This document shows positions 1 through 51,722 of a DNA stretch of 51,722 nucleotides, in pieces. The DNA is from a virus. Its lineage: Duplodnaviria; Heunggongvirae; Uroviricota; Caudoviricetes. A program made the translations under genes and the position numbers. The notes beneath the pieces were generated by a model, which was not told the DNA's origin, did not search any database, and saw only the letters and a list, made by a program, of their open reading frames with translations. The stretch is taken from the IMG/VR virus record IMGVR_UViG_2579778650_000023. One strand, given 5' to 3'. How positions within the stretch are numbered: the stretch's first letter is position 1; each line of letters opens with the position of its first letter.

Positions 1-306
1 CAGAACGGTTCAGATAACCTGATACTTATAAATCGTAAAAAAAACCTTTTTTATCAGAAGATAAGAGATAGAGAATGATTGAACTGTTAAGAATTTAGTT
101 AAAATATAAACTATCAAAGTGCATAATTTTACTTTTTTGGTGACCCAGCTCGGACCTTTGATTCAATCTGGCATAGATATTGGGAAGAGATGAAAAAACC
201 GGAAATCTCAAAAAGTGCGAGGAACTAAACCAAGTGTGCTTACAGTACAAAGACAACTATGATAACCTTTGCTAAGTCAGGTTTTACACTATGGAACAGT
301 TAATAT

Positions 307-1128
307 ATGAGTGCTATAGAAAACCAAGAAACAGTTATACAAGCAGTTAATAGTTTACATCCAACAACGTTGTTTCACTTTACTAAAAATGAAGAGGCAT
401 TCTATAGCATTTTAACAGAACTTTATTTTAAACCTTTCCTTGCCCGTGAACGCATAGTCGGAGTAAAAGGAAGAAGAAATTTCGCAGTACCAATGGTTTC
501 ATTCTGTGACATCAAGCTGTCTCAGATTAAAGATCATAGTGAAAAATATGGTGAATTTGGATTTGGGTTAACAAAAGAATGGGCTGAGAAAAATGATCTC
601 CATCCTGTTCTATACATGAATCAAGGCAGTGAATTATTTTCAAAGTATAATAAAAGAATTAGAAAACTAAAGGATGCGTTAATTCCTCTATGGTCGAAAA
701 GGCATATCCCTGATAATAAAGAGCGTAAGTATTTTGAAAGCCTTAAAGAAGAGTACGCTGACCTTTATAATTTATTACGTTATATGAAAAATTATAAAGG
801 AAAATTAGAAAGGACGAACGAAAAACCCATTGAGAATTATATCTACGCTGACGAAAAAGAATGGAGATATGTACCGCATCCATTTGTTGGCGATTTATGG
901 CCTAGCCTAAATTTAGAGCGAGTGGTGGAACCTAACCAGAAGGCCGTCTTAAGTAAAAAGTTCTCTGAATTTGGTATTAGTTTTTCTTTCGATGACATTA
1001 AATATATACTTGTTCCTGATGATAGCCACATTTCCAAATTGATAACTTGCCTTATGAGTATAAGAAATTATGATCCTTATATAATAAGTAAAGTTTTAAC
1101 GATGGATAAGGTAAAACAAGATTTTTAA
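307..1128 (+). CDS. Hypothetical protein, possible Abi-family (AbiGi-like) abortive-infection/defence protein
   Basis: 273-aa ORF, visibly AT-rich and Lys-rich; N-terminal motif TLFHFTK...FYSIL...FKPF resembles Abi-type proteins as I recall them (unverified); convergent with the giant STAND gene. Confidence 0.5.
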   Translation: MSAIENQETVIQAVNSLHPTTLFHFTKNEEAFYSILTELYFKPFLARERIVGVKGRRNFAVPMVSFCDIKLSQIKDHSEKYGEFGFGLTKEWAEKNDLHPVLYMNQGSELFSKYNKRIRKLKDALIPLWSKRHIPDNKERKYFESLKEEYADLYNLLRYMKNYKGKLERTNEKPIENYIYADEKEWRYVPHPFVGDLWPSLNLERVVEPNQKAVLSKKFSEFGISFSFDDIKYILVPDDSHISKLITCLMSIRNYDPYIISKVLTMDKVKQDF

Positions 1129-1603
1129 CACTTCTACATAGAAATTTCATTAATAAACAAGAAATTAGCTTTCTTGAGGACAACTTTACCTAAAGCTGAA
1201 AAGTGCCAATTAGCAAACTTTCATCCCATAAGCTATGATATAGCACTCACTTTATTGATAAATACCGAGGTATTCATGAAAGGTCAGGTCGATATCGAAC
1301 TCCAAAGATTGATACGGGCGCGGTATAACACCGCGGTAGAAAATTGGAGTGAATGGAAATGGTTAGAAATCGGGCATGGCGTCGTCATCATATATCTCGG
1401 TTAAAATCTAAGAGAAAAACATATCGAATTGTGTTGGCTAAAACTGAAAAAGTTGTAGGGAAAATTTACTGCCCCCCTTGTGCTTGTTCTTGTTATTTTT
1501 GTGGTAATCAAAGAATTCATCACGGAGTGAACATTCAAGAGCAACGAGCTTTGCTGCGTTTTACTGATTGACTTATAAAATATTAATCTTTTCGATAATA
1601 AAA

Positions 1604-1622
1604 GGCTCCAATCCTTGGAGCC
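1604..1622 (-). terminator. Rho-independent terminator downstream of the 1587-aa gene
   Basis: Perfect inverted repeat GGCTCCAA-tcc-TTGGAGCC; on the minus strand the hairpin is followed by TTTTATTATCG; lies between convergent genes. Confidence 0.6.
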
Positions 1623-1665
1623 TAAATTGGAAAAACTCTCATTAAAACTATTATTTTCAACTACA

Positions 1666-4600
1666 TCACAGAATATTTTCCCGTGACATATAACCAACAA
1701 CCGATCCTTTCTCTACCAAAAAATCTAATATTACTAAGACCTCTTCTTTCAACTGTTTGGTTCGTCTAATTCTCTCACGCTCAGTGTTGATATACCGCCT
1801 AACCAAACATTCCAAATAATAAACAGTATCATTTTCCAATTTATTTTCCCATAACTTTTTATTAACCGACAATATTCCTGAAAGCCAGGTTATACCTTGA
1901 TTAAGATAGCAACTGGCAATGTTATTCAATGATTTGGCAAGAGAATATACAGTTGAAGGGCAATGACCCATAGTCCTAGATACATCGCAAAAGAATTGAC
2001 TATTGTTATCTTTAAATGTGTGCCAACCATTTGAATTTTCTTTCCATGGAGATTCAGCAAAAAGGTAACTTTTTATAATTTTATCTACATACCAATACCT
2101 ATCTCCATCCTTGCACAAAGTAACCACTTTATCAAAAAACAAATCCCAAACCTTCCAAAATTTGGTGTAAGTATTTAATCTATCTTCGACGAGAATAAAT
2201 TTTTTAAATAACTCTGAAATAGGCTCTGAACCGTTGAAACCTTCAAGAAAAGGTTTTATATAATCAGGAATATCGCTCACGGGCGCATGAAGCGTAAAGT
2301 AGGCAAATCTTTCCAAGAAAGACTGCCGAAGAGCGTAATCAACTCTATCTTCTCGAACACTTGACAATAGGCTTGTAGAAAATCTTTTAACAATTAAGGA
2401 AACCAATTGCTTATGTTCAATATTGACAGTATCAACTGGAATTAATTGGAAAGCCGTGTTCAAAATATGCAGATCAACTTTATCGATACCTCCCAAATCA
2501 TCTATAGATATTTTATTATCGATGACATTTGATATGCAATGCTTATAGTTATTTAAAAACACCTTATTAATATTTATTTTTTTAATGTCATAGTCTGCTT
2601 GACGATAACTTTCATGAATGATTTTTCTTGAAAGGATTACATATTTTGGCTTTAAAATCAAAAAACCAAACAATAGAGACTGCATATCATCAAAATAGTA
2701 TAGCCATAATTTATGAATCACCATACTAGGAAATACTGAGTAGCGCCCACTTGCCATTCCAATAGAGTGGTCATTAAACAGTGTCAAAAGTAATATTGTT
2801 TTTATAGTCTCCCTTTCGACTGGATAATTATGATAAATCACAGGTAAGGCTGAAATTGCCGAGGTTGTTCCATCTAGCACCTGATAATTATAGCCTTCCT
2901 TCAACGGAAGTTTAGAATACGCTAGAACAATATCTTTACAGTATTCTCTCTCTTCATTATTCAGCTGATTAAAATTCTCTAATAGTAATATAGAACAAAC
3001 GTCTGCTGGTATATTACTGTTTAATAGTCGGAAATCTTCATCCTCCTCCTCATTAAGCTTGTTTATTATTTCTTTGGTCTCTTGTATCGCAATTTGCGGA
3101 TTGTCCTCATACATTCCATAATTCTTATAACGTTCATCCTTTTCTCTTTTATAGCTTGCCCATAGCTTCAGCGTCATATACTTCATATGCTCGGAATTTT
3201 TCTTTATTGCTTCCTCACTATATTGCTTTAGTTTTGGGTCAATCTCAGGATTGAATGATATCTCAATCCCTTCATCTTTCTCCTTAGTAGTTATATTCAT
3301 CTTTCGCCGATCCATTCTTGCCAAGCAGAGCCTCCACGTCTTATCGGCTTCAGTTTCTTGAGCTTCATCTGGAAGCTGATTATAGTATTTGTCGAAAATA
3401 TCCCATAGCACTTGTTGCCTTTCTATGGCATCTTTCTCCGTTACATTTTCACTTCTGAAAATTTGATAATGCAAGGCAAGATTTTCAAGATGAGTATTTC
3501 TATGCACATCATCGCAAGCTTTAATTCTATCTTCTTCGTGCAAAGAGTTTCTGTAATCTGCACCGCCAAAGCCATCCCTGAGGGAGATTAATGAACTTTT
3601 ATGTGTTCTGTCTAGAACCATTCGATTCATATCAAAATGGAAGAAATCCTTTGTTTGGAATAGTACTTTAGCTACATTGAATGTCTTCTCAGGGAATGCA
3701 AGTACAATACTAGTAACTACTGCGGAGATAGAAGCTGACTTGGTATTTCTCAACAAAAAGAGAAGCCAACTTTCCAACACTTTCGAGTCTGCATTTTTAA
3801 AATTCTCAAGAAAAATTTTTTCCAATGCCATATGAATTGATGAAAGTAAGTAGGTAGAGACCTGTGTTCCTCGATATGAGCACCACAGACGATTGCATAT
3901 ATATTGCTTTATAAACTTTCCTTCTTCAATAAAGACATCGACTTCTTCAATTTCGTTTTTAGCAAAGCGGGAGTGGGCAAAACATATCGTTGTCTTGTTC
4001 GTAAAATCAAGAATAAAGTCTATTGTTTTTTTGAACTGTGATTGTAGTAACCAATATATAGGAGTCTGATATGGACTTTCTGGATAATAGTCATGATGAG
4101 ACCTAAATAGACCGAACTCATCTTCAATATCCATATGGTGATAACGTTCGCCTTTTTCTTTAAGTGGCCGATACCAGAACAGATCTGCCAATTGTAGAAC
4201 ATATTCCGGGAGAGATACCCAAACCGGATGTGAATCTAAGTCAGTAAGGATTAAGGTCATAAGATCGAAATATGGGGTACCGTGCTCGTTCCACTTATTT
4301 TTTAGAATCTTAACTAAAATCTCTTCCATTTCAGGTTTAATCATGGCCGCCCCATGAAGAATCGTATGCAGAATATTTTTCTCATTATCCCTTCCGGATA
4401 AATAGACATCCTCATCTATAGTCCATTGATAATATTTTAGGGCTATCAAACTAGATAATCGAGTCGTTTCACCCACTTTGTTTCTTTGATTCCACTCTTG
4501 AATCACTGGAAGTATAAAATTAATATTTCTGAACCCAATTTCATCTAAATTTTCATGGATAAATTGGATCACACTCTGCCAACCAGTTCCCTTAGGCTTA

Positions 4601-6429
4601 GTAAGAACATATTTAATGGAAAGTAGATCTGAATTACTTACACCTAACTGTTTAAGCAGATCGTAATCAACGTCCTTGCAAGCAAGCCTCAATAAGAAAG
4701 TAAGTCTTTTTAAAAGATTCTGGTCACTACTAAGTAAATATCGTTTAAAGTAATTAAAAAATATGCCTGAATTGTCGGAAAGAAGGACAGCTACCCATAA
4801 CTCGTCTTTCCAAAATTTTGATATTCCTTCTCCACAGACTATTTCTGCGATAAAAGGCTTTATGGACTGGTCATCTAAAAGTAATCGTTCAGATATCCAA
4901 TTCCGAAAACTACGGCGAACAGGAAGTGATTCTCCTATCTTTTCGAAGAACTCGTTATTGTTCGCTTTACGGATATAATCGACGGAAATTTTCTTTTCTA
5001 ATGCCCATTCCTCATATATATCATGTGTAATGAAGTAACCAGCAGCTTCATAGCCGACAATTCCGTCTTTAACTAACGCATCTAAAATTCCAGTATCACA
5101 TGTCGGAGAGACAAAAAATTGGCCCTCACTAGCCCGCTGAAAAGCAGTCGCTAAGAAACACTGCTCCCGAGAAGGTTTATTTTTGACGACAATCTTATTC
5201 CAGAGCTTTTCTTTGAAGCTCGCATAATCGATGCTTTCACCGGTATAGAACCTCAGATATTCACTTAGATAAAATGGATTTTTGATTAGTTCTAATAATC
5301 GAACATCTTGAGGAAGGCTAAATCCATTATTATCAGATAACTCTATTAGCTCGTCGCGTTCAAGGTTCTTTATTACTAAGTTTCCAGGAGTTATCTTATA
5401 AATATCTATGAAAGCATAGTTCAGATCTGCCAAGTAGTTGTTACGGGTTGTGAAAATAACCTGCCATTTATCCTTTATTAAAACAGTCAGGAATTCTTTA
5501 AAAGGAACGATATTGGTCAATTCTAAAAGCTTTTCAGCAGAATCTACGACTATGACTTTACGTAATTCGTCTTGATGAGCATTAGAGAAATCGGCTAAGC
5601 CATGCGCACCGAATAGCTCATTAATGCTGTCTTTTTTAAACTCACTAGCCTTAAAGACATAGAAAGGAGTGCATTGTTTTTCAGCTTCATAAATTTTTTT
5701 GATAACTGCTGTTTTTCCAACCCCACCTTCTCCGCTGACGATGACAATTTTTTTCTGAACTAGATTCTCATGTAGAAGTTCAATGCAATGTCGTCTGTCA
5801 ATTTCAATACTTCTGTCTTTGAACTCTATATTGGTTTGAATTTCATATAAAACATTTTCTGTGTGCTTGCGCTTTTCTTCTAATAAATCAAAGATGCTTT
5901 CATTAAGGGAGAAGAAATGTTTTGCAATCTTTTCATTCTCAACTATTACAAACGGTGATTCAAAAAAACTAGCAACTCTCCATACTATTTCGATACCCGA
6001 CTCATATGCTTTCTGATCAACTTCAATTTTTATTTTGGGATCGTTACTATTTCCGACAGTTTCAAAATAATTATCAGCGTTCTTATCGTCTTCAGGCTCA
6101 TGAGACTTTCTCCCCTGCCCCCACTCTTGATTAGTATAGAAAATGATTTTACTTAATCCTGGATAAGCCTTTTTGCTTTTCCCAATCATTTCTATAAGAT
6201 CAGCTTTGTTATCCGACAATTTTGTGTCATAGAATTTAGATTGCCAACCGATAAGTTCATTATCTTTGGTTATTGGATTAGTTTCGATACCAGATTGATT
6301 CTTATATCTAAATATACCTGCGGGTATTTTGAATTCTTGACAGAACAATAAGTAGCAAAACCACTCAAAATTATCTTGAGGATTCTCATTAAATTTAGCT
6401 TTAAAGTTATCCCAGTTTGGTTTGACCAT
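1666..6429 (-). CDS. Large STAND-type P-loop NTPase (1587 aa): N-terminal domain of about 215 aa, NTPase core, about 1200-aa C-terminal region; Avs/AVAST-like antiviral candidate
   Basis: Walker A GEGGVGKT, Walker B-like VIVVDSAEK, STAND-like sensor motif VIFTTRNN; very long C-terminal region with no recognisable catalytic motif; AT-rich; AGGGG Shine-Dalgarno about 9 nt upstream of the ATG at 6429. Confidence 0.75.
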   Translation of the reverse strand: MVKPNWDNFKAKFNENPQDNFEWFCYLLFCQEFKIPAGIFRYKNQSGIETNPITKDNELIGWQSKFYDTKLSDNKADLIEMIGKSKKAYPGLSKIIFYTNQEWGQGRKSHEPEDDKNADNYFETVGNSNDPKIKIEVDQKAYESGIEIVWRVASFFESPFVIVENEKIAKHFFSLNESIFDLLEEKRKHTENVLYEIQTNIEFKDRSIEIDRRHCIELLHENLVQKKIVIVSGEGGVGKTAVIKKIYEAEKQCTPFYVFKASEFKKDSINELFGAHGLADFSNAHQDELRKVIVVDSAEKLLELTNIVPFKEFLTVLIKDKWQVIFTTRNNYLADLNYAFIDIYKITPGNLVIKNLERDELIELSDNNGFSLPQDVRLLELIKNPFYLSEYLRFYTGESIDYASFKEKLWNKIVVKNKPSREQCFLATAFQRASEGQFFVSPTCDTGILDALVKDGIVGYEAAGYFITHDIYEEWALEKKISVDYIRKANNNEFFEKIGESLPVRRSFRNWISERLLLDDQSIKPFIAEIVCGEGISKFWKDELWVAVLLSDNSGIFFNYFKRYLLSSDQNLLKRLTFLLRLACKDVDYDLLKQLGVSNSDLLSIKYVLTKPKGTGWQSVIQFIHENLDEIGFRNINFILPVIQEWNQRNKVGETTRLSSLIALKYYQWTIDEDVYLSGRDNEKNILHTILHGAAMIKPEMEEILVKILKNKWNEHGTPYFDLMTLILTDLDSHPVWVSLPEYVLQLADLFWYRPLKEKGERYHHMDIEDEFGLFRSHHDYYPESPYQTPIYWLLQSQFKKTIDFILDFTNKTTICFAHSRFAKNEIEEVDVFIEEGKFIKQYICNRLWCSYRGTQVSTYLLSSIHMALEKIFLENFKNADSKVLESWLLFLLRNTKSASISAVVTSIVLAFPEKTFNVAKVLFQTKDFFHFDMNRMVLDRTHKSSLISLRDGFGGADYRNSLHEEDRIKACDDVHRNTHLENLALHYQIFRSENVTEKDAIERQQVLWDIFDKYYNQLPDEAQETEADKTWRLCLARMDRRKMNITTKEKDEGIEISFNPEIDPKLKQYSEEAIKKNSEHMKYMTLKLWASYKREKDERYKNYGMYEDNPQIAIQETKEIINKLNEEEDEDFRLLNSNIPADVCSILLLENFNQLNNEEREYCKDIVLAYSKLPLKEGYNYQVLDGTTSAISALPVIYHNYPVERETIKTILLLTLFNDHSIGMASGRYSVFPSMVIHKLWLYYFDDMQSLLFGFLILKPKYVILSRKIIHESYRQADYDIKKININKVFLNNYKHCISNVIDNKISIDDLGGIDKVDLHILNTAFQLIPVDTVNIEHKQLVSLIVKRFSTSLLSSVREDRVDYALRQSFLERFAYFTLHAPVSDIPDYIKPFLEGFNGSEPISELFKKFILVEDRLNTYTKFWKVWDLFFDKVVTLCKDGDRYWYVDKIIKSYLFAESPWKENSNGWHTFKDNNSQFFCDVSRTMGHCPSTVYSLAKSLNNIASCYLNQGITWLSGILSVNKKLWENKLENDTVYYLECLVRRYINTERERIRRTKQLKEEVLVILDFLVEKGSVVGYMSRENIL

Positions 6430-6503
6430 TTAATTATTCCCCTATTTTTTGTAAATAACTGCCCCTACACAGAGAAATGCACCCTCGATATCGTACTCAG
6501 CAA

Positions 6504-6929
6504 CTATCTTCTTTCTCCATCAGAGCGCTCACGGTCAATCTTTGTCAGCTGCGCATTGAGTTGATGTCCTGTCATTCCATGTTTGTATGCATTGTATTGC
6601 CAGATCACAAACTGTTGTTTGTACCTCCGGTTCTCTTCCTTAAGCTCTTCGATTTCGCTTTCAAGATTCACAATCCTAGCGGCTGCAATGTTCAAACTAG
6701 CTGGACGCGGATTTTTGGGGCCACGGCCTTTAAGCGCCTCTTTCTTTGTTTGATAGGCAGTCACTATTGCCCCATGTGCATTAAGGGACTGTCTTGACGG
6801 CAACTTTCCAACCAATGGTTCTGCCGCCTCACAAATTACTGACCAGGACAGTTTTGGTTCCTGCCATCCTCGAATTAGATTCACGATGGCGTTAATGTCT
6901 CTATTGTCCAGATGCTTAGCCAAGGCCAC
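6504..6929 (-). CDS. Small protein (141 aa), fourth gene of the recombinase operon; coiled-coil-like C-terminus (ESEIEELKEENRRYKQ)
   Basis: ORF start overlaps the stop of the upstream recombinase gene (translational coupling); function unknown. Confidence 0.5.
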   Translation of the reverse strand: MALAKHLDNRDINAIVNLIRGWQEPKLSWSVICEAAEPLVGKLPSRQSLNAHGAIVTAYQTKKEALKGRGPKNPRPASLNIAAARIVNLESEIEELKEENRRYKQQFVIWQYNAYKHGMTGHQLNAQLTKIDRERSDGERR

Positions 6930-8949
6930 CTCCTAACAAAGTTGTCAAATCATCTAACATCACAGCTTCTTCACTTTCTTTGCCTTTTTGCTTGATGGCC
7001 GCAATAGACGTCTTTGCGACAACACGGCGAAGCTGGCTGAAATCATTGCCCCGGAGCTTAATCTGGGCACCATTTTCAATGTCTGGATTCTCTAAAATAG
7101 CGACTAACTCACGAAGCCGGGTGACAGTTTTCTTGTGGTATTGATACCAGCGATCAGCCCCCATCTCGCCGCGTTCTACCGCTGCATCAGCAATACAAAA
7201 CATTCGTTCCGACTTCACCAAACGTTTCTTAATTCGATCCAATATTTCTGTATCCTCGCCTTTGATACAAACCTGCTCAGTACAATTGACGCAATCTCGG
7301 AACTTCTCGCAAGGGCCCATGGTGTAATCATGCACGCAGTAGCCATACTCCGTCACATGGACTGCGGCATGATCTAACGTATTGAACTCTTGAATAGTCA
7401 CAGGAAGGTGCTTAGCCACATCTCCAGCAGGCCCAAATAGACCTTTTGAGGGATCGAGGCGTTCAGACATGCCAACCAACTCATATTCAGTCATGTGGTT
7501 GTAAGCTCGATTCTGTTTCATATCTGCCCGACCAGACCACTTGGCAATTTCCAAGTTTGAGAGCCCACCACGCTGAGCTATGGTGTTAAGTAGGTGCCGA
7601 GCTTGGTGCGAGGTTAATTTAACCCGTTCACCGTTTTCAGCATGGTAATTATAGCGATCAAAGATACTGGCATGTTTTCCATTCAAAGTCTCCCGAGGCG
7701 TCAGATCATTATTAAAGAAGTTATTGGTTGGTTTATACAATTCAATCGGTATACATCGGCGATTCCCGTGGAACTGATTTACATTAAGTGCAAACAAAGC
7801 ATTGCTGTACTTAATTCCCTTGTCTTTATCAAACCACGGAAAACCATCAGGCAATCGCGCCATAGCATGGCGCCACAGGCTTTTTAGTGTGTGCGAACCA
7901 TCTTCTTGAGCTAACCCTCGATTAAAGAGAGAAGAACGACATTGTTTTTTGGATTTACAAGCAAGACCGAGAGCCATACAAGACTGTTCCATTGTCAACG
8001 GCTCATCATCAGCGACATCAGGACAGTTAGCATGGCGGTAAAATTTATCCGGGTGTATCTCAATCCACTTGGCCAGCTGTCGAGCATTCTCAGATAACAT
8101 TTTGGTTCTAGCGATAGCTGTTTTAGCAACGCCAACCATTACAGTGGGTATCCATTTAATGCCCCCTTCATAGCCTTTACCTGCAAAGAAACGCCAACCA
8201 TAGCGTTCTATATCTTCGCTATCGGTTTCAAACACCTCACAATCTGCAGGAAGTGCTAACACTTCAGAAATGCGCGAAGGAGCAGACATCAGCATAGCAA
8301 ACACCGATGTTGTAAATATGTCTCTTTCATCCATTGGATCGTTTGCAAAAATTTCCGCAAGCGCGTTGAGGGCAATATCACTCGGTAGTTTCTTTTCCCT
8401 ATTTTTTTTAGCCTCTCTGCCTGTTTTGTTTTTGTCCTCTGCACGCCTAATGGGATTAACCCAATTTTGCACAGCACTTGATACAAGTCGATTTTCAACG
8501 ACAAACTTAGCCAGCCGCTCAATCTCTCGGCCACAATGATATGCAGCACCATCAGAGTAGTGCTGCCTTGCCAATTCAGATGCTTCATCCAGTACTGAAA
8601 TCGACAGACCATCAATATTTGCATTTCCATTTACTTGAATTAAAGCCGCCTCAATCGCACGGAGGGCCTTACTTTCATTCTTTGTCCCTGTGGGATGATG
8701 TCCCTGCTGGTAACGAAAATAGGCTTTGGCGAAATCAATGAACGCAGGGTCTTGTACCTCTCCCTGCATAGGTGTTCGCGTAATAATGCCTAGCTTGGCA
8801 AACACTGTTATGTTTGGCCAAACAGGAGCTTCCCAATTCAGATCGGAACCGAATACAATCAATTGTACTCGGCACTTGGATATGAATACTCCAAGGTTTT
8901 GTGCTGCTGTCAGCGTAGCCTTTGGTTTAAACTGGAAAATCTCAGCCAT
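6916..8949 (-). CDS. Tyrosine recombinase-family protein (third of trio, about 677 aa)
   Basis: C-terminal HQARHLL ... NRAYNHMTEYEL motifs resemble the H-x-x-R and catalytic Tyr of integrase-family proteins; start chosen at ATG 8949 with GGGAG Shine-Dalgarno, overlapping the stop of the upstream gene (alternative start 8994). Confidence 0.6.
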   Translation of the reverse strand: MAEIFQFKPKATLTAAQNLGVFISKCRVQLIVFGSDLNWEAPVWPNITVFAKLGIITRTPMQGEVQDPAFIDFAKAYFRYQQGHHPTGTKNESKALRAIEAALIQVNGNANIDGLSISVLDEASELARQHYSDGAAYHCGREIERLAKFVVENRLVSSAVQNWVNPIRRAEDKNKTGREAKKNREKKLPSDIALNALAEIFANDPMDERDIFTTSVFAMLMSAPSRISEVLALPADCEVFETDSEDIERYGWRFFAGKGYEGGIKWIPTVMVGVAKTAIARTKMLSENARQLAKWIEIHPDKFYRHANCPDVADDEPLTMEQSCMALGLACKSKKQCRSSLFNRGLAQEDGSHTLKSLWRHAMARLPDGFPWFDKDKGIKYSNALFALNVNQFHGNRRCIPIELYKPTNNFFNNDLTPRETLNGKHASIFDRYNYHAENGERVKLTSHQARHLLNTIAQRGGLSNLEIAKWSGRADMKQNRAYNHMTEYELVGMSERLDPSKGLFGPAGDVAKHLPVTIQEFNTLDHAAVHVTEYGYCVHDYTMGPCEKFRDCVNCTEQVCIKGEDTEILDRIKKRLVKSERMFCIADAAVERGEMGADRWYQYHKKTVTRLRELVAILENPDIENGAQIKLRGNDFSQLRRVVAKTSIAAIKQKGKESEEAVMLDDLTTLLGGGLG

Positions 8950-10504
8950 TGGCGATTGCTCCCTGTGGACTAAGCTCTTCACGACGTTTTGCACAACGCA
9001 TGATCACATCTGCCACCGCGATAATGCTGCGATCAAGTATGGCAGCAATCTGGATATCGCCGGTTATCTCTTTCACCCGTTCACGCTCGTTGAGCAGCCC
9101 CTGATAGACATCCTCATGGGGGCCATCCAGCCAAGGCTGGAAATGCATGCAGGTGTAGCAAGGAATAGGAACATTGGCACCACAAAAACCATGCTCCCCA
9201 CAAGTACCTACACCATGGCCTATCTCGGTCCTAATGCGACTGGCAGGGTCGTTACCTCGATGCGCGCCCCTCTCTGAATCGACAAGTACCCCGACAAAGG
9301 CCTGGGCGTATGGTGCTAGTTGGAAGCCAACCGCCTCATCAAGCTTTTTCACATGTTCGGGAATGTTCTTGATGTAAACGCCGGCGTTTTGGGTATCCGT
9401 ATGGTCAAGTAGTTCCGCAATCACCAATTCGCCAAATCCTTCCTTGGCAGCTCGTGTGCCCGTGGTATAGCGAAAACGACGAGCATTGATATGTAATAGC
9501 TCACCAGTACGTTCTGACCGGATATCAGATTTTTCTATGATGTACTGGAGTGTGTTGGTTATCTTTGCTGCGGGAATGTGGAGTTTGTCGGTAGCAAACA
9601 GTTGGCGGAATTCATAAGGAGACTGGACGGTAGCTAACACATCAAGATCTGGAAACAGAGGGATTTGCTGTCGGTCATCTTCCTGCAATTCAAACCCCAG
9701 ACGATTCTCAACCATTGCAATTGCATTCTTTGCCTGAGTGTTCAGAATTACCCATAGTTCTGGTGATATCGCAAAGAGCTTGAAGTTTATTCGAAAAGAA
9801 CTGCTGCGCTGCTTGGCTCGCGGCACATTCAAAACATAGAATGGCTCTCCCTTTCCATTTTTACCGCAAAGCACATCGACTGCATGAAGCAGCGAGATCT
9901 GGATGGGTCGTCGTCCTGTATGACTGATGCTAAGTGCCAAAGCCAACTCCGCTATGGTAATTAAGCTCTTTTCATAAGCCCGAACAGCCCCCTCGTTAAA
10001 CGCTGTCAGCTCATTATCCGTCAGAGGCCCTTCTTGAGGATCCTGACGCTTAACCGCATCTCCCTTACGATTACCCTTCAGCCTCCAGCCATCCAACAAA
10101 CTGATCACATCTTTGCTGATACCGGGATAACCAAGCTGGTGCCAAGTTCGAAGAAAGCCACGTATAGTTGCCAGATACCATTCCGTCGCAGGCAATAGTC
10201 TCGCCCGATAATTAATCAATACCGTATCAGTAATTTCTCTCGCATGAGTCTCTCGCAGCATGTGCTGAAACCGCATAATAATGTTCAGAGTATGAGGAGC
10301 AGATTGAGTAGAAGCATAAAATGCTAGCGTGCGTAGGCAGCCATTGAGCCCCTCACCTGACAAGTAATGGTGAATATCTACAAGAGTGGCGTGGGTATTT
10401 TTATCCAATATCCACGATGTATCATATAAGTGAAAGAAGTAGCCATTAGCCCTAGCACAGATTCGCTCGGACACTAATGCCGGTAGGAACTTACTCGTCA
10501 TCAT
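8942..10504 (-). CDS. Tyrosine recombinase-family protein (second of trio, 520 aa)
   Basis: Integrase-like motifs (HTGRRP..., RFRYTTGTRAAK, ...GVYIK); start overlaps the stop of the first recombinase gene. Confidence 0.6.
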   Translation of the reverse strand: MMTSKFLPALVSERICARANGYFFHLYDTSWILDKNTHATLVDIHHYLSGEGLNGCLRTLAFYASTQSAPHTLNIIMRFQHMLRETHAREITDTVLINYRARLLPATEWYLATIRGFLRTWHQLGYPGISKDVISLLDGWRLKGNRKGDAVKRQDPQEGPLTDNELTAFNEGAVRAYEKSLITIAELALALSISHTGRRPIQISLLHAVDVLCGKNGKGEPFYVLNVPRAKQRSSSFRINFKLFAISPELWVILNTQAKNAIAMVENRLGFELQEDDRQQIPLFPDLDVLATVQSPYEFRQLFATDKLHIPAAKITNTLQYIIEKSDIRSERTGELLHINARRFRYTTGTRAAKEGFGELVIAELLDHTDTQNAGVYIKNIPEHVKKLDEAVGFQLAPYAQAFVGVLVDSERGAHRGNDPASRIRTEIGHGVGTCGEHGFCGANVPIPCYTCMHFQPWLDGPHEDVYQGLLNERERVKEITGDIQIAAILDRSIIAVADVIMRCAKRREELSPQGAIANG

Positions 10505-11753
10505 TCTTCATGTCCTTTGGCAAGCGAGTGCCATTACCTTCCTGCAATGCCAAAGCGGCCTCAAACCCTTTTTGCTGAATGAAACGCTTGTTGTAAGTCG
10601 CTGCAGTTCCCGAACCATCTCTCCAACCCATTAAGTAAGAACGGAGCTGCTCTTGGCGTTCCTCGCTGACTTGCTCATTCATGGCATCCATTCTTTCTGA
10701 AAACTTTCGATTCCATGTATGGCGGAACGAATGCCCTGTCGCTGCATACAATTGTGGTGATACAGCCCTGACCACGGAAAAGATTTTATGATATCCCCCT
10801 TTAGAGATAGGGTTTCCAACTGTTGGCCCTAGCTTATAAGTGACAAAGAGGTAGTCATTTTTCTTTGCATTTCGGACTTTCCGGCGATCTTGGATGATAT
10901 AACTATGTAGTTCTTGAACTAGGGATTCAGCCAATGGCAAGAGCCGGTCTCTCGTTTTAGCATGGGGCTGATTGGTTCTAGAATCAGCTAGCTCATCTGC
11001 TCGCCTAAATATACGGATCCTGTTAGTACTAAAATCAATATCTTGTATTCTGATGTTTAACAATTCCCCACCTCGAATACCAAGATAAAACAGAAGTAAG
11101 ATCATCAGCCGATTGCGACGCTGAACATCTATTGAGAAAGGATTTAAATCTGATCCCGGCTTGATAACTTCAAATAGCGTATCCAATTGCACATCATTCA
11201 ATGACCTGTCTTGCCATTCACTGTTTCTGCGCTTTTTCGACGGTCGACGTATCTTTATGTGCTGCAACATTTCATTGATCTGTTCGACAACGCCCGGTTC
11301 TGCCGTCTTTAAAATATGCATTGCATACCAACCTAAATATTTGGCATATGTTGTCAGCCGGGAATGCAATGTTCCGTTATCAACAGTATCGCTACTCGCA
11401 TCTTCCAACCAAGGTGTAGAAGAAGCAACTAACAGCTTCTTTCCCTGCTTGCGCTGAGCAAAATCCCGCAGATCGTCCAGTTCGTAAGGTTTGAAGAAAT
11501 TTTTGGTCAAAAATCGCTGTTCTAGGTCAATGCCACGATTATCTAAGAAGCGTAGCAGCACAACAAGGTTGCTAGCTGCTGCTAGCATAGTTGAAAAAGC
11601 ATCCCCTCTGTTGCGGATTTGGGTTGTTAAAAAAAGAGTCGGGTAATACACGGGAAGGCAAGAAGAACGATCCACCACCATGCAGTATCGCTCGCCACTG
11701 TCCATGACAAATGTTGTAACCTTGTAGTTATCCTTCATGTGCCCATACCCCAT
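10491..11753 (-). CDS. Tyrosine recombinase/integrase (first of trio, about 415-420 aa)
   Basis: LGIRGGELLNIRIQDID (box I Arg) and GHSFRHTW (H-x-x-R) motifs, C-terminal Tyr region; true start may be the internal Met at 11738. Confidence 0.7.
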   Translation of the reverse strand: MGYGHMKDNYKVTTFVMDSGERYCMVVDRSSCLPVYYPTLFLTTQIRNRGDAFSTMLAAASNLVVLLRFLDNRGIDLEQRFLTKNFFKPYELDDLRDFAQRKQGKKLLVASSTPWLEDASSDTVDNGTLHSRLTTYAKYLGWYAMHILKTAEPGVVEQINEMLQHIKIRRPSKKRRNSEWQDRSLNDVQLDTLFEVIKPGSDLNPFSIDVQRRNRLMILLLFYLGIRGGELLNIRIQDIDFSTNRIRIFRRADELADSRTNQPHAKTRDRLLPLAESLVQELHSYIIQDRRKVRNAKKNDYLFVTYKLGPTVGNPISKGGYHKIFSVVRAVSPQLYAATGHSFRHTWNRKFSERMDAMNEQVSEERQEQLRSYLMGWRDGSGTAATYNKRFIQQKGFEAALALQEGNGTRLPKDMKNDDE

Positions 11754-11828
11754 ACACTTTACATAATTGCAAGGTACACAGTATGTTAGGAAGATATCAA
11801 TTACGATTTGACACTTTTGAGACGCGGC

Positions 11829-11857
11829 AAATAAAAAGCCCCTGTATTAACAGGGGC
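11829..11857 (-). terminator. ssb rho-independent terminator
   Basis: Hairpin GCCCCTG-ttaata-CAGGGGC followed by TTTTTATTT on the minus strand, immediately downstream of ssb. Confidence 0.75.
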
Positions 11858-11896
11858 CTGATAGATAATTAATTACATAAACGTCTTAGGTAAATC

Positions 11897-12433
11897 CTAG
11901 AACGGAATGTCATCATCAAAGTCCATCGGCGGCTCGTTAGACGGCGCTGCCGGAGCGGACTGCTGCGGGCGAGACTGCGCGCCGCCGCTGAACTGATTGC
12001 CACCCTGCGGCTGCTGAGGCTGACCCCAACCGCCCTGCGGCTGACCACCACCGATATTACCACCTGCCGGAGCGCCACCACCCTGACGACCACCCAGCAT
12101 CTGCATGGTGCCGCCAACGTTCACCACGACTTCTGTGGTGTAGCGATCCTGGCCGGATTGATCGGTCCATTTGCGGGTACGCAGCTGACCTTCGATATAA
12201 ACCTGAGAACCTTTACGCAGATATTCGCTGGCCACTTCTGCCAGTTTGCCGAACAGCACAACGCGGTGCCATTCAGTCTGTTCTTTCATCTCGCCGGTCG
12301 CTTTATCACGCCAGGATTCGGAAGTAGCCAGCGTAATGTTGGCAACTGCGCCACCATTTGGCATGTAGCGTACTTCCGGGTCCTGACCCAGATTACCAAC
12401 GAGAATAACCTTGTTTACGCCTCTGCTGGCCAT
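11897..12433 (-). CDS. ssb: Single-stranded DNA-binding protein SSB (178 aa)
   Basis: Translation [39 protein letters not shown]... with Gly/Gln-rich tail and C-terminal DFDDDIPF, characteristic of enterobacterial SSB; the true start is internal to the longer six-frame ORF. Confidence 0.95.
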
Positions 12434-12583
12434 GTTCGTGTCTCCTGAAAAAAATCGTTCTGAATAAGTGTAAACGCGCGATTGTACCATTACCAATAGC
12501 GCTTTTACTATGTTGTGACCTCGGTTCCGGGAAACAAACCTGGCCAGACATTGTTACACAACACTCCGGATAATGCATTCCAA

Positions 12584-12603
12584 TACTGTATATTCATTCA
12601 GGT
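12584..12603. promoter_or_regulatory. LexA (SOS) box in the divergent ssb-uvrA control region
   Basis: TACTGTATATTCATTCAGGT (CTGT-N8 with a degenerate right half) between the divergent ssb and uvrA starts; matches the known uvrA operator. Confidence 0.8.
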
Positions 12604-12686
12604 CAATTTGTGTCATAATTAACCGTTTGTGATCGCCGGTAGCACCATGCCACCGGGCAAAAAAGCGTTTAATCCGGGAAAGGTGA

Positions 12687-15509
12687 ATGGATAAGATCGA
12701 AGTTCGGGGCGCCCGCACCCATAATCTCAAAAACATCAACCTCGTTATCCCCCGCGACAAGCTCATTGTCGTGACCGGGCTTTCGGGTTCTGGCAAATCC
12801 TCGCTCGCTTTCGACACCTTATATGCCGAAGGGCAGCGCCGTTACGTTGAATCCCTTTCCGCCTACGCGCGGCAGTTTCTGTCACTGATGGAAAAGCCGG
12901 ACGTCGATCATATTGAGGGGCTTTCTCCTGCCATCTCAATTGAGCAGAAATCGACGTCTCATAACCCGCGTTCTACGGTGGGGACAATCACCGAAATCCA
13001 CGACTATTTGCGTTTGTTGTTCGCCCGCGTCGGCGAACCGCGCTGTCCGGACCACGACGTCCCGCTGGCGGCGCAAACCGTCAGCCAGATGGTGGATAAC
13101 GTGCTGTCGCAGCCGGAAGGCAAGCGTCTGATGCTACTCGCGCCAATCATTAAAGAGCGCAAAGGCGAACACACCAAAACGCTGGAGAACCTGGCAAGCC
13201 AGGGTTACATCCGTGCTCGTATTGATGGCGAAGTCTGCGATCTTTCCGATCCGCCGAAACTGGAACTGCAAAAGAAACACACTATTGAAGTGGTGGTTGA
13301 TCGCTTCAAGGTGCGTGACGATCTTACCCAACGTCTTGCGGAGTCGTTTGAAACCGCGCTGGAGCTTTCCGGTGGTACAGCGGTAGTGGCGGATATGGAC
13401 GACCCGAAAGCGGAAGAGCTGCTGTTCTCCGCCAACTTCGCCTGCCCAATTTGCGGCTACAGTATGCGTGAACTGGAGCCGCGACTGTTTTCGTTTAACA
13501 ACCCGGCAGGTGCCTGCCCAACCTGTGACGGCCTTGGCGTACAGCAATATTTCGATCCTGACCGCGTGATCCAAAACCCCGAGCTGTCACTGGCTGGCGG
13601 TGCGATCCGTGGCTGGGATCGCCGCAACTTCTATTACTTCCAGATGCTGAAATCGCTGGCAGATCACTATAAGTTCGACGTCGAAGCGCCGTGGGGCAGC
13701 CTGAGCGCGAACGTGCATAAAGTGGTGTTGTACGGTTCTGGCAAAGAAAACATTGAATTCAAATACATGAACGATCGTGGCGATACCTCCATCCGTCGTC
13801 ATCCGTTCGAAGGCGTGCTGCACAATATGGAGCGCCGTTATAAAGAGACAGAATCCAGTGCGGTACGTGAAGAATTAGCCAAGTTTATCAGCAATCGCCC
13901 ATGCGCCAGCTGCGAAGGGACGCGTCTGCGTCGGGAAGCGCGCCACGTTTATGTCGAGAATACGCCGCTGCCTGCTATCTCCGACATGAGCATCGGTCAT
14001 GCGATGGAATTCTTCAACAATCTCAAACTAGCTGGTCAGCGGGCGAAGATTGCAGAAAAAATCCTTAAAGAGATCGGCGATCGTCTGAAATTCCTCGTTA
14101 ACGTCGGCCTGAATTACCTGACACTTTCCCGCTCGGCAGAAACACTTTCCGGCGGTGAAGCCCAGCGTATCCGTCTGGCGAGCCAGATTGGTGCGGGCCT
14201 GGTTGGCGTTATGTATGTACTGGACGAGCCGTCTATCGGCCTGCACCAGCGCGATAACGAGCGCCTGTTGGGTACGCTTATCCATCTGCGCGATCTCGGT
14301 AATACCGTGATTGTGGTGGAGCATGACGAAGACGCAATTCGCGCCGCTGACCATGTGATCGATATCGGTCCTGGTGCGGGTGTTCACGGCGGTGAAGTGG
14401 TCGCGGAAGGTCCACTGGAAGCGATTATGGCGGTGCCGGAGTCGTTAACCGGACAGTACATGAGCGGTAAACGCAAGATTGAAGTGCCGAAGAAACGCGT
14501 TCCGGCAAATCCGGAAAAAGTGCTGAAGCTGACAGGCGCACGCGGCAACAACCTGAAGGACGTGACGCTCACGCTGCCAGTCGGTCTGTTTACCTGCATC
14601 ACAGGGGTTTCAGGTTCCGGTAAATCGACGCTGATTAACGACACACTGTTCCCGATTGCCCAACGCCAGTTGAATGGTGCGACCATCGCCGAACCGGCAC
14701 CGTATCGCGATATTCAGGGGCTGGAGCATTTCGATAAAGTGATCGATATCGACCAAAGCCCAATTGGTCGTACTCCACGTTCTAACCCGGCGACCTATAC
14801 CGGCGTGTTTACGCCTGTGCGCGAACTGTTTGCGGGCGTACCGGAATCCCGTGCGCGTGGTTATACGCCAGGACGTTTCAGCTTTAACGTCCGTGGCGGG
14901 CGCTGCGAAGCCTGTCAGGGCGACGGTGTGATCAAAGTAGAGATGCACTTCCTGCCGGATATCTACGTGCCGTGCGATCAGTGTAAAGGTAAACGCTATA
15001 ACCGTGAAACGCTGGAAATTAAGTACAAAGGCAAAACCATCCACGAAGTGCTGGATATGACCATCGAAGAGGCGCGTGAGTTCTTTGATGCCGTACCTGC
15101 ACTGGCGCGTAAGCTGCAAACGTTGATGGACGTTGGCCTGACGTACATTCGCCTGGGGCAGTCCGCAACCACACTTTCTGGTGGTGAAGCCCAGCGCGTG
15201 AAGCTGGCGCGTGAGCTGTCAAAACGCGGCACCGGGCAGACGCTGTATATTCTCGACGAGCCGACCACCGGTCTGCACTTCGCCGATATTCAGCAACTGC
15301 TCGACGTACTGCATAAACTGCGCGATCAGGGCAACACCATTGTGGTGATTGAGCACAATCTCGACGTGATCAAAACCGCTGACTGGATTGTCGACCTGGG
15401 ACCAGAAGGCGGCAGTGGCGGCGGCGAAATCCTCGTCTCCGGTACGCCAGAAACCGTCGCGGAGTGCGAAGCATCACACACGGCACGCTTCCTCAAGCCG
15501 ATGCTGTAA
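12687..15509 (+). CDS. uvrA: Excinuclease ABC subunit A (940 aa)
   Basis: [19 protein letters not shown]..., two ABC ATPase modules ([18 protein letters not shown]; LSGGEAQR signatures), zinc-finger Cys clusters. Confidence 0.97.
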
Positions 15510-15514
15510 TCGTT

Positions 15515-15545
15515 AAGGCCGCTTTCTGAGCGGCCTTTTCCTTTC
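15515..15545. terminator. Bidirectional rho-independent terminator between convergent uvrA and yjbR
   Basis: AAGGCCGC-tttctga-GCGGCCTT followed by TTCCTTT. Confidence 0.7.
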
Positions 15546-15900
15546 AGAGTTGTACCAGCAATTTACGCTTTTCTTCCGGTAGTAAATTCACTGCCTGCTG
15601 ATAAGACGCATCCACCAGATAATAGATTTGCGAATCCGGCAGCGAACCGTCGAGATACACGGTGCTCCAGTGCGCTTTATTCAGATGGCGGCTAGGACGC
15701 ACATCGCTGTGCTGCTGACGTAGCAGCTCCGCCAGCTCCGGGCTGGTTTTCAGCGAAACAGCTGGGCGATTTTCTACTTCTTTCACCATCGCAAACAGTA
15801 CATCTTCCACTTTGATCTGCGTCGCTTTCCAGTCGTTATGCACGCTCTGTTCTGCGCCTGGTTTTGCCATGCAATATTGTAGCAACTCCGAAATGGTCAT
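15544..15900 (-). CDS. yjbR: YjbR family protein (118 aa)
   Basis: Translation MTISELLQYCMAKPGAEQSVHNDWKATQIKV... and conserved position next to uvrA. Confidence 0.85.
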   Translation of the reverse strand: MTISELLQYCMAKPGAEQSVHNDWKATQIKVEDVLFAMVKEVENRPAVSLKTSPELAELLRQQHSDVRPSRHLNKAHWSTVYLDGSLPDSQIYYLVDASYQQAVNLLPEEKRKLLVQL

Positions 15901-15903
15901 TTT

Positions 15904-16320
15904 TTACTCCCCTTGTAGTGTCGCGATGATGCGACGCGATCCGCCGTGGATGCGATGTTCCCCCAGCCAGATGCCTTGCCAGGTGCCGGTCTGAATACGC
16001 CCTTTATGTACCGGCAATACAAGCGATGTTCCCAGCATTGAGGATTTGATATGAGAAGGCATATCGTCTGCTCCCTCATAGTCATGCTCATAATTTCCGT
16101 TGTCGGGAACGGTGCGGAGGAAAAAACGCTCCATGTCGTGGCGTACGGTGGGATCGCAGTTCTCATTAAGTGTCAGAGAGGCGGAGGTATGTTGCAGCAA
16201 CAGATGCAGTAAGCCGATGTTAACGCGCGGCATATCAGCCAGCTGATTCAGAATTTCATCCGTTACCAGATGAAACCCACGAGATTTGGCGCTAAGCGTG
16301 AGCGTCTTTTGATACCACAT
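15904..16320 (-). CDS. yjbQ: YjbQ/UPF0047 family protein (138 aa)
   Basis: Translation [23 protein letters not shown]...; conserved gene order. Confidence 0.85.
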
Positions 16321-16390
16321 GTGCTGCTCCTTGATAAAACTCTCTTAATCAGTTTGCAGCAAGACAGCGAAAGGATAAAGGTGTGATTAA

Positions 16391-16425
16391 AAAAACAGCA
16401 TTCGGGAGAGCGTCACGCTCTCCCG
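16391..16425 (-). terminator. Putative terminator downstream of aphA
   Basis: Palindrome CGGGAGAGCG-tca-CGCTCTCCCG with a T7 run a few nt downstream on the minus strand. Confidence 0.5.
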
Positions 16426-16430
16426 CTCTG

Positions 16431-17348
<918 letters not shown>

Positions 17349-17544
17349 TTAATTTTACGTTTATTATGATGAATCCTCGGCAAATGAGCGAAATTTGATA
17401 GAACATTTATCTGCTGTACGATTTAATGAACTTAATGATACAGCATTACAAAAACAATCGAAGTTTATAAAGATGATTTCTGATTGACCAGCCCCCTACC
17501 CTACAATGGTGATTAATTTTATTACTCGCGATGGAGATGATGAT

Positions 17545-18048
17545 ATGAATATATCATATGTGAATAGCAACAAAACGACATCTTTACCTGTTGAGCTAGA
17601 TGCACTAAATAATAAAGATATCTCTTATGCCAAAGATTTTTCTTATGCCAAAGATTTCTTTTTATACATAGAAACACAGTTAAAAATTGCAAAAGATTTT
17701 TGTAGACCTGGAGAAGAAGTATCAAGTTCTATTGCAAGTAAAGTTTTTCACGCATTTATTGATTTAGTTAACAAAATCAGGGGTAAGAAAGACTTTATGT
17801 ATATTTGCACGCTTTGCTGTTTTGCCGAGGAGGTTAAAGGTGATTATTCTCATTACAGGACCTTTTTATTTGATATTGGTAATCAATATAAGGTTAAACT
17901 TACACAAAGCGGAAAAAAAGAGCTCTCTTTAACTTTAGAATTTAACGATACTATAATTGAATCTCAGAAAGTCACAGGCAATAAGGCAAAGCATATTCTT
18001 GAGGATATAGAAAAATTCTATCGTAACAAACCCGATACTTATTATTAA
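17545..18048 (+). CDS. AT-rich hypothetical protein at the yjbS position between aphA and tyrB (about 167 aa)
   Basis: ORF on the opposite strand to its neighbours; GGAG Shine-Dalgarno before ATG 17545 (the six-frame ORF starts at 17506); AT-rich with an upstream AT-rich region; contains an in-frame 18-bp tandem duplication. Confidence 0.55.
   Translation: MNISYVNSNKTTSLPVELDALNNKDISYAKDFSYAKDFFLYIETQLKIAKDFCRPGEEVSSSIASKVFHAFIDLVNKIRGKKDFMYICTLCCFAEEVKGDYSHYRTFLFDIGNQYKVKLTQSGKKELSLTLEFNDTIIESQKVTGNKAKHILEDIEKFYRNKPDTYY
17623..17658 (+). repeat. In-frame 18-bp tandem direct repeat (2 copies, 17/18 identical) inside the hypothetical ORF
   Basis: tcttatgccaaagatttt / tcttatgccaaagatttc, encoding SYAKDF twice. 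Confidence 0.9.
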
Positions 18049-18269
18049 ATTTAATAATAGTTAGATGTGCAGAAATTATTACTCCACCCAAAAAAACAGG
18101 ATAAGGAATTCCAGATAATTAGGATAAGCTTAACAATAAAAGAACTAATAACGTTTATTATCTCTCACGTAGAACGATGGCATCAAAAAAATCATCTATA
18201 AAGAAAGAGTGAAAGCGACGACAGTTTAATTTCACTGCAGGCTGGGTAGCTCCAGCCTGCTTTCCTGCA

Positions 18270-19463
18270 TTACATCACCGCAGCAAACGCCTTTGCCACA
18301 CGTTGTACATTTGCCGTATTTAACCCGGCGACACACATGCGACCGCTGGCGATGAGATAGACACCAAATTCTTCACGTAGTCGGTCAACCTGAGCGGCAC
18401 TTAAACCGGTATAACTGAACATGCCGCGCTGATTAAGCAGATAATCGAAATTGCGTTCTGGCATCTCTGTGCTTAATACCTTCACCAATTCCTGACGCAT
18501 TGCCAGAATGCGAGTACGCATCTCTTCTACTTCCGCCAGCCAGCTGGCTTTCAATGCCTCGTCATTCAGCACTGCAGCCACCACCTGCGCACCAAAATTC
18601 GGCGGGCTGGAGTAGTTGCGGCGAACTGTTGCTTTCAATTGCCCCAGTACGCGGCCAGCGGCTTCGGCATCTTCACACAGAACAGAAAGTCCGCCGACGC
18701 GCTCGCCGTAAAGGGAGAAAATTTTCGAGAACGAATTGCTCACCAGAGCGGGTAATCCAGCGCTGGCAATGGCGCGAATAGCGTAGGCATCCTCTTCCAT
18801 ACCGGCACCAAATCCTTGATAGGCAATATCGAGGAATGGAATAAGCTCGCGGGCTTTGAGAATTTCAATCACCGCATCCCACTGATCATTAGTGAGATCG
18901 GCACCCGTTGGGTTGTGGCAACATGGATGCAGCAACACAATACTGCGGGCAGGTAATGTTTTCAGCGTCGCCAACAGGTCATTAAAGCGCACGCCGTTAG
19001 TCGCTTCGTCATACCAGGGGTAAGTACTCACTTCGAATCCAGCCCCGGCGAATATTGCTACGTGGTTTTCCCAGGTAGGATCGCTGACCCAGACGCCTGA
19101 TTCCGGGAAGTAGCGTTTCAGGAAATCCGCGCCCACTTTCAATGCCCCTGAGCCGCCAAGGGTTTGAATGGTTGCTACGCGCTGTTGTTGCAGTACTGGA
19201 TGGTCCGCACCAAACAGCAGCGGCGCAATGGCATGGCGATAGCTGTTAAGCCCTTCCATCGGTAAATAAAGCGAAGCGCCATGAGGCTGCGCATTCAGGC
19301 GCGCTTCCGCCTCCGCCACGGCTTGCAGTTGTGGAATAATTCCGTCTTCGTTGTAGTACAGACCGATACTTAAATTCACTTTGTCGCTGCGAGGGTCTTC
19401 TTTAAAACGCTCCATAAGCGTAAGAATCGGGTCGCCAGCGTAGGCGTCAACTTTTTGAAACAC
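18270..19463 (-). CDS. tyrB: Aromatic-amino-acid aminotransferase TyrB (397 aa, GTG start)
   Basis: [25 protein letters not shown]... and PLP-aminotransferase motifs ([16 protein letters not shown]); the six-frame ORF extends 14 codons upstream of the expected start. Confidence 0.93.
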
Positions 19464-19658
19464 GCGATGGTTCTCCAGGTTTACGGGCAGGTGGTTAAAA
19501 CACAATAAACCGGAAGAAGGCGAAGATCGAGTGGATGTTCAGGAGCGAACGGCAATTAGCAACAGAGTGAGACTCATGACAAACGTACATCCGCCAGAGG
19601 CACGACCTTTATAAGAGCATGAAAGAACATCAACTTATTGAATTTTTAGGATTTTATT

Positions 19659-19689
19659 GGCCGGATAAGGCATTCACGCCGCATCCGGC
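19659..19689. repeat. REP (repetitive extragenic palindromic) element between alr and tyrB
   Basis: GGCCGGATAAGGCATTCACGCCGCATCCGGC, a typical E. coli REP sequence. Confidence 0.8.
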
Positions 19690-19715
19690 ACAGACAATCA
19701 AATATTACAGAACGA

Positions 19716-20795
19716 TTAATCCACGTATTTCATCGCGACCCTTGAAGTCAGGCGCGTAATAAGTTCGTAAGCGCTTACTTTCGTCATTTCAGCGATACGT
19801 TCTACGGGCAAACCTTCGCCCCATAAAATGACCGGATCCCCGGCTTTGTCCTGCGCTTGTGGACCTAAGTCTACGCAGATCATATCCATCGCCACGCGCC
19901 CGACAATCGGTACTTCGCGACCGTTCACCAGCACTGGCGTACCGGACGGCGCGGCGCGCGGATAACCATCGCCATAGCCCATCGCGACTACGCCAAGACG
20001 GGTATCACGTTCGCTTACCCAGGTTCCACCATAACCAACAGGTTCTCCGGCTTTATGCTCACGCACGGCAATCAGGCTGGAGGTTAGTGACATCACTGGC
20101 TGACAGCCAAAATCGGCACCGGTGGAGCGATCTTCCAGCGGCGAGACGCCATAAAGAATGATGCCCGGGCGCACCCAGTCAAAATGCGACTGTGGCCACA
20201 GCAGAATGCCACCCGATGCGGCAATGGAACGTTGACCAGGTTTGCCTTCGCAAAAGGTATTAAAGATAGCGAGTTGTTTCTCGGTTGCGCCACATTTTGG
20301 TTCATCCGCGCGCGCAAAATGGCTGACGATATTCACCGGCTGACGAACGTTTTTGCACTGGGTCAGGCGATGATAAAACGCCTCAGCCTGTTCCGGCCTT
20401 ACGCCCAGACGGTGCATACCGGTATCGAGTTTCATCCAGACGGTAACCGGCTCGTCCAGGCTAGCCTCTTCCAGCGCAGCCAGCTGTTCTTCGTTATGCA
20501 CGGCGGTATGAAAATGTTGCGCAGAAATCGTCGGCAGATCTCTGGCATCAAAAAAGCCTTCGAGTAACAGTACAGGTTTGATGATTCCCCCCGCACGCAG
20601 TCGCAGAGCTTCTTCGAGACGGGCTACGCCAAAGGCGTCAGCATCGGGGAGCGTTCGCGCGGTCTCAAGAAGACCGTGACCATAAGCGTTCGCTTTCACC
20701 ACCGCAACCATTTTACTGGCAGGGGCCAGTTCACGAAGACGTTGCAGGTTGTGTCGCAGAGCGCGGCGGTTAATCACAACAGTTGCCGCTTGCAT
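19716..20795 (-). CDS. alr: Alanine racemase, biosynthetic (359 aa)
   Basis: [41 protein letters not shown] (PLP-binding Lys in [10 protein letters not shown]). Confidence 0.95.
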
Positions 20796-20847
20796 TTGTG
20801 TTCCTTGATAAGTGTTTGCTTTAATTACCTAATTCATAAAATAATTA

Positions 20848-22263
20848 TTATTCGTCGTCGTACTGCGGCCCCGCATAGTTGTCGAAGCGCGACCATTGAC
20901 CGTTAAAGGTCAGGCGTACCGTCCCGATTGGGCCGTTACGTTGTTTACCGATAATAATTTCCGCGATGCCTTTTAAATCACTGTTTTCGTGATACACCTC
21001 ATCACGATAGATAAACATGATCAAGTCCGCATCCTGCTCGATAGAGCCAGATTCACGCAGGTCGGAGTTGACCGGGCGTTTGTCGGCACGTTGTTCCAGA
21101 GAACGGTTCAACTGGGACAGCGCCACCACCGGCACGTTCAGTTCTTTCGCCAGTGCTTTCAGCGAGCGAGAGATTTCTGCAATTTCCAGCGTACGGTTAT
21201 CGGAAAGCGCCGGTACGCGCATCAGTTGCAGGTAGTCGATCATGATAAGCCCGATGCCGCCGTGTTCACGGGCAATACGGCGTGCGCGGGAACGCACTTC
21301 CGTTGGCGTCAGGCCGGAGGAGTCATCGATATAAATATTGCGTTTTTCGAGCAAAATACCCATGGTGCCGGAAATGCGCGCCCAGTCTTCATCATCGAGC
21401 TGCCCGGTACGGATTTTAGTCTGGTCAACGCGCGACAGCGACGCCAGAGAACGCATCATGATCTGTTCTGATGGCATCTCCAGCGAGAAGATAAGTACTG
21501 GTTTATCCTGCAACATCGCCGCGTTTTCGACGAGGTTCATCGCAAATGTTGTTTTACCCATCGACGGACGCGCGGCGACGATGATCAAATCCGACGGCTG
21601 CAAGCCAGCGGTTTTTTTGTTGAGATCGTCATAACCGGTGTTTACTCCGGTAACGCCATCGTGTGGCTGCTGAAACAACTGCTCAATACGCGCCACGGTT
21701 GCGTCGAGCACATCGGCGATGTTCTTCGGCCCTTCGTCTTTGTTTGCACGACTTTCGGCAATTTTAAAGACGCGGGATTCAGCAAGGTCCAGCAGATCTT
21801 CGCTGGTACGCCCCTGCGGATCAAAACCGGCTTCAGCAATCTCATTCGCAACCGAGATCATCTCACGGACAACGGCACGTTCACGCACGATGTCAGCATA
21901 AGCACTGATGTTCGCCGCACTTGGCGTATTTTTTGACAGCTCTGCCAGATAAGCAAAACCACCGACGCTATCGAGTTGCCCCTGGCGTTCCAGCGATTCC
22001 GCAAGGGTAATCAGATCGATAGGACTACCGCTTTCCTGCAAACGCGCCATTTCAGTAAAGATATGGCGGTGTGGGCGGGTGTAAAAATCGTCTGCCACCA
22101 CACGCTCGGCTACATCGTCCCAGCGTTCGTTATCCAGCATTAAACCGCCCAACACCGACTGCTCCGCTTCGATCGAGTGCGGAGGCACTTTCAGCCCGGC
22201 AACTTGTGGATCGCGTTCGCGGGGTTCAGCCTGCTGTTTGTTGAAGGGTTTATTTCCTGCCAT
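20848..22263 (-). CDS. dnaB: Replicative DNA helicase DnaB (471 aa)
   Basis: MAGNKPFNKQQAE...; Walker A ARPSMGKTTFAMNL; RecA-like helicase core. Confidence 0.97.
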   Translation of the reverse strand: MAGNKPFNKQQAEPRERDPQVAGLKVPPHSIEAEQSVLGGLMLDNERWDDVAERVVADDFYTRPHRHIFTEMARLQESGSPIDLITLAESLERQGQLDSVGGFAYLAELSKNTPSAANISAYADIVRERAVVREMISVANEIAEAGFDPQGRTSEDLLDLAESRVFKIAESRANKDEGPKNIADVLDATVARIEQLFQQPHDGVTGVNTGYDDLNKKTAGLQPSDLIIVAARPSMGKTTFAMNLVENAAMLQDKPVLIFSLEMPSEQIMMRSLASLSRVDQTKIRTGQLDDEDWARISGTMGILLEKRNIYIDDSSGLTPTEVRSRARRIAREHGGIGLIMIDYLQLMRVPALSDNRTLEIAEISRSLKALAKELNVPVVALSQLNRSLEQRADKRPVNSDLRESGSIEQDADLIMFIYRDEVYHENSDLKGIAEIIIGKQRNGPIGTVRLTFNGQWSRFDNYAGPQYDDE

Positions 22264-22345
22264 AGTGAATGGAGTTACCGAGATAAAGAATGGGTCGAAA
22301 CTTTACCATATGAAGCAGACCCTGACGATACGTTCTGGAGGACAC

Positions 22346-23329
22346 ATGGCAACACGAATTGAATTTCACAAGCACGGTGGCCCGGAAGTACTTCAAGCCG
22401 TAGAGTTCACTCCTGCCGATCCGGCAGAGAATGAAATCCAGGTCGAAAATAAAGCCATCGGCATCAATTTTATCGACACGTATATCCGCAGCGGCCTTTA
22501 CCCGCCGCCATCACTACCCAGCGGATTAGGTACCGAAGCGGCAGGCATCGTGAGTAAAGTCGGCAGTGGTGTAAAGCATATTAAGGCAGGCGATCGTGTA
22601 GTCTATGCGCAGTCGGCGTTAGGCGCTTACAGCTCTGTGCATAACATTAATGCGGATAAAGCGGCGATTCTGCCTGCGGCAATTTCTTTTGAGCAAGCTG
22701 CAGCATCTTTCCTGAAAGGCTTAACGGTTTATTATCTGCTGCGCAAAACCTATGAAATTAAACCCGATGAGCAGTTCCTGTTCCACGCAGCAGCTGGCGG
22801 CGTTGGCTTGATTGCCTGCCAGTGGGCAAAAGCCCTGGGCGCGAAACTTATCGGCACCGTAGGAACCGCGCAAAAAGCGCAGAGCGCGCTAAAAGCGGGC
22901 GCGTGGCAGGTTATTAACTATCGTGAAGAGGATCTGGTCGAGCGGTTAAAAGAGATCACCGGCGGTAAGAAAGTGCGCGTGGTGTACGATTCCGTGGGCA
23001 GAGACACCTGGGAACGGTCGCTGGATTGCCTGCAACGCCGCGGCTTAATGGTCAGTTTTGGCAACTCATCAGGTGCGGTTACCGGTGTGAACTTAGGCAT
23101 TCTCAATCAAAAAGGCTCGTTGTATGTGACACGCCCTTCCCTGCAAGGCTATATCACCACGCGGGAGGAATTAACCGAGGCCAGTAATGAACTGTTCTCT
23201 TTAATTGCCAGCGGTGTGATTAAGGTCGATGTCGCCGAGCAGCAGAAATATCCGCTGAAGGATGCGCAGCGTGCGCATGAGATTCTGGAAAGCCGGGCGA
23301 CGCAAGGTTCCAGCCTGTTGATTCCATAA
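22346..23329 (+). CDS. qor: NADPH:quinone oxidoreductase (327 aa)
   Basis: MATRIEFHKHGGPEVLQAVEFTPADPAENEIQVENKAIGINFIDTY..., MDR/zeta-crystallin family with AAAGGVGL NADPH motif; the six-frame ORF starts upstream. Confidence 0.92.
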   Translation: MATRIEFHKHGGPEVLQAVEFTPADPAENEIQVENKAIGINFIDTYIRSGLYPPPSLPSGLGTEAAGIVSKVGSGVKHIKAGDRVVYAQSALGAYSSVHNINADKAAILPAAISFEQAAASFLKGLTVYYLLRKTYEIKPDEQFLFHAAAGGVGLIACQWAKALGAKLIGTVGTAQKAQSALKAGAWQVINYREEDLVERLKEITGGKKVRVVYDSVGRDTWERSLDCLQRRGLMVSFGNSSGAVTGVNLGILNQKGSLYVTRPSLQGYITTREELTEASNELFSLIASGVIKVDVAEQQKYPLKDAQRAHEILESRATQGSSLLIP

Positions 23330-23337
23330 AAGAAATA

Positions 23338-23375
23338 GGGCTTCCACCTGGGAAGCCCTTTCTTTTTATAGTTCG
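23338..23375 (+). terminator. qor rho-independent terminator
   Basis: GGGCTTCC-acctg-GGAAGCCC followed by TTTCTTTTTAT. Confidence 0.7.
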
Positions 23376-23494
23376 GCTGTATGTAGGGTACAGCACGATG
23401 AATCTGTTAGAGGCGCAATAGTGACAGATTTGATTATCAATTCCTATTTTGTTCTAAGGATAAAACCTTAGGTTGTGATCATCCGCACAATCCC

Positions 23495-23737
23495 TTAGTA
23501 ACGCCAGCGGTCATAACGCTGATATTTCGGCACTTTTGGTGCTTTAATCGCCTTAATAACCCACACCACCGCAATCGCCAGTAGTAACCACGGCAGCAAC
23601 TTAATCATCAATGCCAGCATACCGCCGAGGAACATAATGGCCGTCGCCACAACCAGCGCGGCGATAATGCCCAGCAACGAAACGCCGGTGACCATCAGCA
23701 TGACAAAAAAGCCAATCACAAAAAGTAGTTCCAGCAT
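23495..23737 (-). CDS. pspG: Phage shock protein G (80 aa, membrane)
   Basis: MLELLFVIGFFVMLMVTGVSLLGIIAALVV...KYQRYDRWRY; the true start is internal to the 150-aa six-frame ORF. Confidence 0.85.
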   Translation of the reverse strand: MLELLFVIGFFVMLMVTGVSLLGIIAALVVATAIMFLGGMLALMIKLLPWLLLAIAVVWVIKAIKAPKVPKYQRYDRWRY

Positions 23738-23772
23738 GATGCTCTCCCAAATATGAAATCTCTTGCTGGCAT

Positions 23773-23788
23773 TACAAGAATCATGCCA
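23773..23788 (-). promoter_or_regulatory. Candidate sigma54 (-24/-12) promoter of pspG
   Basis: Minus strand reads TGGCAT-gattc-TTGTA, matching TGGCAC-N5-TTGCA, about 35-50 nt upstream of the pspG ATG; psp genes are known to be sigma54/PspF dependent. Confidence 0.55.
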
Positions 23789-23870
23789 AAAATAATCTAT
23801 TGATTTAACAGCAAAACGCCCCGCGACGGTGCGCAGGGCGTGGTGAATTTGACTACTTTTTGGTGAAAAG

Positions 23871-24863
23871 TTAACGCTTATCCGCCACCAGTTTGAGCGC
23901 GTGTTCCAGCACATTAATGTCTGCACCCGCTTTATGGGCATTTTCACTTAAATAACGCCGCCACTGCCGCGCGCCAGGAATACCCTGGAACAAGCCCAAC
24001 ATATGCCGGGTAATATGGCCGAGATACGTCCCCTGGCTGAGTTCACGCTCAATGTACGGATACATGGCGCGCACTACCGCCACCGGATCGGCATCGGTAT
24101 CCGAGGAACCAAAGATCTCCCGGTCTACTGCCGCCAGAATACCCGGATTCTGATACGCCTCGCGCCCGACCATCACGCCATCCATATGTTGCAGGTGTGC
24201 TTTGGCCTCTTCCAGCGACTTGATACCACCGTTAATCGACATTGTCAGATGCGGAAAGTCACGCTTCAGTTGATACACACGCGGATAATCGAGCGGCGGG
24301 ATTTCACGGTTTTCTTTCGGGCTTAACCCCGAAAGCCAGGCTTTACGTGCGTGGATGATAAACATCTCACACTCGCCTTTGCCGGAAACAGTGTTGATGA
24401 AATCGCAGAGAAATTCATAGCTGTCCTGGTCATCGATGCCAATACGCGTTTTCACCGTCACTGGAATCGACACCACATCGCGCATCGCTTTCACACAGTC
24501 GGCAACCAGCTGCGCATTACCCATCAGACACGCACCAAACATGCCGTTCTGCACCCGGTCAGACGGGCAGCCGACATTCAGGTTGATCTCATCATATCCG
24601 CGCGCTTCTGCCAGCTTTGCACACTGCGCCAGCGCCGCCGGATCGCTACCGCCCAGTTGCAACGCTACCGGATGTTCTTCTTCACTGTACGCCAGATAAT
24701 CACCTTTACCGTGAATAATCGCCCCTGTGGTCACCATTTCGGTATACAGCAACGTATTGCGGGAAAGCAGACGCAAGAAATAGCGGCAATGTCTGTCCGT
24801 CCAGTCGAGCATAGGAGCAATGCTAAACCGAGAATTCCAGTAAACACCAGTTTTTTCAGGCAT
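23871..24863 (-). CDS. dusA: tRNA-dihydrouridine synthase A (about 330 aa; the six-frame ORF allows a start at 24908)
   Basis: [29 protein letters not shown]..., TIM-barrel Dus motifs (NLNVGCPS); the 5' end lies at the prophage junction. Confidence 0.93.
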
Positions 24864-24941
24864 CACGCTGGTTTGATTAATTTTTTGTGTTTCATGATTA
24901 TCGTGCATTTTTGAACATTTCAGGCTATTTTTCTCGCGTTA

Positions 24942-24976
24942 GGTTCCCGCACAGGTTCCCACGTTTTATGGGAACC
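24942..24976. promoter_or_regulatory. GGTTCCC direct/inverted repeats in the dusA-int intergenic region (candidate attL-associated recombinase-binding or operator sites)
   Basis: GGTTCCC at 24942-24948 and 24954-24960, inverted copy GGGAACC at 24970-24976. Confidence 0.4.
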
Positions 24977-24996
24977 CGAAATAACGAGGTCGTGTA

Positions 24997-26094
24997 ATGG
25001 CGTACTATAACATAGAGAAACGACTAAAATCCGATGGCACACCACGCTATCGCTGTAATGTGATTATCAAAGAAAAAGGTGTTATCACTTACAGGGAAAG
25101 CAAAACATTCCCTAAACATGCTCATGCCAAAACATGGGGCACACAGAAAGTGATGGAATTAGATCTATATGGCATTCCATCATCAAATGCAGTTGACGGA
25201 CTTACAGTCCGTGACTTACTACACAAATATTTAAATGACCCAAATGCCGGAGGTAAAGCAGGCCGTACTAAAAGATATGTGCTGGAACTGCTTATGGATA
25301 GTGACATCTCCGCGATCAAACTATCTGAACTGACAGAAAATGACGTAATTGAACATTGCAGGCTAAGAAACAACGCTGGTGCAGGTCCAGCTACAGTTAG
25401 CCACGATGTTAGTTATCTTGGCAGTGTTCTGGATGCTGCCAAACCTGTATATGGAATTAATTACACATCAAACCCAGCAAAAGCCGCTCGTCCATATCTA
25501 CTTAAACTTGGGTTAATTGGTAAATCAAATCGTCGTAATCGTAGACCGGCATCTGATGAACTGGACATGCTCATTGAAGGTCTTCAACAACGATCTACAC
25601 ATAAATGCTCAAAAATTCCGTTCGTTGATATCCTCAAATTTTCTGTGTGGTCATGTATGCGAATCGGTGAAGTATGCCGATTACGATGGGAGGATCTCGA
25701 TCAGGAACAAAAATCCATACTCGTAAGAGACAGGAAAGATCCACGTAAAAAGGAAGGCAACCATATGAAAGTAGCCTTGCTTGGGGAAGCCTGGGATATC
25801 GTCCAACGACAACCCAAAAAATCAGAATTCATTTTTCCATATAACAGCACTTCTGTTACTGCGGGATTCCAGAGGGTAAGAAGCAAATTAGGTATTAAAG
25901 ATCTGCGATACCATGATTTGCGTAGAGAAGGGGCAAGTCGCTTATTTGAGGCTGGTTTTAGTATTGAGGAAGTCGCCCAGGTTACAGGGCATCGTTCATT
26001 AAACGTGCTATGGCAGGTATATACCGAACTGTATCCGAAATCTTTACATAATCGTTTTGAAGAGCTCCAAAGGAGCAGAAATAAGACCTCTTGA
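24997..26094 (+). CDS. int: Phage tyrosine integrase (dusA-associated integrase type, 365 aa)
   Basis: Integrase-family C-terminal motifs (MRIGEVCRLRWEDLD; HDLRREGASRLFEAG; QVTGHRSLNVLWQVYTE with catalytic Tyr); positioned at the dusA 5' end. Confidence 0.9.
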   Translation: MAYYNIEKRLKSDGTPRYRCNVIIKEKGVITYRESKTFPKHAHAKTWGTQKVMELDLYGIPSSNAVDGLTVRDLLHKYLNDPNAGGKAGRTKRYVLELLMDSDISAIKLSELTENDVIEHCRLRNNAGAGPATVSHDVSYLGSVLDAAKPVYGINYTSNPAKAARPYLLKLGLIGKSNRRNRRPASDELDMLIEGLQQRSTHKCSKIPFVDILKFSVWSCMRIGEVCRLRWEDLDQEQKSILVRDRKDPRKKEGNHMKVALLGEAWDIVQRQPKKSEFIFPYNSTSVTAGFQRVRSKLGIKDLRYHDLRREGASRLFEAGFSIEEVAQVTGHRSLNVLWQVYTELYPKSLHNRFEELQRSRNKTS

Positions 26095-26142
26095 CACTGT
26101 TTATCCATACAGCTAAAAATAATACTGTATACAAACACAGTA
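26091..26142 (+). promoter_or_regulatory. SOS-regulated promoter with two tandem LexA boxes upstream of the dinI-like gene
   Basis: -35 TTGACA (26091-26096); LexA box 1 CTGTttatccatACAG (26097-26112) in the spacer; -10-like TAAAAA; LexA box 2 TACTGTATACAAACACAGTA (26123-26142). Confidence 0.7.
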
Positions 26143-26155
26143 TAGAGGGACTTTT

Positions 26156-26404
26156 ATGCGTATTGAAATCTGCATAGCCAAAGAAAAAATGACTAAAATG
26201 CCAACCGGTGCTGTGGATGCGTTAAAGGAAGAATTAACCCGACGCATCAGTAAACGTTATGACGATGTAGAGGTGATCGTAAAAGCCACCAGCAACGATG
26301 GCCTTTCTGTTACACGCACCGCAGATAAGGATTCTGCAAAAACTTTTGTTCAGGAGACTCTGAAAGATACCTGGGAATCTGCTGACGAGTGGTTTGTTCA
26401 CTAA
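26156..26404 (+). CDS. DinI-like DNA-damage-inducible protein (82 aa)
   Basis: [11 protein letters not shown]...[18 protein letters not shown] closely resembles DinI (MRIEV...ILQETWESADDWFV); GAGGG Shine-Dalgarno. Confidence 0.85.
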
Positions 26405-26815
26405 TTAACACGTAAAATCGGTAACGGCTGGAAATCATTCAATACTCGCACTATCGAAAGTTCGCCAGCCAGCCGCAGCACGTTCTTGCATACGACGTGG
26501 CTGCGGCTTCCAACATTAGACAAATAACTCTTTAAATTGCTTTCAAATTATTTCGTTTGAATGCCAGTAGCAGGAAATCGTTTATATAGGGTTTAGAGGA
26601 TGTCATGGGGAAACTGATTAATGTTAAAATGATTACTCCATTAGATAACCTATATCACCCCCTCCGACAACTCTCGGCGCAATAACCAATTTCGTCAGGA
26701 TTCCTCTGGTTTAAACGGTTCATATGCATAAAAACATTATACTCGCGGTATTTCATCCATTACTGCAGAAGGAAAAATGCGCTGGAAATTATCAAAATCT
26801 CCAGCGTACTAGCAA

Positions 26816-27022
26816 TTAACTGACTAACTCATCTTGAGGAGTAACTACATCTGGTTTTAAGGAAGGCTTGATGAATTTTTTACCGTCATATGACCAGCCA
26901 ATACCAACATCTCCAACACATTTAACTATATCCGCTTTTTCTGACTTAAACTCTGACTTACCATCCCATACAACAAGATTTGTAACGACACCATTTTGTA
27001 CGACTGCATAAATATCGCTCAT
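26816..27022 (-). CDS. Small tail-fibre-associated protein (68 aa), function unknown
   Basis: ATG overlaps the tail fibre stop (TAATG), suggesting translational coupling. Confidence 0.45.
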   Translation of the reverse strand: MSDIYAVVQNGVVTNLVVWDGKSEFKSEKADIVKCVGDVGIGWSYDGKKFIKPSLKPDVVTPQDELVS

Positions 27023-28122
27023 TACTGATACTCCCACACAAGAATATATCCCTGATTTCCATTATTTCCTGTCGCTGGACCTGATGACGCCTTATTGTAT
27101 TTACCTGTCCCGCCAATACCGTATATCCCAAGCATAGTAGTGGTTATACTTTCAACGCCAATCGCCTGATCATCACCAAGTCCAAGTGCCCCACATAAAT
27201 TTGATCGTGAAACTGAATGGAACAGAATCCCTTGCCCTGTAGGAATTGGTGCTTCTGTTGCACTTCCCCCTGAAAATGGAGGTACCTGCTGAACTTGAGT
27301 TGATCCCCTTCCTCCCGGACATACAAGCAAATCACCAAAGCTTGTATTCCCGCCGTCACCTCCAGAGCCTCCTGGTCCTGTTCCTGCTACACCACCGCTT
27401 CCAATAGTTACTTGCACGGATTCAGGTATAGACTGATAAAAAAATGCTTTAGCATATGCCCCGTTGGAACCGGCAGCACTTACACCACAGTTACCAGATG
27501 CAGTTGCCGACAAATTACCACTGGCACCACCTCCGCCAACGGCTTCCACTATAATTTTCGTTACACCAGGTGATTTGATATAAGTCCCAGATGATCCAAA
27601 TGCCTGAACCCCCAAAAGCCTTCCTGTTCCATCCCCAAGTGTTAAATATTTTAGAGTTTCCGATACGTTTTTTTTACTTAAAATTTCCCTGCCATTTTGA
27701 GTCAGCGCTGTCATATCCATTGTTCCGGCACCTGTAAAAAATGCCAGCCCATCCGGTATTCCTGTTAAGCTCGACAATGATGTCAGATTATCATTTTTAT
27801 CCTGTTTATCATTCAGAATGTCTGTCATTCCCAGGTTTTCGAGAGCCGTTTGCACAGTGCCATCCGATTTGATATCGCCAAACGGATTCTTGCGGCTTAA
27901 CAGCAGCGCACGAAGCGCGGTAAGAAGCTGATCGTGCCGCCCCTTCTCCAGGCTGGCACCGGATGCCTCCACCACGCTGCAGAGTTCTTCCTGCAACATG
28001 TCAAAGTAGTCATCATCCAGAACGGTGGCAGGCGTGCCGGTCTGGGGGTTACCACGGGTAAAACCGTTCTTACCCGCGCCGAACTTATCCTTCTGCGCGG
28101 TTTTCGTGTCTATACGATGCAT
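27022..28122 (-). CDS. Phage tail fibre protein (366 aa)
   Basis: N-terminus [47 protein letters not shown] is typical of tail fibre N-domains; Gly-rich C-terminal repeats. Confidence 0.8.
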
Positions 28123-28125
28123 GGA

Positions 28126-28710
28126 TTACTCCGGATATTTAAAAATTACGTAGGTATGCGAAGGGCAGAGTTTGTTAAGCACACACTCGACAACGGTGTC
28201 GCCCCAGATACGCAGTGCGGAATCACAGGGATCACCACATGTCATCCAGGTGGTGTTGGTGGCAGCTGGCATGTTGACCTGCCAGTAATACCGCCATTCC
28301 GGCGCATTCACCGCGTCAGTACAGGCCGATGAGCAGGTGAAGGTGCTTTTGTCGTATCGCGTGATGGTGGCATCTGGTCTGCCCAGGGCAGCAAGCTGTG
28401 CAAGATAAAAATCCTCGTTGATGCCGCCCGCCAGGTTAACCTTCGCATCCAGCCGTTGCTGACGCTGGCGAAGGGTCTGTGTCCCTGCGGGAATACATTC
28501 ATCCGGCAGGCCGCACAGACGCTCCCAGCGGTTTATCAGTTCGGTGGTGGTGCGCGGATCCAGCTCCCGCATCAGGGCATCCGCACGCTGATGAACACGG
28601 GTTAATGACGGTGCCGCACCTGCAATCGCCGGATCGCTGGCTGACCACGCCGGACCGGGCGGCAGCAGTGCCGACAACAGACGGATGTAATCATCGTTTG
28701 TCACGTCCAT
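28126..28710 (-). CDS. Phage tail/baseplate protein (Mu gp48-like, DUF2313/YmfQ-like)
   Basis: Position between the baseplate J-like gene and the tail fibre; sequence type recalled from Mu-like prophages. Confidence 0.6.
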
Positions 28711-29759
28711 GAAATCGTCCCCAGAACCGCCAGTTCGTTTTTCGCAATGGAGATATTGTCCACCGGTGCAAGCAACTGATGGCTGTATTCCCCGTTCGCA
28801 CCGGAAATCGCCTCACTGATACGCGACACCTTCAGTTCTCCCTGCGGATAACCATCACGCAGCAGGAACGAACGCAACTCGGCGGTGATGGCAGCCCGTA
28901 TTTCCGGTGTGTCCGGCGTCACGCGGATATGAAAATCCACTTTATGCGCCACCGGCCTGAACACATACAAATCAGAGCCTGCCACCGGGGCCAGTGGCCC
29001 GATATGTTGTCTTGCCGCCGTTTCCGTTGATTCTTCCGGAATGGGATTAATCAGGTCACTGCCGGCAATCATCACACCGACAGTTCCCGTTCCCATCCAG
29101 TGACGGTATGTCCATGCGCGGGTAATGCCGGGCACTTCTTTAGCCCAGACGACATAGTCCCCGTCAGCCCCGCCCTGAGGCGTCCAGTAATACCGCTCAA
29201 TGACGCGGGCGCGCCACGTTTCCAGCTCTTCAGTATCAAATCCGCCTGTCAGGGTATCTGCCACGCCGGAAGACGGCAGACCATTAACCGGCGTGACCAG
29301 GATTAATGACGTACCGTCGTCAGCGTTACCGACCGCTCCTGCACTTGAGCAGGCGATCGGCACGCGCAGGACACCACCGGAGCTGGTTGCATCGGCAGTT
29401 GCCGTGTACTGAACCAGGTCATCGCGCTGAATAACACTCCCGGCGGTCACCTTCAGGCCATCGCTGACATCTTCCCAACGCATATACCCGCTGGCAGCCG
29501 TGGCCCCCTTGCGCGGACACCGTTTCATCGCAGCATGTCGCGCCAGCCAGGACTCATCGCACAGGTCAGGCAGCATATTCATTGCCAGATAATCGATGTA
29601 CCCGTAAACCGTATGCAGCGCCGCCGCATACACCTTTGCCCGCACGTCTTCATCCATGCGCCGGAGCGTGTCGCTGACGTCCAGCCTGGCGAATAAATCG
29701 TTACGGAGCATACTGATATTTTCTGCCAGCGTCGGGCGCTGAAATTCACTGTCCGCCAT
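28701..29759 (-). CDS. Baseplate J-like protein (Mu gp47-like, 352 aa)
   Basis: Size, position and sequence character of the baseplate J family in a Mu-like tail module. Confidence 0.7.
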
Positions 29760-30174
29760 GCGTTATCGCACTCCACAGATCATCAAAAGAAATCATTACC
29801 GGTCCGTCACGACGCCAGAGGGTGATACTGTTACCCAGCTCATTAATCCCGGTGCGGCGGATATCCAGATCAATACGGGACACCACGCCGTCATCAATCA
29901 TCCATTGCAGGCATTCGCGGATATACCCCCTTACCGTCTGCACCAGCTGATTGGTCAGTTTGCTGCGCTGAAGCAGCCACAGTCGGGAGCCGTAACGGTC
30001 ATTCTGTACCGCAGGCCAGGTATCCCCCCACCATCCCATCGGGACGTCGGCGTTGTTATCAGGCTCCGCCCGCCGCCAGGTAAACAGGGAAATCACCACG
30101 GCGCGGGTCAGCGGATCCAGCGGTGCGCTGGCGCAGGTGCGTTTACCGTTCACCGTCAGCCACAGTTCCATCAT
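29746..30174 (-). CDS. Baseplate protein (Mu gp46-like, 142 aa)
   Basis: Conserved small baseplate gene position; overlapping start/stop with its neighbours. Confidence 0.6.
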   Translation of the reverse strand: MMELWLTVNGKRTCASAPLDPLTRAVVISLFTWRRAEPDNNADVPMGWWGDTWPAVQNDRYGSRLWLLQRSKLTNQLVQTVRGYIRECLQWMIDDGVVSRIDLDIRRTGINELGNSITLWRRDGPVMISFDDLWSAITHGGQ

Positions 30175-30719
30175 GCCTCCATCGCTTTATCAGGTTTGTC
30201 GGTGTTACTGCCCTGACCGTTCTCTCTGTGACGATGCCCGTTATAGGCAAGCCGCATCGCTGACATGGTAGTGCCGCTGGAGTCGCACAGGTCTTTCACC
30301 TGTCCTGTCACTTCCAGGTCCATTTCAAAACGTGCTTTAGGTGAATTGCGAAACGTGATCGTTTTACCTGCACCGTCCACCACGATCCCCTCCCGGGTCA
30401 GCGTCACGGACTGCCCCTGATCGTCATAGACAGCCACCTCACCCGTCTGCAGCCCTTTCAGGCGGTAGCGCCGGTCCGACACCGTAACAACCACCGCATG
30501 AGAACGGTCGCCATCCGGAAACAACACCACCGCTTCCGCACCGCTGTTTGCCCTTGCGGTAAAACCGTAGGGTTCAAGATGTTCAACCCCGGCTTTGGGT
30601 TCACCGGCAATCAGGGACACATCCACGGTCTGACATTTCGTGGCGGCACTGATGCTTTTCACCACGGCCCGCCCAATCAGGCCGAGGAGTTGTCGCTGTA
30701 TGGTTTCAATCGCCTTCAT
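30171..30719 (-). CDS. Baseplate assembly protein V / spike (Mu gp45-like, 182 aa)
   Basis: Position and size in the Mu-like baseplate module. Confidence 0.6.
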   Translation of the reverse strand: MKAIETIQRQLLGLIGRAVVKSISAATKCQTVDVSLIAGEPKAGVEHLEPYGFTARANSGAEAVVLFPDGDRSHAVVVTVSDRRYRLKGLQTGEVAVYDDQGQSVTLTREGIVVDGAGKTITFRNSPKARFEMDLEVTGQVKDLCDSSGTTMSAMRLAYNGHRHRENGQGSNTDKPDKAMEA

Positions 30720-31798
30720 CAGAACGGGTCCTCCTGTACTCTGGCTTTTTTCTTTTTCCGCGCGCCGGGGGCTTCGGGTTCAGGCAGATAAGCATCAGGT
30801 GGGCCGACACGGATTTCCGTCAGGGTGCCATTCTGGTCCTGAGTAAACGTGACTTCCGAGACAAGCAGTTCGGTATTGTCGAAACCACAGACCGGATCGA
30901 AGACAATCACCCGCTGGTTGGGCTGCCACAGCGTACCGTTACCCTGTCGCCAGCCCTGCACCACATAGGTGGTTTCATCCGTCCGCGCCGCCCGTTGCCG
31001 GGCTTCAAAGTCCGCACGGGCAATACAGCCTGCCCCCGTAGCCTGCCCTGGCTGCCTGATATACATCGGACGGTAACGGGCAATAAATGCGTCCTCTGTG
31101 CGGGCCCGCAGCGCGGTGGTGGTGGCCTCACCGAAATCATCGTCGTTTCCGGCACGCTGCCCCGCCACCTGGTAAACTGAAAACCGCTCCCGGATACTCT
31201 TCTCCGTATCACAGGAAAGGATATTTTCCCCGAGTACCAGCGCAGTATGTGCCCGCGTTGAGCCAATACCGCCAATCACCAGCCTGCCGTGCGGGTCGTC
31301 GTAAGCCAGTGCCTGCTGCTGACCGAGTATTTTGTTGATTACCTCAATCACCGTTTCACCGTGATCAGGCTGAACATCAGGAATAACACCCGACGGCGCA
31401 CCGCTGTTCACCACCTCAATGCCGAAAGGCGCAGCAAGCGCCTGCGCAATCTGCACCAGCGAGCGTCCGTTAAACTGTGTCGGTTCGGCTGCACAGTCAA
31501 TCAGGTCAGCCGTCAGACTGCGTCCGGCAATACCGGTACTGACCGAACGGGCATCGTAACGAACGGGCGTCGCCTCCACCCAGCCGGTGATCACCAGCTC
31601 ATCACCAATCAGTACCTCCACTTTTGAACCGTTTTTAATGCGCGGCTGAAGCGTAGTGATGCCCTCATCTCCCGGCCACTGGCGGGTGATCTCCACACTG
31701 AAATCCCGCGCCAGCCGTTCAATACCGGCACCGATGCGCACCGATGTCCAGCCATTCCACTCCCGGCCATTTACCCGTAGCGTGACATTGTCGTTCAT
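30719..31798 (-). CDS. Baseplate hub protein (Mu gp44 / P2 gpD-like, 359 aa)
   Basis: Position and size downstream of the DNA circularisation protein gene. Confidence 0.65.
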   Translation of the reverse strand: MNDNVTLRVNGREWNGWTSVRIGAGIERLARDFSVEITRQWPGDEGITTLQPRIKNGSKVEVLIGDELVITGWVEATPVRYDARSVSTGIAGRSLTADLIDCAAEPTQFNGRSLVQIAQALAAPFGIEVVNSGAPSGVIPDVQPDHGETVIEVINKILGQQQALAYDDPHGRLVIGGIGSTRAHTALVLGENILSCDTEKSIRERFSVYQVAGQRAGNDDDFGEATTTALRARTEDAFIARYRPMYIRQPGQATGAGCIARADFEARQRAARTDETTYVVQGWRQGNGTLWQPNQRVIVFDPVCGFDNTELLVSEVTFTQDQNGTLTEIRVGPPDAYLPEPEAPGARKKKKARVQEDPF

Positions 31799-33168
31799 TG
31801 CACTGGCACCTTCAGAGGGATCACCGGCACAAAGCCGGGATGCGTAATGGCATTACGCCGGATAATGTCCGCGTCACGCGCCGCGTTATCAAACCAGGTC
31901 GCCGCCAGCACCAGCGCGGGTAAAACCTCATCCGGTGTGCGCTGAATGATCCGTGCAGACTGTTCAAGGCGCGTGTTGATATCCGCATTCAGATCTGCTT
32001 TCACCCGGCGCAGCGCCAGAAACAGCGCATCGCTGGTTGTACGGGACAACTCCTTATCAATTGCCGTATTCAGTGTGTCGCGAATGTCAGTCAGTTCTTC
32101 CCACGTCGGCAGGTCAACCGTGTTTTTCACCGCCGGTGCATTGTTCAGTGCCGGATGCGTGACGGAAGGCCAGCCAGTGCTCTGCGCGGGTGTTGTTGCC
32201 TGCCCCACTGCGGAATTCTGCATCACCGCGGAAGTTGTTGGCGCAGGCAATCGGGTGACGGCATACGCCGCTTCGCTGATTGCGGTCGTACGAAGGGTGC
32301 TGGCAACCACGTTACGCTGCTGCGTCGCCGTGGCGGTGGTTTTACTGTCCGTTTTCCAGACGCCGCGCGGTTGCAGATCGCTGCCGAGGCTGACACCGGA
32401 AAGCGTTTTGATCATGGTGACCAGGTCGCTGGCGTTACCATAAAGGCGTTTCCCGGTACGCCACATTTTCTGCACCTGCTCAACGAAATTTTTGCCTGAC
32501 GATGGCGGCGGCAGAAGTACCGAGATATCCCCCTGCAACAGCCTGGCGGCATCCGATACGGCAGAATCCACCACTTTCATCGCATCAGAAACATACCCCA
32601 GCATTATGCTGGCATTACCGATAACGTCGTTCTGCACGAAATCCGCTACACCATCGATACTGAAACCGCTGAAGCTGTCACTGATGCAGTCATCCAGTGC
32701 AGAACAGGATGACATCAGCGTCTGCGCCGTCGCCGCACCTGATGTGGGGTAAGAGAGTTCTCCTGCTTCGACAAACTTCAGGTCAAAGCGGACAATACGC
32801 CCTTCACTTTTCGATGTGCTGACCCGAACTTCCCCGTCAACACAGACTTTCAGCTCACCATATGTCGGGTGGACAAGCGTGCCGGGACCGGGTTTATTCA
32901 GCGCTTCAATCAGGCGATCGCGCTGGTCAAAGCAGTCATCTCCCACCACATAAGCTGTGATGGACGGGCGGAAAGTGACTTTTCCCAGATCTTCGGTATA
33001 GGGCTTGTCGCGGTTCGGGTATTCATGTGTTTCCACACGGCGACCGGTTCCCGCACTTTCTTCTTCAACCTTAAACGGCACACCTCGAAATGATGCTTCA
33101 AGTAGCTTTTCACGCCAGCCACTTCGAGAATCAGAGGATAGGTACGAAGAAATATGAGAAAAATCCAT
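31795..33168 (-). CDS. Phage DNA circularisation protein (Mu gp43/N-like, 457 aa)
   Basis: N-terminal ...EASFRGVPFKVEEESAGTGRRVETHEYPNRDKPYTEDLG is the characteristic DNA-circulation N-terminal domain. Confidence 0.75.
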   Translation of the reverse strand: MDFSHISSYLSSDSRSGWREKLLEASFRGVPFKVEEESAGTGRRVETHEYPNRDKPYTEDLGKVTFRPSITAYVVGDDCFDQRDRLIEALNKPGPGTLVHPTYGELKVCVDGEVRVSTSKSEGRIVRFDLKFVEAGELSYPTSGAATAQTLMSSCSALDDCISDSFSGFSIDGVADFVQNDVIGNASIMLGYVSDAMKVVDSAVSDAARLLQGDISVLLPPPSSGKNFVEQVQKMWRTGKRLYGNASDLVTMIKTLSGVSLGSDLQPRGVWKTDSKTTATATQQRNVVASTLRTTAISEAAYAVTRLPAPTTSAVMQNSAVGQATTPAQSTGWPSVTHPALNNAPAVKNTVDLPTWEELTDIRDTLNTAIDKELSRTTSDALFLALRRVKADLNADINTRLEQSARIIQRTPDEVLPALVLAATWFDNAARDADIIRRNAITHPGFVPVIPLKVPVQ

Positions 33169-33181
33169 GGCGTCACCTCAA

Positions 33182-33210
33182 ATAAAAACCGCGTGTAAAC
33201 GCGGTTTTTT
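33182..33210. terminator. Rho-independent terminator downstream of the moron gene
   Basis: AAAACCGCG-tgtaaa-CGCGGTTTT with flanking A/T runs (bidirectional-looking). Confidence 0.65.
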
Positions 33211-33224
33211 ATTAGGTAATAAAA

Positions 33225-33713
33225 TTAACGATCATAATCAACATTATGAGTATCTATTCTACATGATGAATAAGTAATTCCGCTTTCACCACTAATATTT
33301 ACGCCAGCCTTTACCTTCCCTGTTTTCGTAACATCAACAAAGAATTGCCCTCTTGGCATTTTAAATGCAAAAGAGAAACCAATAATTTCCGAGTCAAAGT
33401 TATTTTCATCCTCACTAATTGGTACAATAAAAGTCAATGGTGCAGATTGTGAGTTATTTTCAAAATCAAAAGCACCAATGCTTTTATTAAACTCGTAGGA
33501 TGCTTTTTTTATTAAAAGAGTTCCACTTGCCGACTTTGCTGGGCATATTACAGACAGTCTATTTATTCCCTCTACATCTAGATCTATATTCTTATCCGCT
33601 GAAGTTTTAACGTTATCTATAAAGTATGTAGCAAGCTGCTTTTCCGTTACTGGCTTCGCAAAGGAGTTTAATGGCAGTCCTACAGCCAACAACAATATAA
33701 ACATTTTCTTCAT
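33225..33713 (-). CDS. Secreted hypothetical protein (moron) with Sec signal peptide, about 162 aa
   Basis: MKKMFILLLAVGLPLNSFA signal peptide; AGGAG Shine-Dalgarno before ATG 33713; visibly AT-rich compared with the flanking GC-rich tail genes; own terminator. Confidence 0.65.
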   Translation of the reverse strand: MKKMFILLLAVGLPLNSFAKPVTEKQLATYFIDNVKTSADKNIDLDVEGINRLSVICPAKSASGTLLIKKASYEFNKSIGAFDFENNSQSAPLTFIVPISEDENNFDSEIIGFSFAFKMPRGQFFVDVTKTGKVKAGVNISGESGITYSSCRIDTHNVDYDR

Positions 33714-33777
33714 ATTCTCTCCTACATTCAGCACAAACTTTACCACTCAATAACCCTACTTGATTAAAGTAGTTATA

Positions 33778-35679
33778 TTATCGTCTGAATGGAGAATACC
33801 CCACATCGTGCGTGATTTTCATCAGGGGATCGGCTTTGCCCGGTACATCAATTATCTTCATACCTGGCGGAGCATTCTCGAACGTGACTTTCAGCTCGCT
33901 GTGCTGTGTCATGGAAGAAGATGGATTCAACAGCGGAACATTGGGTTTGTACTGACTCAGGCTGGCCTGATACTGCTCGTACTCTTTACGATCAAAAAAA
34001 GGCGTCCAGTCTGAAGCCAGAAACAGCCCTTTATTATCCAGCCAGTTAACCGTATCTTCAGGAACAACACTTTCCAAAGTATCTTTAACCGGCTCATACA
34101 TCAGGGTTCCCAGAAAACCATATACCCCGGCCTTCCCGATAAAGCCGCGGCCTTTCCCCATCAATCCCGTTTCTGCCGATACCTTCCCCAGCGTACGCAT
34201 CTCTCTGGTCACTGCGGTAATGGATTTGGTAACGTCAGCAACCCATTTGGTTGCCATAAACAGGGCAATCGCTTTCAGAACAGTTTCCCATCCCCCCATC
34301 GCCTGCGCCGTTTCATCCACCACGTGCCAGACTTTTTTTATGACAGGACCTACGGTTTCCCAATTATCAATAATGAGGTAAGCGCCACCAACCAGAAGAG
34401 CAATCAGCCCCTTAGCAGGCGTCATATTCATCACACCGCCGAGAACTTTCATGATTCTGGACAAAGAGCCTGCAGCGGCCCCCACTGTCAGTAAAGCCAG
34501 ACCGATTTTAGCAATGGTCTTAACGAGCTCCGGGTTTTCACGGACAAACGTTCTCACTTCCTCAAGGAGCGGTTTTACCGCTTCAAGACCATCATTAACC
34601 TCAGGAAGAAACGTTTCCCCCAGAGTGGAAGAAATGGCATCAAGTTGATTTTGCAGAAGTAAAAGCTGGTTTTCCGTCGTCGCTGCCCTCGAAGCATATT
34701 CCTTCTGCATCGAACTGCCATACTGCTGGGAATCCGCAACCCGCCTGAAGTTGGTACGCAACAAATCAAGGTTAGTCAGCAGAGGTGCTATCGCGCCCAG
34801 AGACTCTTTCCCGAACAGGGCATTCAGCACAGCTGCCTGTTTTTCTTTAGGCACTTTAGCCATCGCATCCAGTACAGACAGCATGGTTCCCCGGGCATCT
34901 TTCTGCATATCAGCAGCTAATTTCTTCGGATTGATCCGCAGAAAACGTAATGCCTGTTTCTGCGATTTTGTCGCGGAATTTCCCGCGGTCAGGGAAAGCA
35001 TGAAGTTCTTGATCCCTGTGGCGGCAATTTCTGACTCCACGCCCATCCCGGCAATGGTTGCCCCCATTGCCGCGATTTCGCCGGAAGCCACACCTGCAAC
35101 ACCACCTAAAGGACCAATACGCGTAACAATATCGGAGATTTTCTTCGCATTCGCCGGGCCGGTATTACCAAGGTAGTTGATTTTGTCAGCCAGCCCGGCC
35201 ACTTCATCCTGCGTCATATTAAACGCAGTACGCCACTGGGCCATCATCTGCCCGGACTCTTCAGCCGTGGTATCAAAGGCCACGCCCATCTTCACCGCAT
35301 CAGTGGCAAACTGCATCAGTTCATCACGTGCAATCCCGGCCTGACCGCCAGCCGCCACAATTTCCGCGATCCCGTCTGCAGACATGGGAAGCTCAGTAGA
35401 CAAAGCGCGTACCTGCTCCGTCATGGCCTTAAACGCATCCGGCGTATCCAGACCGTTCACCACTTTGCGGACATCAGCCATCTTCGATTCAAGGGTGATG
35501 GCTGATTTTACAGGGAGTGCCAGTGCCCCCATTATTGCAGTACCCGCCCCGGCAGCGCCCAGAGCAAGGCTGGAGACTTCTTTCTGAAACCCCTTAAGCT
35601 GACGCTGCATACCTTTAAGCGGGCCGGATAGCCTGTCAACGGCGGTGATGATGGCTTTAAGCTGAAAATTATCAGCCAT
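33778..35679 (-). CDS. Phage tail tape measure protein (633 aa)
   Basis: Long Ala/Gly-rich alpha-helical protein with tape-measure character, between the tail assembly chaperone and baseplate genes. Confidence 0.8.
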   Translation of the reverse strand: MADNFQLKAIITAVDRLSGPLKGMQRQLKGFQKEVSSLALGAAGAGTAIMGALALPVKSAITLESKMADVRKVVNGLDTPDAFKAMTEQVRALSTELPMSADGIAEIVAAGGQAGIARDELMQFATDAVKMGVAFDTTAEESGQMMAQWRTAFNMTQDEVAGLADKINYLGNTGPANAKKISDIVTRIGPLGGVAGVASGEIAAMGATIAGMGVESEIAATGIKNFMLSLTAGNSATKSQKQALRFLRINPKKLAADMQKDARGTMLSVLDAMAKVPKEKQAAVLNALFGKESLGAIAPLLTNLDLLRTNFRRVADSQQYGSSMQKEYASRAATTENQLLLLQNQLDAISSTLGETFLPEVNDGLEAVKPLLEEVRTFVRENPELVKTIAKIGLALLTVGAAAGSLSRIMKVLGGVMNMTPAKGLIALLVGGAYLIIDNWETVGPVIKKVWHVVDETAQAMGGWETVLKAIALFMATKWVADVTKSITAVTREMRTLGKVSAETGLMGKGRGFIGKAGVYGFLGTLMYEPVKDTLESVVPEDTVNWLDNKGLFLASDWTPFFDRKEYEQYQASLSQYKPNVPLLNPSSSMTQHSELKVTFENAPPGMKIIDVPGKADPLMKITHDVGYSPFRR

Positions 35680-35763
35680 GCTTCATCTCCTCATTTATAC
35701 GGACGGCCTCTGCCTCCAGATCAGCAAAGTGGGAAATAGCCGTCCGGCGAAGTTCAAGGGGGT

Positions 35764-36087
35764 TTAATTTCCAGAACCACGCGACATTGTAGAATCGCTT
35801 CCGGAGGTCTCTTCCGTCTCCAAGCCGGTAAAAAAACGCATTACAATCATGCCTGCCTTAAAAATATCCAGCTTCGTCATCTGCGCTGCAGACGAGCGCG
35901 GGATCCCGGCCAGAAGCGGGATATATTTCAGCGCTACCTGACTGTCCATTTTCATACCACCATCAGGCGAAACAGAGGAAGGGAACCCCAGCGCCTCAAT
36001 CTCGTCATACGTAGGCTCACGTATTTCCAGCACATGCAGTGTTTCTTTGTGGGCGATGATCGGTTTTTTAAGTACAAGCTCAATCAC
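35764..36087 (-). CDS. Phage tail assembly chaperone (Mu gp41-like, 107 aa)
   Basis: Small gene between the tail tube and tape measure genes. Confidence 0.55.
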   Translation of the reverse strand: MIELVLKKPIIAHKETLHVLEIREPTYDEIEALGFPSSVSPDGGMKMDSQVALKYIPLLAGIPRSSAAQMTKLDIFKAGMIVMRFFTGLETEETSGSDSTMSRGSGN

Positions 36088-36440
36088 TGGTAATCCCCTT
36101 CTTCACCGTGGAACTCAAGATCAACCGTACCTTCTTCGGCATTATGGTTCGCTTCGCCGTGCAGCCAGGCTGACGACAATACATAGACCTGACCGTTCGC
36201 CAGCTCGGCAGTGATTGTCATCTCATCAGACGAGGTGATTTTGCTCACCGGAAAATTCTTCGGCACCTTGAAGGTCCCTTTGACATAAGGCGCACGGTGA
36301 GTTTCCTTGCGGTCCACTGAACCGTCCAGGCCGATGATGTCATCATTGACCGTCCTGTTCATGGGCACCTCAATGCCGCCGGTCAGCGATAGCTGCTGAC
36401 CGTCAATTTTGAAATAACAGGTTCCCCCGATACGGGCCAT
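36084..36440 (-). CDS. Phage tail tube protein (Mu gpM-like, 118 aa)
   Basis: Directly downstream of the sheath gene with overlapping stop/start. Confidence 0.7.
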   Translation of the reverse strand: MARIGGTCYFKIDGQQLSLTGGIEVPMNRTVNDDIIGLDGSVDRKETHRAPYVKGTFKVPKNFPVSKITSSDEMTITAELANGQVYVLSSAWLHGEANHNAEEGTVDLEFHGEEGDYQ

Positions 36441-37936
36441 TATGCAGACTCCTCTGAATACTGAAGACGGAACTGGTTAACCACGGCAAAAACACGCAAC
36501 TGGTTAACATAGTCAGGCGGGAACAGCGTGTTCAGGCGGTTCGGATCGCTGGCATCACGCTCCACAACCAGGTACTGCTTAAACAGTTCGTAGTTTTCCA
36601 CGATCCCCGCACGCTCAAGCTGACGGTAGGTTGCCAGCAGTTCCCCTTTGATTACCGCCGGGGTGACAATCGCCTGACCGGGACCAAAGCGGGTACCGTC
36701 GCTGGCAAGCTTGTGACGCCCGTACTTACTGGTAATGACGGATTTCAGTTTGCGCAGTACATACGCACTGGTATGCAGCGTCTCGCTGTCGAGGTAGCTG
36801 TTATCCGCAACCCCGTAAGCATTTTTCCTGTACGTGGTGACATCACGCTGAATGCGCAGCACCCCGCTTTCGACATACGCCGTTGCCACGCCATGAGACA
36901 GCAGGGTCTGTTGCTCGGTCATCGTGAACCGTTTCCCCTTCGGCGCAGGCAGCATACCCACCAGCTCACCGGTCTGCGTGGGACGTGCCGGATCGTTGCG
37001 AATAAACACCGCTGCGCGGGCGGTACGGCTTGCCGCCAGCTCGTCGGCTGGCGTCTGAGTGTCTTTTTCGTATCCCGCCAGGGTAATGTGCTGCTGGTTA
37101 AACTGGTCACCTGCGGTCACCAGTTCTGACAGCGTGCCGATCTTTGCCGTATACACATGACCATACAGCTGACGCGCATAGCTCCAGCGACCGCTGGTAT
37201 CGTTCATCTCGGTCACCAGCGTGTTAACGGAGGCCGTGTCGTTGAACGGCAGGCCAATATAATCAAACGGCTCATCCGCCATTGCAGCCACCGCACCGGT
37301 GAGAACCGGAGCGCCCGTTCCGGCGCTCCCCGTCGCCACGGCAATCTGTACGCCCGCTGGCAGCACTTCGCCCCCACCAAAGCCGTAGTAATTGAGGCTG
37401 ACAGGAATTTCATTCCCGCAAAGCCCCTTATGACGCGCGGTCAGCGTGACCACGCCTGCCGAAGATGAGGCCGTAAACGGCAGGGCCGGAACGGCATTAA
37501 TGGCATCTTTGATACTGCTGGCAATCGTCGCGACGTTATCGCCGTTGGTCACCGGTGCCTGCACGCGGGTACGTCCCACATAAACATTCACCGTGCCGGT
37601 TTCGGTTGCCGCCCCGGTCACCGTCAGCGTAACCGTTGCCGCCGCGCCTGTGGCTTCCGGAACGGCAATCACATACAGCTCGCCAAACGGGTCGGTCTGG
37701 CGATAAGCCTCGACCATACGCGCCAGCTGACTTCCCGCACCACAAATCTGGCGTGCATAGTCTGCCGACGGCATCAGCACCAGACTGTTGGCAACAATCT
37801 CTGCACCGTTATTGGCGTGACCAATCAGCAACGATGCCCCGCTGTCCTGTGCAGTATTCGCCGCCTGGTTATCCATTTCCGCATAAAACAGCGGAACCAG
37901 CGTATTCGACGGAATGGTGTTAAAGCTTATCGTCAT
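36440..37936 (-). CDS. Phage tail sheath protein (Mu gpL-like, 498 aa)
   Basis: Size and sequence character of contractile tail sheath proteins; position before the tube gene. Confidence 0.8.
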   Translation of the reverse strand: MTISFNTIPSNTLVPLFYAEMDNQAANTAQDSGASLLIGHANNGAEIVANSLVLMPSADYARQICGAGSQLARMVEAYRQTDPFGELYVIAVPEATGAAATVTLTVTGAATETGTVNVYVGRTRVQAPVTNGDNVATIASSIKDAINAVPALPFTASSSAGVVTLTARHKGLCGNEIPVSLNYYGFGGGEVLPAGVQIAVATGSAGTGAPVLTGAVAAMADEPFDYIGLPFNDTASVNTLVTEMNDTSGRWSYARQLYGHVYTAKIGTLSELVTAGDQFNQQHITLAGYEKDTQTPADELAASRTARAAVFIRNDPARPTQTGELVGMLPAPKGKRFTMTEQQTLLSHGVATAYVESGVLRIQRDVTTYRKNAYGVADNSYLDSETLHTSAYVLRKLKSVITSKYGRHKLASDGTRFGPGQAIVTPAVIKGELLATYRQLERAGIVENYELFKQYLVVERDASDPNRLNTLFPPDYVNQLRVFAVVNQFRLQYSEESA

Positions 37937-38090
37937 CGGTGTTCACCTTTTTATTCACGCGCCGGATATCACCCGCTGCTTCACGGCGCAGCCAGTAGTT
38001 GTTCTCGTCAACATTTCGCCCTTCGGTGGGCAAAAGGTCACCGCGGGCAGGGTCAGGCACTGACCGCCCTTTAACAGGTTTCACAAACAT
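37920..38090 (-). CDS. Small conserved phage protein (about 56 aa, DUF2635-like) upstream of the sheath gene
   Basis: Own reading of the minus strand: MFVKPVKGRSVPDPARGDLLPTEGRNVDENNYWLRREAAGDIRRVNKKVNTDDDKL; stop overlaps the sheath start; below the 60-aa cutoff of the ORF track. Confidence 0.4.
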   Translation of the reverse strand: MFVKPVKGRSVPDPARGDLLPTEGRNVDENNYWLRREAAGDIRRVNKKVNTDDDKL

Positions 38091-38098
38091 GAAGATTC

Positions 38099-38659
38099 TC
38101 AGGAAGGAAGGGTTATTTCGGTGTGATGTTCGATATCGCCGTCAGGCCCGTTACCGGGATCGAGATAATCAACATCAATCGCCAGCGTTCGCAGTTCATC
38201 CAGACTGTTCAGCTCATCCTGCTGGCGGGTATCGTCTTCGGTCAGCTCGCTGATGACCGAAAAATCGAACTGATAAATCAGCTCATGACGATTCAGATCT
38301 AGCAGCGTGCCGCCGTCATAGGTAATCGGGTTACCGCACGCTTCCGGGTTCCAGCCCAGCAGGGCCTTAAAGAGCATCTGCCGGACATCGTCCACCACAT
38401 CATACGAGGCAAACTGACCGCGCTCATCACGCCCGTTACTCAGTATGACAACCACGGAGAAGCCCTCTTTCAGCTCCTGCCAGTAGTCGGTCTGGCTTTT
38501 GTTTTCTCCCGGAGAATCATCCCCCGGTACCACATATGCCGCCGGGAGTTTCAGCTTTCCGACCTCCGGCAGATTTTTGAACTGGGCCGCGCCTGCCACC
38601 CGGTTTTCAAAATACGGGCAGCGGGCACGCAGCGCAGCAATAACAGGCGTCAGTTTCAT
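38099..38659 (-). CDS. Phage head-tail joining/tail completion protein (Mu gp37-like, 186 aa)
   Basis: Position between the head-completion genes and the sheath. Confidence 0.55.
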   Translation of the reverse strand: MKLTPVIAALRARCPYFENRVAGAAQFKNLPEVGKLKLPAAYVVPGDDSPGENKSQTDYWQELKEGFSVVVILSNGRDERGQFASYDVVDDVRQMLFKALLGWNPEACGNPITYDGGTLLDLNRHELIYQFDFSVISELTEDDTRQQDELNSLDELRTLAIDVDYLDPGNGPDGDIEHHTEITLPS

Positions 38660-39207
38660 GTTTTTTTCCTTCTTACAGGACGTAATGACCGCTGTAACTC
38701 ACGGGACAGTAACTTTTGTGTCCAGTAACGACGCTGGTCGATGACATCAGCCATAAAGTTATTACGTGGTGCCAGCCGCCAGCGGGATGAATGCTGCTTT
38801 TTCTGGCGCTTATCCTTTTTGCTCATCCCGTATGCGGCATAACGCACACCGTAATACAGAAACGCCGGATAATACGCAGAACCTTCAGGAAAACGCCGGT
38901 TACCCTGCCCGTTTTTCTGGTTAGGGGAAATCCTGACCATCAGGCCAGAACGACGGGAGCTTTTACGGGGGACGTAATAACCTATAGAACGCGCAAGTCG
39001 TCCGGTCTGATAGCCGGGGTTTTCACCTGGAGCAGACCGACCACGCCGCATCACCAGCCGCCGGGCATCACGCATATAGACACGCCCGATTTGAACAAAT
39101 GCCTTTCGGAGCCTGGCACGATTAAACTCCATCTCCTCCGGTTGTTTGAAATCAACGTGTAAAAATGCTGTCTGCTCCACTGCGTCCTCCCATTTGTTCT
39201 TCGGCAC
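38656..39207 (-). CDS. Phage virion morphogenesis protein (gpG/gp36-like); start uncertain (GTG at 39207 or ATG at 39132)
   Basis: Arg/Lys-rich protein in the head-tail joining region; the longer version overlaps the upstream gene by 56 nt. Confidence 0.55.
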   Translation of the reverse strand: MPKNKWEDAVEQTAFLHVDFKQPEEMEFNRARLRKAFVQIGRVYMRDARRLVMRRGRSAPGENPGYQTGRLARSIGYYVPRKSSRRSGLMVRISPNQKNGQGNRRFPEGSAYYPAFLYYGVRYAAYGMSKKDKRQKKQHSSRWRLAPRNNFMADVIDQRRYWTQKLLSRELQRSLRPVRRKKT

Positions 39208-39562
39208 CCAGTTCCGTACACTCCAGCAGCAGAAAGCGCCGCGCCCCGTTCAGATCACGCTGACGTTTCACCCGGTACACACTGTCATCACAGACCACCT
39301 CATAATCAGCAGTGATCCCCCGGCGGTAGCGAATGGTGATGTAATGGGTGATGGCATCTCCGATCTGCGCTGTTTCCTGCCAGGTGGTGGCACTGGTCTG
39401 GATAACCTTCGCCCATGCCCGGAACACAACCGGGTATTGAGGCTCCACGCCAAAGTTATCCGCGGGCATATCCACCCGCTGGCGGATCAGGACGCGTTTA
39501 TTCAGCTCGCCGGGGTCAGGCAGAATGTAGGTTGCGCTGGTCTGCGCCTGACGAATTTTCAT
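39152..39562 (-). CDS. Head-tail adaptor / head closure protein (136 aa)
   Basis: Position after the gp6-like connector; small acidic protein. Confidence 0.55.
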   Translation of the reverse strand: MKIRQAQTSATYILPDPGELNKRVLIRQRVDMPADNFGVEPQYPVVFRAWAKVIQTSATTWQETAQIGDAITHYITIRYRRGITADYEVVCDDSVYRVKRQRDLNGARRFLLLECTELGAEEQMGGRSGADSIFTR

Positions 39563-39882
39563 AGTGGTATAAGGCGATAAGGAGCAACCAACCAGTTAAA
39601 GCTCATTGGCAACTCCATTTTCTCAACGTCTGTAACCGTTGAGCGGTTTTCGTAGAAATGGCTGACAAGTAGCAGGAGCGCCAGCTTCACATCATCAGAT
39701 ATCACAAGCCCATCAGGATCATCCGCAGGCCTGTCATCTGCGGTTGCATACAACGTACGGTTAAGGAAGTTTTCCGTCCGACTCTGAGCGGCCTTCCCAA
39801 GTAGTTCAAGCAACTCATCTTCATCAGAGAAATCATCATCCAGACGAAGCTGAAGCTTAATCTCTTCCATTTTTAACAGCAT
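39559..39882 (-). CDS. Head-tail connector (gp6-like DNA-packaging/head completion protein, about 107 aa)
   Basis: GGAGG Shine-Dalgarno before ATG 39882 (MLLKMEEIKLQL...); first gene after the major capsid gene. Confidence 0.55.
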   Translation of the reverse strand: MLLKMEEIKLQLRLDDDFSDEDELLELLGKAAQSRTENFLNRTLYATADDRPADDPDGLVISDDVKLALLLLVSHFYENRSTVTDVEKMELPMSFNWLVAPYRLIPL

Positions 39883-39960
39883 AAAACCTCCTGTGCCCGC
39901 CAGAACGCGGGCACAAAAAAACCGCATTACGCGGCGTGCTGTATTACGTAAAAAGACTAA

Positions 39961-41190
39961 TCAACCACCAACGCTACCTTTCCCCACCAGCGCTTTAATG
40001 GCAGAGGTGTCTTCCAGGATACAGTCAAAACGATGGAAGGCCAGAAAACCGGTCTGATCATATTCCGCGTAACGCTCAACCAGACGTTTAAGAATCATGT
40101 ATCGCACACGACGGATAATGAAGCGATCAAAGTCACCACAGAACATGAATTTTTTACCCGCCCCGATATCATCAATTTCCTGATCAATGACATAAGGTAC
40201 ATTCAACACTGAAGCAGGTGCCACACCAACAATATCCGGCAACCATAAAGGGCGTCCCTGACCGTCTTCCATCTCACTGATCAGTTTCAGCGTATTATCG
40301 TTAAATGCCAGGCGGAATTTCGGTCCGCGACGATATGCAGGATCAATGCTGTGTTTCAGAGCCAGAATTTCCTGCCACTTCACCGCATTTGCCGCGGCAG
40401 TCTGTGTTGTGCCGGTCACTGATGCTGCCAGCCCTTTGGGTTGTTTAGGCGTACCAGCACCAGTCCCCTGAATCAGATAACGGGCTTCACCACGACCAAT
40501 ACGTTCAGCAATGCGACGGGCAAGATAAGCTTCCATATCGATCGCGCTGTCCTGCAGCAACTCATTAGACACACGAATGATTTTCGATGTCATTTTGAGC
40601 GCCCCAAGACTTCCCATACCGAAATCGGTGTCTTCTTCACCGGCTTCTTCATTTTCGCCCAGCAGAACACCAACTTCGGAAGTACCATCAGCTGTTGCCC
40701 ACTCCATGGTGCGACCGTCAGAAGTGGTCAGAATCTGCGCCACACTGGCGATGCCACCGTAGGATTTCATCTTCTCAACAACTTTCGCCAGGAATGTTTC
40801 TGGTACGGTATATCCGCCCTTTTCATCCTGAGCTACACCCTGGGCACGAAGTTCACGCAACGCCTTTCGCTCTTCTGATGTCAGCTCACTGGCACCGTGA
40901 CGCATCCACTTATCAAAAACCTGAGCTCGTTTCTCATCCTGTTGCGAATTGTTTTCCGGATCAAGATTCTGACGCTGCTCTTCCTCATTGCTTTCAATGT
41001 ACGCCTGATCCTGACGACGCAGTTCTTCTTCGCGTGCAATTCGTTCATCAAGCGCTTCCAGTTCGGATTTTGCTTTGTTCCACTCAGTGCGCTGCTCTTC
41101 CGTCCATGCGTTATCACCAATTTTTTCATTCAGGGCGCGCATGTCAGTTGCGATAGTATTACGTTTCTGTTTCAGTTCATGCAGTTTCAT
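39961..41190 (-). CDS. Major capsid protein, HK97-like fold with N-terminal delta/scaffolding-like coiled-coil domain (409 aa)
   Basis: N-terminal 100 aa highly charged coiled coil, then a capsid-like domain; follows the prohead protease gene. Confidence 0.8.
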   Translation of the reverse strand: MKLHELKQKRNTIATDMRALNEKIGDNAWTEEQRTEWNKAKSELEALDERIAREEELRRQDQAYIESNEEEQRQNLDPENNSQQDEKRAQVFDKWMRHGASELTSEERKALRELRAQGVAQDEKGGYTVPETFLAKVVEKMKSYGGIASVAQILTTSDGRTMEWATADGTSEVGVLLGENEEAGEEDTDFGMGSLGALKMTSKIIRVSNELLQDSAIDMEAYLARRIAERIGRGEARYLIQGTGAGTPKQPKGLAASVTGTTQTAAANAVKWQEILALKHSIDPAYRRGPKFRLAFNDNTLKLISEMEDGQGRPLWLPDIVGVAPASVLNVPYVIDQEIDDIGAGKKFMFCGDFDRFIIRRVRYMILKRLVERYAEYDQTGFLAFHRFDCILEDTSAIKALVGKGSVGG

Positions 41191-41200
41191 GATGTTTCCT

Positions 41201-41803
41201 TTACGCGTTAAGAAGGGTCAGGACGCGTTCACGCGCCATACGTTGATTAATGGCTTTCTGTAGCGCGCCGCTGTTGCGCGCCTCCTGCCATGCTTTCATG
41301 GAGCGAACAGCCGAGTCAGCCTCCTGATAGGCAGGATATGTCACAGGACTGACATCCAGCAGACGGGAAAAGCGGGTTATCTCGCGAATAACAACCCCGT
41401 CCTCATCCTGATACCACTCCTCACCGTCACGGGCGACACGGAAAGCGAAAGATGACTGGTTAATATCTCCACGTTGCATCGGGGCCAGCACCAGATCACG
41501 AATGGTCTGTGTCTCCGGAGCCTGGATGTCATAGCGTAATCCGCGCTCATCAACTGAAAGATTCAGCGTGCCTGCTGCACTACGCCCAAGAATAAAATTA
41601 GGATCGTGGTTAAACAGTGCGCGTACATCATCACCAAGCACATCGTCAAAAGCGCCGGGCCGGATGATTTCGCGGAATGAACCGAATATCAGCTCAGAAC
41701 GACAGTCAAACACCGATCCATAACCGATAATGTGCGCCGGGTTATCGTCATGCCTCTCAGCACGCACCTCACCGCTGTAACAACGGATTTCACGGTCATT
41801 CAT
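41201..41803 (-). CDS. Prohead protease (HK97 family, peptidase U35/S78)
   Basis: Between the portal and capsid genes; start chosen at ATG 41803 with GAGGG Shine-Dalgarno (the six-frame ORF extends to 41860). Confidence 0.75.
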   Translation of the reverse strand: MNDREIRCYSGEVRAERHDDNPAHIIGYGSVFDCRSELIFGSFREIIRPGAFDDVLGDDVRALFNHDPNFILGRSAAGTLNLSVDERGLRYDIQAPETQTIRDLVLAPMQRGDINQSSFAFRVARDGEEWYQDEDGVVIREITRFSRLLDVSPVTYPAYQEADSAVRSMKAWQEARNSGALQKAINQRMARERVLTLLNA

Positions 41804-43022
41804 TGGTTTTTCCCTCATCGTTTTTTGGGGGCTTAAAATCTCCTGCCGGGTTAGCAGCATTCACGCTTACCAGCATCTCGTCCAGCCCTTCAACCGGATT
41901 CATATCCTCGAATGCGCGGGCCTCATTACGGCTCATCCATCCATCGGTAATAGCGAAGTGATAGAATTGCGCGCGCTCCTGCGGAGTTCCGCGTAAAAGC
42001 CCCGTCAGATTGAACCTGACGTAATACCCGGCGGCTAACTCAGCGCGGGTAAACAAGCGACGGTTAAGCTCCTGCTCCCAGTTCGTCACCCACGGCATCA
42101 TCGTGTAGCGGACAAACTGAATCGCCTGCGCAGAAATATTGGAGAAGGTGGCTTTTTCGAGGTCATTAATCATGTGCGCAGGAATATTGAAAATACCGGC
42201 GATCATTGAACGGTTCAGCTTCATCATGTCAATGATCTGAGCGTCAACTGGCGACACAGTCAGTGCCTTGTAATCCAGATCGGCTGGCAGCAGCATGGTT
42301 TTGTTTTCCTGGCGGCGTAACGCCTGCGATGCCTTCTGCCACTGATCTTTAAGCCAGCCCCAGCTTTCCTTATTGAGTCCGCTTTTAACGGATACTATCC
42401 CCGCCGGACGGGCATTACCGCTGAAGAAGCTTTCTGTGTACTTCTGACCGCTCATCCCCATGCCTATTGTTTCGGCATGTTGCATAATCGGACTCAGCCC
42501 CATCTTCTGATTATTACCCAGCGCACGGATGTGGATCATATCGTCCGGACTGATCGCAAACGCCCCATATTCGTTGTACAAACCGTAGGTATATCGGCCA
42601 CCAGTATTCATCAGCGTCGTTTCCCACGGCATACAGCAATCCAGGGATATAACTTCACCGCGACGATTACGTTTCACCCAGGTATACCCATTCCCCCAGC
42701 CAAGGATGTGACGTTGCTTCAGTTCGCGCCATTTGTAGCTGGTTTGCCAGGTATTGGGCTCATCATGAACCAGATAAAACGCCGGATGATCGCGTGCGGG
42801 TTCAACCTTCCCCTTGTGCCTGCGCATAACATGCAACGGCATCTGGGCAAGGCTGGAAGACAGGACATAGATACAGGAATACACCGCAGCCAGTTTCATC
42901 GCAGTCTCAGGACTGACATAAACGTCTGCCCGGAACAGCCCATCAGTATCAACGGCATCACCGGTTATCGGGGTGGAAGGATTCTCCAGTGATTTACTTC
43001 TGAACAGAGCATCAAGCAGCAC
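41796..43022 (-). CDS. Portal protein (HK97 family), probable GTG start
   Basis: (V)LLDALFRSK...AMKLAAVYSCIYVLSS resembles the HK97 portal N-terminus (MGLLDRLFGRK...); GGGGGA Shine-Dalgarno before GTG 43022; the longer six-frame ORF would overlap the upstream small ORF. Confidence 0.8.
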   Translation of the reverse strand: MLLDALFRSKSLENPSTPITGDAVDTDGLFRADVYVSPETAMKLAAVYSCIYVLSSSLAQMPLHVMRRHKGKVEPARDHPAFYLVHDEPNTWQTSYKWRELKQRHILGWGNGYTWVKRNRRGEVISLDCCMPWETTLMNTGGRYTYGLYNEYGAFAISPDDMIHIRALGNNQKMGLSPIMQHAETIGMGMSGQKYTESFFSGNARPAGIVSVKSGLNKESWGWLKDQWQKASQALRRQENKTMLLPADLDYKALTVSPVDAQIIDMMKLNRSMIAGIFNIPAHMINDLEKATFSNISAQAIQFVRYTMMPWVTNWEQELNRRLFTRAELAAGYYVRFNLTGLLRGTPQERAQFYHFAITDGWMSRNEARAFEDMNPVEGLDEMLVSVNAANPAGDFKPPKNDEGKTNE

Positions 43023-43173
43023 GCGTCCCCCTTCTGGCCATAGCCAGTGCGCCCACCAGCAGTAAAGCACCGGACAAAATCAGAGCCGGAGCCATACCAA
43101 ACTGCAGGTAAACCCCGCACGTAAGCAGGCCAAAACCAGCCAGCCCGATAACATCAGCAATTAGTGATTTCAT
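43012..43173 (-). CDS. Small hydrophobic membrane protein (53 aa, two predicted TM segments) between the terminase and portal genes
   Basis: Own translation: [53 protein letters not shown]; ATG overlaps the terminase large subunit stop. Confidence 0.35.
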
Positions 43174-44903
43174 AGAATTAAGAGATCATCGTCCGGATCA
43201 AGAGATGAGAGGAAATCGTCAGGTTCTTTGAGCATTGCCCGACCGATCGTCATAATCAGTGCAACCGCACCATCGATTTTGTTTTCCGCCTGCTCCTTGA
43301 CGGGCTTCACTAAATCATCGTTACCTGGCATGTTTTTGCCGACCACATTGCCGATACACCAGGTCATGATGGGATTGCCGTCATGATGAAAGCGTCCCGA
43401 TTCAATCGCTGCTTCCAGCTCTTTCATCGGATCGGACATATTGGCGAAGTTCTGGACGATAGTGACGGGATTCAGATCTTCATCAGCAAGGTCATGTGAC
43501 AGCCCGGTCGCCCCGAAGGGGTCGATGGGTGACTCACTGACCGGGCTGATTTTGTTCGCCGCTTTGGCCTCCTCGAGGATGTAGCGATAATCCACCTCTG
43601 CACCATCGGTAACGGTCAGGACGCCCATTTCCACCCATTTCTGAAAGCGTTCGGCTGTCCGTCTATCTTCATTTTTCTCGACGCTGTACACCGTGTCATA
43701 CGGTACCCAGAAGCGCGGGGCCACACTGTAGTAATGCGTTTTACCGTCAATCTCGCGGGTATAAAGTCGCGCCATGCTGTTCATATCCAGCTTACGCGCC
43801 AGGTCAAAGGCCAGAATGCACGGCTGCCCCTCGAACTGCTCAAGGGTCAGTGATTTATCCTCGCAGCTCTGCCAGCTCACCAGGTTGAAATACGCCGAAC
43901 GCGCCGACACCCAGATATTGAGGTGTTTTGTTTTAAAGACGTTTGCCAGACGGGCGTTATTTTTCGCACGCTGCTGCTGACTTAACAAAAATTCGCGATA
44001 AACCGACACGCCAATATTTGGATTGGCTTTTTCCAGCACCTGCGGGTCGGTCCAGTCGTCACCTTCATCAACGGTATAGATGATCCCGAACAGTTCATCG
44101 TTAGGCACCGAGCCGTTGAGCATCTCGATGACTTCCCGCCGCTTGTCGTAGCACGGCCCCTCAATGTTGTACCCGGCGGTGGTGATGGCCCACATCAGTG
44201 GCTGACGTCGCGCCCCCATCCCGGTAAGCATTGTGGTATAAAGCGCATCGGTGGCATGCTCGTGATATTCATCAACCACGGCACAGTGGGGTGATGAACC
44301 ATCACCTGGGTTGCCGATCAGCGGTTCAAACCGCGCGCCATCCTCCGGACGGTTCATGTTTGAGGCGTTAACCTCAATCCCGAACGCTTCCGTCAGCATG
44401 GGGGTGCGTTTACACATCAGTCGCGCCGGGCGAAAGACTTCCCACGCCTGTTTCTCTGTCGTGGCACCGGAATACACTTCCGCGCCGAACTCGTTATCAC
44501 AGGCAAAACAATACAGGGCAACACCGGCAGAGATTGCCGATTTGCCGTTCTTACGGGGGATTTCGGTATACACCTCCCGGAAGCGGCGCAGCCGGGACCC
44601 TTTATTGACCCAGCCAAACGCACAGCAGACCACAAATAGCTGCCACGGCTCCAGCGTGATGGGCATCCTCTTGAATGCCCACTCACCCTTGGTGTGCGGC
44701 AACAGCTGAATAAATTTGGCGGCCCGTTCAGCCAGGTCCTTGTCGAAGCGGTAACGAAACGACTTACTTTTTTCCGCCATCAGGTCATCAAGATGGCGCT
44801 GGCAGGCCTGAATCACAAACTGGCAGGCCACAATCTTTCCGCGCACGACATCACGGGCATACTGATTGGCAGCATTTACGTTGGGGTAAGATTTCCGGCT
44901 CAT
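43170..44903 (-). CDS. Terminase large subunit (577 aa)
   Basis: Terminase_1-type ATPase with an RNaseH-like nuclease C-terminal domain; follows the small subunit with overlapping stop/start. Confidence 0.9.
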
Positions 44904-45403
44904 GATTCGATAATTTTCAGAAACGGGTTAGTGGCTTTCTTCTTCCCCGCCAGGCCAATCAGACGCTGGCGGCTGCTGGGGTCGAGTCCGAGCATTGCCC
45001 CCGTACTGCTCATCTCGGACTCCTGTTCTTTTTTGGCAGTCAGCTCCGGATTTTTGACCCTGCCGCCCATTGCACCGGTGATGGTGTTGCCCTGTCTGGC
45101 AATATTTTTCACGGCACGTCGCCAGAACTCGTAGGCCACGCACCACCGCTCAAGCACCGCAAGGTCAGTCACGCACAGCAGGCCCTGACCGCAGAGTTCT
45201 TTAGTTGTCAGTTGCCACATGATCGTAGCGAGAGGGAGATCTTCTTCAGCGAACCACTCCGGTGGCTCAACACCTTTGATGGGCGTAAAAACAGGTTCAT
45301 CTTTATTCAGGGCTCGCTTGCCGGGGTTTCCGGCCAGCGCCTTGCGCGCCGTTGGCTTGGGGCGACGCCCGGAACGCCCCGCCGTTCCAGCCATATGCGG
45401 CAC
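44900..45403 (-). CDS. Terminase small subunit (P27 family-like, 167 aa)
   Basis: Basic N-terminus ([22 protein letters not shown]), immediately upstream of the large subunit. Confidence 0.75.
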
Positions 45404-45519
45404 TCCTGGTTAAATTTCATTTTTCGCGGGTATAAAAAAACGATGGGGCGGGCAGTCCGGAAGACGTCAGGTCACAGGGATTTGACCCGCCCCTCCCCTC
45501 AGACAGTTGAGAATTATTA
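45404..45519. other. Candidate cos/packaging-site region between the HNH and terminase small subunit genes
   Basis: Intergenic; inverted repeat GGGGCGGG (45444-45451) / CCCGCCCC (45486-45493); in HK97-like phages cos lies between the HNH gene and terS. Confidence 0.35.
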
Positions 45520-45870
45520 TCACTTTAACCGTTCACGGGCCGTCTTCGCCTTATGGCAGGGCCAGCACAGACTCTGCAGATTACTGTCGGCATCAGTGCC
45601 GCCATGCGCTTTAGGAATGATGTGGTCAACGGTTTTCGCCTCACGCACCACACCAGCACGCAGACATAACTGACACAGGCCTTTGTCACGCTTCAATATG
45701 CGCACGCGGATACTGTCCCACTTCGAACCGTAGCCGCGCTGATGACGGGATTGTCCAGGTTTGTATTGCTTCCAGCCTTCGCTTTTGTGGCTTTCACAAT
45801 AGCCTGACGGATCTGTGGTGGTATGGCGGCAACCGCGAACACGGCAGGCTTTTGGGATTCGTGGCGGCAT
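45520..45870 (-). CDS. HNH endonuclease (packaging-associated, 116 aa)
   Basis: Cys-rich zinc-finger pairs (CRVRGCRH..., CQLCLR...) and H-N-H core (VDHIIPKAHGGTDADSNLQSLCWPCH); adjacent to the terminase genes. Confidence 0.85.
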   Translation of the reverse strand: MPPRIPKACRVRGCRHTTTDPSGYCESHKSEGWKQYKPGQSRHQRGYGSKWDSIRVRILKRDKGLCQLCLRAGVVREAKTVDHIIPKAHGGTDADSNLQSLCWPCHKAKTARERLK

Positions 45871-46185
45871 ATGTACTAATCTCCGATTTATCCAAATTTC
45901 ATTGCCATAATGCCGACATTCTCTGCCATTATTGGCTCCGTTTATCCGTTAAAATGGATATCAGTTAAGTTATCCCGTGCAGGGTATAAGCCATTGTCGA
46001 GACCACTCATTGAATGGCCTCTGCAATAACCGATGTCTTTCCATCAGTCCGCCACCACAAAGAATCTTTTTTGCCATAAGGCTGGAGGTTCATCTTTCAG
46101 TGGCTGCCAGTGTTATTTCCCCACTTACTGGCTTGGGTTGTTTCGCTGTACTGCCGTAATGCAAAAACTGGATTAACCTGCGAAA

Positions 46186-46716
46186 TCACACCATTCCGGG
46201 CAAATACATTTGCACTTCATTTGCCGCTCTCTCACGTGCAACATGAAGCAATCTTTTTCGCCCACCAACGCCCCACTTAGCCATTTGGCTTGCGCACTGG
46301 CTTATCGCTTTGGTTTCAGTATTGATGATGTGATCGATTCTATTCAGACGGGACATTGCGCCAACGCCGAGACGGACAACCGTTTTGAAAACTTCATAAA
46401 CTTCGATTTCAAATTCCGGCTTAATCCATGCTGCATATCTGATTGCCAGAAGTTCAACACCCCACACACCTGGTTCTGCACCACCTTTGATTATTTTAAG
46501 TGGCTGAATTTGTTCCAAAGTGCTTTTTTGCACTTTGGCCTCCAGTGCTTTTATGAAGCGTTTTATCTGCGCGCTACGCAAAAACTGGCTTGGGCGCTGT
46601 TGCTCTGTAGCCTCTCCATTTGCAACTGCTGCTGCATGGAGATCGTTTAAGTTGTAGCGTCCATCCTCATCAACACGAACGGACACACCATTGACAATAA
46701 CTGTTGGGTACTTCAT
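46186..46716 (-). CDS. KilA-N domain protein (176 aa)
   Basis: N-terminal VIVNGVSVRVDEDGRYNLNDLHAAAVANG, typical of the KilA-N DNA-binding domain; paralogous N-terminus to the ORF at 50896-51705. Confidence 0.65.
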   Translation of the reverse strand: MKYPTVIVNGVSVRVDEDGRYNLNDLHAAAVANGEATEQQRPSQFLRSAQIKRFIKALEAKVQKSTLEQIQPLKIIKGGAEPGVWGVELLAIRYAAWIKPEFEIEVYEVFKTVVRLGVGAMSRLNRIDHIINTETKAISQCASQMAKWGVGGRKRLLHVARERAANEVQMYLPGMV

Positions 46717-46863
46717 CAGTAATTACCTTTTAGTGATGAACCTTGTCACACAGGATTCCGGCCCACAGAAAGGTACCGATCACCAAACCGGCATCCTCAA
46801 GGGTCATCCTGAAAGGTTCTGTGTTCATAAGTCGCGCGTGTGAAGCGCGTTTACTGCGGACAT

Positions 46864-46888
46864 AAAAAAGCCCCGCATCGCGAGGCTC
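46864..46888 (-). terminator. Rho-independent terminator after the lysis cassette
   Basis: Minus strand GCCTCGC-gat-GCGGGGC (one G-U pair) followed by TTTTTTATG. Confidence 0.6.
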
Positions 46889-46918
46889 ATTAAATGGACT
46901 TTGTGATTTGCAAAAAAA

Positions 46919-47380
46919 TTATTTCAGGCACTGAGCCCTGATGTACTCCTGCAGGTAGTTAACCTGCGCGGTTATCCTGTCTATTCCACTTCGGAGACGG
47001 TAATAATTGAGTTCAGCATCTGCTGTAAGTCTTGGGCTTTCTCCATCGCCCATGCTGCTGGCTCCGGTCGTTGACTTTGCACAGGTGGCGGAGACTTGCA
47101 GGCGCTTACGACCAGCAGAAACATCAGCACGGAGACTTTCGATAGTGGCGTTAGCATCAGCAAGCTCCTTTGTATATCTGGCATCGAGTTCTGCTACGTC
47201 ACGTTGACGCTTCTGCATATCAGAGATCGTCGCCATAGCCGAATCTAATGCCATAGCGTTTTCATCGCGCTGTTTTTTGTATTCAATGGCTTTATTGTGG
47301 TAATGATTAGCTGACCAGACAAGACCACCAGCAATACAAGCAATAAACGTTAAAATGAGCGCCCAATAACTCGTCTTCAT
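46919..47380 (-). CDS. Spanin, inner-membrane subunit (Rz-like, 153 aa)
   Basis: N-terminal TM segment (YWALILTFIACIAGGLVW), coiled-coil periplasmic domain; directly downstream of the endolysin gene. Confidence 0.8.
   Translation of the reverse strand: MKTSYWALILTFIACIAGGLVWSANHYHNKAIEYKKQRDENAMALDSAMATISDMQKRQRDVAELDARYTKELADANATIESLRADVSAGRKRLQVSATCAKSTTGASSMGDGESPRLTADAELNYYRLRSGIDRITAQVNYLQEYIRAQCLK
46981..47157 (-). CDS. Spanin, outer-membrane lipoprotein subunit (Rz1-like, about 58 aa) embedded out of frame within Rz
   Basis: MLTPLSKVSVLMFLLVVSAC lipoprotein signal with VSAC lipobox, then a Pro-rich mature part (KSPPPVQSQRPEPAAWAM...) resembling lambda Rz1. Confidence 0.65.
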   Translation of the reverse strand: MLTPLSKVSVLMFLLVVSACKSPPPVQSQRPEPAAWAMEKAQDLQQMLNSIITVSEVE

Positions 47381-47991
47381 ACCAGCAGCGCCGCCCGCGC
47401 CTTGTTGTATCGAATCTTACGATCCTCAATACCGTTCAGACCGCCGTTAATGATGCGCGTAACACGATTAATATCGGCACCGTAGACCATGCAGCCTTTA
47501 GATGTGTAGAACCATGCAGCTGAGCGCGCGGCCTGTAGATCCTGCTCCAGTTGTTCAGGTGAAGTCACCAGATCTAACTTCAGCGCCGCGCCACAGATGC
47601 GATAATTATGGAGGCCAGTGATTTGAATTAATCCTCTACCGCGATATTTCCAGCCATCACCGGGTGCTTTGTTACCCAGCCGGTTGCTATACACAAGATT
47701 GGCAATAGCATCCTGACGAGCTGCATGTCCGGATGTTCTGCCAAGGGCATCAGCCTGCTGCTGTGTGATCCTCTTTCCGAACGTCGCCACAAGCGCAGAT
47801 GGTGTGTAGTTAAAATTTTCAACTACGGCGCTAAACCCCATCGACTCATGGCCTACCTGAGCAATAAACATTGCCTGATCCGCTGGTGCTGTAATGCCGA
47901 ATTCCTTCATCGCCGCATCAATGTGCGGAAACCAGCGCGCAGCCAGCCCGGCGCTAATACCAGCCGCCTTTTGAAATAATTGTTGGTTCAT
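47377..47991 (-). CDS. Endolysin, glycoside hydrolase family 19 (chitinase-like lysozyme, 204 aa)
   Basis: GH19-type motifs (FIAQVGHES, KYRGRGLIQITGLHNY); in the lysis cassette. Confidence 0.8.
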   Translation of the reverse strand: MNQQLFQKAAGISAGLAARWFPHIDAAMKEFGITAPADQAMFIAQVGHESMGFSAVVENFNYTPSALVATFGKRITQQQADALGRTSGHAARQDAIANLVYSNRLGNKAPGDGWKYRGRGLIQITGLHNYRICGAALKLDLVTSPEQLEQDLQAARSAAWFYTSKGCMVYGADINRVTRIINGGLNGIEDRKIRYNKARAALLV

Positions 47992-48272
47992 TAGTGCCTC
48001 AGATGATCAACCAGACGTGCAACGTTGCCTCTGACGGCCACCAGCACGGAAAGAAAAATAGTGTTCGCCACGATAATGGGCCATGAGGAATGAGGATAAA
48101 TCCCACAGAGATAGGCCAACGGAACAGCACTGTATGTAACAGTAATCAGCCAGGCTAAACGTGAAACCCAAGGACGATGCCGCGAATCACCACGACGATA
48201 AAACATCAGAGTAATAACAACACAAGCACATAACAGCGCATTTATAGTTGCTGTCGGGTCATTTAGCTCCAC
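47991..48272 (-). CDS. Membrane protein, putative holin/antiholin (93 aa)
   Basis: Multiple hydrophobic segments; immediately upstream of the endolysin. Confidence 0.55.
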   Translation of the reverse strand: MELNDPTATINALLCACVVITLMFYRRGDSRHRPWVSRLAWLITVTYSAVPLAYLCGIYPHSSWPIIVANTIFLSVLVAVRGNVARLVDHLRH

Positions 48273-48645
48273 CTGAACCTCCCCGGCGCGTTATGAGCGC
48301 CACCAGCGAGCCGATATCCTGATTATTCAGGAACGTCAGGATTTTAACGGCTAAAGCAGAGACGATTACGGCACCAATAGCATCCAGAGGTTTATCACTG
48401 TATCCGGTCAAGTTCGCCAGCTTGGAGCCAACCAACCCAGAGCAAAGAATCCCGGCAATATATGACACGATAAAATATGCCAGTCGGCGCGATGCACTCA
48501 GATCTGCTGCTGTTGCTATGTAGAATACAGCCCCTGCAAATGCGCCAAATACAACGCCGTAATCAGTTCCGGTCAGCAGTCCATAAACACTGGCACCCGT
48601 CAGGGCACCACCAGCCAGCCCAGTACCGGAAATCGGATCGGACAT
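48259..48645 (-). CDS. Putative holin (LydA-like, 128 aa)
   Basis: Gly/Ala-rich multi-TM protein; first gene of the lysis cassette. Confidence 0.55.
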   Translation of the reverse strand: MSDPISGTGLAGGALTGASVYGLLTGTDYGVVFGAFAGAVFYIATAADLSASRRLAYFIVSYIAGILCSGLVGSKLANLTGYSDKPLDAIGAVIVSALAVKILTFLNNQDIGSLVALITRRGGSGGAK

Positions 48646-48736
48646 TTAGCCCCCTCTTAATTGCTGTTGGTCCTCTCAGATATGAGGGGAAGGGATCTTA
48701 ATGACAGTCTGTTTATTATTTCAGTCAAATACTACC

Positions 48737-48984
48737 CTATTGATGATTTCTCAGAAGCGAACTTGACTCCCAAGGGAAACTCAACTTTCCGTTAAAACCA
48801 CCAGCAGACATTCGTTCAATTTCCACAGAAATATCACTGAGCCGTTCTTCAAGCTCTGCTTTTTCTTTTACCAGACGGTTATAGCGGCTTAGATGAAGCT
48901 TTTGCTGCTCCAGCCAGTCTTCAAGCTGTTCAACAGTCATACCAGGGTTAAAAAAATATGGCTGCTGCTTTTCGCCCTGCATTA
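48737..48984 (-). CDS. Small late-region protein (about 81 aa), function unknown
   Basis: GGAGG Shine-Dalgarno before ATG 48984 (MQGEKQQPYFF...); the upstream part of the 104-aa six-frame ORF overlaps a terminator hairpin. Confidence 0.5.
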
Positions 48985-48994
48985 TTGACCTCCA

Positions 48995-49022
48995 GAAAAG
49001 CAAAAACCCCGCCGAAGCGAGG
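48995..49022 (-). terminator. Candidate tR'-like terminator (target for Q antitermination) between Q and the late genes
   Basis: Minus strand CCTCGC-TTCG-GCGGGG hairpin (UUCG tetraloop) followed by TTTTTGCTTTTC. Confidence 0.55.
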
Positions 49023-49072
49023 TTTGTTATGATTTCGTTAACGGCAGACATGCAAAGCCCATCGTTAGGAGA

Positions 49073-49101
49073 ATCCTAACCAGATTTTTTGAAAAATGCA
49101 A
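49073..49101 (-). promoter_or_regulatory. Candidate late promoter pR' (-35 TTGCAT, 17-nt spacer, -10 TAGGAT), presumably overlapping qut
   Basis: Sigma70-like hexamers on the minus strand, 30-60 nt downstream of the Q stop and about 50-70 nt upstream of the terminator hairpin. Confidence 0.4.
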
Positions 49102-49132
49102 GAATCATGTCGCCATCTTCGGCGAAAATCAT

Positions 49133-49885
49133 TTATCTCGTCACTTTTCTTAATTGCGCCTCAGCATATGCTTCTTCCTGCCAGCACTTTGTCACCAGTT
49201 TATCAATGACATCTGCATATCCTTTGTACCACTGATAATCCGTCAGGTCTGGTACCAGCTTCTGGACATGATGCCGCGCCAGTGTGGTTGGCAAACGGCT
49301 AAACCGGTTTCCATTGCAACGCCCACAAATCTTATAAACAGGCGTGCCATGAAGCCGGGTTCTTTTTTCATCCAGGACAATACCTTTACCCTTACACCCT
49401 CTGCACGCTGTGCTGACTTCTCCCTTACCATGACAATGCTGACATAGTTCCTTCACCCACTCTTCCTTGATAACAGATTCCCCGCTTCTGGAGTGTTTCA
49501 CCACTTCGCGCAATACATTATGAAATCCAGTACCAGCACAATGCTCACAGCGAGCCTTACTTGCCGCAGACCTGGAATAATCAGCAAAGGCAAAATTCAC
49601 AAGGTAAGGGATGAGCTGTAACCGGGTTTCTTCACTCAATTTATTCAATGTCGGATTATCCAGTGCCATCGCGTAATTGAGCAGACCTTCAATCGCAAAC
49701 TGAGGATCCTGAACACCAACTTTTGCCAGGAATAAGGCAAATCCAAGCGGTGCTTTCGACTGCACCATCCCCTGCGCAGCCATCACATCCGTAATCGTTA
49801 AACCACCCGAGCCTGTCGCCGGTGCGTCATCGCTCAGTTTTGGAGATTTTGGGGAGTAATATTTTGGTAAGGCTTCAAGGTTCAT
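49133..49885 (-). CDS. Late-gene antitermination protein Q (lambdoid Q family, 250 aa)
   Basis: Cys-rich zinc-binding region (CEHCAGTG...CQHCHGKGE...CRGCKGKG...CGRCNG) typical of Q antiterminators; located just upstream of the lysis genes. Confidence 0.75.
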   Translation of the reverse strand: MNLEALPKYYSPKSPKLSDDAPATGSGGLTITDVMAAQGMVQSKAPLGFALFLAKVGVQDPQFAIEGLLNYAMALDNPTLNKLSEETRLQLIPYLVNFAFADYSRSAASKARCEHCAGTGFHNVLREVVKHSRSGESVIKEEWVKELCQHCHGKGEVSTACRGCKGKGIVLDEKRTRLHGTPVYKICGRCNGNRFSRLPTTLARHHVQKLVPDLTDYQWYKGYADVIDKLVTKCWQEEAYAEAQLRKVTR

Positions 49886-49898
49886 GCTCGTTCTCCAC

Positions 49899-50894
49899 TT
49901 ACGCCAGTACGCCTATTGCCAGCGCACGATCGATAAAACGAAATATCAGCTCCAGCTGGGAGCCATACTTCTCTTCAAATGCCACGGTATCCGCATGCAG
50001 CTCGTCGTGATGCTTTCTGCACAAAGGCAACACAAAGAGGTCATGCGCTTTTGTACCCATTCCCCCCTGACCGTGGCCTATCAGGTGGTGAGGATCATCA
50101 GCAGGCTTTCCACAACATGCGCACGGCTGTGTCTTAACCCAGCGCGTGTACTTTTCATTAACCCAGCGGCGACGTTTTGGGCGTAACATAAAAGACTCCG
50201 GCGACTCCGGATCCACTTTCAGCGCCAGCACCTTTTTCGCCTTATCCTGGATGATGCTGGTGGCAGGAACCGAAGGCACAAGGTCACTTTCCCGGGTGAC
50301 AGACGGCACAACAGGATTCGGTAATCTCAGTGCCTTACGGGCTGCGCTTTCCGGTAAGGCATCCGCCAGATCATTACGAACCAGCCACCAGCACAGTTCC
50401 GGCATTGTCACAACGTGACTGTCATCAAAACCGAGATCCCGACGCACAACAGACAACACCCAGCGGGCACAGTTATCCGTTGCCATTGATTCCAGCCGTT
50501 CCGTGAACTGATCGCGCAGCTGGTTATCGCAGTGCCAGCACAGACGGATTGCGCCCGGCGCGTGTCGCATTGTTGTCATGTTCTCGCTGTGCCAGTCGGA
50601 ATGAGGCCACTGGCAGCCTTTTTCACGAAGTAACCAGCTTTCAAGACATTCCACGCCACCAGCACGACGGATCACTGCCTCATTGCGGAACACGGCCCGA
50701 ACGGCAGGATCATCTGCCAGCGGTTGTGATGCCGCCGGTACGGCACCACTGGCGAAAGATGAATAACGTTCCGGCTCAGGCTCCAGCAGGACACGCCCCT
50801 GCATAAACAGGGGCATCAGCTCTGAACCTGGTCTGAACAATACGATCCCCATACGCGGGGCAATTTCAGGGGTCAGTAGTGCTCTCACGGTCAC
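49899..50894 (-). CDS. DUF968 domain phage protein (331 aa)
   Basis: C-terminal ...KTQPCACCGKPADDPHHLIGHGQGGMGTKAHDLFVLPLCRKHHDELH, typical of DUF968 proteins of lambdoid prophages. Confidence 0.65.
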   Translation of the reverse strand: MTVRALLTPEIAPRMGIVLFRPGSELMPLFMQGRVLLEPEPERYSSFASGAVPAASQPLADDPAVRAVFRNEAVIRRAGGVECLESWLLREKGCQWPHSDWHSENMTTMRHAPGAIRLCWHCDNQLRDQFTERLESMATDNCARWVLSVVRRDLGFDDSHVVTMPELCWWLVRNDLADALPESAARKALRLPNPVVPSVTRESDLVPSVPATSIIQDKAKKVLALKVDPESPESFMLRPKRRRWVNEKYTRWVKTQPCACCGKPADDPHHLIGHGQGGMGTKAHDLFVLPLCRKHHDELHADTVAFEEKYGSQLELIFRFIDRALAIGVLA

Positions 50895-50895
50895 C

Positions 50896-51705
50896 TCAAT
50901 GAACGGTATCGAGCAGCTTTAACAGCTCAGGGAATCGGGATTCGAAGAAATGCGGCTGCGTCTCGCGCGGATTTGCAGGACTGGTGATGTTCTTGCCGAA
51001 CATGCAGCCTTTCGCTGTCAGCGACCAGAATTTTTTGATGTTGTTAATCGCGGTACGGCTGTATCGTTCGCGCTGCTCGACGATCCCCAGCTTCACCATC
51101 TGGTGATATGCCTGATTAGCCGTCAGGCGTATACCATACTGTTTCAGCAGTGCACTCAGTGACAGTGTCGGGCGACTTGAGCCATCGTGTGCATCAGCAG
51201 GAGCATCAATGGCATAGCGCGGTGCCAGATTCGGTAAGCCAACAGCCTCCTGGAGTTTCTGACAGGCACCAAGCACTGAAGAGTTAGACAGGTTTAACTC
51301 CCGGCGCATAAAGTCCAGCAGGATCACACCAGCCTGCATCTTGTCAGCAGCCTGTCCGGATAATTTTTCCGGTGCGCTGGTTACCATATCGAAAGTACGG
51401 ATCACCTTCAGATGGAATGACGGGCTGATCCACATTGCATAGGCATACACCAGTTCCTTGCAGACATACGTTCCCCGTTCATTTCCCCCATGAATCACAC
51501 TCACCGGGTCAACACCCAAATTCTGGGTGTTGGTCAATTCATGAACAAGCTCAACAGTTTGTTGGCTGGAAAGAAACTTTCCCGGCTCCTTGGTTCTGGC
51601 ATTTGCACCAGATGCTACTGCTGCGCGATGCAGATCGTTCAGGCTGTAACGCCCATAAGCATCACGACGAACTTCAATACCATCAATGACCATCAGATTA
51701 TTCAT
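50896..51705 (-). CDS. KilA-N domain protein, antirepressor-like (269 aa)
   Basis: N-terminal VIDGIEVRRDAYGRYSLNDLHRAAVASG KilA-N motif. Confidence 0.65.
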   Translation of the reverse strand: MNNLMVIDGIEVRRDAYGRYSLNDLHRAAVASGANARTKEPGKFLSSQQTVELVHELTNTQNLGVDPVSVIHGGNERGTYVCKELVYAYAMWISPSFHLKVIRTFDMVTSAPEKLSGQAADKMQAGVILLDFMRRELNLSNSSVLGACQKLQEAVGLPNLAPRYAIDAPADAHDGSSRPTLSLSALLKQYGIRLTANQAYHQMVKLGIVEQRERYSRTAINNIKKFWSLTAKGCMFGKNITSPANPRETQPHFFESRFPELLKLLDTVH

Positions 51706-51722
51706 ACTTCGTTTCTCCTCTT

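Follow-up and report, generated by a model that had tools for sequence, protein, structure and literature searches.

The open reading frame at positions 307–1128 on the plus strand of the DNA analyzed here (a stretch of 51,722 nucleotides of Escherichia coli DNA, hereafter the window) encodes a 273-residue protein of the AbiGi family that is probably functional and stand-alone, and likely an independent, single-gene anti-phage effector with a predicted ADP-ribosyltransferase (ART)-like fold, carried on a GInt island. We put the probability of this reading at roughly 0.55. The family assignment itself had been made before, since RefSeq lists the protein (WP_001272931.1) as "abortive infection system antitoxin AbiGi family protein"; what this analysis adds to that entry is the lack of an AbiGii partner, the placement within a GInt island at ssb, a linkage to Avs4 that is specific to this island, and a dN/dS of 0.12. 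Less appreciated, it appears, is how large the partner-less variant of AbiGi is, that its predicted fold is ART-like, and that it resides in defense hotspots.

A partner-less branch of the AbiGi family

The gene begins with ATG, has a GC content of 32.7% where the surrounding core genome has 50%, and encodes a protein in which lysine is the most frequent residue (10.6%), as described in an earlier, sequence-only reading of this DNA. That reading had also suggested an Abi-type, AbiGi-like protein on the strength of an N-terminal string, TLFHFTKNEEAFYSILTELYFKPFLARE, which corresponds to residues 21–48. Profile searches bear the family call out: the Pfam AbiGi model (PF10899) matches with an E-value of 6.4e-26 and 91.9 bits, above its curated cut-off of 22.4, and the PADLOC AbiGi model covers residues 19–273 (E 3.5e-45, 152 bits). 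These matches place the ORF in the AbiGi family (PF10899) with near certainty. Moreover, a tblastn search recovered abiGI from Lactococcus plasmids at 26.3% identity over residues 17–273 (94% of the protein; E 6e-11). The two proteins are homologous over their full length, both genes sit on mobile DNA, and their alignment contains 21 invariant columns; common invariants include Glu48, a PM-x-FCD motif (62–68), Tyr81-Gly82, Lys161 and Glu183-x-Glu185-Trp-Arg. The NCBIfam AbiGI equivalog model (NF042957) is missed, with 47.7 bits against a cut-off of 300, so the protein is a distant member of the family rather than an equivalog. Among viral protein families the protein matches phrog_13416 (E 1.3e-97); despite this strong match, a tblastn search of deposited phage genomes returned nothing, and the gene occurs instead within prophages and on plasmids.

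Two alleles of the gene occur in copies of the island. They are 97.2% identical in nucleotide sequence and differ by 15 synonymous and 8 non-synonymous substitutions, which gives the dN/dS of 0.12 for this pair, and none of the 8 amino-acid changes falls at an invariant column. The low ratio and the sparing of invariant positions disfavor a decaying relic; almost all of the 374 E. coli records, moreover, carry an unbroken copy. Upstream, a consensus scan picked out a sigma-70-like promoter candidate (TTAAAA-17-CATAAT, 99–127, plus strand) some 180 nt before the start codon, for which support is weak because the count of such sites does not rise above the shuffled expectation.

The experimental data on AbiG derive from the two-gene lactococcal system, a confirmed anti-phage system that is triggered by the major tail protein and interferes with the transcription and replication of the phage. 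The abiGii gene (PF16873) lies 1–2 nt downstream of abiGi in loci of Lactococcus, Bacillus and Enterococcus. The gene described here differs from lactococcal AbiG in having no abiGii and a Gram-negative host: it is followed by a 537-bp spacer and then by the convergent 1,587-residue STAND gene avs4 (1666–6429, minus strand), an arrangement that departs from the two-gene AbiG layout and has the convergent orientation reported in the sequence-only reading. No AbiGII remnant was detected in the 51.7-kb window by tblastn with the lactococcal protein (best E 0.66). That no partner is visible in the window had been noted correctly, but the nucleotidyltransferase-like partner that had been looked for is the AbiEii partner of AbiE and does not belong to AbiG. 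Nor is the upstream side, which that reading had suggested inspecting for a partner gene, the place for one: in AbiG operons abiGii sits directly downstream of abiGi, and the sequence preceding the window belongs to the core gene yjcB as its next gene. AbiE genes have been widely mislabeled as AbiG (Dy et al. 2014, PMC3985639).

To place this single locus among its relatives, 80 loci of the same clade were fetched, each from a different species. AbiGII homologs were found at none of the 80, and no neighbor is conserved across them: the 76 tightly linked, co-oriented neighbors contain a single cluster, of size 2. A profile search (E <= 0.001) returned at least 3,816 representative clusters at 50% identity from Proteobacteria, Bacteroidota and other phyla; nearly all are single-domain proteins of about 250 residues. 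Rare fusions join AbiGi to an HNH nuclease, to tandem DUF1508 or to a second AbiGi domain. As the neighbors share no family, AbiGII is absent from all 80 loci and no remnant is present, the clade appears to act as a stand-alone gene, and we consider it very probable on these comparisons that the present member does so too, which was one of the two alternatives offered in the sequence-only reading.

Several candidate partners were considered and rejected. An AbiGii gene upstream of the window is excluded by the core gene yjcB there and by the end of the island at position 8. An alternative arrangement is that of a 70% identical homolog on E. coli phage-plasmid-like replicons of about 112 kb, where a co-oriented gene 27 nt further downstream encodes a 403-residue protein (phrog_30092) with a weakly restriction-endonuclease-like N-terminus. 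This protein was rejected as a divergent AbiGii (no Pfam AbiGii match and a non-significant BLASTP comparison) and as a relative of Avs4, to which it has no relationship; similarity searches for a decayed AbiGii or a partner of the 403-residue type in the spacer and the window came back empty. A Klebsiella homolog (66% identity) has no neighboring ORF at all. Two spacer ORFs (76 and 72 residues) and an upstream antisense ORF of 53 residues were dismissed as hidden partners, being confined to copies of this island. The 72-residue ORF (1353–1571, plus strand; putative and not annotated) is Cys-rich, begins 225 nt downstream of the AbiGi-like gene and matches phrog_4499 (E 1.2e-14); it was not found beside other AbiGi homologs, and its coding status is uncertain because all 4 nucleotide differences between the alleles are non-synonymous. 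The spacer also contains a hairpin with a perfect 9-bp stem and a T-run (1603–1623, minus strand; consensus scan), 43 nt past the avs4 stop codon and likely the avs4 terminator.

A GInt island at the end of ssb

The first 1,700 bases of the window occur in 359 of 5,426 complete E. coli genomes and on some plasmids. In strain MIN9 the order is soxS–pdeC–yjcB, then the AbiGi-like gene (plus strand), avs4, genes for 141-residue and 692-residue proteins and two integrases (all on the minus strand), then ssb–uvrA. The island measures 11.9 kb, with the AbiGi-like gene as its outermost cargo and avs4 as the other main cargo. Homology to the empty site of K-12 breaks off at window position 8 and is picked up again where ssb ends. 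At the left junction, attL (1–8) reads CAGAACGG, that is, TCAGAACGG with its T just outside the window, and is the leftover 3′ end of the original ssb. At the right junction, attR (11897–11905) reads CTAGAACGG and overlaps the last codons of ssb, which ends at 11897. The two share a 7-bp core, AGAACGG, repeated at 11899–11905, and the SSB C-terminus (...DIPF) is kept because attR brings a new TAG stop. These junctions with K-12 and the gene order confirm the earlier proposal that the AbiGi-like gene and the STAND gene share one mobile island.

The STAND gene is avs4, an AVAST type 4 STAND NTPase/nuclease by PADLOC (2,345 bits), NCBIfam (equivalog, 2,059 bits against a cut-off of 1,500) and RefSeq. 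Beyond it, all on the minus strand, lie a ginD-like gene for a small protein of 141 residues (6504–6929), whose position and size fit ginABCD and which has no Pfam domain, as reported for GinD; a ginC-like gene of 692 residues (6916–8994), a degenerate tyrosine recombinase that comes third in a row after the two integrases and has no Pfam match; a ginB-like site-specific integrase of 520 residues (8942–10504), identified by its RefSeq product and with no Pfam match at E <= 0.01; and a ginA-like tyrosine recombinase of 420 residues (10491–11753), supported by Pfam Phage_integrase (E 9.8e-15) and RefSeq. RefSeq starts the ginC-like gene slightly later than our coordinates and calls its product "hypothetical"; the description of GInt islands notes that GinC is "often annotated as hypothetical" (PMC5385486).

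GInt islands "preferentially" insert at the end of ssb and leave its product unaltered (Bardaji et al. 2017, PMC5385486). The present element resembles them in carrying at one end a row of three recombinase-type genes and a fourth, small gene, with the cargo beyond, in its imperfect flanking direct repeats, and in its insertion at the end of ssb with the product preserved. Matched by description to the Pseudomonas GinABCD elements, the carrier is a GInt-type island; it differs from published GInt islands in that its cargo is of anti-phage type (Avs4 and the AbiGi-like protein). The same island, AbiGi-like gene included, is also present on IncF plasmids and in E. ruysiae and Kalamiella. The yjcB–ssb interval is "integration hotspot 39", a defense hotspot of E. 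coli that carries Detocs and a dGTPase in other strains (PMC11728103). No structured RNA was recognized by Rfam at E <= 1 in window positions 1–12000.

One homolog neighbors a Cap4-nuclease/SMC (Lamassu-like) cluster and a resolvase; another lies in a P2-like prophage, at a hotspot between the tail-fiber-assembly and sheath genes; a third follows the lysis genes at the end of a prophage, and yet another adjoins a CI-type repressor. A homolog fused to an HNH nuclease sits inside a type I restriction-modification island. When ten large, tightly linked neighbors were sampled, six were of defense type (HsdR and HsdM on either side of the gene, a UvrD-nuclease together with a methylase, a second HsdR and an LmuB-like ATPase), two were housekeeping genes and two had no assigned function. 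Taken together with the family to which the gene belongs, this context makes a role in defense probable.

Predicted fold and conserved residues

The AlphaFold2 model of the protein, built from a 41-sequence alignment, has a pLDDT of 89.8 and a pTM of 0.84 and displays the ART core fold, to which are added a helical insert (approximately residues 109–157) and a C-terminal alpha/beta extension (approximately 205–273). Foldseek ranks DarT first, with a weak match (E 0.06, probability 0.80), and returns nothing meaningful among viral structures; sequence and profile searches of the PDB gave no match. The predicted fold is closest to the DarT-type ADP-ribosyltransferases. DarT and the AbiGi-like protein also appear to share an aromatic-His-aromatic-Thr motif in the N-terminal strand and a late, conserved acidic motif of catalytic type. 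The AbiGi-like protein is unlike DarT in its helical insert and C-terminal extension and in its lack of a match to the DarT family (PF14487), which neither the query nor any of its 41 relatives matches in Pfam even at E <= 10. Moreover, no DarG-like macrodomain, or any other macrodomain antidote, was recognized among the island genes.

The only recurrent secondary Pfam match is to DUF2971 (PF11185), a family separate from AbiGi, which is hit by 9 of the 41 relatives with a best E-value of 0.031, below the Pfam thresholds. Significant similarity of DUF2971 to both AbiGi and DarT has been reported, and it is predicted to be a DarT-like ART family. A published ART survey counts AbiGi among the known ART-like families, within its R-S-E clade, whereas a 2026 review found no significant structural matches for lactococcal AbiGi. 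The fold prediction presented here agrees with the survey and disagrees with the review.

Residue conservation was counted over 325 proteins of the orphan clade. Phe66, Tyr81 and Lys161 are present in all 325, and His24, within the LFHFT motif, in all 322 that align at that position. Near-complete conservation is seen for Glu185 and Arg187 (324/325 each), Glu48 and Trp186 (323/325 each) and Glu183 (321/325, with Asp in the other 4); Arg47 is found in 181 of the 325. The order of a His in the first strand, a Tyr and then Glu-x-Glu is that expected of an H-Y-E-type ART. The pattern looks H-Y-E-like, as against the R-S-E clade to which the survey assigns AbiGi although Arg47 is only partly conserved. 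From motif order and conservation, His24, Tyr81 and Glu185 may form an NAD+ site. Taking fold and residues together, we regard ADP-ribosyltransferase chemistry as a tentative prediction, somewhat short of an even chance.

The invariant His24 of the orphan clade is a further difference from lactococcal AbiG. The sequence-only reading had associated the LFHFT motif with Abi-type (AbiGi-like) proteins; the motif is typical of the partner-less clade, and LFNFM stands in its place in the lactococcal archetype. In the three AbiGii-paired proteins examined, Glu-x-Glu-Trp-Arg is retained, with Asn, Lys and Asn at the position of His24. With three genera represented, a loss of His24 that tracks pairing with AbiGii is a lead rather than a rule.

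Proposed role and alternatives

In the mechanism we infer, phage infection would trigger the AbiGi-like protein, which would then use NAD+ to ADP-ribosylate either nucleic acid, as DarT does, or protein, and this modification would block phage replication or transcription. DarTG, of which DarT is the DNA ADP-ribosyltransferase toxin, is a phage-defense system, and a DarT-like toxin usually requires an antidote such as a macrodomain. The lack of an antidote is the main difficulty of this explanation, since a DarT-like enzyme without one would imply auto-inhibition or a non-toxic activity. The finding that lactococcal AbiGi is not toxic in E. coli also counts against it. A bolder extension takes the first of these options: AbiGi proteins without a partner would form a widespread family of self-contained, DarT-like ARTs that defend against phages as single genes with no separate antidote. 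Their own helical insert or C-terminal domain would keep them silent until a phage protein activates them. On this view the lactococcal AbiGi lacks the histidine because it is a derivative that grew dependent on AbiGii, and the "antitoxin" label would be wrong across the family. As a whole this extension is doubtful.

Two rival explanations give the protein a partner. It could be an accessory of Avs4 (a regulator, a guard that fires upon inhibition of Avs4, or a modulator of its toxicity), the pair forming a two-component system. In E. coli the two genes co-occur without exception: this avs4 is present in 374 records and an AbiGi-like allele of at least 95% identity in 374, with 374/374 in common. 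Moreover, the two genes fall into matching pairs of allele classes, about 3% apart, and the pair is kept in both classes, as well as in E. ruysiae, Kalamiella, Salmonella and IncF plasmids. A single island spreading as a unit would predict the same linkage, however, so the complete association lends no independent support to coupling. The genes are convergent and so not co-transcribed, and in several strains IS elements lie between them. Across the wider clade Avs4 is found at only 2 of the 80 AbiGi loci, both of them this island, and the 70% and 66% homologs lack it; conversely, tblastn and profile searches found no AbiGi near Avs4 homologs of 41% and 34% identity. By published description Avs4 is sensor and effector in one, tetramerizing on the phage portal protein and activated by it, and PADLOC and NCBIfam both model it as a single-gene system. 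We judge an accessory role distinctly unlikely and conclude that avs4 and the AbiGi-like gene are co-cargo with an island-specific linkage rather than a two-gene system. A partner might instead vary from lineage to lineage, with AbiGi as the shared module of many two-gene systems and a non-homologous second gene in each, such as the 72-residue phrog_4499 ORF here and the 403-residue protein elsewhere. The close, co-oriented placement of the 403-residue gene and of the phage-family ORF in this island fits such a scheme, as does the presence of a co-oriented ORF within 200 nt at about half of the 80 loci. These candidate neighbors are mutually non-homologous, however, and many loci, that of the Klebsiella homolog among them, have no adjacent ORF; the 72-residue ORF, with its exclusively non-synonymous differences, is absent from all other AbiGi loci. 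This makes a variable partner highly unlikely.

The remaining rivals accept a lone gene and deny it a role in defense. The protein might serve island maintenance or addiction, competition among mobile elements, or regulation through ADP-ribosylation of host proteins; the gene is always on mobile elements (GInt islands, prophages, plasmids), the partner-less clade has no known defense phenotype, and two of the ten sampled neighbors are housekeeping genes. Such roles seem unlikely given that the family archetype is experimentally confirmed as anti-phage and that the neighbors are mostly defense genes in known defense hotspots, and an addiction toxin would require an antidote, of which none is seen. 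The gene could also be inert: an "antitoxin" left orphaned when abiGii was lost, or a non-catalytic scaffold whose ART fold has degenerated. The "antitoxin" label given to AbiGi by Pfam and RefSeq and the sub-threshold score against the NCBIfam equivalog would suit a relic of this kind. Lactococcal AbiGi and AbiGii are, however, both non-toxic in E. coli (Dy et al. 2014, PMC3985639), so the toxin and antitoxin labels are without experimental basis. A relic is also hard to reconcile with the low dN/dS and the lack of any AbiGII remnant, or with thousands of partner-less representatives in which the His/Tyr/ExE-W-R set is at least 99% conserved; we consider it scarcely credible. Overall, the AbiGi-like protein is most likely neither an "antitoxin" nor a subunit of Avs4, and the stand-alone effector on the GInt island remains our preferred reading.

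To our knowledge, an AbiG call by PADLOC or DefenseFinder requires abiGi and abiGii to be present together, so that current tools would miss an orphan AbiGi if it is an active defense enzyme. On that condition, about 7% of complete E. coli genomes (the 359 that carry the start of this island) would contain an uncounted second defense gene beside Avs4, and the "antitoxin" annotation in Pfam and RefSeq would be misleading. AbiG, which the 2026 review lists without a recognizable fold, would moreover gain a mechanistic handle in ADP-ribosylation. If the protein is inert or merely accessory, the gene is an ordinary annotated member of its family. In practical terms it is a cheap candidate, comprising one 0.8-kb gene with two obvious point mutants, H24A and E185A.

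AbiGi relatives with and without AbiGii

The residue His24 of the window's AbiGi-like protein is invariant in all 322 AbiGi relatives that lack a partner (322/322; alignment A2), whereas it is missing from the AbiGi proteins of Lactococcus, Bacillus and Enterococcus that are paired with AbiGii, their usual operon partner (loci L005, L101 and L102). These three paired proteins also diverge from the orphan clade at Thr26, Ser65, Tyr163 and Ala181, and retain the Glu-x-Glu-Trp-Arg motif (n = 3). Sequence comparison, with three paired representatives, thus hints at a functional split between the paired and orphan forms.

Gene neighborhoods and fusions of AbiGi homologs

On phage-plasmid-like replicons, an AbiGi homolog of 70% identity is followed, after 27 nt, by a co-oriented gene for a 403-aa protein (phrog_30092), located at 7849-9060 of locus L003 from the approximately 112 kb E. 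coli plasmid pR7-S2K78-1. The sole domain match of this protein is a weak, restriction-endonuclease-like one at its N-terminus (HSDR_N_2, E 0.008). The 403-aa protein, which the Klebsiella counterpart lacks, may be a lineage-specific partner.

A homolog of 41% identity occurs in an E. coli P2-like prophage (locus L008, 4171-6759), where it fills a variable slot flanked by tail-fiber-assembly and tail-sheath genes, with two uncharacterized genes of the same orientation (126 and 242 aa) upstream. The slot between these tail genes of P2-like prophages is a classic prophage defense hotspot.

Fusions of the AbiGi domain exist but are rare. On a metagenome contig, an N-terminal HNH nuclease is fused to an AbiGi domain (locus L016, 5001-6236), and the gene for this fusion is part of a type I restriction-modification island, with HsdS on one side and DUF4268/SLFN-AlbA genes on the other. 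The rare forms also include a fusion to a pair of DUF1508 (YegP-like) domains and a protein in which the AbiGi domain occurs in tandem (P0134 and P0163).

A GInt-type island at ssb and on IncF plasmids

A complete GInt-type mobile island takes up window positions 1-11905 (11.9 kb). In it, three recombinase-type genes and a small gene are followed by cargo, and its flanks carry the imperfect repeats TCAGAACGG and CTAGAACGG. The left junction is the exact start of the window. Insertion has taken place within the final codons of ssb, where the junction supplies a new TAG stop and the SSB C-terminus is rebuilt, at the locus described in the literature as E. coli 'integration hotspot 39' (PMC11728103).

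On conjugative IncF plasmids, the island, including the AbiGi-like gene, the STAND defense gene avs4 and the recombination genes, is likewise present, in the leading region. In E. coli plasmid pSJ_82 (NZ_CP011065.1; locus L002, 9001-18819), the island adjoins DUF905, ParB-like and psiB genes and presumably sits at the plasmid's own ssb gene, an insertion that would offer the island a route of cell-to-cell transfer.

The AbiGi-avs4 spacer

In E. coli records H6/H30, H9 and H12-H14, IS elements (IS1, IS2, IS3 family) interrupt the spacer between the AbiGi-like gene and avs4 in several strains, an IS interrupts the AbiGi-like gene itself in plasmid NZ_CP122931.1, and strain EC0430 carries three copies, one chromosomal and two on plasmids, of which one is heavily degraded. 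The spacer also contains an unannotated, Cys-rich 72-aa ORF (window 1353-1571, + strand; …CPPCACSCYFCGNQR…), which matches the phage family phrog_4499 (E 1.2e-14) and is confined to copies of this island. All four nucleotide differences in this ORF between the two island alleles change an amino acid, so the ORF may represent a small gene that is decaying or evolving quickly.

Follow-up and report, generated by a model that had tools for sequence, protein, structure and literature searches.

An ordinary allele of the anti-phage receptor gene avs4 as cargo of a GInt island at the 3' end of ssb

The window, a stretch of 51,722 nucleotides from a viral record (IMGVR_UViG_2579778650_000023), contains an open reading frame which is very probably a functional allele of avs4, judging by its sequence. 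Its product would be a single-protein anti-phage receptor sharing the mechanism of EcAvs4, and the gene is carried as cargo by an 11.9-kb GInt island (Table 1). The protein family, its trigger, structure and effector, the carrier element and the chromosomal hotspot have all been published already. The gene is an ordinary allele of the characterised Avs4 of Escherichia coli, named avs4 in RefSeq by the NCBI pipeline, and its value as a discovery is accordingly little.

Table 1. Features of the avs4-carrying island, in window coordinates
Feature	Position	Strand	Details
att core AGAACGG, distal copy	2..8	.	displaced original ssb end (CCGTTCTG[A]); K-12 homology ends at 8
Short AT-rich 3' island end	9..306	.	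window 1-306 at 32.7% GC; matches part three of the tripartite GInt layout
AbiGi-family protein, second cargo	307..1128	+	273 aa; convergent with avs4; Pfam AbiGi E 6.4e-26
Terminator-like hairpin	1603..1623	-	43 nt past avs4 stop; 9-bp stem, 5 GC pairs, T-rich tail
avs4, AVAST type 4 anti-phage STAND NTPase-nuclease	1666..6429	-	1587 aa; NCBIfam, PADLOC, PDB and RefSeq matches
C-terminal sensor region	1669..4989	-	Avs4 residues about 481-1587; collinear with 8DGF_A, 43 substitutions
STAND NTPase module	4990..5784	-	Avs4 residues about 216-480; limits approximate; motifs and sub-threshold Pfam matches
N-terminal PD-(D/E)xK (Mrr-like) nuclease effector and linker helices	5785..6429	-	Avs4 residues 1-215
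ginD-like small fourth gene	6504..6923	-	139 aa from RefSeq start; GTG start at 6929 gives 141 aa
ginC-like divergent tyrosine recombinase	6916..8949	-	677 aa from RefSeq start; weak integrase signals
ginB-like tyrosine recombinase	8942..10504	-	520 aa; NCBIfam NF041502 integrase_1, 660.6 bits (cutoff 350)
ginA-like tyrosine recombinase	10491..11738	-	415 aa from RefSeq start; ORF to 11753; Pfam Phage_integrase E 9.8e-15
Strong terminator-like hairpin	11836..11859	-	in the element, between ssb (stop 11897) and ginA; 10-bp stem
att core AGAACGG, ssb-proximal copy	11899..11905	.	overlaps last ssb codons (..CCG TTC TAG on minus strand)

The assignment of the protein is carried by matches over its whole length. 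The NCBIfam equivalog for Avs4 (NF041815) aligns through all of its positions (1-1579 of 1579) with residues 5-1587 at 2058.9 bits (cutoff 1500), and the PADLOC Avs4 model (positions 1-1570 of 1570) with residues 1-1587 at 2345.4 bits; no other Avs model in PADLOC or NCBIfam matches the protein, Avs4 being the only match in PADLOC. Against chain A of PDB entry 8DGF, whose names read 'ATP-binding protein Avs4' and 'Avs4 bound to phage PhiV-1 portal' (cryo-EM), residues 1-1587 align with residues 1-1587 at 96.28% identity, with 59 substitutions and zero indels. EcAvs4, the protein in this structure, was reportedly described by Gao and colleagues in Science in 2022. The two proteins have in common the species, the length, a tripartite layout that is collinear without gaps, the three NTPase motifs (Walker A, Walker B, TTR) and the nuclease residues E22/E49/Q63/K65; they differ by the 59 substitutions (effector 7, NTPase 9, sensor 43). 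The protein can therefore be assigned to Avs4 itself, beyond a merely Avs-like grouping. An earlier note, prepared from the raw sequence, had read the frame as an antiviral pattern-recognition STAND NTPase with the Avs layout, and the full-length Avs4 models together with 8DGF place this reading on firmer ground than was claimed. The frame it described also holds, as it runs on the minus strand from an ATG to a stop through 1587 codons, and 4.7 kb without a stop in DNA of 35% GC is not a product of chance.

Among 5426 complete E. coli genomes, RefSeq annotates avs4 in 359. Two allele classes are found in the species, one at least 99% identical to the window protein (12 records) and one about 97.1% identical (362 records); the window allele thus belongs to the rarer class, while the common class, exemplified by WP_000240574.1 (L005), lies 14 positions away from 8DGF. 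This coexistence, and the 43 of 59 substitutions that fall in the sensor region, would fit a working Avs4 in a minority form that responds to a shifted range of triggers, namely a different set of portals from EcAvs4. We regard such a shift as rather unlikely. Substitutions against 8DGF are spread almost evenly over the domains (3.3, 3.4 and 3.9 per 100 residues), and dN/dS between the window and the common E. coli allele, 0.21 overall and similar in all three domains, is not raised in the sensor (0.20; effector 0.30, NTPase 0.23), so that nothing points to diversifying selection there. Moreover, the Avs literature reports that these sensors read folds through extended interfaces and not short motifs, and interfaces of this kind should tolerate a divergence of about 4%. 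If the range were shifted after all, E. coli would offer a natural allelic series for mapping the determinants of receptor specificity.

Disrupted copies of avs4 occur in other records, by an IS1 insertion in one (H50) and as split annotations in another (H49) and on a plasmid (H10/H53), and a decaying or inactive gene merely hitch-hiking on the island might be envisaged for the window as well. This is very improbable, since the frame is uninterrupted and of reference length, the Walker A, Walker B, TTR and nuclease residues are all intact, dN/dS is 0.21, and a virtually identical avs4 is present in another record. A functional Avs4 is the reading preferred here.

Its domains follow the published structure. 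The earlier note had placed the three NTPase motifs correctly, and they are all intact and the same as in 8DGF save for V325I: Walker A GEGGVGKT from residue 233 (G233-T240), Walker B VIVVDSAEK from residue 292 (V292-K300) and the sensor-1 TTR motif VIFTTRNN from residue 324 (V324-N331). The profile comparison that the note had proposed, against Avs and NB-ARC families among others, gave a divided outcome: the Avs4 models of NCBIfam and PADLOC scored above cutoff, whereas NB-ARC remained below the Pfam gathering threshold (21.1 vs 23.5), as did nSTAND1 (21.7 vs 27.1) and nSTAND3 (18.3 vs 27.2), these sub-threshold matches covering residues 212-362. The protein is a member of the STAND class that lies outside the Pfam NB-ARC/nSTAND families. 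The C-terminal part had been described as free of recognisable catalytic motifs, and Pfam run on the whole protein finds no match in the roughly 1100 residues past the NTPase module. As this region is blank and the NTPase matches are all sub-threshold, the description of the visible features was accurate, and the correct recognition of the Avs layout from raw sequence has value for calibration.

The claim that did not survive is that of a possibly new N-terminal effector, which had been drawn only from the absence of a sequence-recognisable motif. Searched alone, residues 1-215 are indeed recognised by no domain model of Pfam, PHROG or NCBIfam, the PDB sequence search returns 8DGF only, and Foldseek gives no significant match besides 8DGF. 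That entry, however, is the solved EcAvs4, from which the domain differs at 7 of 215 positions and whose effector has been published as a nuclease activated by tetramerisation. The fold is PD-(D/E)xK, restriction-endonuclease-like, with conserved E22, E49 and Q63-x-K65, and the effector is therefore an Mrr-like nuclease retaining its catalytic residues. A new effector type is refuted by these data to the point of being highly improbable; the Pfam blanks at the N-terminus are uninformative and do not constitute evidence of novelty. Pfam alone leaves both nuclease and NTPase unassigned, and a search of NCBIfam/PADLOC or the PDB is needed before a protein of this kind is called new. A non-defence STAND or AAA+ regulatory ATPase, the kind of family membership that the earlier note had named as contrary to its reading, has a negligible chance of being correct, because the weak Pfam matches in its favour (Sigma54_activat, RsgA_GTPase, AAA_22) are confined to the P-loop region and all under cutoff, and the full-length matches to the Avs4 equivalog and 8DGF are decisive.

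With the identification as Avs4, a mode of action can be proposed by analogy. According to the literature, Avs4 senses the portal and forms tetramers, whereby the nuclease at its N-terminus is switched on. In the window allele, the C-terminal sensor would bind the phage portal protein directly during infection, as published for EcAvs4, and binding would be followed by tetramerisation driven by the ATP-bound STAND module. The tetramer would bring together four N-terminal nuclease domains and so render them active, and the ensuing indiscriminate DNA cleavage would kill the infected cell before phage release, in a form of abortive infection. The attribution of portal binding, oligomerisation, nuclease activity and phage protection to this allele derives from homology, at 96% identity. 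SeAvs3 and other nuclease-bearing Avs proteins (Avs1-3, Avs7) share the tripartite arrangement of effector, STAND NTPase and sensor, and likewise become active by tetramerising on a structural protein of the phage; in Avs1-3, however, the trigger is the large terminase, whereas in Avs4 it is the portal.

The composition and setting of avs4 are those reported at the outset, namely AT-rich, co-oriented with the recombinase operon and just downstream of it. Its GC content is 34.9%, against 44-48% in the recombinase genes and 51% in the flanking core genome, and its start lies on the same strand, 74 nt past the stop codon of the operon's small fourth gene. No good match to a sigma-70 promoter was found within this 74-nt gap. 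Read-through transcription of GInt cargo has been reported (Bardaji 2017, PMC5385486), and avs4 is probably transcribed, at least in part, by read-through from the gin operon.

The operon, located at one end of the island, comprises three consecutive tyrosine recombinase genes followed by a small fourth gene, all in one orientation, and the proposal that avs4 is the cargo of a recombinase-trio element is thereby borne out. As open frames on the minus strand, the four genes measure 420, 520, 692 and 141 aa and overlap by 14, 53 and 14 nt, the second overlap shrinking to 8 nt with the RefSeq start. The ginA-like product additionally matches PHROG 1 (E 1.2e-20) and the ginB-like product PHROG integrase families. 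GinC is more divergent: its only integrase signals are weak and fall in each case at about residues 444-515 (PHROG 1, E 0.006; Pfam Phage_integrase, E 0.99), and neither BLASTP against GinB nor a PDB sequence search returned anything significant. Among 20 homologues at 65-93% identity, labelled 'integrase' by NCBI, R241, K273/K280, R466, W486 and Y498 are invariant and H463 is nearly so; the assignment of GinC as a recombinase thus derives from weak profile matches and conserved residues of catalytic type (R..K..HxxR..W..Y). The ginD-like gene, whose frame shares about 8-14 nt with ginC and stops 74 nt short of avs4, has no family match save coiled-coil noise, and agrees in position and size with GInt GinD (PMC5385486).

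The element is a GInt island, of a known type made up of a ginABCD operon, cargo and an AT-rich end. This architecture, and the 3' end of ssb as target, were described by Bardaji 2017 (PMC5385486). Excision of such an element would pass through a circular intermediate and require all four gin genes. The island shares with the described GInts three tyrosine recombinase genes and a small fourth gene in overlapping frames, cargo from just past ginD, and a far end that is short and AT-rich; its junctions likewise carry imperfect direct repeats, and it is inserted where ssb ends, with the SSB protein unchanged. It differs in that the first catalytic arginine is stated by Bardaji 2017 to be missing in GinC, whereas the GinC of the window keeps the invariant R241 in an R-x-x-E-x-x-x-L context. 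The assignment was drawn from architecture, junctions, the ssb target site and hotspot occupancy. The insertion, in the last codons of ssb, corresponds to E. coli defence hotspot #39 (yjcB-ssb), which is occupied by GInts, classed as such by GinA/B/C sequence homology (Hochhauser et al. 2023, PMC10121019). Gamma-Mobile-Trio (GMT) islands are likewise three-gene mobility modules with defence cargo in Gammaproteobacteria; this identity was rejected, as the sole link, a GmtY match, scores 14.2 bits where the cutoff is 340.

The second cargo gene encodes an AbiGi-family protein (PADLOC AbiGi E 3.5e-45; PHROG 13416 E 1.3e-97), which reaches only 47.7 bits with the NCBIfam AbiGI equivalog (cutoff 300). 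A two-gene AbiG system, AbiGi with AbiGii, was considered and rejected: positions 1129-1665 contain no AbiGii-sized ORF or match, only small ORFs without family matches, and the gene is an orphan. An obligate partnership with Avs4 was likewise set aside, on the weak evidence of three loci in other bacteria which encode relatives of the Avs4 N-terminal domain, all truncated or split copies, without an AbiGi neighbour.

Both island boundaries can be fixed by comparison with the empty site of K-12, to which homology resumes at 11892 on the ssb side, the first bases of the window being the distal junction. Twelve bp of the empty site (AAATCAGAACGG) are common to both junction alignments, with AGAACGG as the exact core. 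After insertion, the C-terminus of SSB still reads ..DDDIPF, its stop codon now being TAG, and just downstream of this stop the hairpin inside the element has 6 GC pairs and the tail TTTATTT. A repeat search inside the island gave only short matches at chance level. The same element with the same junctions is also present behind plasmid ssb genes, the junction sequences being identical in plasmid copy L003, and plasmid NZ_CP141737.1 bears an avs4 copy about 100% identical at the DNA level. As cargo of an ssb-targeting GInt island, avs4 therefore moves between chromosomes and conjugative plasmids; in indirect support of excision, the population holds both empty and filled sites, and strain EC0430 carries nearly identical copies on its chromosome and on two plasmids.

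The giant protein is Avs4, the AVAST type 4 STAND NTPase-nuclease. Its 1587-aa frame runs from ATG to stop, and an open frame of 4.7 kb at 35% GC is not a product of chance. The GC content of avs4 is 34.9%, that of the four upstream genes 44-48% and that of the remaining window 51%; a gap of 74 nt separates the avs4 start codon from the stop of the final gene in the upstream, co-oriented operon, and a terminator-like hairpin lies 43 nt 3' of the avs4 stop codon. The Walker A (GEGGVGKT), Walker B (VIVVDSAEK) and sensor-like (VIFTTRNN) motifs quoted in the earlier note are all present, starting at residues 233, 292 and 324.

Pfam alone is insufficient to place the protein: nSTAND1, NB-ARC and nSTAND3 all remained under gathering thresholds, and no Pfam match fell outside residues 180-362. 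The NCBIfam Avs4 equivalog ("AVAST type 4 anti-phage nuclease Avs4") was matched over the entire model by residues 5-1587 with 2058.9 bits (cutoff 1500), and the PADLOC Avs4 model by residues 1-1587 with 2345 bits. A sequence search of the PDB retrieved a single entry, 8DGF chain A ("ATP-binding protein Avs4", title "Avs4 bound to phage PhiV-1 portal"), which is of equal length and aligns from 1-1587 to 1-1587 with 59 substitutions, no indels and 96.28% identity, as counted on an 8DGF sequence reconstructed from two printed alignments. Together with the island architecture described below, the profile and structure matches bear out the proposal that a three-recombinase element has an Avs-type antiviral STAND sensor among its cargo. 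The gene already bears the name avs4 in RefSeq, and gene, structure, trigger, island type and hotspot have all been published.

The suggestion that the N-terminal domain represents a new effector type proved wrong. Just 7 substitutions separate residues 1-215 from 8DGF, and in an alignment with 50 homologues (46-73% identity) E22, E49 and K65 are invariant, while Q63 is kept in at least 90%. Structure prediction, which had been proposed as a check, points to a known nuclease fold: the AlphaFold2 model built from the 50-homologue alignment (mean pLDDT 81) has the core order alpha-beta-beta-alpha-beta, with Q63-x-K65 at the end of a long strand (58-65). The fold comparison list comprised LlaBIII (9.8), CdiA-CT EC869 (8.6), AF1548 (8.4), FokI (8.2), AspBHI (8.0), N.BspD6I (7.8) and MspJI (7.6), with Can2, Card1, Shedu SduA and Cap4 lower down. 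The EcAvs4 N-terminal domain was reportedly termed "Mrr-like" by Gao and colleagues in 2022, and the predicted fold is consistent with this label.

The window allele is shown here to have intact motifs, a nuclease fold and a sequence collinear with that of the solved EcAvs4 complex. In SeAvs3, EcAvs4 and SeAvs7, according to papers later than Gao et al. 2022, the N-terminal nuclease is activated by tetramerisation. By homology, the C-terminal sensor would directly bind the phage portal protein, the ATP-bound STAND module would tetramerise, and the four nuclease domains thus brought together would cut DNA and abort the infection. Purifying selection apparently acts on the window allele, judging from its dN/dS relative to the common allele of E. 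coli (0.21 overall; effector 0.30, NTPase 0.23, sensor 0.20). Substitution density relative to 8DGF is flat across domains which, with the low dN/dS of the sensor, gives no suggestion of diversifying selection on the latter; there is a modest possibility that the portal range of this minority allele differs.

Features of the island, its surroundings and the other loci (window positions unless another locus is named)
Feature	Coordinates	Strand	Size	Remarks
Direct repeat core AGAACGG	2-8; 11899-11905			exact
AbiGi-family gene	307-1128	+		convergent with avs4
AbiGi-avs4 interval	1129-1665		537 bp	
avs4	1666..6429	-		
Small protein (ginD-like)			139/141 aa	
ginC-like protein	6916-8949	-	677/692 aa	RefSeq hypothetical
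"integrase_1" protein			520 aa	660 bits
Phage_integrase protein			415/420 aa	
Distal island end			~300 bp	33% GC
Hairpin terminator	11836-11859			strong; inside island, 3' of ssb
ORF in aphA-tyrB interval (yjbS region)	17506-18048	+	180 aa	35% GC patch
Element on plasmid pEC0430-1	4001-15914			junctions near 4001 and 15914
Element on ETEC1702 plasmid	4001-17282			
Related GInt, L007	5462-18823			
Related GInt, L008	838-19600			
Possible Avs4-like locus, metagenome contig	8001-12850			

The element is an island of ~11.9 kb in the E. coli chromosome, where the gene order is yjcB, island, ssb-uvrA-yjbR-yjbQ-aphA-tyrB-alr. Aligned to the unoccupied K-12 MG1655 site, the window is homologous up to position 8 and again from 11892, with 12 K-12 bases common to both junctions. 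The repeat core is the attachment core of the island; as CCG TTC T.. on the ssb strand it encodes the terminal Pro-Phe and the stop of SSB, and excision of the island would restore the original ssb end, ..CCGTTCTGA. After insertion the SSB C-terminus DDDIPF is unchanged, and the TGA stop is replaced by a TAG supplied by the element. To our knowledge this C-terminal tip is universally conserved, and its targeting would explain why the same element is also found behind plasmid ssb genes.

The island has the GInt architecture, defined by a ginABCD operon, cargo that follows ginD, a 3' end that is short and AT-rich, and imperfect direct repeats; GInts often insert at the end of ssb, leaving its product unaltered (Bardaji et al. 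2017, PMC5385486). They have been listed as defence-carrying elements and shown at hotspot #39, with a figure legend including AVAST (Hochhauser et al. 2023, PMC10121019), and hotspot 39 is equated with the yjcB-ssb site in a subsequent paper. The ginC-like protein, hypothetical per RefSeq in most E. coli genomes, gives only weak integrase signals. Across 20 homologues from many Gammaproteobacteria, R241, K273/K280, H463-x-x-R466, W486 and Y498 are conserved. R241, within SAPSRISEVLAL, is invariant and corresponds by position and context to the first catalytic arginine found in tyrosine recombinases. This arginine is reported missing from Pseudomonas GinC (PMC5385486), whereas it is kept here.

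The AbiGi-family protein matches PHROG 13416 (unknown function; E 1e-97), and its gene occurs in both E. coli island variants. No AbiGii partner was found: the ORFs in the interval up to avs4 are all small (76 and 72 aa) and match no family. An AbiGi neighbour is also absent at three loci of other bacteria whose products are related to the N-terminal domain of Avs4.

Among 5426 complete E. coli genomes, 359 carry avs4 and 380 the gin operon. Identity to the window gene is at least 99% in 12 records and about 97.1% in 362, and 25 matches are located on plasmids. The entire element is present in 32 PLSDB plasmids, most of them conjugative, with Escherichia, Salmonella, Klebsiella and Citrobacter as sources. 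On conjugative plasmids it occupies the early-entering leading region, with the plasmid ssb on one side and DUF905, parB-like, psiB and psiA genes on the other; in the two plasmids inspected it is directly 3' of ssb (ssb-psiB-psiA leading region), with identical junction sequences. Strain EC0430 harbours three near-identical island copies, on the chromosome and two plasmids, and in one plasmid copy avs4 is annotated solely as several hypothetical proteins.

Compared with the E. coli locus carrying the common allele (WP_000240574.1), identity is 96-98% for ginD, avs4 and the AbiGi-family gene (dS 0.06-0.10; window 1-7000), whereas ginC, ginB and ginA are just 80-92% identical, with dS about 0.57-0.60 for ginC and ginA (window 7000-11900). 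The break lies close to the ginC/ginD boundary. The two island variants are thus mosaic: either the cargo-plus-ginD module has been swapped between gin backbones that had diverged, or the backbones have been swapped around the module. Two related GInts (gin operon ~83% identical) occupy the same yjcB-ssb site but differ in their defence genes: DRT3 (drt3a/drt3b) and Hachiman (HamA and helicase) in one; in the other an anti-phage dGTPase, two response regulators alongside a protein of histidine-kinase size, and a set of queuosine/deazaguanine-like genes. On the opposite side of the gin operon, L007 has a type I restriction-modification cluster that includes DUF262 genes and may be a second tandem element. 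Outside the island, the aphA-tyrB interval of the window contains a 180-aa ORF; in strain E8 this interval holds an IS3-family element, and only the 67-aa yjbS is annotated. Finally, the metagenome contig has three ORFs in a row (259, 367 and 933 aa), the first of which encodes a relative of the N-terminal domain of Avs4; they may be a frameshifted Avs4-like gene and lie in a cluster with two flanking serine recombinases and EcoRI-type methylase, GmrSD-N, HNH, Shedu SduA_C and PLD genes.

Follow-up and report, generated by a model that had tools for sequence, protein, structure and literature searches.

[quoted passage not shown] GInts inserted at ssb have been reported from P. syringae UMAF0158, Ralstonia PSI07, Shewanella baltica and Opitutus terrae, with flanking repeats that read CCGTTCTAAT/CCGTTTTGAAT and GTGCCGTTCT, and the mutual identity of GInt families is only 24–40% (Bardaji 2017, PMC5385486). 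By definition, excision of a GInt as a circle and its integration each need all four gin genes. [quoted passage not shown] Tn554, from Staphylococcus and Enterococcus, has two recombinases (TnpA and TnpB) together with TnpC (Idola 2023, PMC10214605).

In the window – the whole stretch of 51,722 nucleotides that was analysed – positions 1–11905 almost certainly constitute a complete GInt, composed of ginABCD, a two-gene anti-phage cargo and a short AT-rich distal end. This assignment is based on the published PSI-BLAST catalogue, on gene order and on the shared target. The finding is real, yet GInts have already been described, and it extends the published system rather than revealing a new one.

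The gin operon and the element around it

The original prediction had described three co-oriented, overlapping recombinase ORFs followed by a small overlapping fourth, and all four are indeed found on the minus strand, just downstream of ssb, as overlapping co-oriented genes of 415/420, 520, 677/692 and 139/141 aa (depending on the start chosen), whose stop/start overlaps, with the PGAP starts, are 14, 8 and 8 bp. PGAP names these genes just 'integrase' and 'hypothetical protein'. The interval 6504–11753 is the mobility operon alone, and the whole element, with four intact ORFs and both ends complete, has the following features:

1..8, no strand: distal junction, attR by published naming, with the repeat copy CAGAACGG (CCGTTCTG on the gin strand)
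8..306, no strand: AT-rich non-coding 3' end, GC 0.327
8–25, no strand: right-end motif GTATCAGGTTATCTGAAC, within the AT-rich distal end
307..1128, plus strand: AbiGi-family cargo gene, 273 aa (PADLOC AbiGi, E=3.5e-45; PGAP annotation)
1666..6429, minus strand: Avs4 cargo gene, 1587 aa, AVAST type 4 STAND NTPase/nuclease
6504..6929, minus strand: ginD, 141 aa (PGAP start 6923, 139 aa), small accessory protein
6916..8949, minus strand: ginC, 677 aa from the PGAP/ATG start at 8949, divergent tyrosine-recombinase-like (longest ORF 6916..8994, 692 aa, GTG start)
8942..10504, minus strand: ginB, 520 aa, divergent tyrosine recombinase
10491..11753, minus strand: ginA, tyrosine recombinase, 420 aa with the first ATG as start and 415 aa with the PGAP start at 11738
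11757..11779, minus strand: conserved motif next to ginA on its upstream side, GTGTACCTTG-N-TGTAAAG, shared by 17 family members
11829..11859, minus strand: element-borne terminator hairpin (intrinsic-terminator scan)
11873..11896, minus strand: ginA-proximal terminus GATTTACCTAAGAC..TGTAA, putative core-type binding site
11897..11905, no strand: ssb-side junction (attL), CCGTTCTAG on the ssb strand, where K-12 reads CCGTTCTGA

The element shares with published GInts a four-gene operon at one end, made up of three recombinase-like genes and a small gene; a cargo that follows right after ginD, with an AT-rich distal end; short imperfect direct repeats at the flanks; and an insertion overlapping the 3' end of ssb, with SSB unaltered. 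Its repeats and those published for ssb GInts have the core CCGTTCT in common. The cargo of this copy is small, consisting of Avs4 and AbiGi, and brings the whole element to 11.9 kb. The Avs4 gene, which is co-oriented with the gin operon and begins 75 bp downstream of ginD, is identified by NCBIfam (NF041815, 2058.9 bits against a cut-off of 1500, E=0) and by PADLOC (Avs4, E=0); the NCBIfam AbiGI match of the other cargo gene (1.3e-12) lies below the family cut-off. The earlier description of the cargo as defence-like is borne out. Nearly all cargo genes of this ssb-targeting clade are defence genes.

Insertion into the last codons of ssb

The original prediction had proposed a comparison with E. 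coli genomes that lack the insertion, and the empty site of K-12 gives the exact ends of the element: positions 1–11905 of the window, a net insertion of 11,897 bp flanked by the direct repeats CCGTTCT(A/G), which overlap the final ssb codons. The GC content is 0.396 within the element and 0.547 in the flank. The window starts exactly at attR, with the chromosomal yjcB flank just outside it, and this junction is defined by the empty K-12 site and by E. coli E8, in which the flank is present, with a matching junction in two plasmid copies. At the other end, ssb finishes at 11897; the attL repeat overlaps its last two sense codons (P and F) and supplies a new stop, so that TGA has become TAG upon insertion and the SSB product (178 aa, 100% identical) is unaltered. 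Sequence comparison shows an element integrated by site-specific recombination in the 7-bp CCGTTCT of the last ssb codons, with replacement of the stop codon and provision of a new terminator.

That terminator is a hairpin at 11859..11836, 82 bp upstream of the ginA start of the longest ORF. The original prediction, in which the operon abutted the ssb terminator at about 80 bp, was right about the spacing and wrong about the ownership of the hairpin: it lies inside the inserted DNA, the K-12 empty site lacks it and has a different terminator downstream of its ssb, and its assignment as the native ssb terminator was rejected on these grounds. The hairpin belongs to the element and is now predicted to terminate the ssb transcript, the native terminator being another one; in most related elements its stem is retained with differing sequences. 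Similarly, the proposed targeting of a site downstream of ssb stands as far as specificity for the ssb locus is concerned, and the insertion itself lies within the last codons and stop of ssb rather than past its terminator.

The motifs at the two ends are also conserved. In 17 loci, blocks reading ACCT-AGA and TGTAAA keep a constant spacing from the stop codon of ssb, and the ginA-proximal terminus is probably a core-type binding site. The right ends of related elements have in common ..AGGT-N(7-9)-AAC followed by the ssb-end repeat, and ACCT at the left end and AGGT at the right are conserved across family members. The terminal inverted repeat of this particular element is weak, and because 423 of 2000 shuffles scored at least as high, no such repeat is claimed from this element alone. 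The motif just upstream of ginA echoes the ACCT...TGTAAA pattern of the element end and is kept in the 17 members even where their proteins have diverged to ~50% identity; it could be a candidate recombinase-binding site, a promoter element or both. A scan of the gin strand upstream of ginA found no sigma-70 promoter, and an Rfam scan of positions 1–12700 matched no family.

Recombinase-like proteins and competing assignments

GinA is a tyrosine recombinase by Pfam (PF00589, E=9.8e-15), with XerA/XerC/XerD-like NCBIfam matches and with R222, H336-x-x-R339, W372 and Y382 invariant in the family alignment. GinB matches NCBIfam NF041502, 'site-specific integrase', at 1.3e-198; PF00589 is the top match in 10/10 family members, sub-threshold (E 1e-4 to 0.013) and located in the catalytic C-terminal part, and the invariant residues are R198/R199, R342-x-x-R345 (with Arg in place of His), H368 and Y377. 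GinC, which corresponds to WP_000807724.1 by PGAP annotation of an identical copy, has a C-terminal Cys/His cluster. Its relatedness to recombinases is supported, at the level of sequence, by weak PF00589 matches in 23 of 28 family members (best 1.5e-6) and by the sole PDB match of the GinC profile, XerA (4a8e), at E=0.069. Among 113 representatives, R451 and Y483 show no variation, and conservation reaches 90% or more at R226, K258, K265, H448, H452 and W471. A candidate R...(H/R)xxR...(H/W)...Y signature is conserved in all three large proteins, where the original prediction had envisaged that R-H-R-Y residues might be lacking; its assignment of all three ORFs to the integrase family agrees with these catalytic-type residues, and only GinA passes the Pfam integrase threshold. 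GinC has been described as being without the first Arg (Bardaji 2017, PMC5385486) and without the RHRY motif (Idola 2023, PMC10214605), whereas in the present clade that Arg and the HxxR/W/Y residues are retained as candidate catalytic positions – a difference of detail from the GInt literature.

Sequence searches of GinB, GinC and a shallow GinC profile against solved structures returned nothing useful. The AF2 model of GinC, built on a 28-sequence alignment, reached a mean pLDDT of 56, with the catalytic half below 50, too low to confirm the geometry of the candidate catalytic residues. When GinA, GinB and GinC were aligned among themselves with hhalign, the matches were not significant (E 0.19–0.32, from shallow alignments with Neff ~2), though the aligned stretches paired the expected motifs. 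GinD is predicted to fold at its N terminus into a four-helix, HTH-like domain, with residues 75–114 forming a long helix. A structural match to Tn7 covers a 52-residue helical domain only and may be a generic HTH resemblance; Tn7, which TnsD directs downstream of glmS, uses a DDE transposase with TnsC/TnsD rather than tyrosine recombinases, and its enzymology is unrelated.

The same four-gene layout brings the SEs into consideration: a cargo element that encodes at one end an ordinary recombinase, a pair of larger proteins resembling recombinases and a small coiled-coil protein could also be an SE, whose IntB resembles the large third protein here in keeping RHRY-type residues. SE-6283 and SE-6945 (Idola 2023, Mob DNA 14:7) likewise have four core genes at one end and target-site specificity, as well as recombinase-driven circle formation, which for the element here would follow from work on GInts, and a copy apparently kept at the donor site; a strain with three copies that are identical or nearly so (see below) would fit such a copy-out mode. 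The label 'putatively non-mobilizable' given to SEs would suit this element too, as its cargo showed no genes for conjugation or mobilisation. SE gene order differs, however, in that the non-catalytic Tfp stands second, and the protein clusters, host range and target sites are distinct. The second protein here has only 520 aa compared with at least 550 aa for Tfp, and keeps R...RxxR...H...Y. The accessions point the same way: WP_000807724.1 is listed among the ginC/ginD orthologues (Additional file 10, Idola 2023, PMC10214605) and is absent from the tfp/srap list of the same study, and WP_001062124.1 (GinD) appears in the ginC/ginD list as the reference for a neighbouring allele. Moreover, SEs occur in 0.3% of Escherichia replicons and GInts in 7.5% (Idola 2023, PMC10214605), compared with 7% of E. 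coli genomes for operons related to the present one, and the 3' end of ssb is a documented GInt target. SE membership is very unlikely, and was rejected on the basis of the short second protein with its catalytic-type residues and of accessions outside the tfp/srap catalogue.

The original prediction had placed the operon with the recombinase trios of Tn554-like transposons and RIT or TRT elements, and three adjacent, overlapping genes of the tyrosine recombinase family with a small TnpC-like gene downstream do recall them, as does a very weak match of GinA (E=0.019) to the NCBIfam 'gamma-mobile-trio' recombinase GmtY. RIT elements have long inverted repeats at their ends and are usually cargo-free, and they are not known to have a conserved fourth gene. 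By such descriptions of the known elements, Tn554 is set apart by having two recombinase genes instead of the three recombinase-like genes found here, and RIT and TRT elements by the strictly conserved fourth gene, variable cargo, short direct repeats and weak inverted repeat of the present family. No operon protein had a significant NCBIfam or Pfam match to trio or Tn554 families. This label named the wrong family and is highly improbable; gene set, target and the ginC/ginD catalogue all identify the element as a GInt.

Distribution, movement and significance

The original prediction had allowed that the operon might consist of core genes present in all relatives, but the gin genes are not core: the K-12 site is empty, and a related operon occurs in just 381 of the 5426 complete genomes of E. 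coli (~7%). Across diverse Gammaproteobacteria, the order ssb-ginA-ginB-ginC-ginD is found in 21 of 24 loci, the order of the operon itself recurs in 20 related loci, and ginD is conserved in all intact relatives. In Psychrobacter, the repeat matches that host's own ssb end, CCTTTTT.

The clearest signs of movement come from E. coli EC0430, in which three ssb genes, one chromosomal and two on plasmids, are each followed by a copy. The chromosomal copy and that of pEC0430-1 are 100.000% identical over 11,905 bp, the pEC0430-2 copy has frameshifts, and the reconstructed empty plasmid site is found at 100% identity in other plasmids. Decayed relatives are known beyond pEC0430-2 – ginA is fused to the end of ginC in Rouxiella, and the operon of Pantoea bathycoeliae is pseudogenised – and could suggest that the element here is itself an immobile, decaying remnant whose recombinase genes no longer function. 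Against this stand its four intact ORFs, complete ends, invariant candidate catalytic residues and the identical 11.9-kb copy at another ssb gene of the same strain, which leave that reading hardly credible. The earlier view that the operon serves the mobility of an integrative island specific for the ssb locus is instead supported.

By analogy with published GInt work, GinA, GinB and GinC, together with GinD as a small, probably DNA-binding accessory protein, would recombine attL with attR to form a circle, the junction of which would read ...GGTTATCTGAACCGTTCT(A/G)GGATTTACC..., and the emptied attB would read ...ATTCCGTTCTGATTTGTC.... Any ssb gene would then be able to receive the circle at its conserved 3' end: since the target encodes the C-terminal tip of SSB (...DDDIPF), chromosomal and plasmid ssb genes should both be open to entry, and conjugative plasmids could ferry the element between cells. 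Copies of the element have been seen on conjugative plasmids. A more ambitious reading, which we advance only tentatively, is that the ssb-GInt clade is a specialised defence carrier making donor-retaining, copy-out-like moves among ssb paralogues, including those of IncF and IncC plasmids, with GinA, GinB and GinC all catalytic. If so, conjugative IncF/IncC plasmids would be its route to new hosts, the triple copy of EC0430 would be a natural demonstration, and GinC would be catalytically competent, contrary to its published description.

The value of the analysis lies mainly in annotation, in that genes called 'integrase' and 'hypothetical protein' delimit an exact, portable 11.9-kb defence island, and the rule on which this is based (ginABCD right after ssb, with CCGTTCT at both ends) would allow such islands to be delimited automatically in many Gammaproteobacteria. 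Three results could be of interest to specialists in these elements: the multiple natural copies, as evidence that a full-length GInt has moved; its presence downstream of ssb on conjugative plasmids; and the conserved catalytic residues of GinC. A preprint of 2026 that deals with genomic-island hitchers leaves GInts out of its discussion. The yjcB-ssb interval has been published as a hotspot of defence islands (integration hotspot 39 in the pangenome of E. coli; ISME J 2024, PMC11728103, citing Hochhauser 2023), and the element resembles its islands in its position between pdeC-yjcB and ssb-uvrA, its defence cargo and its mobility genes. The 18-kb island given as an example of that hotspot carries Detocs and a dGTPase (PMC11728103), whereas the one described here carries Avs4 and AbiGi.

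A GInt at the end of ssb

The original prediction described four consecutive, overlapping, co-oriented ORFs with a hairpin about 80 bp from the first, and this is borne out by the minus-strand ORF coordinates, by the overlaps between neighbouring genes (14, 8 and 8 bp, using the PGAP starts of an identical E. coli copy) and by the 82-bp spacing.

Features of the operon and its ssb side (window coordinates)
10491..11753, minus strand: ginA, first gene, 420 aa (415 aa from the PGAP start at 11738)
8942..10504, minus strand: ginB, second gene, 520 aa
6916..8994, minus strand: ginC, third gene, 692 aa from a GTG (677 aa from the ATG/PGAP start at 8949)
6504..6929, minus strand: ginD, fourth gene, 141 aa (139 aa in PGAP)
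11859..11836: terminator-like hairpin, 82 bp from the longest-ORF start of ginA
11897-11899: ssb stop codon
12687: uvrA, divergent, next after ssb

[quoted passage not shown] In their account, cargo starts at the ginD stop codon, the 3' end is short and AT-rich, imperfect direct repeats flank the islands, and the end of ssb is the insertion site of several GInts that are only distantly related to one another; there attL – the ssb-side junction – overlaps the gene end and leaves the product unaltered. The repeats of the ssb-inserted GInts in Table S3 of that paper (GTGCCGTTCT; CCGTTCTAAT/CCGTTTTGAAT; CCGTTTTTAATT/CCTTTTTTAATT) indicate the same target as that of the window element.

Idola et al. 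[quoted passage not shown] Reading the window element as an SE fails on gene order, on protein sizes and motifs, and on the published catalogues: its exact GinC accession, WP_000807724.1, is present among the ginC/ginD orthologues of their Additional file 10 and absent from their tfp/srap list. The chromosomal position, too, has been described, as the 'yjcB-ssb defense island' or integration hotspot 39 (PMC11728103). In family, hotspot and defence gene alike, the window element is already known from publications. The elements named in the original prediction fit poorly, as Tn554-like transposons have two recombinases only, and RIT/TRT recombinase trios are not known to have a conserved fourth gene, cargo or short direct repeats. 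The general reading in that prediction – the mobility module of an ssb-targeting defence island – was right.

The ends of the element, and the target site, were defined by the proposed comparison with an uninserted E. coli site. In strain E8 the corresponding DNA is 99.9% identical and borders yjcB-pdeC-soxS at its distal end; in K-12, yjcB directly follows ssb, with no insertion. Three junctions were aligned on the ssb strand: the empty site of K-12 (...GACATTCCGTTCTGATTTGTCATT...), the ssb-side junction (...GACATTCCGTTCTAG joined to GATTTACCTAAGAC...) and the distal junction (...GGTTATCTGAACCGTTCTGA joined to TTTGTCATT...), the distal repeat being the exact first bases of the window. The GInt spans window 1-11905 and adds a net 11,897 bp; its GC content is 0.396 (vs 0.547 for the ssb-uvrA flank), and the exchange point lies within the 7-bp CCGTTCT that covers the last ssb codons. 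Insertion changes the ssb stop codon from TGA to TAG and leaves the 178-aa SSB protein unaltered (100% identical). The hairpin is not the native ssb terminator it had been taken for: it lies inside the insertion, and the terminator used in K-12 is another one, beside yjcB. The element supplies the terminator that now follows ssb.

Catalytic-type residues in the three recombinases

Only GinA passes the Pfam integrase model PF00589 (9.8e-15). GinB matches the NCBIfam 'site-specific integrase' model NF041502 (1.3e-198), and PF00589 is the top match, over the C-terminal catalytic part, in 10/10 members of its family, all sub-threshold (E 1e-4 to 0.013). No curated family was assigned to GinC; its homologues give weak PF00589 matches in 23 of 28 cases (best 1.5e-6). 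A GinC profile built from 113 representatives that share 29-54% identity with the GinC of the window found a single sequence in the PDB, the tyrosine recombinase XerA (4a8e, E=0.069). In this alignment, R226 pairs with the box I Arg, and H448-x-x-R451...W471...Y483 with HxxR...H...Y of XerA, which are taken to be its catalytic residues.

Conserved candidate catalytic residues are R222, H336xxR339, W372 and Y382 in GinA, and R198/199, R342xxR345, H368 and Y377 in GinB; in GinC, R226, H448xxR451, W471 and Y483, together with K258/K265, are 90-100% conserved among the 113 representatives. Candidate residues of the R-H-R-Y type, whose absence would have counted against the prediction, are thus present in all three large proteins. 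A dead remnant is unlikely, since the window allele is intact, its recombinase genes carrying these conserved, putatively catalytic residues.

GinC is said to lack the first Arg (Bardaji et al., 2017; PMC5385486) or the RHRY motif (Idola et al., 2023; PMC10214605). The discrepancy may come from differing published alignments, or from an active third recombinase retained in this clade; the conservation seen here, against those statements, merits specialist attention. Both GinB (residues 433-463: C435, C441, C449, C452, H454) and GinC (residues 536-564: C538, H540, C547, C553, C556, C561) also have, beyond the catalytic Tyr, a conserved cluster of Cys and His residues that looks like a zinc-binding module and of which no mention was found in the accessible text of the GInt and SE papers.

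Distribution and movement between ssb genes

A related operon occurs in 381 of 5426 complete E. coli genomes; 376 of its places are chromosomal and 32 are on plasmids. A scan of other species, with one genome per species, yielded 24 loci, 21 of them in the order ssb-ginA-ginB-ginC-ginD (Enterobacterales, Idiomarina, Alishewanella, Psychrobacter, Halothiobacillus, Marinospirillum, Endozoicomonas and Ignatzschineria). The other three are a locus cut off before ginA, Aeromonas piscicola without an upstream ssb match, and a deleted remnant in Rouxiella aceris (L026, 7805-8592), where an internal deletion has joined ginA codons 1-68 to ginC codons 615-677 and ginD is intact. Among the 21, the operon of the symbiont Candidatus Pantoea bathycoeliae (L022) is pseudogenised by frameshifts. 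Two loci labelled as from an alphaproteobacterium (L006, titled Martelella alba) and an actinobacterium (L005, a MAG titled Collinsella) hold enterobacterial-type uvrA-ssb-gin DNA (~84-90% protein identity); most likely these labels are due to contamination or mis-binning and do not show the true host range.

At the left end, relatives share ACCT-AGA and TGTAAA blocks at a constant distance from the ssb stop codon and a second ACCTT...TGTAAA block immediately before ginA; they also have a hairpin, and most of them retain its stem with differing sequences. Right ends, where identifiable, read AGGT-N(7-9)-AAC and then the ssb-end repeat of the particular host (CCTTTTT in Psychrobacter).

The gin operon matches 39 PLSDB plasmids, 27 of them conjugative. 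In all four plasmid copies inspected – three IncF-type, beside psiB/parB/DUF905 genes, and one IncC – it lies directly behind the plasmid's own ssb, and a reconstructed empty plasmid site is found uninterrupted, at 100% identity, in another plasmid. E. coli EC0430 carries the 11.9-kb element behind three different ssb genes, on the chromosome and two plasmids (L027, L028, L031). The chromosomal and pEC0430-1 copies are identical across 11,905 bp; the pEC0430-2 copy has six mismatches, frameshifts and many single-base gaps (47 gap openings), and either genuine decay or read errors could account for these. The element has thus duplicated very recently within one strain, and its insertion into the 3' ends of different ssb genes, within CCGTTCT, is precise and orientation-specific. 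Natural evidence of a full-length GInt moving between the ssb genes of the chromosome and those of conjugative plasmids merits specialist attention.

By extension from the GInt experiments of Bardaji et al. (2017), GinA, GinB, GinC and GinD would together recombine attL with attR (the distal junction) into a circle, which they would then integrate into attB, the empty site. Our data suggest that the target is the DNA encoding the conserved SSB C-terminal tip, which would explain why the host range is broad and why plasmid ssb genes are used too. Retention of the donor copy in EC0430 fits, without proving, the replicative or 'no empty site' behaviour reported as suspected for some GInts and shown for SEs.

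Defence cargo and other contents of the window

Avs4 (NCBIfam 2058.9 bits, cut-off 1500; PADLOC E=0) is one of the two cargo genes, and the other encodes a protein of the AbiGi family (PADLOC 3.5e-45). In related ssb-GInts (L003-L025), ginD-adjacent cargo is almost all anti-phage: DRT3 (DRT3a/b), PDC-S28, PDC-S06, type I and type III restriction-modification, SngA and an E1-E2 (CBASS-type) gene. The first cargo protein of locus L012 (1272 aa, 10656-14474) has no PADLOC match and could be an undescribed defence candidate. Cargo so nearly confined to defence is a further point for specialists to take up.

Elsewhere, a prophage is integrated beside dusA (window ~23870-40000 and beyond); a tyrosine integrase at ~24998-26095 precedes DinI-like, baseplate, tape-measure, tail-sheath and head genes. 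At least 80% of window 15500-40000 is present in only 90 of the 5426 E. coli genomes. Between aphA and tyrB, window 17500-18050 is a low-GC stretch (0.348 for 17001-18000) whose two small ORFs are hypothetical; the annotation of the matching genome marks one of them as frameshifted, and E8 has an IS3-family element at the corresponding place.

Follow-up and report, generated by a model that had tools for sequence, protein, structure and literature searches.

Is the AT-rich open reading frame (ORF) between aphA and tyrB of Escherichia coli a gene, and what does the tandem repeat inside it do? We addressed these questions in a DNA segment of 51,722 nt, referred to here as the window (the whole stretch analysed). 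The window has the gene order uvrA-yjbR-yjbQ-aphA-ORF-tyrB-alr-dnaB, which is identical in MG1655, and is a segment of the E. coli chromosome. A sequence-only reading had proposed that the ORF may be a longer, intact version of a horizontally acquired, strain-variable gene known in K-12 as yjbS, and that its repeat could be variable by slipped-strand mispairing. In this study, we consider it probable that the ORF is intact yjbS, a gene restricted to Escherichia and Shigella in an AT-rich cassette of ~1 kb at aphA-tyrB, the cassette being one of at least three fillings of this site.

Results

An AT-rich ORF of 167 residues between aphA and tyrB

The ORF is divergent from aphA and convergent with tyrB. 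It was confirmed as a 167-aa AT-rich frame opposite to both neighbours, with a GC content of 30.2%. The GC content was 31.6% in the surrounding cassette, 49% in aphA, 53% in tyrB, and 48.7% in the whole window. The features that define the ORF are as follows.

~17283-18269, no strand assigned: AT-rich variable cassette of ~987 bp that fills the aphA-tyrB interval, delimited by the alignment break against other site types
17533-17536, + strand: GGAG, a Shine-Dalgarno-like motif read from the sequence, 8 nt before ATG 17545
17545-18048, + strand: intact full-length yjbS-type ORF, with ATG at 17545 and TAA at 18046-18048

An in-frame ATG lies further upstream at 17506 and would make a protein of 180 aa. 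ATG 17545 is favoured as the start because the GGAG motif stands 8 nt upstream, because the gene start in the RefSeq annotation of other strains is at the matching position, and because the 13 upstream codons at 17506-17545 are free to vary among alleles (MVINFITRDGDDD, MVTNFITHEGDDD, MTNFITLEGDDG, and MVTNFITPDGDDD). Such variation argues that these codons are a leader and not coding sequence.

An ATG-started open frame of at least 161 codons appeared in none of 5000 shuffles of the cassette (maximum 144). The cassette holds only two further whole ORFs of at least 40 aa, a 44-aa GTG ORF (18067-18201) and a 67-aa antisense TTG ORF, which would be the candidates for a partner gene in a two-gene toxin-antitoxin or toxin-immunity module; annotation of either was absent in all genomes examined. 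The closest complete genome across the aphA-tyrB interval was that of strain 2011C-4251, at 99.9% identity, and its ORF is identical to that of the window.

K-12 yjbS and the decay of the ORF

K-12 was expected to hold yjbS in this interval. The K-12 gene (b4621, 'protein YjbS', WP_001321562.1, 67 aa) does lie between aphA and tyrB on the same strand as the window ORF, and the DNA of MG1655 is 97.6% identical to the window over the 1125 bp of the aphA-tyrB interval. Three indels were found within the ORF: K-12 lacks one 18-bp unit of the tandem array, has lost G17702, and carries A7->A6 at 17913-17919. The first 46 residues of YjbS are identical to the window protein save for the missing SYAKDF unit, and the two proteins diverge after the K-12 frameshift. 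K-12 therefore has one unit and two frameshifts. These comparisons support the view that the window holds the intact form of a gene kept in K-12 only as a 67-residue remnant.

The frame is broken at the following sites.

17697-17702, + strand: TTTTTG, in which G17702 is missing in K-12, giving the frameshift to the 67-aa YjbS
17863-17867, + strand: T5 run, in which +1 T frameshifts the three-copy S10 allele to 115 aa
17913-17919, + strand: A7 homopolymer, at which A7->A6 frameshifts recur

A6 was found on at least three allele backgrounds, namely the K-12 clade, the window-type alleles L005 and L022, and L023; it was present in L035 too. In O157:H7 the allele has a single unit and lacks 10 bp (17910-17919), which leaves 119 aa. 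Other lesions were IS1 insertions, an ISKpn26 insertion, and an IS1-associated deletion of almost the whole cassette. Frameshifted alleles gain second lesions, as K-12 carries A6 in addition to the lost G, a pattern that points to decay in one direction rather than to reversible switching.

Insertion sequences have hit the cassette repeatedly (L025:2894-3874; L032:5288-5985; hits H12 and H258). ISKpn26, of the IS5 family, breaks the ORF in HCP4S3_I4, IS1 is inserted in the cassette of NCTC11121 and KMi012, and in EC96 IS1 stands in place of nearly all of the cassette; EC96 also has an internal stop in aphA. It has been reported that IS1 insertion into yjbS arose twice in a macrophage-adaptation experiment (PMC4999529). 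Another report listed K-12 yjbS as 'essential only by TraDIS', with few transposon insertions (PMC5821084). The paper itself does not consider H-NS, but K-12 yjbS is the remnant of a pseudogene and lies in AT-rich DNA bound by H-NS, so that the call would more likely be an insertion-bias artefact than a sign of essentiality.

Intact alleles in the RefSeq annotation

RefSeq (PGAP) labels the intact ORF of 161-173 aa a 'frameshifted' pseudogene at L001:1902-2405, and likewise at L009, L012-L018, L020, L036, and L037. In 2011C-4251, the strain with the ORF of the window, RefSeq gives a 'frameshifted' pseudogene together with an 83-aa 'hypothetical protein' (WP_000275035.1). This 83-aa protein is just the C-terminal half of the intact ORF, and it was added in many of the genomes examined. 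The label apparently arises because the 67-aa K-12 YjbS is taken as the reference. As the intact length class predominates in the genome sample, the mislabelling is probably widespread. Using the full-length form as the reference would clear the false 'frameshifted' calls and the spurious 83-aa protein.

Distribution of the cassette and fillings of the aphA-tyrB site

The cassette boundaries were determined by alignment against a short-spacer strain and the B2 strain IHE3034, and the edges are the points where the alignment ends. The ~145 nt that precede the aphA ATG are shared by all site types, and identity returns at the tyrB stop codon. Of the 5426 complete E. coli genomes, 4358 (~80%) carry the cassette, a count that holds at blastn sensitivity. 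A short aphA-tyrB spacer of 336 bp, unrelated to the cassette, was found in only 19 genomes (L004:3001-3336).

An 'empty site' in cassette-free strains was considered and dropped: just these 19 genomes have a short spacer, and IHE3034, the one genome examined from the rest of the cassette-free group, carries a 13.7-kb island in the cassette's place (L033 / L034:804-14197). The island encodes a sensor kinase, a sigma-54-dependent regulator, a DASS family symporter, an Ldh family oxidoreductase, a SucA-like protein, OdhB, LpdA, SucC, and SucD. A previous report placed the KguS/KguR alpha-ketoglutarate island (c5032-c5041) between tyrB and aphA in CFT073 (Cai et al. 2013, PMC3694859), and the IHE3034 island matches this published island of UPEC. 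The ~1050 of 5426 genomes with neither the cassette nor the short spacer probably carry a KguS/KguR-like island or another insert. Judged from the alignments, the site has at least three alternative fillings, the yjbS cassette among them. The aphA-tyrB interval is an exchange point whose fillings separate UPEC-type strains (KguS/KguR) from most other E. coli.

A second variable site lies next door, between tyrB and alr. In L004, L028, and IHE3034 it holds a gene for an AAA-family ATPase and pnuC (L004:4612-6132). The window has no insert there, and alr follows tyrB directly.

The ORF was then classified in 60 carrier genomes, which were picked at regular intervals along the ranked hits and sorted by the length of the matched segment.

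Two units in frame: 28/60
One unit in frame: 2/60
K-12 type: 21/60
O157 type: 4/60
A7->A6 frameshift: 3/60
S10 type (three units and the +1 T frameshift): 1/60
ISKpn26 (IS5 family) insertion: 1/60

The ORF was in frame in 30/60 sampled carriers, so full length is not conserved in all strains. All fetched in-frame alleles (11/11) were intact, at 167 or 161 aa. By this count the ORF would be kept in roughly half of the carriers, or ~40% of the genomes in a collection that over-represents laboratory K-12 derivatives and O157. These results agree with the proposal that the gene is strain-variable, both in the presence of the cassette and in the intactness of the ORF. With the frame lost in about half of the carriers sampled, any function of the gene is dispensable.

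Foreign-DNA status and regulatory signals

Previous reports have dealt with the K-12 counterpart of this DNA. The K-12 tyrB/yjbS segment (4266514_318) has been classed as a 'promoter island' in overlap with a gene predicted to be foreign (Panyukov and Ozoline 2013, PMC3661553 Table 1). The island was bound by H-NS in two ChIP-chip data sets and is listed as transcriptionally defective (PMC3661553). When 1-kb segments of the K-12 genome are ranked by GC divergence, this segment is in the top 20 (PMC2575891).

We searched for signs of transfer. No true mobile copy was found by tblastn against plasmids and phages: phages gave no match, and the 'plasmid' matches were mislabelled chromosomes or chromosome fragments. 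The only repeat near the cassette ends was an imperfect inverted pair of 11 nt, which is at chance level. No donor lineage, integrase, or att-like repeat was found for the cassette. Horizontal acquisition, as the sequence-only reading had proposed, is thus supported: it has in its favour a GC content of ~31%, an Escherichia/Shigella-only distribution, and the published H-NS binding and foreign-gene calls in K-12, but, since no donor, mobility gene, or boundary repeat was found, its support comes from composition and distribution. Alternatively, the gene may have arisen de novo in an AT-rich spacer.

An Rfam scan of 17100-18300 at E <= 1 gave no RNA family. In a scan for promoters and terminators, promoter-like sites were not enriched and the sole terminator-like match was on aphA's side. 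TTGACC (17484-17489) with TACAAT (17502-17507) was rejected as a promoter, as the 12-nt spacer is too short for sigma-70. The stretch between these hexamers (17490-17501, AGCCCCCTACCC) is a C-rich patch in an otherwise AT-rich leader, and O157 differs from it (AGAACCC). On the side of tyrB, a hairpin was found.

18237-18260, - strand: terminator-like hairpin with a 9-bp stem and no U-run, 9 nt downstream of the tyrB stop (-20 kcal/mol, z = -2.6)

The hairpin is kept in EC96, where IS1 replaced the rest of the cassette. It lies within the variable cassette and not in the conserved tyrB flank, which makes it a feature of this site type only, and the other fillings must end tyrB transcription in a different way.

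Relatives and predicted structure of the protein

The window protein has 167 aa, a mass of 19.4 kDa, a pI of 7.6, and no hydrophobic segments. It gave no match in Pfam, NCBIfam, PHROGs, PADLOC, or a sequence search of the PDB. Among 5.8 billion proteins 64 matched, all from Escherichia. A profile search of 1.84 billion representative proteins found no remote homologue outside Escherichia/Shigella, and its hits were only fragments of the same protein. A literature search with the protein's accession numbers returned nothing relevant.

The predicted model has a pLDDT of 68 and a pTM of 0.66, with residues 1-32 below 50; confidence is moderate, the five models ranging over 53-68 pLDDT, and the underlying alignment is shallow, with six sequences that share >=87% identity. 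The predicted fold consists of a disordered N-terminus (~32 residues), three helices, a five-stranded antiparallel sheet, and a C-terminal helix. In this model, the tandem array would lie at the border of the disordered tail and helix 1. A fold search against solved structures and predicted viral-protein structures gave no significant match. The HMM and structure predictions called for by the sequence-only reading therefore yielded no curated family and no recognisable fold.

A bolder reading of these data, which we hold only tentatively, is that full-length YjbS is a functional protein of E. coli and Shigella only, with an unmatched alpha/beta fold. It would be a young de novo gene that arose in an AT-rich spacer, or the last copy of an unsampled family. 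Selection would keep it in ~40% of E. coli, where it would be the commensal/B1-A-E-type counterpart of the KguS/KguR island that UPEC carry at this site. In that case, it would have been overlooked because the K-12 reference allele is a pseudogene, so that RefSeq marks the intact copies as frameshifted.

Selection on the intact ORF

We next examined whether the ORF evolves as coding sequence. Pairwise dN/dS was calculated by the method of Nei and Gojobori from 12 diverse intact alleles out of 18 distinct ones, and medians were taken. Locus L008 (57% protein identity, many indels) was left out, as it looks like a low-quality assembly. The value was 0.38 in the ORF frame; the two shifted frames gave 0.86-1.26, and the frames of the opposite strand 0.55-0.99. 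A minimum of 27 synonymous and 45 non-synonymous events accounted for the 18 alleles, where ~80% non-synonymous events are expected if neutral (binomial p = 3e-4). Variable sites numbered 15, 25, and 34 at codon positions 1, 2, and 3, respectively. A dN/dS of ~0.4 corresponds to weak constraint, and it comes from ~72 events in alleles picked for intactness. At the sequence level, the data support a real but weakly constrained coding sequence, under weak purifying selection while intact.

These values bear on the possibility that the ORF is a relic and that the AT-rich, H-NS-bound promoter-island DNA acts on aphA or tyrB, for example by supplying the terminator of tyrB. A relic could account for the listing of the K-12 counterpart as a transcriptionally defective, H-NS-bound promoter island, for the frame being broken in about half of the sampled carriers, for the tyrB hairpin located within the cassette, and for the lack of a family or fold match. 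However, it leaves unexplained a 167-codon frame at 30% GC that shuffling of the cassette never produced, and the avoidance of amino-acid changes in the ORF frame only (0.38 vs 0.55-1.26 in all other frames). Moreover, intact alleles last across deeply diverged clades, and changes in the repeat always keep the frame. We therefore regard a relic as unlikely, and an intact yjbS gene as the better account.

The 18-bp tandem array and its copy number

The repeat reported by the sequence-only reading was confirmed as two adjacent in-frame copies, and a related motif was found further downstream.

17614-17659, + strand: in-frame 18-bp tandem array of two complete units (17623-17658) and a partial AAAGAT(N3) register, encoding KDI-SYAKDF-SYAKDF
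17688-17701, + strand: dispersed third copy of the TGC(C/A)AAAGATTTTT motif (repeat family D1), encoding IAKDF

Unit 1 (17623-17640, TCTTATGCCAAAGATTTT) and unit 2 (17641-17658, TCTTATGCCAAAGATTTC) match at 17/18 bases. Both units are in frame and encode SYAKDF twice, as residues 27-38; with the third motif copy, AKDF is present three times in the protein. Tandem Repeats Finder reported 17614-17659 with a period of 18, 2.6 copies, and a score of 78, the count being 2.6 because AAAGAT also stands before unit 1. No period-18 tandem with at least 17/18 matches arose in 2000 shuffles of the cassette (0/2000). The array is the higher-scoring of just two tandem arrays within the 51.7-kb window. The other (12014-12053, 21 bp x 1.9, score 59, minus strand) lies inside ssb, where it falls in the glycine/glutamine/proline-rich C-terminal linker of the product.

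Across E. coli genomes, the array has one, two, or three units, which gives proteins of 161, 167, or 173 aa with the frame kept. Otherwise identical proteins have one unit in 14EC047 (L020), two in the window, and three in 12A and FXCREC004 (L009 and L037). The array is therefore not invariant and varies from one to three units on near-identical alleles. Three-unit alleles occurred in 19 genomes (0.4% of carriers) on at least four backgrounds. In the S10-type three-unit allele, which is derived from a K-12-like allele, every unit ends in TTTC, and in the other three-unit alleles the units end in TTTT. No four-unit allele was seen, the maximum being three; ECNB21-M121 had been suggested as a four-copy allele by a gapped match, and was rejected because it has three units.

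Single-unit alleles are of two kinds, KDI-SYAKDF in K-12 and KDF-SYAKDF in O157, L021, and L026. By sequence, each kind matches a two-unit form that has lost a different one of its units. The two-unit state is present in all major allele clades, and its units there have diverged by point substitutions, so that the simplest reading is a two-unit state that is old and probably ancestral. If so, the single unit of K-12 would be a contraction, and the pair in the window is not a new duplication. The proposal of a slipped-strand-variable repeat thus holds, with a copy number of one to three and repeated independent changes. AAAGAT(N3), which recurs every 18 bp, would provide the microhomology for slipped-strand mispairing.

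Could the repeats or the homopolymer make yjbS a phase-variable contingency gene, in which slippage in the 18-bp array or at A7 toggles expression reversibly within populations? We consider this highly improbable. A7->A6 on at least three backgrounds and recurrent copy-number change in the array are what such a gene would show. However, each 18-bp unit spans six whole codons, and a change in copy number therefore alters the length of the protein and never the frame or the expression state. The arrays have three units at most, a run of seven A is short as phase-variation tracts go, and A8 alleles were not seen. The piling up of second lesions in frameshifted alleles argues for one-way decay, and strain d1-58 has the same copy number in two independent assemblies.

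It is highly improbable that the number of repeats is functionally tuned, with the SYAKDF units and the third AKDF as a binding or recognition module and the one- to three-unit forms selected by niche: AKDF does occur three times, and the two-copy state is old, dominant, and in frame even where its units are point-diverged in several clades, but the units would lie in or beside a low-confidence and probably disordered N-terminus, three-copy alleles are rare and scattered, copy number has no apparent link to host or source among the rows listed, and non-synonymous changes are frequent within the units (SYSKDF, SDAKDF, SYTKDF, and SYDKDF).

Discussion

With intact yjbS as the preferred reading, the behaviour of the locus would be as follows. 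The cassette of the window would be bound by H-NS, as others have shown for K-12. Replication slippage would gain or lose whole six-codon units of the array in frame, producing near-neutral length variants of one, two, or three units. The gene is dispensable and has been lost many times, through slippage at A7, T5, and T5G, the 10-bp deletion, and IS1/IS5 insertion. The protein may be a niche-specific accessory factor with no housekeeping role, a suggestion that we make with low confidence.

The main outputs of this study are a corrected view of yjbS, the identification of an artefact in the RefSeq annotation, and a picture of aphA-tyrB as an exchange point. The consequences are modest, and they have no bearing on long-standing open questions. 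The locus is a compact case of an orphan gene with measurable purifying selection yet repeated loss via slippage-prone runs, and may be a test case for how species-restricted genes come and go.

The KguS/KguR island is the closest known neighbour of the cassette in position. Island and cassette fill the identical site between aphA and tyrB, as mutually exclusive alternatives. The island differs in its size of 13.7 kb and its ten genes, nine of which have a known role, and it has no sequence similarity to the yjbS cassette.

The feature in the window joins two kinds that are already known, the AT-rich orphan gene of H-NS type and the in-frame coding minisatellite (VNTR). As in H-NS-bound AT-rich promoter islands and xenogeneic ORFans, the cassette has ~31% GC in a genome of ~50% GC and is restricted to one species. 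Unlike promoter islands, the window region has no excess of promoter-like sites (6 vs 5.0 expected), and its H-NS binding is known from the K-12 allele only. In-frame coding VNTRs serve in MLVA typing of enterobacteria; to our knowledge, the yjbS array is part of no typing scheme. Like them, it has head-to-tail units with a length that is a multiple of three, a copy number that is polymorphic among strains, and recurrent homoplasic changes by independent events, consistent with slippage. Unlike typical MLVA loci, the yjbS array is very short, and with only one to three units it is far less variable.

Follow-up and report, generated by a model that had tools for sequence, protein, structure and literature searches.

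The dusA-associated integrases (DAIs) were described, together with dusA-specific prophages and islands, by Farrugia et al. (2015, NAR 43:4547; PMC4482086). The integrases of mEp460, AH2, BcepMigl and H66 are named members of the family; Table S1 of that study gives E. coli 101-1, 3003, B171 and H10407 as dusA lysogens; mitomycin-induced excision has been shown for members other than the one treated here; and the closest characterised relative of the DAIs is, according to the same authors, the shufflon recombinase Rci (PMC4482086). In E. coli K-12, Durand, Deschenes and Burrus (2021, PLoS Genet; PMC8409611) found that the element IMEVchUSA3 gives dusA a new promoter and an N-terminus of equal length, and RdfN is an experimentally shown directionality factor of dusA integrases (PMC8409611). 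For Stx phages, dusA/yjbM is a recognised site. The locus described below is a textbook case of a dusA-associated integrase system, and the phenomenon as such is already known (Farrugia 2015; Durand 2021). What the locus adds is only mildly new: a conserved attP architecture with covarying repeats, and a probable fossil at the start of the K-12-type dusA.

The window, by which we mean the whole stretch of 51,722 nucleotides that was analysed, is E. coli chromosome: positions 22158–51722 (~29.6 kb) are 99.98% identical to E. coli O111:H2 strain 12A (NZ_CP077479.1), and positions 1–11891 are missing from that strain. The best explanation of the whole, which we hold with high confidence, is that an SfV-like prophage was integrated in dusA by a dusA-associated integrase (Int) and replaced the first 32 codons of the gene with its own copy. 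The features that make up the locus are the following:

23871–24908, minus strand: dusA (345 aa; Pfam Dus, E = 7.8e-105, domain over residues 30–340)
23871–24804, minus strand: the chromosomal portion of dusA, codon 36 to stop, in-register identity with the C600 empty allele up to the core
24805–51722, no strand: the left 26.9 kb of the prophage, running past the window end (on the basis of the 12A annotation and the SfV-like structural genes)
24997–26094, plus strand: int, the dusA-associated tyrosine integrase gene (365 aa; Pfam Phage_integrase PF00589, E = 1.1e-20)
26156–26404, plus strand: a DinI-like gene, partner of int (Pfam DinI, E = 1.1e-19)

dusA and int form a divergent pair. The first-pass annotation, made from the sequence without database searches, had put the integrase start about 90–130 bp from the dusA start in divergent orientation; the measured distances from the int ATG are 88 bp to the upstream dusA ATG (24908) and 133 bp to the in-frame ATG at 24863. 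It had also seen a prophage behind the integrase, and phage genes do continue from dinI up to the window end: tail fibre, baseplate, tape measure, sheath/tube, HK97 capsid, portal, terminase, lysis and antiterminator/late-regulation genes, with a morphogenesis block that is 97–98% identical to that of Shigella phage SfV. The whole element can be read in 12A, where it is 40,562 bp long and has the displaced dusA 5′ fragment as its far end. Since the same dusA-int-dinI junction is present in 733 of 5426 complete E. coli genomes (13.5%, ~1 in 7), the adjacency of dusA and int is not a matter of chance.

The proposal that the integrase belongs to a dedicated dusA-targeting family is borne out by pairwise identity to named members: Int is 98.4% identical to the Int of mEp460, and 34–35% identical, over 93–94% of its length, to those of Burkholderia phages AH2 and BcepMigl and Pseudomonas phage H66. 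In it R222, H306, R309, H332 and Y342 align with the catalytic residues of XerA (the RHRH tetrad and the nucleophilic tyrosine) and are invariant in 47 homologues, with the exception of R309, which is nearly so (90% or more). Homologues with 47–71% identity lie divergently beside dusA in 8 of the 80 other species sampled, with Mixta, Pectobacterium, Morganella, Xenorhabdus and Grimontia among the genera, and in Salmonella and Aeromonas as well. The Int of Stx2 phage 1720a-02, a phage that carries the gene for Shiga-toxin II subunit A, is 100% identical to the one in the window, and the int-dinI pair is found in both mEp460 and 1720a-02. This Stx2 phage thus has the same integrase module, which makes dusA relevant as a place where toxin phages insert.

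The crossover was located by a four-way alignment of attL (window), attR (the far junction in 12A), attB (the empty site of C600) and attP (free phage mEp460). attR is outside the window and was read in 12A, with the 99.98% identity over 22158–51722 given above, and not in the source genome. The alignment defines one further feature:

24805–24812, no strand: attL core TCGAGCAT; the dusA strand reads ATGCTCGA, codons M33-L34-D35 (L001 43210–43217)

This 8-bp TCGAGCAT is the sole stretch common to attL, attR, attB and attP. attL equals attB through 24812 and, from 24805 on, is identical or near-identical to attP; attR has the reverse arrangement, attP-like to the left of the core and an exact match to attB to the right of it. 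attP and attB are equal at 17 of 22 positions around the exact core, and the deposited genome of Stx phage 1720a-02 has its first base at TCGAGCAT. In attL of elements from nine sources GTCCAGTCGAGCAT(a/c)GG(a/g)GCAA is kept, as a semi-conserved att of ~21 bp in the MLDWTD-coding part of dusA. Comparison with the unoccupied C600 allele thus puts the att core at 24805–24812, and attR is found 40,562 bp away in 12A. There the far end of the prophage carries the direct repeat: the native dusA segment from ATG to core, 104 bp, matches C600 exactly, and RefSeq annotates this fragment as an incomplete tRNA-dihydrouridine synthase. Judged from the aligned sequences, the mechanism of integration is established: attP × attB recombination took place within TCGAGCAT, at dusA codons 33–35, and stranded the native promoter and first 32 codons at the far junction, where they form a dead fragment.

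Beyond the window the 12A element continues for a further 13.6 kb, with a LexA-like repressor, early genes, a PrtN/RdfN-family excisionase and attR. The PrtN-family protein near attR (L001 41717–41989) matches PF11112 with E = 3.3e-24 and the excisionase family PHROG 1300 with E = 3e-40. Excision would be set off when the SOS response cleaves the LexA-like repressor, would need this PrtN/RdfN-family protein from the opposite prophage end, and would give back the exact native dusA allele. The infectivity of the predicted phage is unproven, since PGAP flags one tail-fibre gene as a pseudogene. In 12A this program reports a partial stfP and one further truncated gene, as would be expected if the element were a fixed defective remnant, with att sites as described but with int and rdfN no longer capable of excision and a phage that is non-viable; degraded scars without int are common in other genera, and one Salmonella-type contig has int with no phage genes behind it. 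We consider such a remnant rather unlikely. No reading frame is broken in int, the rdfN-like gene, the repressor or the complete head, tail, terminase and lysis modules; in the window the supposed stfP pseudogene is an uninterrupted ORF of 366 aa; neither att site is damaged; and the two phages whose Ints match at 100% (1720a-02) and 98.4% (mEp460) are both deposited as complete phage genomes. Excision as a circle and viability of the phage are predictions, the former with indirect evidence from mEp460, whose free-phage genome contains the junction that the excised form should have.

Elements of different genera were aligned over the interval that separates the core from the int start codon. 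The layout has a constant order: the core GTCCAGTCGAGCAT, a 32-codon mimic of the dusA start, a start box, a TATTTTT box, the repeats and int. The sequence of the mimic is free to vary, but its length is exactly 32 codons in all Enterobacterales and Aeromonas elements. In the window the parts beyond the mimic are:

24897–24912, no strand: conserved box ATTATCGTGCATTTTT with the replacement dusA start codon (conservation at the DNA level)
24926–24932, no strand: TATTTTT box, 17 nt beyond the start-codon box, its position kept across elements
24942–24976: three copies of GGTTCCC, candidate P′-arm integrase sites, direct at 24942 and 24954 (12-bp spacing) and inverted at 24970–24976
25004–25012, minus strand: TGTTATAGT, an extended −10-like motif and candidate replacement dusA promoter, overlapping int codons 3–6

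TATTnTCGTGCATTT, always 96 nt from the core, is conserved at the DNA level in elements of at least eight genera, and the 30 codons that follow it are not; it is because this DNA-level box contains the start codon that an MH-x-N N-terminus recurs. As to the repeats, 3 of the window's 8 copies of GGTTCCC fall within 35 bp. Over the whole window the motif shows no enrichment (8 copies versus 4.9 expected), so only the clustering and the covariation across elements are meaningful. Each related element has its own 7–8-mer in the same direct-direct-inverted order: CAGCACCC in Mixta, GTACACCA in Xenorhabdus, GGTACACC in Salmonella, CAGGACAC in Aeromonas and AGTACCCC in a Vibrio tectivirus-like prophage. 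Perfect 8/8 repeats at 11–12 bp spacing are present in 10 of 12 elements, which shuffled sequences rarely equal. The other arm carries a copy as well: in mEp460 and 12A it is GGTTCCCAATAGGCTCCC, 61 bp from the attR/attP core, and in the Vibrio tectivirus-like prophage it is GGTACTCC/GTACCCC, 62 bp from the core.

Lambda Int binds arm-type sites, and the element-specific 7–8-mers on both att arms are probably sites of this type. Int would then bind the GGTTCCC repeats of both arms via an extra N-terminal domain, as lambda Int does, and such binding may also autoregulate int, because the repeats have the conserved boxes on one side and the int ATG on the other. In such a place an operator would equally be expected, and the N-terminal β3-α domain of Int has a weak structural match to known arm-binding folds; both points fit a role of the repeats as operators at which a phage regulator controls transcription of int or dusA, in place of a role as Int arm sites. 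We regard an operator function as quite unlikely, however: in mEp460/12A and the Vibrio prophage the opposite arm has the element-specific motif too, separated from the core by a conserved 61–62 bp; Int is the sole protein common to all dusA elements (PMC4482086); and Int does carry the N-terminal domain, for whose residues 1–70 neither Pfam nor NCBIfam has a named family.

Next to these candidate arm sites, the first int codons follow the pattern ATGGCsTACTATArCATA, the opposite strand of which gives TGnTATAGT directed at dusA. In 42 of 80 dusA loci TGnTATAGT occurs at most 260 nt upstream of the MLDW codons (expected: 0.009 per locus), and its distance from these codons is ~100 nt in the ancestral (short) type and 185–202 nt in the element type. 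A scan of 24700–25100 for sigma-70 promoters and terminators found none, so what we say of promoters is drawn from the conserved extended −10-like motif. In our reading TGnTATAGT serves as the promoter of dusA, at native and at replaced 5′ ends alike. In the window dusA would now be transcribed from a promoter supplied by the element, probably TGTTATAGT over the first int codons.

The 5′ end of dusA itself is the last part of the attachment region:

24813–24908, minus strand: phage-supplied dusA codons 1–32, with in-frame ATGs at 24908 and 24863

Strains without the prophage have a different dusA 5′ end: upstream of the core 18 of the 96 nt differ from the native K-12-type sequence (81% identity), 9 of the 32 codons having a changed amino acid and 4 being silent. 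In the replacement the reading frame is preserved, as are the two ATGs and the RFS(I/V)AP strand; the native peptide is MHGNSEMQKINQTSAMPEKTDVHWSGRFSVAP. In mEp460 the attP copy of this dusA look-alike differs from the window at 7 of 104 nt, adjoins int and is contiguous with the phage side of attR. Codons 1–32 in the window are phage-derived, because the genome of a free phage carries the same look-alike beside int; the suggestion in the first-pass annotation that the first dusA codons may come from the phage is thereby upheld, and by this comparison all 32 are phage DNA of the mEp460 attP type. As attP has a 96-nt imitation of codons 1–32 plus upstream sequence, integration rebuilds an intact 345-codon dusA with a phage N-terminus. 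That the prophage sits in the intergenic region and left dusA itself unaltered, the odd 5′ end being due to allelic variation or homologous-recombination mosaicism, is extremely improbable: the replaced segment is indeed just 96 nt long and 81% identical to the native one, and megablast aligns empty-site alleles straight through it, to window position 24911, but the segment is present with 7 of 104 nt different beside int in the free phage mEp460, the far junction keeps an exact native copy, and attL and attR switch at one and the same 8-bp core.

Given integration within dusA, the further idea that the two possible starts of the gene reflect its remodelling holds in one sense and fails in another. 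They do not stem from the present insertion, since both in-frame ATGs are found in the K-12-type allele without a prophage (C600). Historically the idea stands: across genera, dusA 5′ ends supplied by elements are marked by the upstream ATG and the 15 codons that it adds, a hallmark which ancestral-type alleles lack.

Two classes of dusA allele exist in E. coli, and the 5426 genomes split fully between them, 4303 (79%) with the K-12-type upstream region and 1123 with the B2-type. The B2-type has a distinct 133-bp 5′ end and a 331-aa DusA, lies directly beside zur without yjbL/yjbM, and includes ST131 and ATCC 25922, both of which we take to be phylogroup B2. Divergence between the K-12-type and the B2-type sets in ~10 bp past the att core. 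The B2-type is the ancestral one, because Enterobacter, Klebsiella, Kluyvera, Phytobacter and Cedecea have a 5′ UTR/leader and start that are collinear with it. The K-12-type shows the element layout, with 32 codons, a GTGCATTT start box, a TATTTT box and the −10 motif at 188 nt (not 99), and a K-12-specific yjbL/yjbM segment of 1.7 kb and 34.8% GC adjoins dusA. Among 80 species, the 32-codon MH-type start is found at 6 of 8 loci with a neighbouring integrase and at 9 of 72 loci without one (Fisher p = 4e-4). A P′-arm profile from which all dusA coding sequence was excluded matches, with nhmmer, directly upstream of dusA in int-less loci of Yersinia, Photorhabdus, Xenorhabdus, Morganella and Moellerella (E 4e-22 to 3e-5); fossilised element 5′ ends therefore exist.

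We think it probable that the K-12-type dusA start (32 codons, upstream ATG, long leader and the 1.7-kb yjbL/yjbM segment) is likewise a fossil of an older dusA-element insertion, a reading for which the sampling covered the 5426 E. coli genomes and the 80 species, outside E. albertii, E. fergusonii and Salmonella empty sites. M16 (24863) would then be the ancestral start and M1 (24908) part of the element-type extension, the short 5′ end of B2 strains would be the ancestral one, and remodelling of the gene would have preceded the entry of the prophage seen in the window. Searches in K-12 for direct traces of such an insertion were negative. An integrase remnant upstream of dusA was sought by tblastn with no significant match (best E = 0.79); the best local DNA alignment of the upstream region with int and the P′ arm scored 27, below the shuffle maximum of 36, and matched an unrelated stretch within int, not its start; the nhmmer P′-arm profile hit the right place only at E = 4.4; and the displaced B2-type 5′ fragment is absent from K-12. 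Within 140 nt upstream of K-12 dusA a match to the int start, GGGGTACTATACCATA, was equalled by 16 of 1000 shuffles. This apparent int-start remnant was rejected, as it is the TGnTATAGT motif, which in K-12 is not an integrase relic because it is also conserved upstream of ancestral-type dusA. K-12-like scars in Kosakonia have no yjbL/yjbM homologues beside them, so there is no evidence that yjbLM and the mimic moved as a unit.

The value for annotation is modest: base-level positions are now available for the dusA start, for the far-junction pseudogene and for the borders of the prophage. Those who study site-specific recombination or the evolution of the E. coli genome may be interested in the fixed 96-nt spacing from core to start box, the covarying arm repeats, the putative dusA promoter motif under the first int codons, and the fossil 5′ ends, which probably include that of the K-12 reference allele. 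These side observations overturn nothing.

Among known systems, the SXT ICE, which uses the 5′ end of prfC, differs in integrase lineage, target gene and element type. Lambda differs as well: Int in the window is 19% identical to lambda Int, the arm-site sequences are unrelated and those described here are candidates only, and attP lies between the early operon and int, whereas in lambda it lies downstream of int. Rci belongs to the same branch of tyrosine recombinases, and mEp460 Int is annotated as INT_Rci (cd00796); unlike the integrase studied here, it inverts plasmid shufflon segments, has an extended C-terminus and does not target dusA. IMEVchUSA3 (PMC8409611) uses the same E. coli K-12 dusA site and likewise has a PrtN-like RDF across attP from int, but it is an IncC-mobilisable island under AcaCD; the element in the window is a phage with a LexA-like repressor, and its control is for that reason presumably by SOS. 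The DAI elements of Farrugia et al. (PMC4482086) are the closest of all, and nothing essential differs: int is divergent at the dusA 5′ end, that end is replaced by element DNA, an imperfect direct repeat holds the displaced native 5′ end, the catalytic set is RHRH-Y, a prtN homologue lies at the other end, and the element is a phage lysogen of ~40 kb. What varies is the cargo, here an SfV-like myovirus, while in mEp460 and 1720a-02 the same int module is carried by lambdoid phages with lambda-like tail genes.

The motif TGnTATAGT lies on the minus strand of the window at 25004-25012 and also 5' of dusA in L006-L037; of 80 species, 42 have it conserved upstream of dusA, and it is probably the dusA -10 element. 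Where a mobile element is present, the motif falls within int codons 3-6, read on the opposite strand, and therefore the Int N-terminus and the probable dusA -10 element are encoded on the same bases; the conserved Int N-terminus overlapping the motif is MAYY(S/N)IE.

The dusA 5' end exists as two alleles that split all 5426 E. coli genomes: K-12-type (4303 genomes), accompanied by yjbL/yjbM, and B2-type (1123 genomes), which lacks these genes. The regions compared were:

L002 5422-7107, K-12-type (C600/K-12)
L005 4922-5054, strain N1420

The breakpoint between the alleles coincides with the att core of the dusA integrase. The B2-type 5' end is collinear with other Enterobacteriaceae, and the K-12-type 5' end resembles a scar left behind by an ancient insertion. 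Loci without an integrase were found in five other genera:

L073 1561-1675, Yersinia dusA
L057 3827-3935, Photorhabdus dusA
L070 3847-3975, Xenorhabdus dusA
L062 3812-3922, Morganella dusA
L059 3788-3932, Moellerella dusA

All five keep an element-type dusA 5' end of 32 or 29 codons with recognisable remains of the P' arm (the att arm on the int side) immediately 5' of dusA, and are therefore fossil insertions; some of them also have a truncated int start.

Within the prophage of the window, and in its counterpart in the near-identical strain 12A, two further regions are of note:

27022-28122 of the window, minus strand, intact 366-aa ORF with a glycine-rich C-terminal domain, tail-fibre candidate
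42016-43006 of L001 (strain 12A), opposite strand, two genes flanked by attR and the rdfN-like gene, one for a YafO-family toxin, the other of 179 aa and unannotated

The C-terminus of the 366-aa ORF matches Pfam Gly_rich_2 (E=7e-7). In strain 12A the RefSeq annotation covers no more than the first ~100 codons of this ORF, as a truncated 'stfP' pseudogene; the ORF may encode a chimeric yet functional tail fibre. The toxin and 179-aa genes, just inside attR and beyond the window, are by position placed where moron cargo sits, and the same spot holds other genes in phage mEp460 and in strain TUM13754.

At the other end of the window, a low-GC island (1-11891, GC 32-46%) adjoins ssb/yjcB and is not present in strain 12A; this 12-kb block is also found in 359 E. 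coli genomes and on several plasmids. It carries an AbiGi-family gene and:

1666..6429, minus strand, Avs4 (AVAST type 4), 1587 aa
6916..8994, 8942..10504 and 10491..11753, all minus strand, three tyrosine recombinase genes in a row

Related int modules occur in other elements:

L091 2501-6086, qor-pspG-dusA-int contig, its Int sequence annotated by NCBI in Salmonella enterica
L086 (PQ189389.1) 1-180 and 14290-14374, Vibrio phage 1F53_PE004

In L091, sulfatase and HtrL-family genes come immediately after int and phage genes are absent, so that this is an element reduced to the integrase and the dusA mimic (the element-supplied first codons of dusA). Vibrio phage 1F53_PE004 is a 14-kb, tailless, PM2-like (Vinavirales) prophage with a related integrase (56% identical), the core shared by the dusA elements (as the terminal repeats TCCAATCGAGCAT) and a dusA mimic of only 19 codons, which fits the Vibrio-type N-terminus. 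Thus the int/attP module crosses virus realms and the length of the mimic follows the host clade.

Follow-up and report, generated by a model that had tools for sequence, protein, structure and literature searches.

The question raised by this locus is whether a prophage of E. coli carries its own SOS-controlled modulator of RecA, encoded by a short DinI-like gene that lies behind two candidate LexA operators. The window, that is, the whole stretch of 51,722 nucleotides that was analysed, is 100% identical to the chromosome of E. coli FDAARGOS_1059, in which a prophage of about 40.5 kb is integrated in dusA, so the prophage setting assumed in the first-pass annotation is real. That annotation had also described a prophage-borne, SOS-controlled DinI-like gene, and as a reading of the sequence this description is borne out by the statistics, geometry and conservation of the boxes, by the RecA-contact residues of the protein, and by the precedents of VT1-Sakai and Gifsy. 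Sequence features, statistics, conservation and homology, taken as a whole, are best explained by an autonomous, SOS-controlled transcription unit that is organized as a mobile cassette and encodes a RecA-binding paralogue of DinI, and we consider this explanation probable.

The features of the locus are collected in Table 1. The cassette occupies the integrase end of the prophage, and the stop codon of the integrase gene (TGA, 26092–26094) falls within the −35 hexamer of the cassette promoter. The prophage has a Mu-type, contractile tail, and its repressor is a YmfK-like Peptidase_S24 protein.

Table 1. Features of the dinI cassette and of the adjoining integrase gene, in window coordinates.
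Feature	Position	Strand	Basis and remarks
Tyrosine integrase of the dusA-integrated prophage	24997–26094	+	ORF list; Pfam Phage_integrase; RefSeq annotation
Full mobile dinI cassette ("moron")	26088–26512	+	Extent of blastn matches to loci of phages and prophages; five upstream contexts
−35 hexamer TTGACA	26091–26096	+	Read from sequence; promoter scan, 10/12 matches; promoter annotated in mEp460 and VT1-Sakai
LexA box 1, predicted, CACTGTTTATCCATACAGCT	26095–26114	+	In the promoter spacer; HI 5.9; perfect CTGT and ACAG half-sites
Alternative −10 hexamer TAAAAA, 17-bp spacer	26114–26119	+	Promoter scan
−10 hexamer AAAAAT, 18-bp spacer	26115–26120	+	Promoter scan; invariant in 29 distinct upstream sequences
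LexA box 2, predicted, TACTGTATACAAACACAGTA	26123–26142	+	Spans the expected transcription start; HI 3.3
Ribosome-binding site GAGGGA	26146–26151	+	Read from sequence
82-aa DinI-like protein, RefSeq WP_001217553.1	26156–26404	+	Matches to Pfam DinI, PHROG 189 and PDB 1GHH/7YWA
Conserved 3′ element	26412–26509	+	Ends in a hairpin (26471–26508); also present in lambda (b region) and in other lambdoid phages

The first-pass annotation had pointed to TTGACA, to CTGT-N8-ACAG in the spacer and to a second, near-perfect palindrome, and all three were recovered at the same positions, the core of box 1 being read at 26097–26112. Box 1 fills the spacer between the −35 and −10 hexamers, and box 2 begins 3 nt past the −10 hexamer, at the transcription start whose position we infer from the promoter. 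The ATG at 26156 lies 13 nt from box 2 and 41 nt from box 1. The centres of the boxes are 28 bp apart, with a range of 27–29 bp in relatives, and because of this variation a fixed cooperative geometry is disfavoured. The positions of the boxes support the view that LexA bound at either of them would exclude RNA polymerase, and LexA is likely to repress the promoter through these predicted sites. It should be noted that the −10 hexamer is weak in both of its possible registers, which is a point against the main reading.

Candidate sites were scored by a heterology-index (HI) matrix derived from 26 E. coli LexA sites, in which lower values denote better matches; three of the 26 sites were confirmed verbatim in E. 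coli sequence, and absolute HI values differ from published ones. Scored with each site left out in turn, the reference sites ranged from 1.2 to 12.8, with a median of 7.1. Matrix scoring of both boxes, the check suggested in the first-pass annotation, gave 3.3 and 5.9 against 12.4 for the next-best site. Box 2 is the top site of the whole 51.7-kb window, and box 1 beats 16 of the 26 references, uvrA/ssb included, when each of these is left out in turn. The uvrA/ssb box itself (12584–12603) lies in the same window and served as a positive control for the matrix, with HI 5.4, or 7.1 once it was left out. The value of 12.4 belongs to the best site remaining after these three, and the matrix found no further LexA box in the prophage. 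Compared with the consensus TACTGTATATATATACAGTA, box 2 matches at 17 of 20 positions and box 1 at 14. In 300 windows simulated by a first-order Markov model (15.5 Mb), not one site reached HI ≤ 6, the minimum being 6.66, and the motif CTGT-N8-ACAG has two matches in the window, both at this promoter, against 0.51 expected. Both boxes thus fall within the HI range of the reference LexA sites, far from background, and are statistically outstanding as candidate LexA sites.

Conservation was assessed in 29 distinct upstream sequences; diversity came from viral contigs retrieved with the DinI proteins of BP-4795 and of the host as queries. A scan of genome contigs returned just four near-identical E. 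coli/Shigella loci, with no cross-species diversity. Among the 29 sequences, the ACAG half-site of box 2 is invariant and CTGT is altered in one; all 29 keep CTG and ACA of box 1, and two have lost the final G of its ACAG. The divergent lineage has G as the fourth base of the first half-site of box 1 (CTGG), and in the promoter lineage of VT1-Sakai box 1 scores HI 9.9. Both boxes are kept in cassettes with at least five unrelated upstream contexts, as well as in a lineage with merely 60–63% protein identity. When the two promoter lineages are compared, six of the 20 positions of box 2 differ, and the eight core positions are untouched (P = 0.024). By these alignments, the predicted spacer operator is conserved across the 82-aa family, a small addition to the known picture. 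Among phage DinI-like genes overall, 98 of 113 distinct upstream regions contain at least one LexA box; the 80-aa DinI-like family of Stx2a phages has none at all, a point against the main reading.

The possibility that the two boxes are random matches in AT-rich intergenic DNA has the AT-richness of the region in its favour and nothing more; rejected by the site statistics and by conservation in many contexts, it has a practically negligible probability. The reading in which box 2 alone works deserves more attention: box 1 would be weak or vestigial, kept by young shared descent, and the gene, with a single operator as at chromosomal dinI or at the Gifsy genes, would lack double-operator tightness. 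The GenBank record of VT1-Sakai, whose cassette is 91% identical, marks a "putative promoter" and one "putative SOS box", which corresponds to box 2, and box 1 is unannotated in all records of the cassette. A single box is also the rule in the 77-aa phage DinI family and in the Gifsy genes, box 1 of the divergent lineage is weaker (HI 8.3–11.4, with the half-site broken to ACAA in BP-4795), and the lineages are far more alike in the promoter/box 1 segment than in their coding regions, as would result from recombination or recent shared ancestry. However, box 1 in the present copy has both half-sites perfect and outscores most reference sites, no equally good site arose in the simulated sequence, and CTG and ACA of box 1 do not vary in a spacer that would normally be free to drift. 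On this balance we regard a single working operator as unlikely.

Host chromosomal dinI has a single LexA box. Several operators are found at other SOS promoters: lexA has two boxes, recN three, and colicin genes two that overlap. The two lexA boxes were confirmed in the sequence of locus L087, and an HI scan of that locus returned these host lexA boxes only. At such promoters the boxes are adjacent or overlapping, whereas here they are separated by 28 bp. Several LexA boxes are listed for lexA, recN and dinI of Salmonella (PMC8072944).

The protein matches Pfam DinI (PF06183) with 70.9 bits (cut-off 24.2) over profile positions 1–63 of 63, and PHROG 189, "RecA filament binding protein DinI", at 5.7e-31; its match to PDB 1GHH/7YWA has E = 3.7e-13. 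Identity to E. coli DinI is about 40% (38 identical residues in a full-length global alignment of 81 and 82 aa). The earlier description of the protein as closely resembling DinI is therefore right as to the family and the full-length alignment, while "closely" overstates this level of identity. Chromosomal DinI (1GHH; 7YWA) and the cassette protein share fold family, length, the C-terminal W-E-S-A-D-x-W-F helix and LexA regulation, which for the cassette is predicted; they differ in sequence to the extent that the 82-aa protein reaches 73 bits against the NCBIfam DinI equivalog NF007893, under its 111-bit cut-off. Judged by alignment and profile score, the protein is a paralogue and not the chromosomal DinI of the host. 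[quoted passage not shown] The equivalents in the 82-aa protein are M15, L23, W73, W79 and F80, and E26, D71 and E78, so that all eight are retained, five identical and three with conservative replacements, and the protein likely binds RecA filaments. The role of DinI in vivo is debated, filament stabilizer and co-protease inhibitor being the two proposals (PMC3121763).

The same cassette is found in VT1-Sakai (gene H0001, AP000400.1), mEp460, cdtI, CP-1639, SKA5 and many Stx-converting phages, with 91–99% nucleotide identity from the −35 hexamer to the hairpin and a protein of 82 aa. Homology to mEp460, cdtI, CP-1639 and the Stx phages begins at the −35 hexamer and runs to the stop codon or just beyond the 3′ hairpin; the left breakpoint falls at 26088–26095, and the right ones at the stop codon (26399–26408) or past the hairpin (26498–26512). 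Divergent cassettes end at the stop codon, without the 3′ element. These sharp borders are combined with at least five upstream contexts, which include siphoviral lambdoid and Stx phages as well as the Mu-tailed prophage. The flanks differ accordingly: here a dusA-specific integrase lies upstream in a prophage with a Mu-type tail, whereas VT1-Sakai has a YkgJ-like gene downstream. By the pattern of its borders, the cassette is a stand-alone mobile unit, or "moron". A third of complete E. coli genomes (1,798 of 5,426) have it, with as many as seven copies in one genome. The cassette is already known and ordinary, its gene, promoter and one SOS box being in public records; where exactly it begins and ends, and how it differs from the Gifsy operon, are modest additions.

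The Gifsy-1, -2 and -3 prophages of Salmonella likewise carry DinI-family genes behind a LexA box, and their LexA control is known: the Gifsy homologues are LexA-dependent and are induced 4.6- to 23-fold by damage (PMC3121763; PMC8072944). Their non-polar deletion did not significantly change induction (PMC3121763), and in the literature found, deletion tests of the effect of a prophage dinI on induction concern the Gifsy homologues only. The Gifsy protein is of the 77-aa type; its gene has a single box, some 19 nt from the ATG, and heads a dinI–antirepressor–irsA operon that triggers induction; the present gene, with its longer product and two boxes, is monocistronic and lacks an antirepressor, in a prophage with an S24-type repressor. 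A Gifsy-type arrangement was looked for, and no antirepressor gene was found directly downstream. A literature search for LexA binding or expression of DinI-like genes of E. coli prophages gave nothing specific; where one preprint refers to dinI of EDL933, the chromosomal gene is meant. In phage 186, Tum is likewise a LexA-controlled product with a DinI-like segment, as is the split tum of PSP3 and Fels-2 (PMC3121763); Tum has 146 aa, with the antirepressor activity in the half that is not DinI-like, and the 82-aa protein has no such half.

The 3′ region folds with −35.5 kcal/mol (z = −3.65), and the 3′ element is about 90% conserved across phages. It probably serves as the terminator of the cassette or as an RNA-stabilizing end. 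The T-run behind the hairpin is present in mEp460 and absent from the present copy, as seen in the alignment, and termination at the present hairpin is therefore uncertain. A terminator scan found no intrinsic terminator for dinI on the + strand, its sole terminator-like site being on the − strand (26806–26780), at the end of converging − strand tail-fibre genes. An Rfam scan of 25500–27200 gave nothing above threshold; a sub-threshold match to CssrB (22 bits, gathering score 76, E = 0.067) was dismissed.

Two further readings concern the product of the cassette. DinI-like sequences are linked to LexA-controlled antirepressors in 186, PSP3, Fels-2 and Gifsy (PMC3121763), and in nearly all loci of the 77-aa family a same-strand ORF of 50–90 aa follows dinI, often with a GTG start as in GftA; the protein could thus be a remnant or component of an SOS–antirepressor module, acting on prophage repressors or functionless. 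Several observations stand against this. No + strand ORF of at least 20 aa lies between 26404 and 26604, no conserved ORF follows dinI in the 82-aa family, where homology ends at the stop codon or hairpin, and in Gifsy the antirepressor activity maps downstream of dinI (PMC3121763). The repressor of this prophage is of the S24 self-cleaving type, and the prophage needs no antirepressor. Moreover, all RecA contacts are kept, and one in three E. coli genomes has an intact cassette; both facts favour a RecA-directed function that has been maintained, and we find the antirepressor reading very improbable. The other reading gives the 3′ region with its hairpin a role as an SOS-induced small RNA released from the 3′UTR, for which there is a precedent in the DinR small RNA from the 3′UTR of Klebsiella dinI (PMC10907235). 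In both loci a LexA box spans the start of dinI transcription and the 3′ end is structured, and the unusually stable fold and the conservation of the 3′ region point the same way. DinR, however, is a processed 3′ fragment, and the element here is generic lambdoid junction sequence: it occurs without a dinI gene or a LexA promoter in lambda (24160–24256), HK633, phi80 and others, which is why we rank the small-RNA idea low, as scarcely credible. Its absence from divergent cassettes, the lack of an Rfam match, and the hairpin with T-run of mEp460, which resembles a plain terminator at a convergent junction, also speak against it.

We return to the SOS-controlled, mobile DinI paralogue, for which we infer that LexA binds, that expression comes late and that the product binds RecA, as well as any effect on the induction of the prophage. 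In an undamaged cell, LexA dimers on the two operators would shut the promoter, box 2, near consensus, blocking the transcription start, and box 1 sitting between the perfect −35 hexamer and the −10. RecA filaments would trigger LexA self-cleavage and so open the promoter, probably only at strong LexA depletion because both boxes are good. The open promoter would then yield the 82-aa paralogue, which would bind the RecA filament at the site shared with LexA, UmuD and CI-type repressors, stabilizing filaments and competing with substrates that are cleaved more slowly, such as UmuD and the repressor of the prophage, a plausible client of RecA filaments since it is a Peptidase_S24 protein. An effect of the cassette product on prophage induction is speculative.

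A still broader proposal, which we consider doubtful, is that the two-operator cassette acts as a late-SOS "RecA-filament governor". Its product would occupy the filament groove only after deep LexA depletion, set induction thresholds for its own and co-resident CI/S24-type prophages, Stx phages included, and restrain UmuD′ mutagenesis. Phage release and toxin output would then be tuned, from strain to strain, by the number of copies and the strength of the operators, and the cassette would be passed on horizontally from one E. coli prophage to another.

Should the cassette be active, one or more additional SOS-timed modulators of RecA are present in a third of E. coli strains, and under antibiotic stress they could alter prophage induction, the release of Stx and SOS mutagenesis. 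This idea has been voiced for Stx2a phages (PMC8456039); no test of it was found in the literature searched. Carriers of the cassette include Shiga-toxin, cdt and ETEC lineages.

The promoter, the two LexA boxes and the 82-aa ORF, which the first-pass annotation had taken for tandem LexA control of a prophage DinI-like gene acting as an SOS-induced RecA modulator, were all found in place. The sites were scored by heterology index (HI; lower values mean a better match) with a matrix of the Berg-von Hippel/Lewis type built on a reference set of 26 LexA sites from E. coli; the exact sequences of three (lexA1, lexA2, uvrA/ssb) recur in the E. coli DNA examined, which supports the reference set. 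In the scan of both strands of the window, this scoring, proposed at first pass, set apart three outliers: box 2, the uvrA/ssb operator and box 1.

When the window was simulated 300 times with a first-order Markov model, no site had HI ≤ 6 (simulated minimum 6.66), and under leave-one-out scoring box 2 outscored 22 and box 1 16 of the 26 reference sites. The pattern CTGT-N8-ACAG occurs twice in the 51,722 bp (0.51 expected), both times in the dinI promoter region. The ranks and simulations thus exclude a chance origin of both boxes, which are real sequence features. The shared operator TACTGTATATTCATTCAGGT, between ssb and uvrA, serves as an internal positive control for the matrix. The HI scan of the window and the rest of the prophage revealed no LexA box elsewhere in the prophage.

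Features of the dinI cassette, its surroundings and related loci (window coordinates unless a locus is named)
Feature	Position	Strand	Basis or remark
LexA operator of uvrA/ssb (known)	12584-12603		HI 5.4; 7.1 leave-one-out
dusA, intact	23871-24908	-	abuts integrase
Tyrosine integrase (int)	24997-26094	+	followed by DinI-like gene
-35 TTGACA	26091-26096	+	sequence
LexA box 1, 20-mer CACTGTTTATCCATACAGCT	26095-26114	+	sequence; HI 5.9
CTGT-N8-ACAG core of box 1	26097-26112	+	sequence
TAAAAAT run	26114-26120	+	sequence
LexA box 2, palindromic arms, TACTGTATACAAACACAGTA	26123-26142	+	sequence; HI 3.3, best in window
GAGGGA	26146-26151	+	sequence
82-codon DinI-like ORF, ATG at 26156	26156-26404	+	ORF list
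Hairpin, 38 nt	26471-26508	+	fold
Next-best LexA-like site	50149-50168		HI 12.4
dusA fragment, attR end, 105 nt	L087 (E. coli DNA with the far prophage end) 19611-19715		annotated partial pseudogene
97-bp element without dinI	lambda b region 24160-24256		between ea31 and ea47
97-bp element without dinI	HK106, HK75, phi80
97-bp element without dinI	HK633		annotated attP-like; similar to K-12 ykgJ-yagV intergenic region

Conservation was followed in 29 distinct upstream sequences of the 82-aa family. Every one of them has AAAAAT (26115-26120), which is therefore favoured as the -10 element, with a spacer of 18 bp. All 29 also keep the ACAG half of box 2, and only one alters its CTGT; the two promoter lineages differ at 6 of the 20 positions of this box, all outside the eight-position core (P = 0.024). 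Box 1 always retains CTG and ACA; the last G of ACAG is missing in two of the 29, and the divergent (BP-4795/VT1-Sakai) lineage has G as the fourth base of CTGT. The centre-to-centre distance is 28 bp in the window and varies from 27 to 29 bp in relatives, so that a rigid cooperative geometry of the two boxes is unlikely.

The 211 phage DinI-like genes collected, or 113 once repeats of the same protein with the same upstream region are merged, fall into three families of 77, 82 and 80 aa; 98 of the 113 have at least one LexA box (HI ≤ 10, within 90 nt). The Gifsy-like 77-aa family has a single strong box that lies 14-21 nt before the ATG, and almost always a same-strand ORF of 50-90 aa next, often with a GTG start, as in GftA, the Gifsy antirepressor. 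The window's 82-aa family, in contrast, typically has two boxes, at 40-42 and 12-13 nt from the ATG, and no conserved ORF downstream of dinI; box 1 fails the HI 10 threshold in several members of the divergent lineage. The 80-aa family of Stx2a phages has a different upstream region without a LexA box (HI > 21), indicating that some phage DinI-like genes are not SOS-controlled. Its genes (L092 1477-1719, L093 and L110-L128 among the fetched loci) lie at the end of Stx2a-converting phages, in one case beside nleC or IS629.

The 82-aa protein scores 70.9 bits against Pfam DinI, belongs to PHROG 189 ("RecA filament binding protein DinI") and matches E. coli DinI (PDB 1GHH, 7YWA) over its full length (E = 3.7e-13), with 38 identical residues in a global alignment. 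Its score of 73 bits against the NCBIfam DinI equivalog lies under the cut-off of 111, so it is a DinI paralogue. In the RecA-DinI cryo-EM structure, L13, L21, W71, W77 and F78 of DinI form the pocket for RecA F203, and E24, E69 and D76 face RecA K232, R243 and K245 (PMC9926225); the window protein has M15, L23, W73, W79 and F80, and E26, D71 and E78, at these positions. On these equivalences, RecA-filament binding is the best functional prediction. LexA, UmuD and lambda CI occupy the same RecA groove as DinI (PMC9926225), a shared site that would explain mechanistically how the paralogue could compete with the S24 repressor of the prophage.

In the model we propose, a promoter with a perfect -35 would be kept silent by LexA sitting on two sites, one in the spacer (box 1) and one covering the start site (box 2), and SOS induction would lift this silencing, probably late because there are two good operators. 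Once made, the DinI paralogue would bind RecA filaments, and it could either damp prophage induction or sustain the filament. In Gifsy, deleting the homologues without polar effects did not significantly change induction (PMC3121763), and limitation of Stx phage induction by phage DinI appears in the literature as conjecture only (PMC8456039).

Overall, in silico evidence and precedent support the LexA/DinI interpretation, and the cassette is a very common, already annotated one of a known kind. The VT1-Sakai record (AP000400.1) describes H0001 as "DNA-damage-inducible protein I" and places before it a "putative promoter of H0001 and H0002 genes" together with a "putative SOS box", the homologue of our box 2, as the site bound by "LexA protein"; the mEp460 record also annotates the promoter. 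Lemire et al. showed that a LexA box adjoining a dinI homologue governs a damage-inducible operon in Gifsy-1, -2 and -3, and that the DinI homologue builds up after mitomycin C (PMC3121763); the Gifsy dinI homologues, with one box each 19 nt from the ATG, rise 4.6- to 23-fold with nalidixic acid (PMC8072944). What we add is small: a second operator that is conserved, the limits of the cassette, and how it differs from the Gifsy operon.

Of 5,426 complete E. coli genomes, 1,798 carry the cassette, with up to seven copies in one genome, and blastn matched 213 phage records. Matches in mEp460 and SKA5 take in the integrase too; those in 2H10, cdtI, CP-1639, VT1-Sakai, BP-4795 and dozens of Stx1a-, Stx2a- and Stx2c-converting phages start at 26088-26095, exactly at the -35, upstream of which at least five unrelated sequences occur across loci. 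Homology ends on the right at the stop codon (26399-26408) or just past the hairpin (26498-26512). Such breakpoints and varied upstream contexts mark the unit as a mobile cassette. The int stop codon TGA (26092-26094) lies inside TTGACA; the left breakpoint (26088-26096 region) therefore falls within the last int codons, and in the window the cassette provides the end of int.

VT1-Sakai and one E. coli copy (L086, L088, compared with L089, L090) join a BP-4795-type promoter/operator, with CTGG in box 1 and ACCTGT in box 2, to a coding region that shares 95-96% identity with the protein of the window; these mosaics imply recombination between promoter and gene inside the cassette. One genome match (NZ_CP182136.1 3669001-3669054) covers only window 26109-26164, which takes in the last part of box 1 plus box 2 and the start codon, at a locus with no annotated gene, and is possibly an orphan operator fragment.

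Folding of the 129 nt past the stop codon gives -35.5 kcal/mol (z = -3.65). A T-run after the hairpin gives it the look of an intrinsic terminator in mEp460 and one E. coli copy; in the window, homology breaks directly past the stem, without a T-run. A DinR-like 3'UTR small RNA, for which there is a precedent (PMC10907235), might arise here, but this idea is weakened by the occurrence of the 97-bp element (26412-26508; about to 26509) in phages without dinI, at 81-99% identity, and an Rfam search of the region gave nothing above threshold. The element is a generic junction sequence of lambdoid phages; it is probably a conserved terminator or recombination junction at the meeting point of early-left and late transcription. 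In VT1-Sakai a YkgJ-like gene lies directly past it.

The window is 100% identical to the chromosome of E. coli FDAARGOS_1059, and its int-dinI segment recurs at 99.1% identity in SKA5, a phage that has been isolated. Beyond the DinI-like gene lie converging tail-fibre, baseplate, tail, head, terminase and lysis genes; the prophage, ~40.5 kb in total and integrated in dusA, runs past the window to the attR dusA fragment, which, with intact dusA at the integrase, is typical of dusA-specific integrases. The part outside the window holds an antiterminator, replication and early-left genes, a PrtN-family protein that may be an excisionase or regulator, and a Cro-like gene with a divergently oriented YmfK-like repressor bearing a Peptidase_S24 domain (92.8 bits). 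The phage is temperate and e14/SfV-like, its repressor being of the self-cleaving type. At the attR end, next to the PrtN-family protein, are a type II toxin gene of the YafO family and a hypothetical neighbour (L087 18418-18852), and host lexA lies ~4 kb past attR. In most dusA prophages carrying the int-dinI module a DNA invertase/recombinase adjoins it, and their homology to the window stops at 26593; the window instead has, at 26594-28122, a 72-aa ORF (PHROG 14370) and a 366-aa ORF with a glycine-rich domain (Pfam Gly_rich_2), the latter annotated in RefSeq only as a partial stfP pseudogene.
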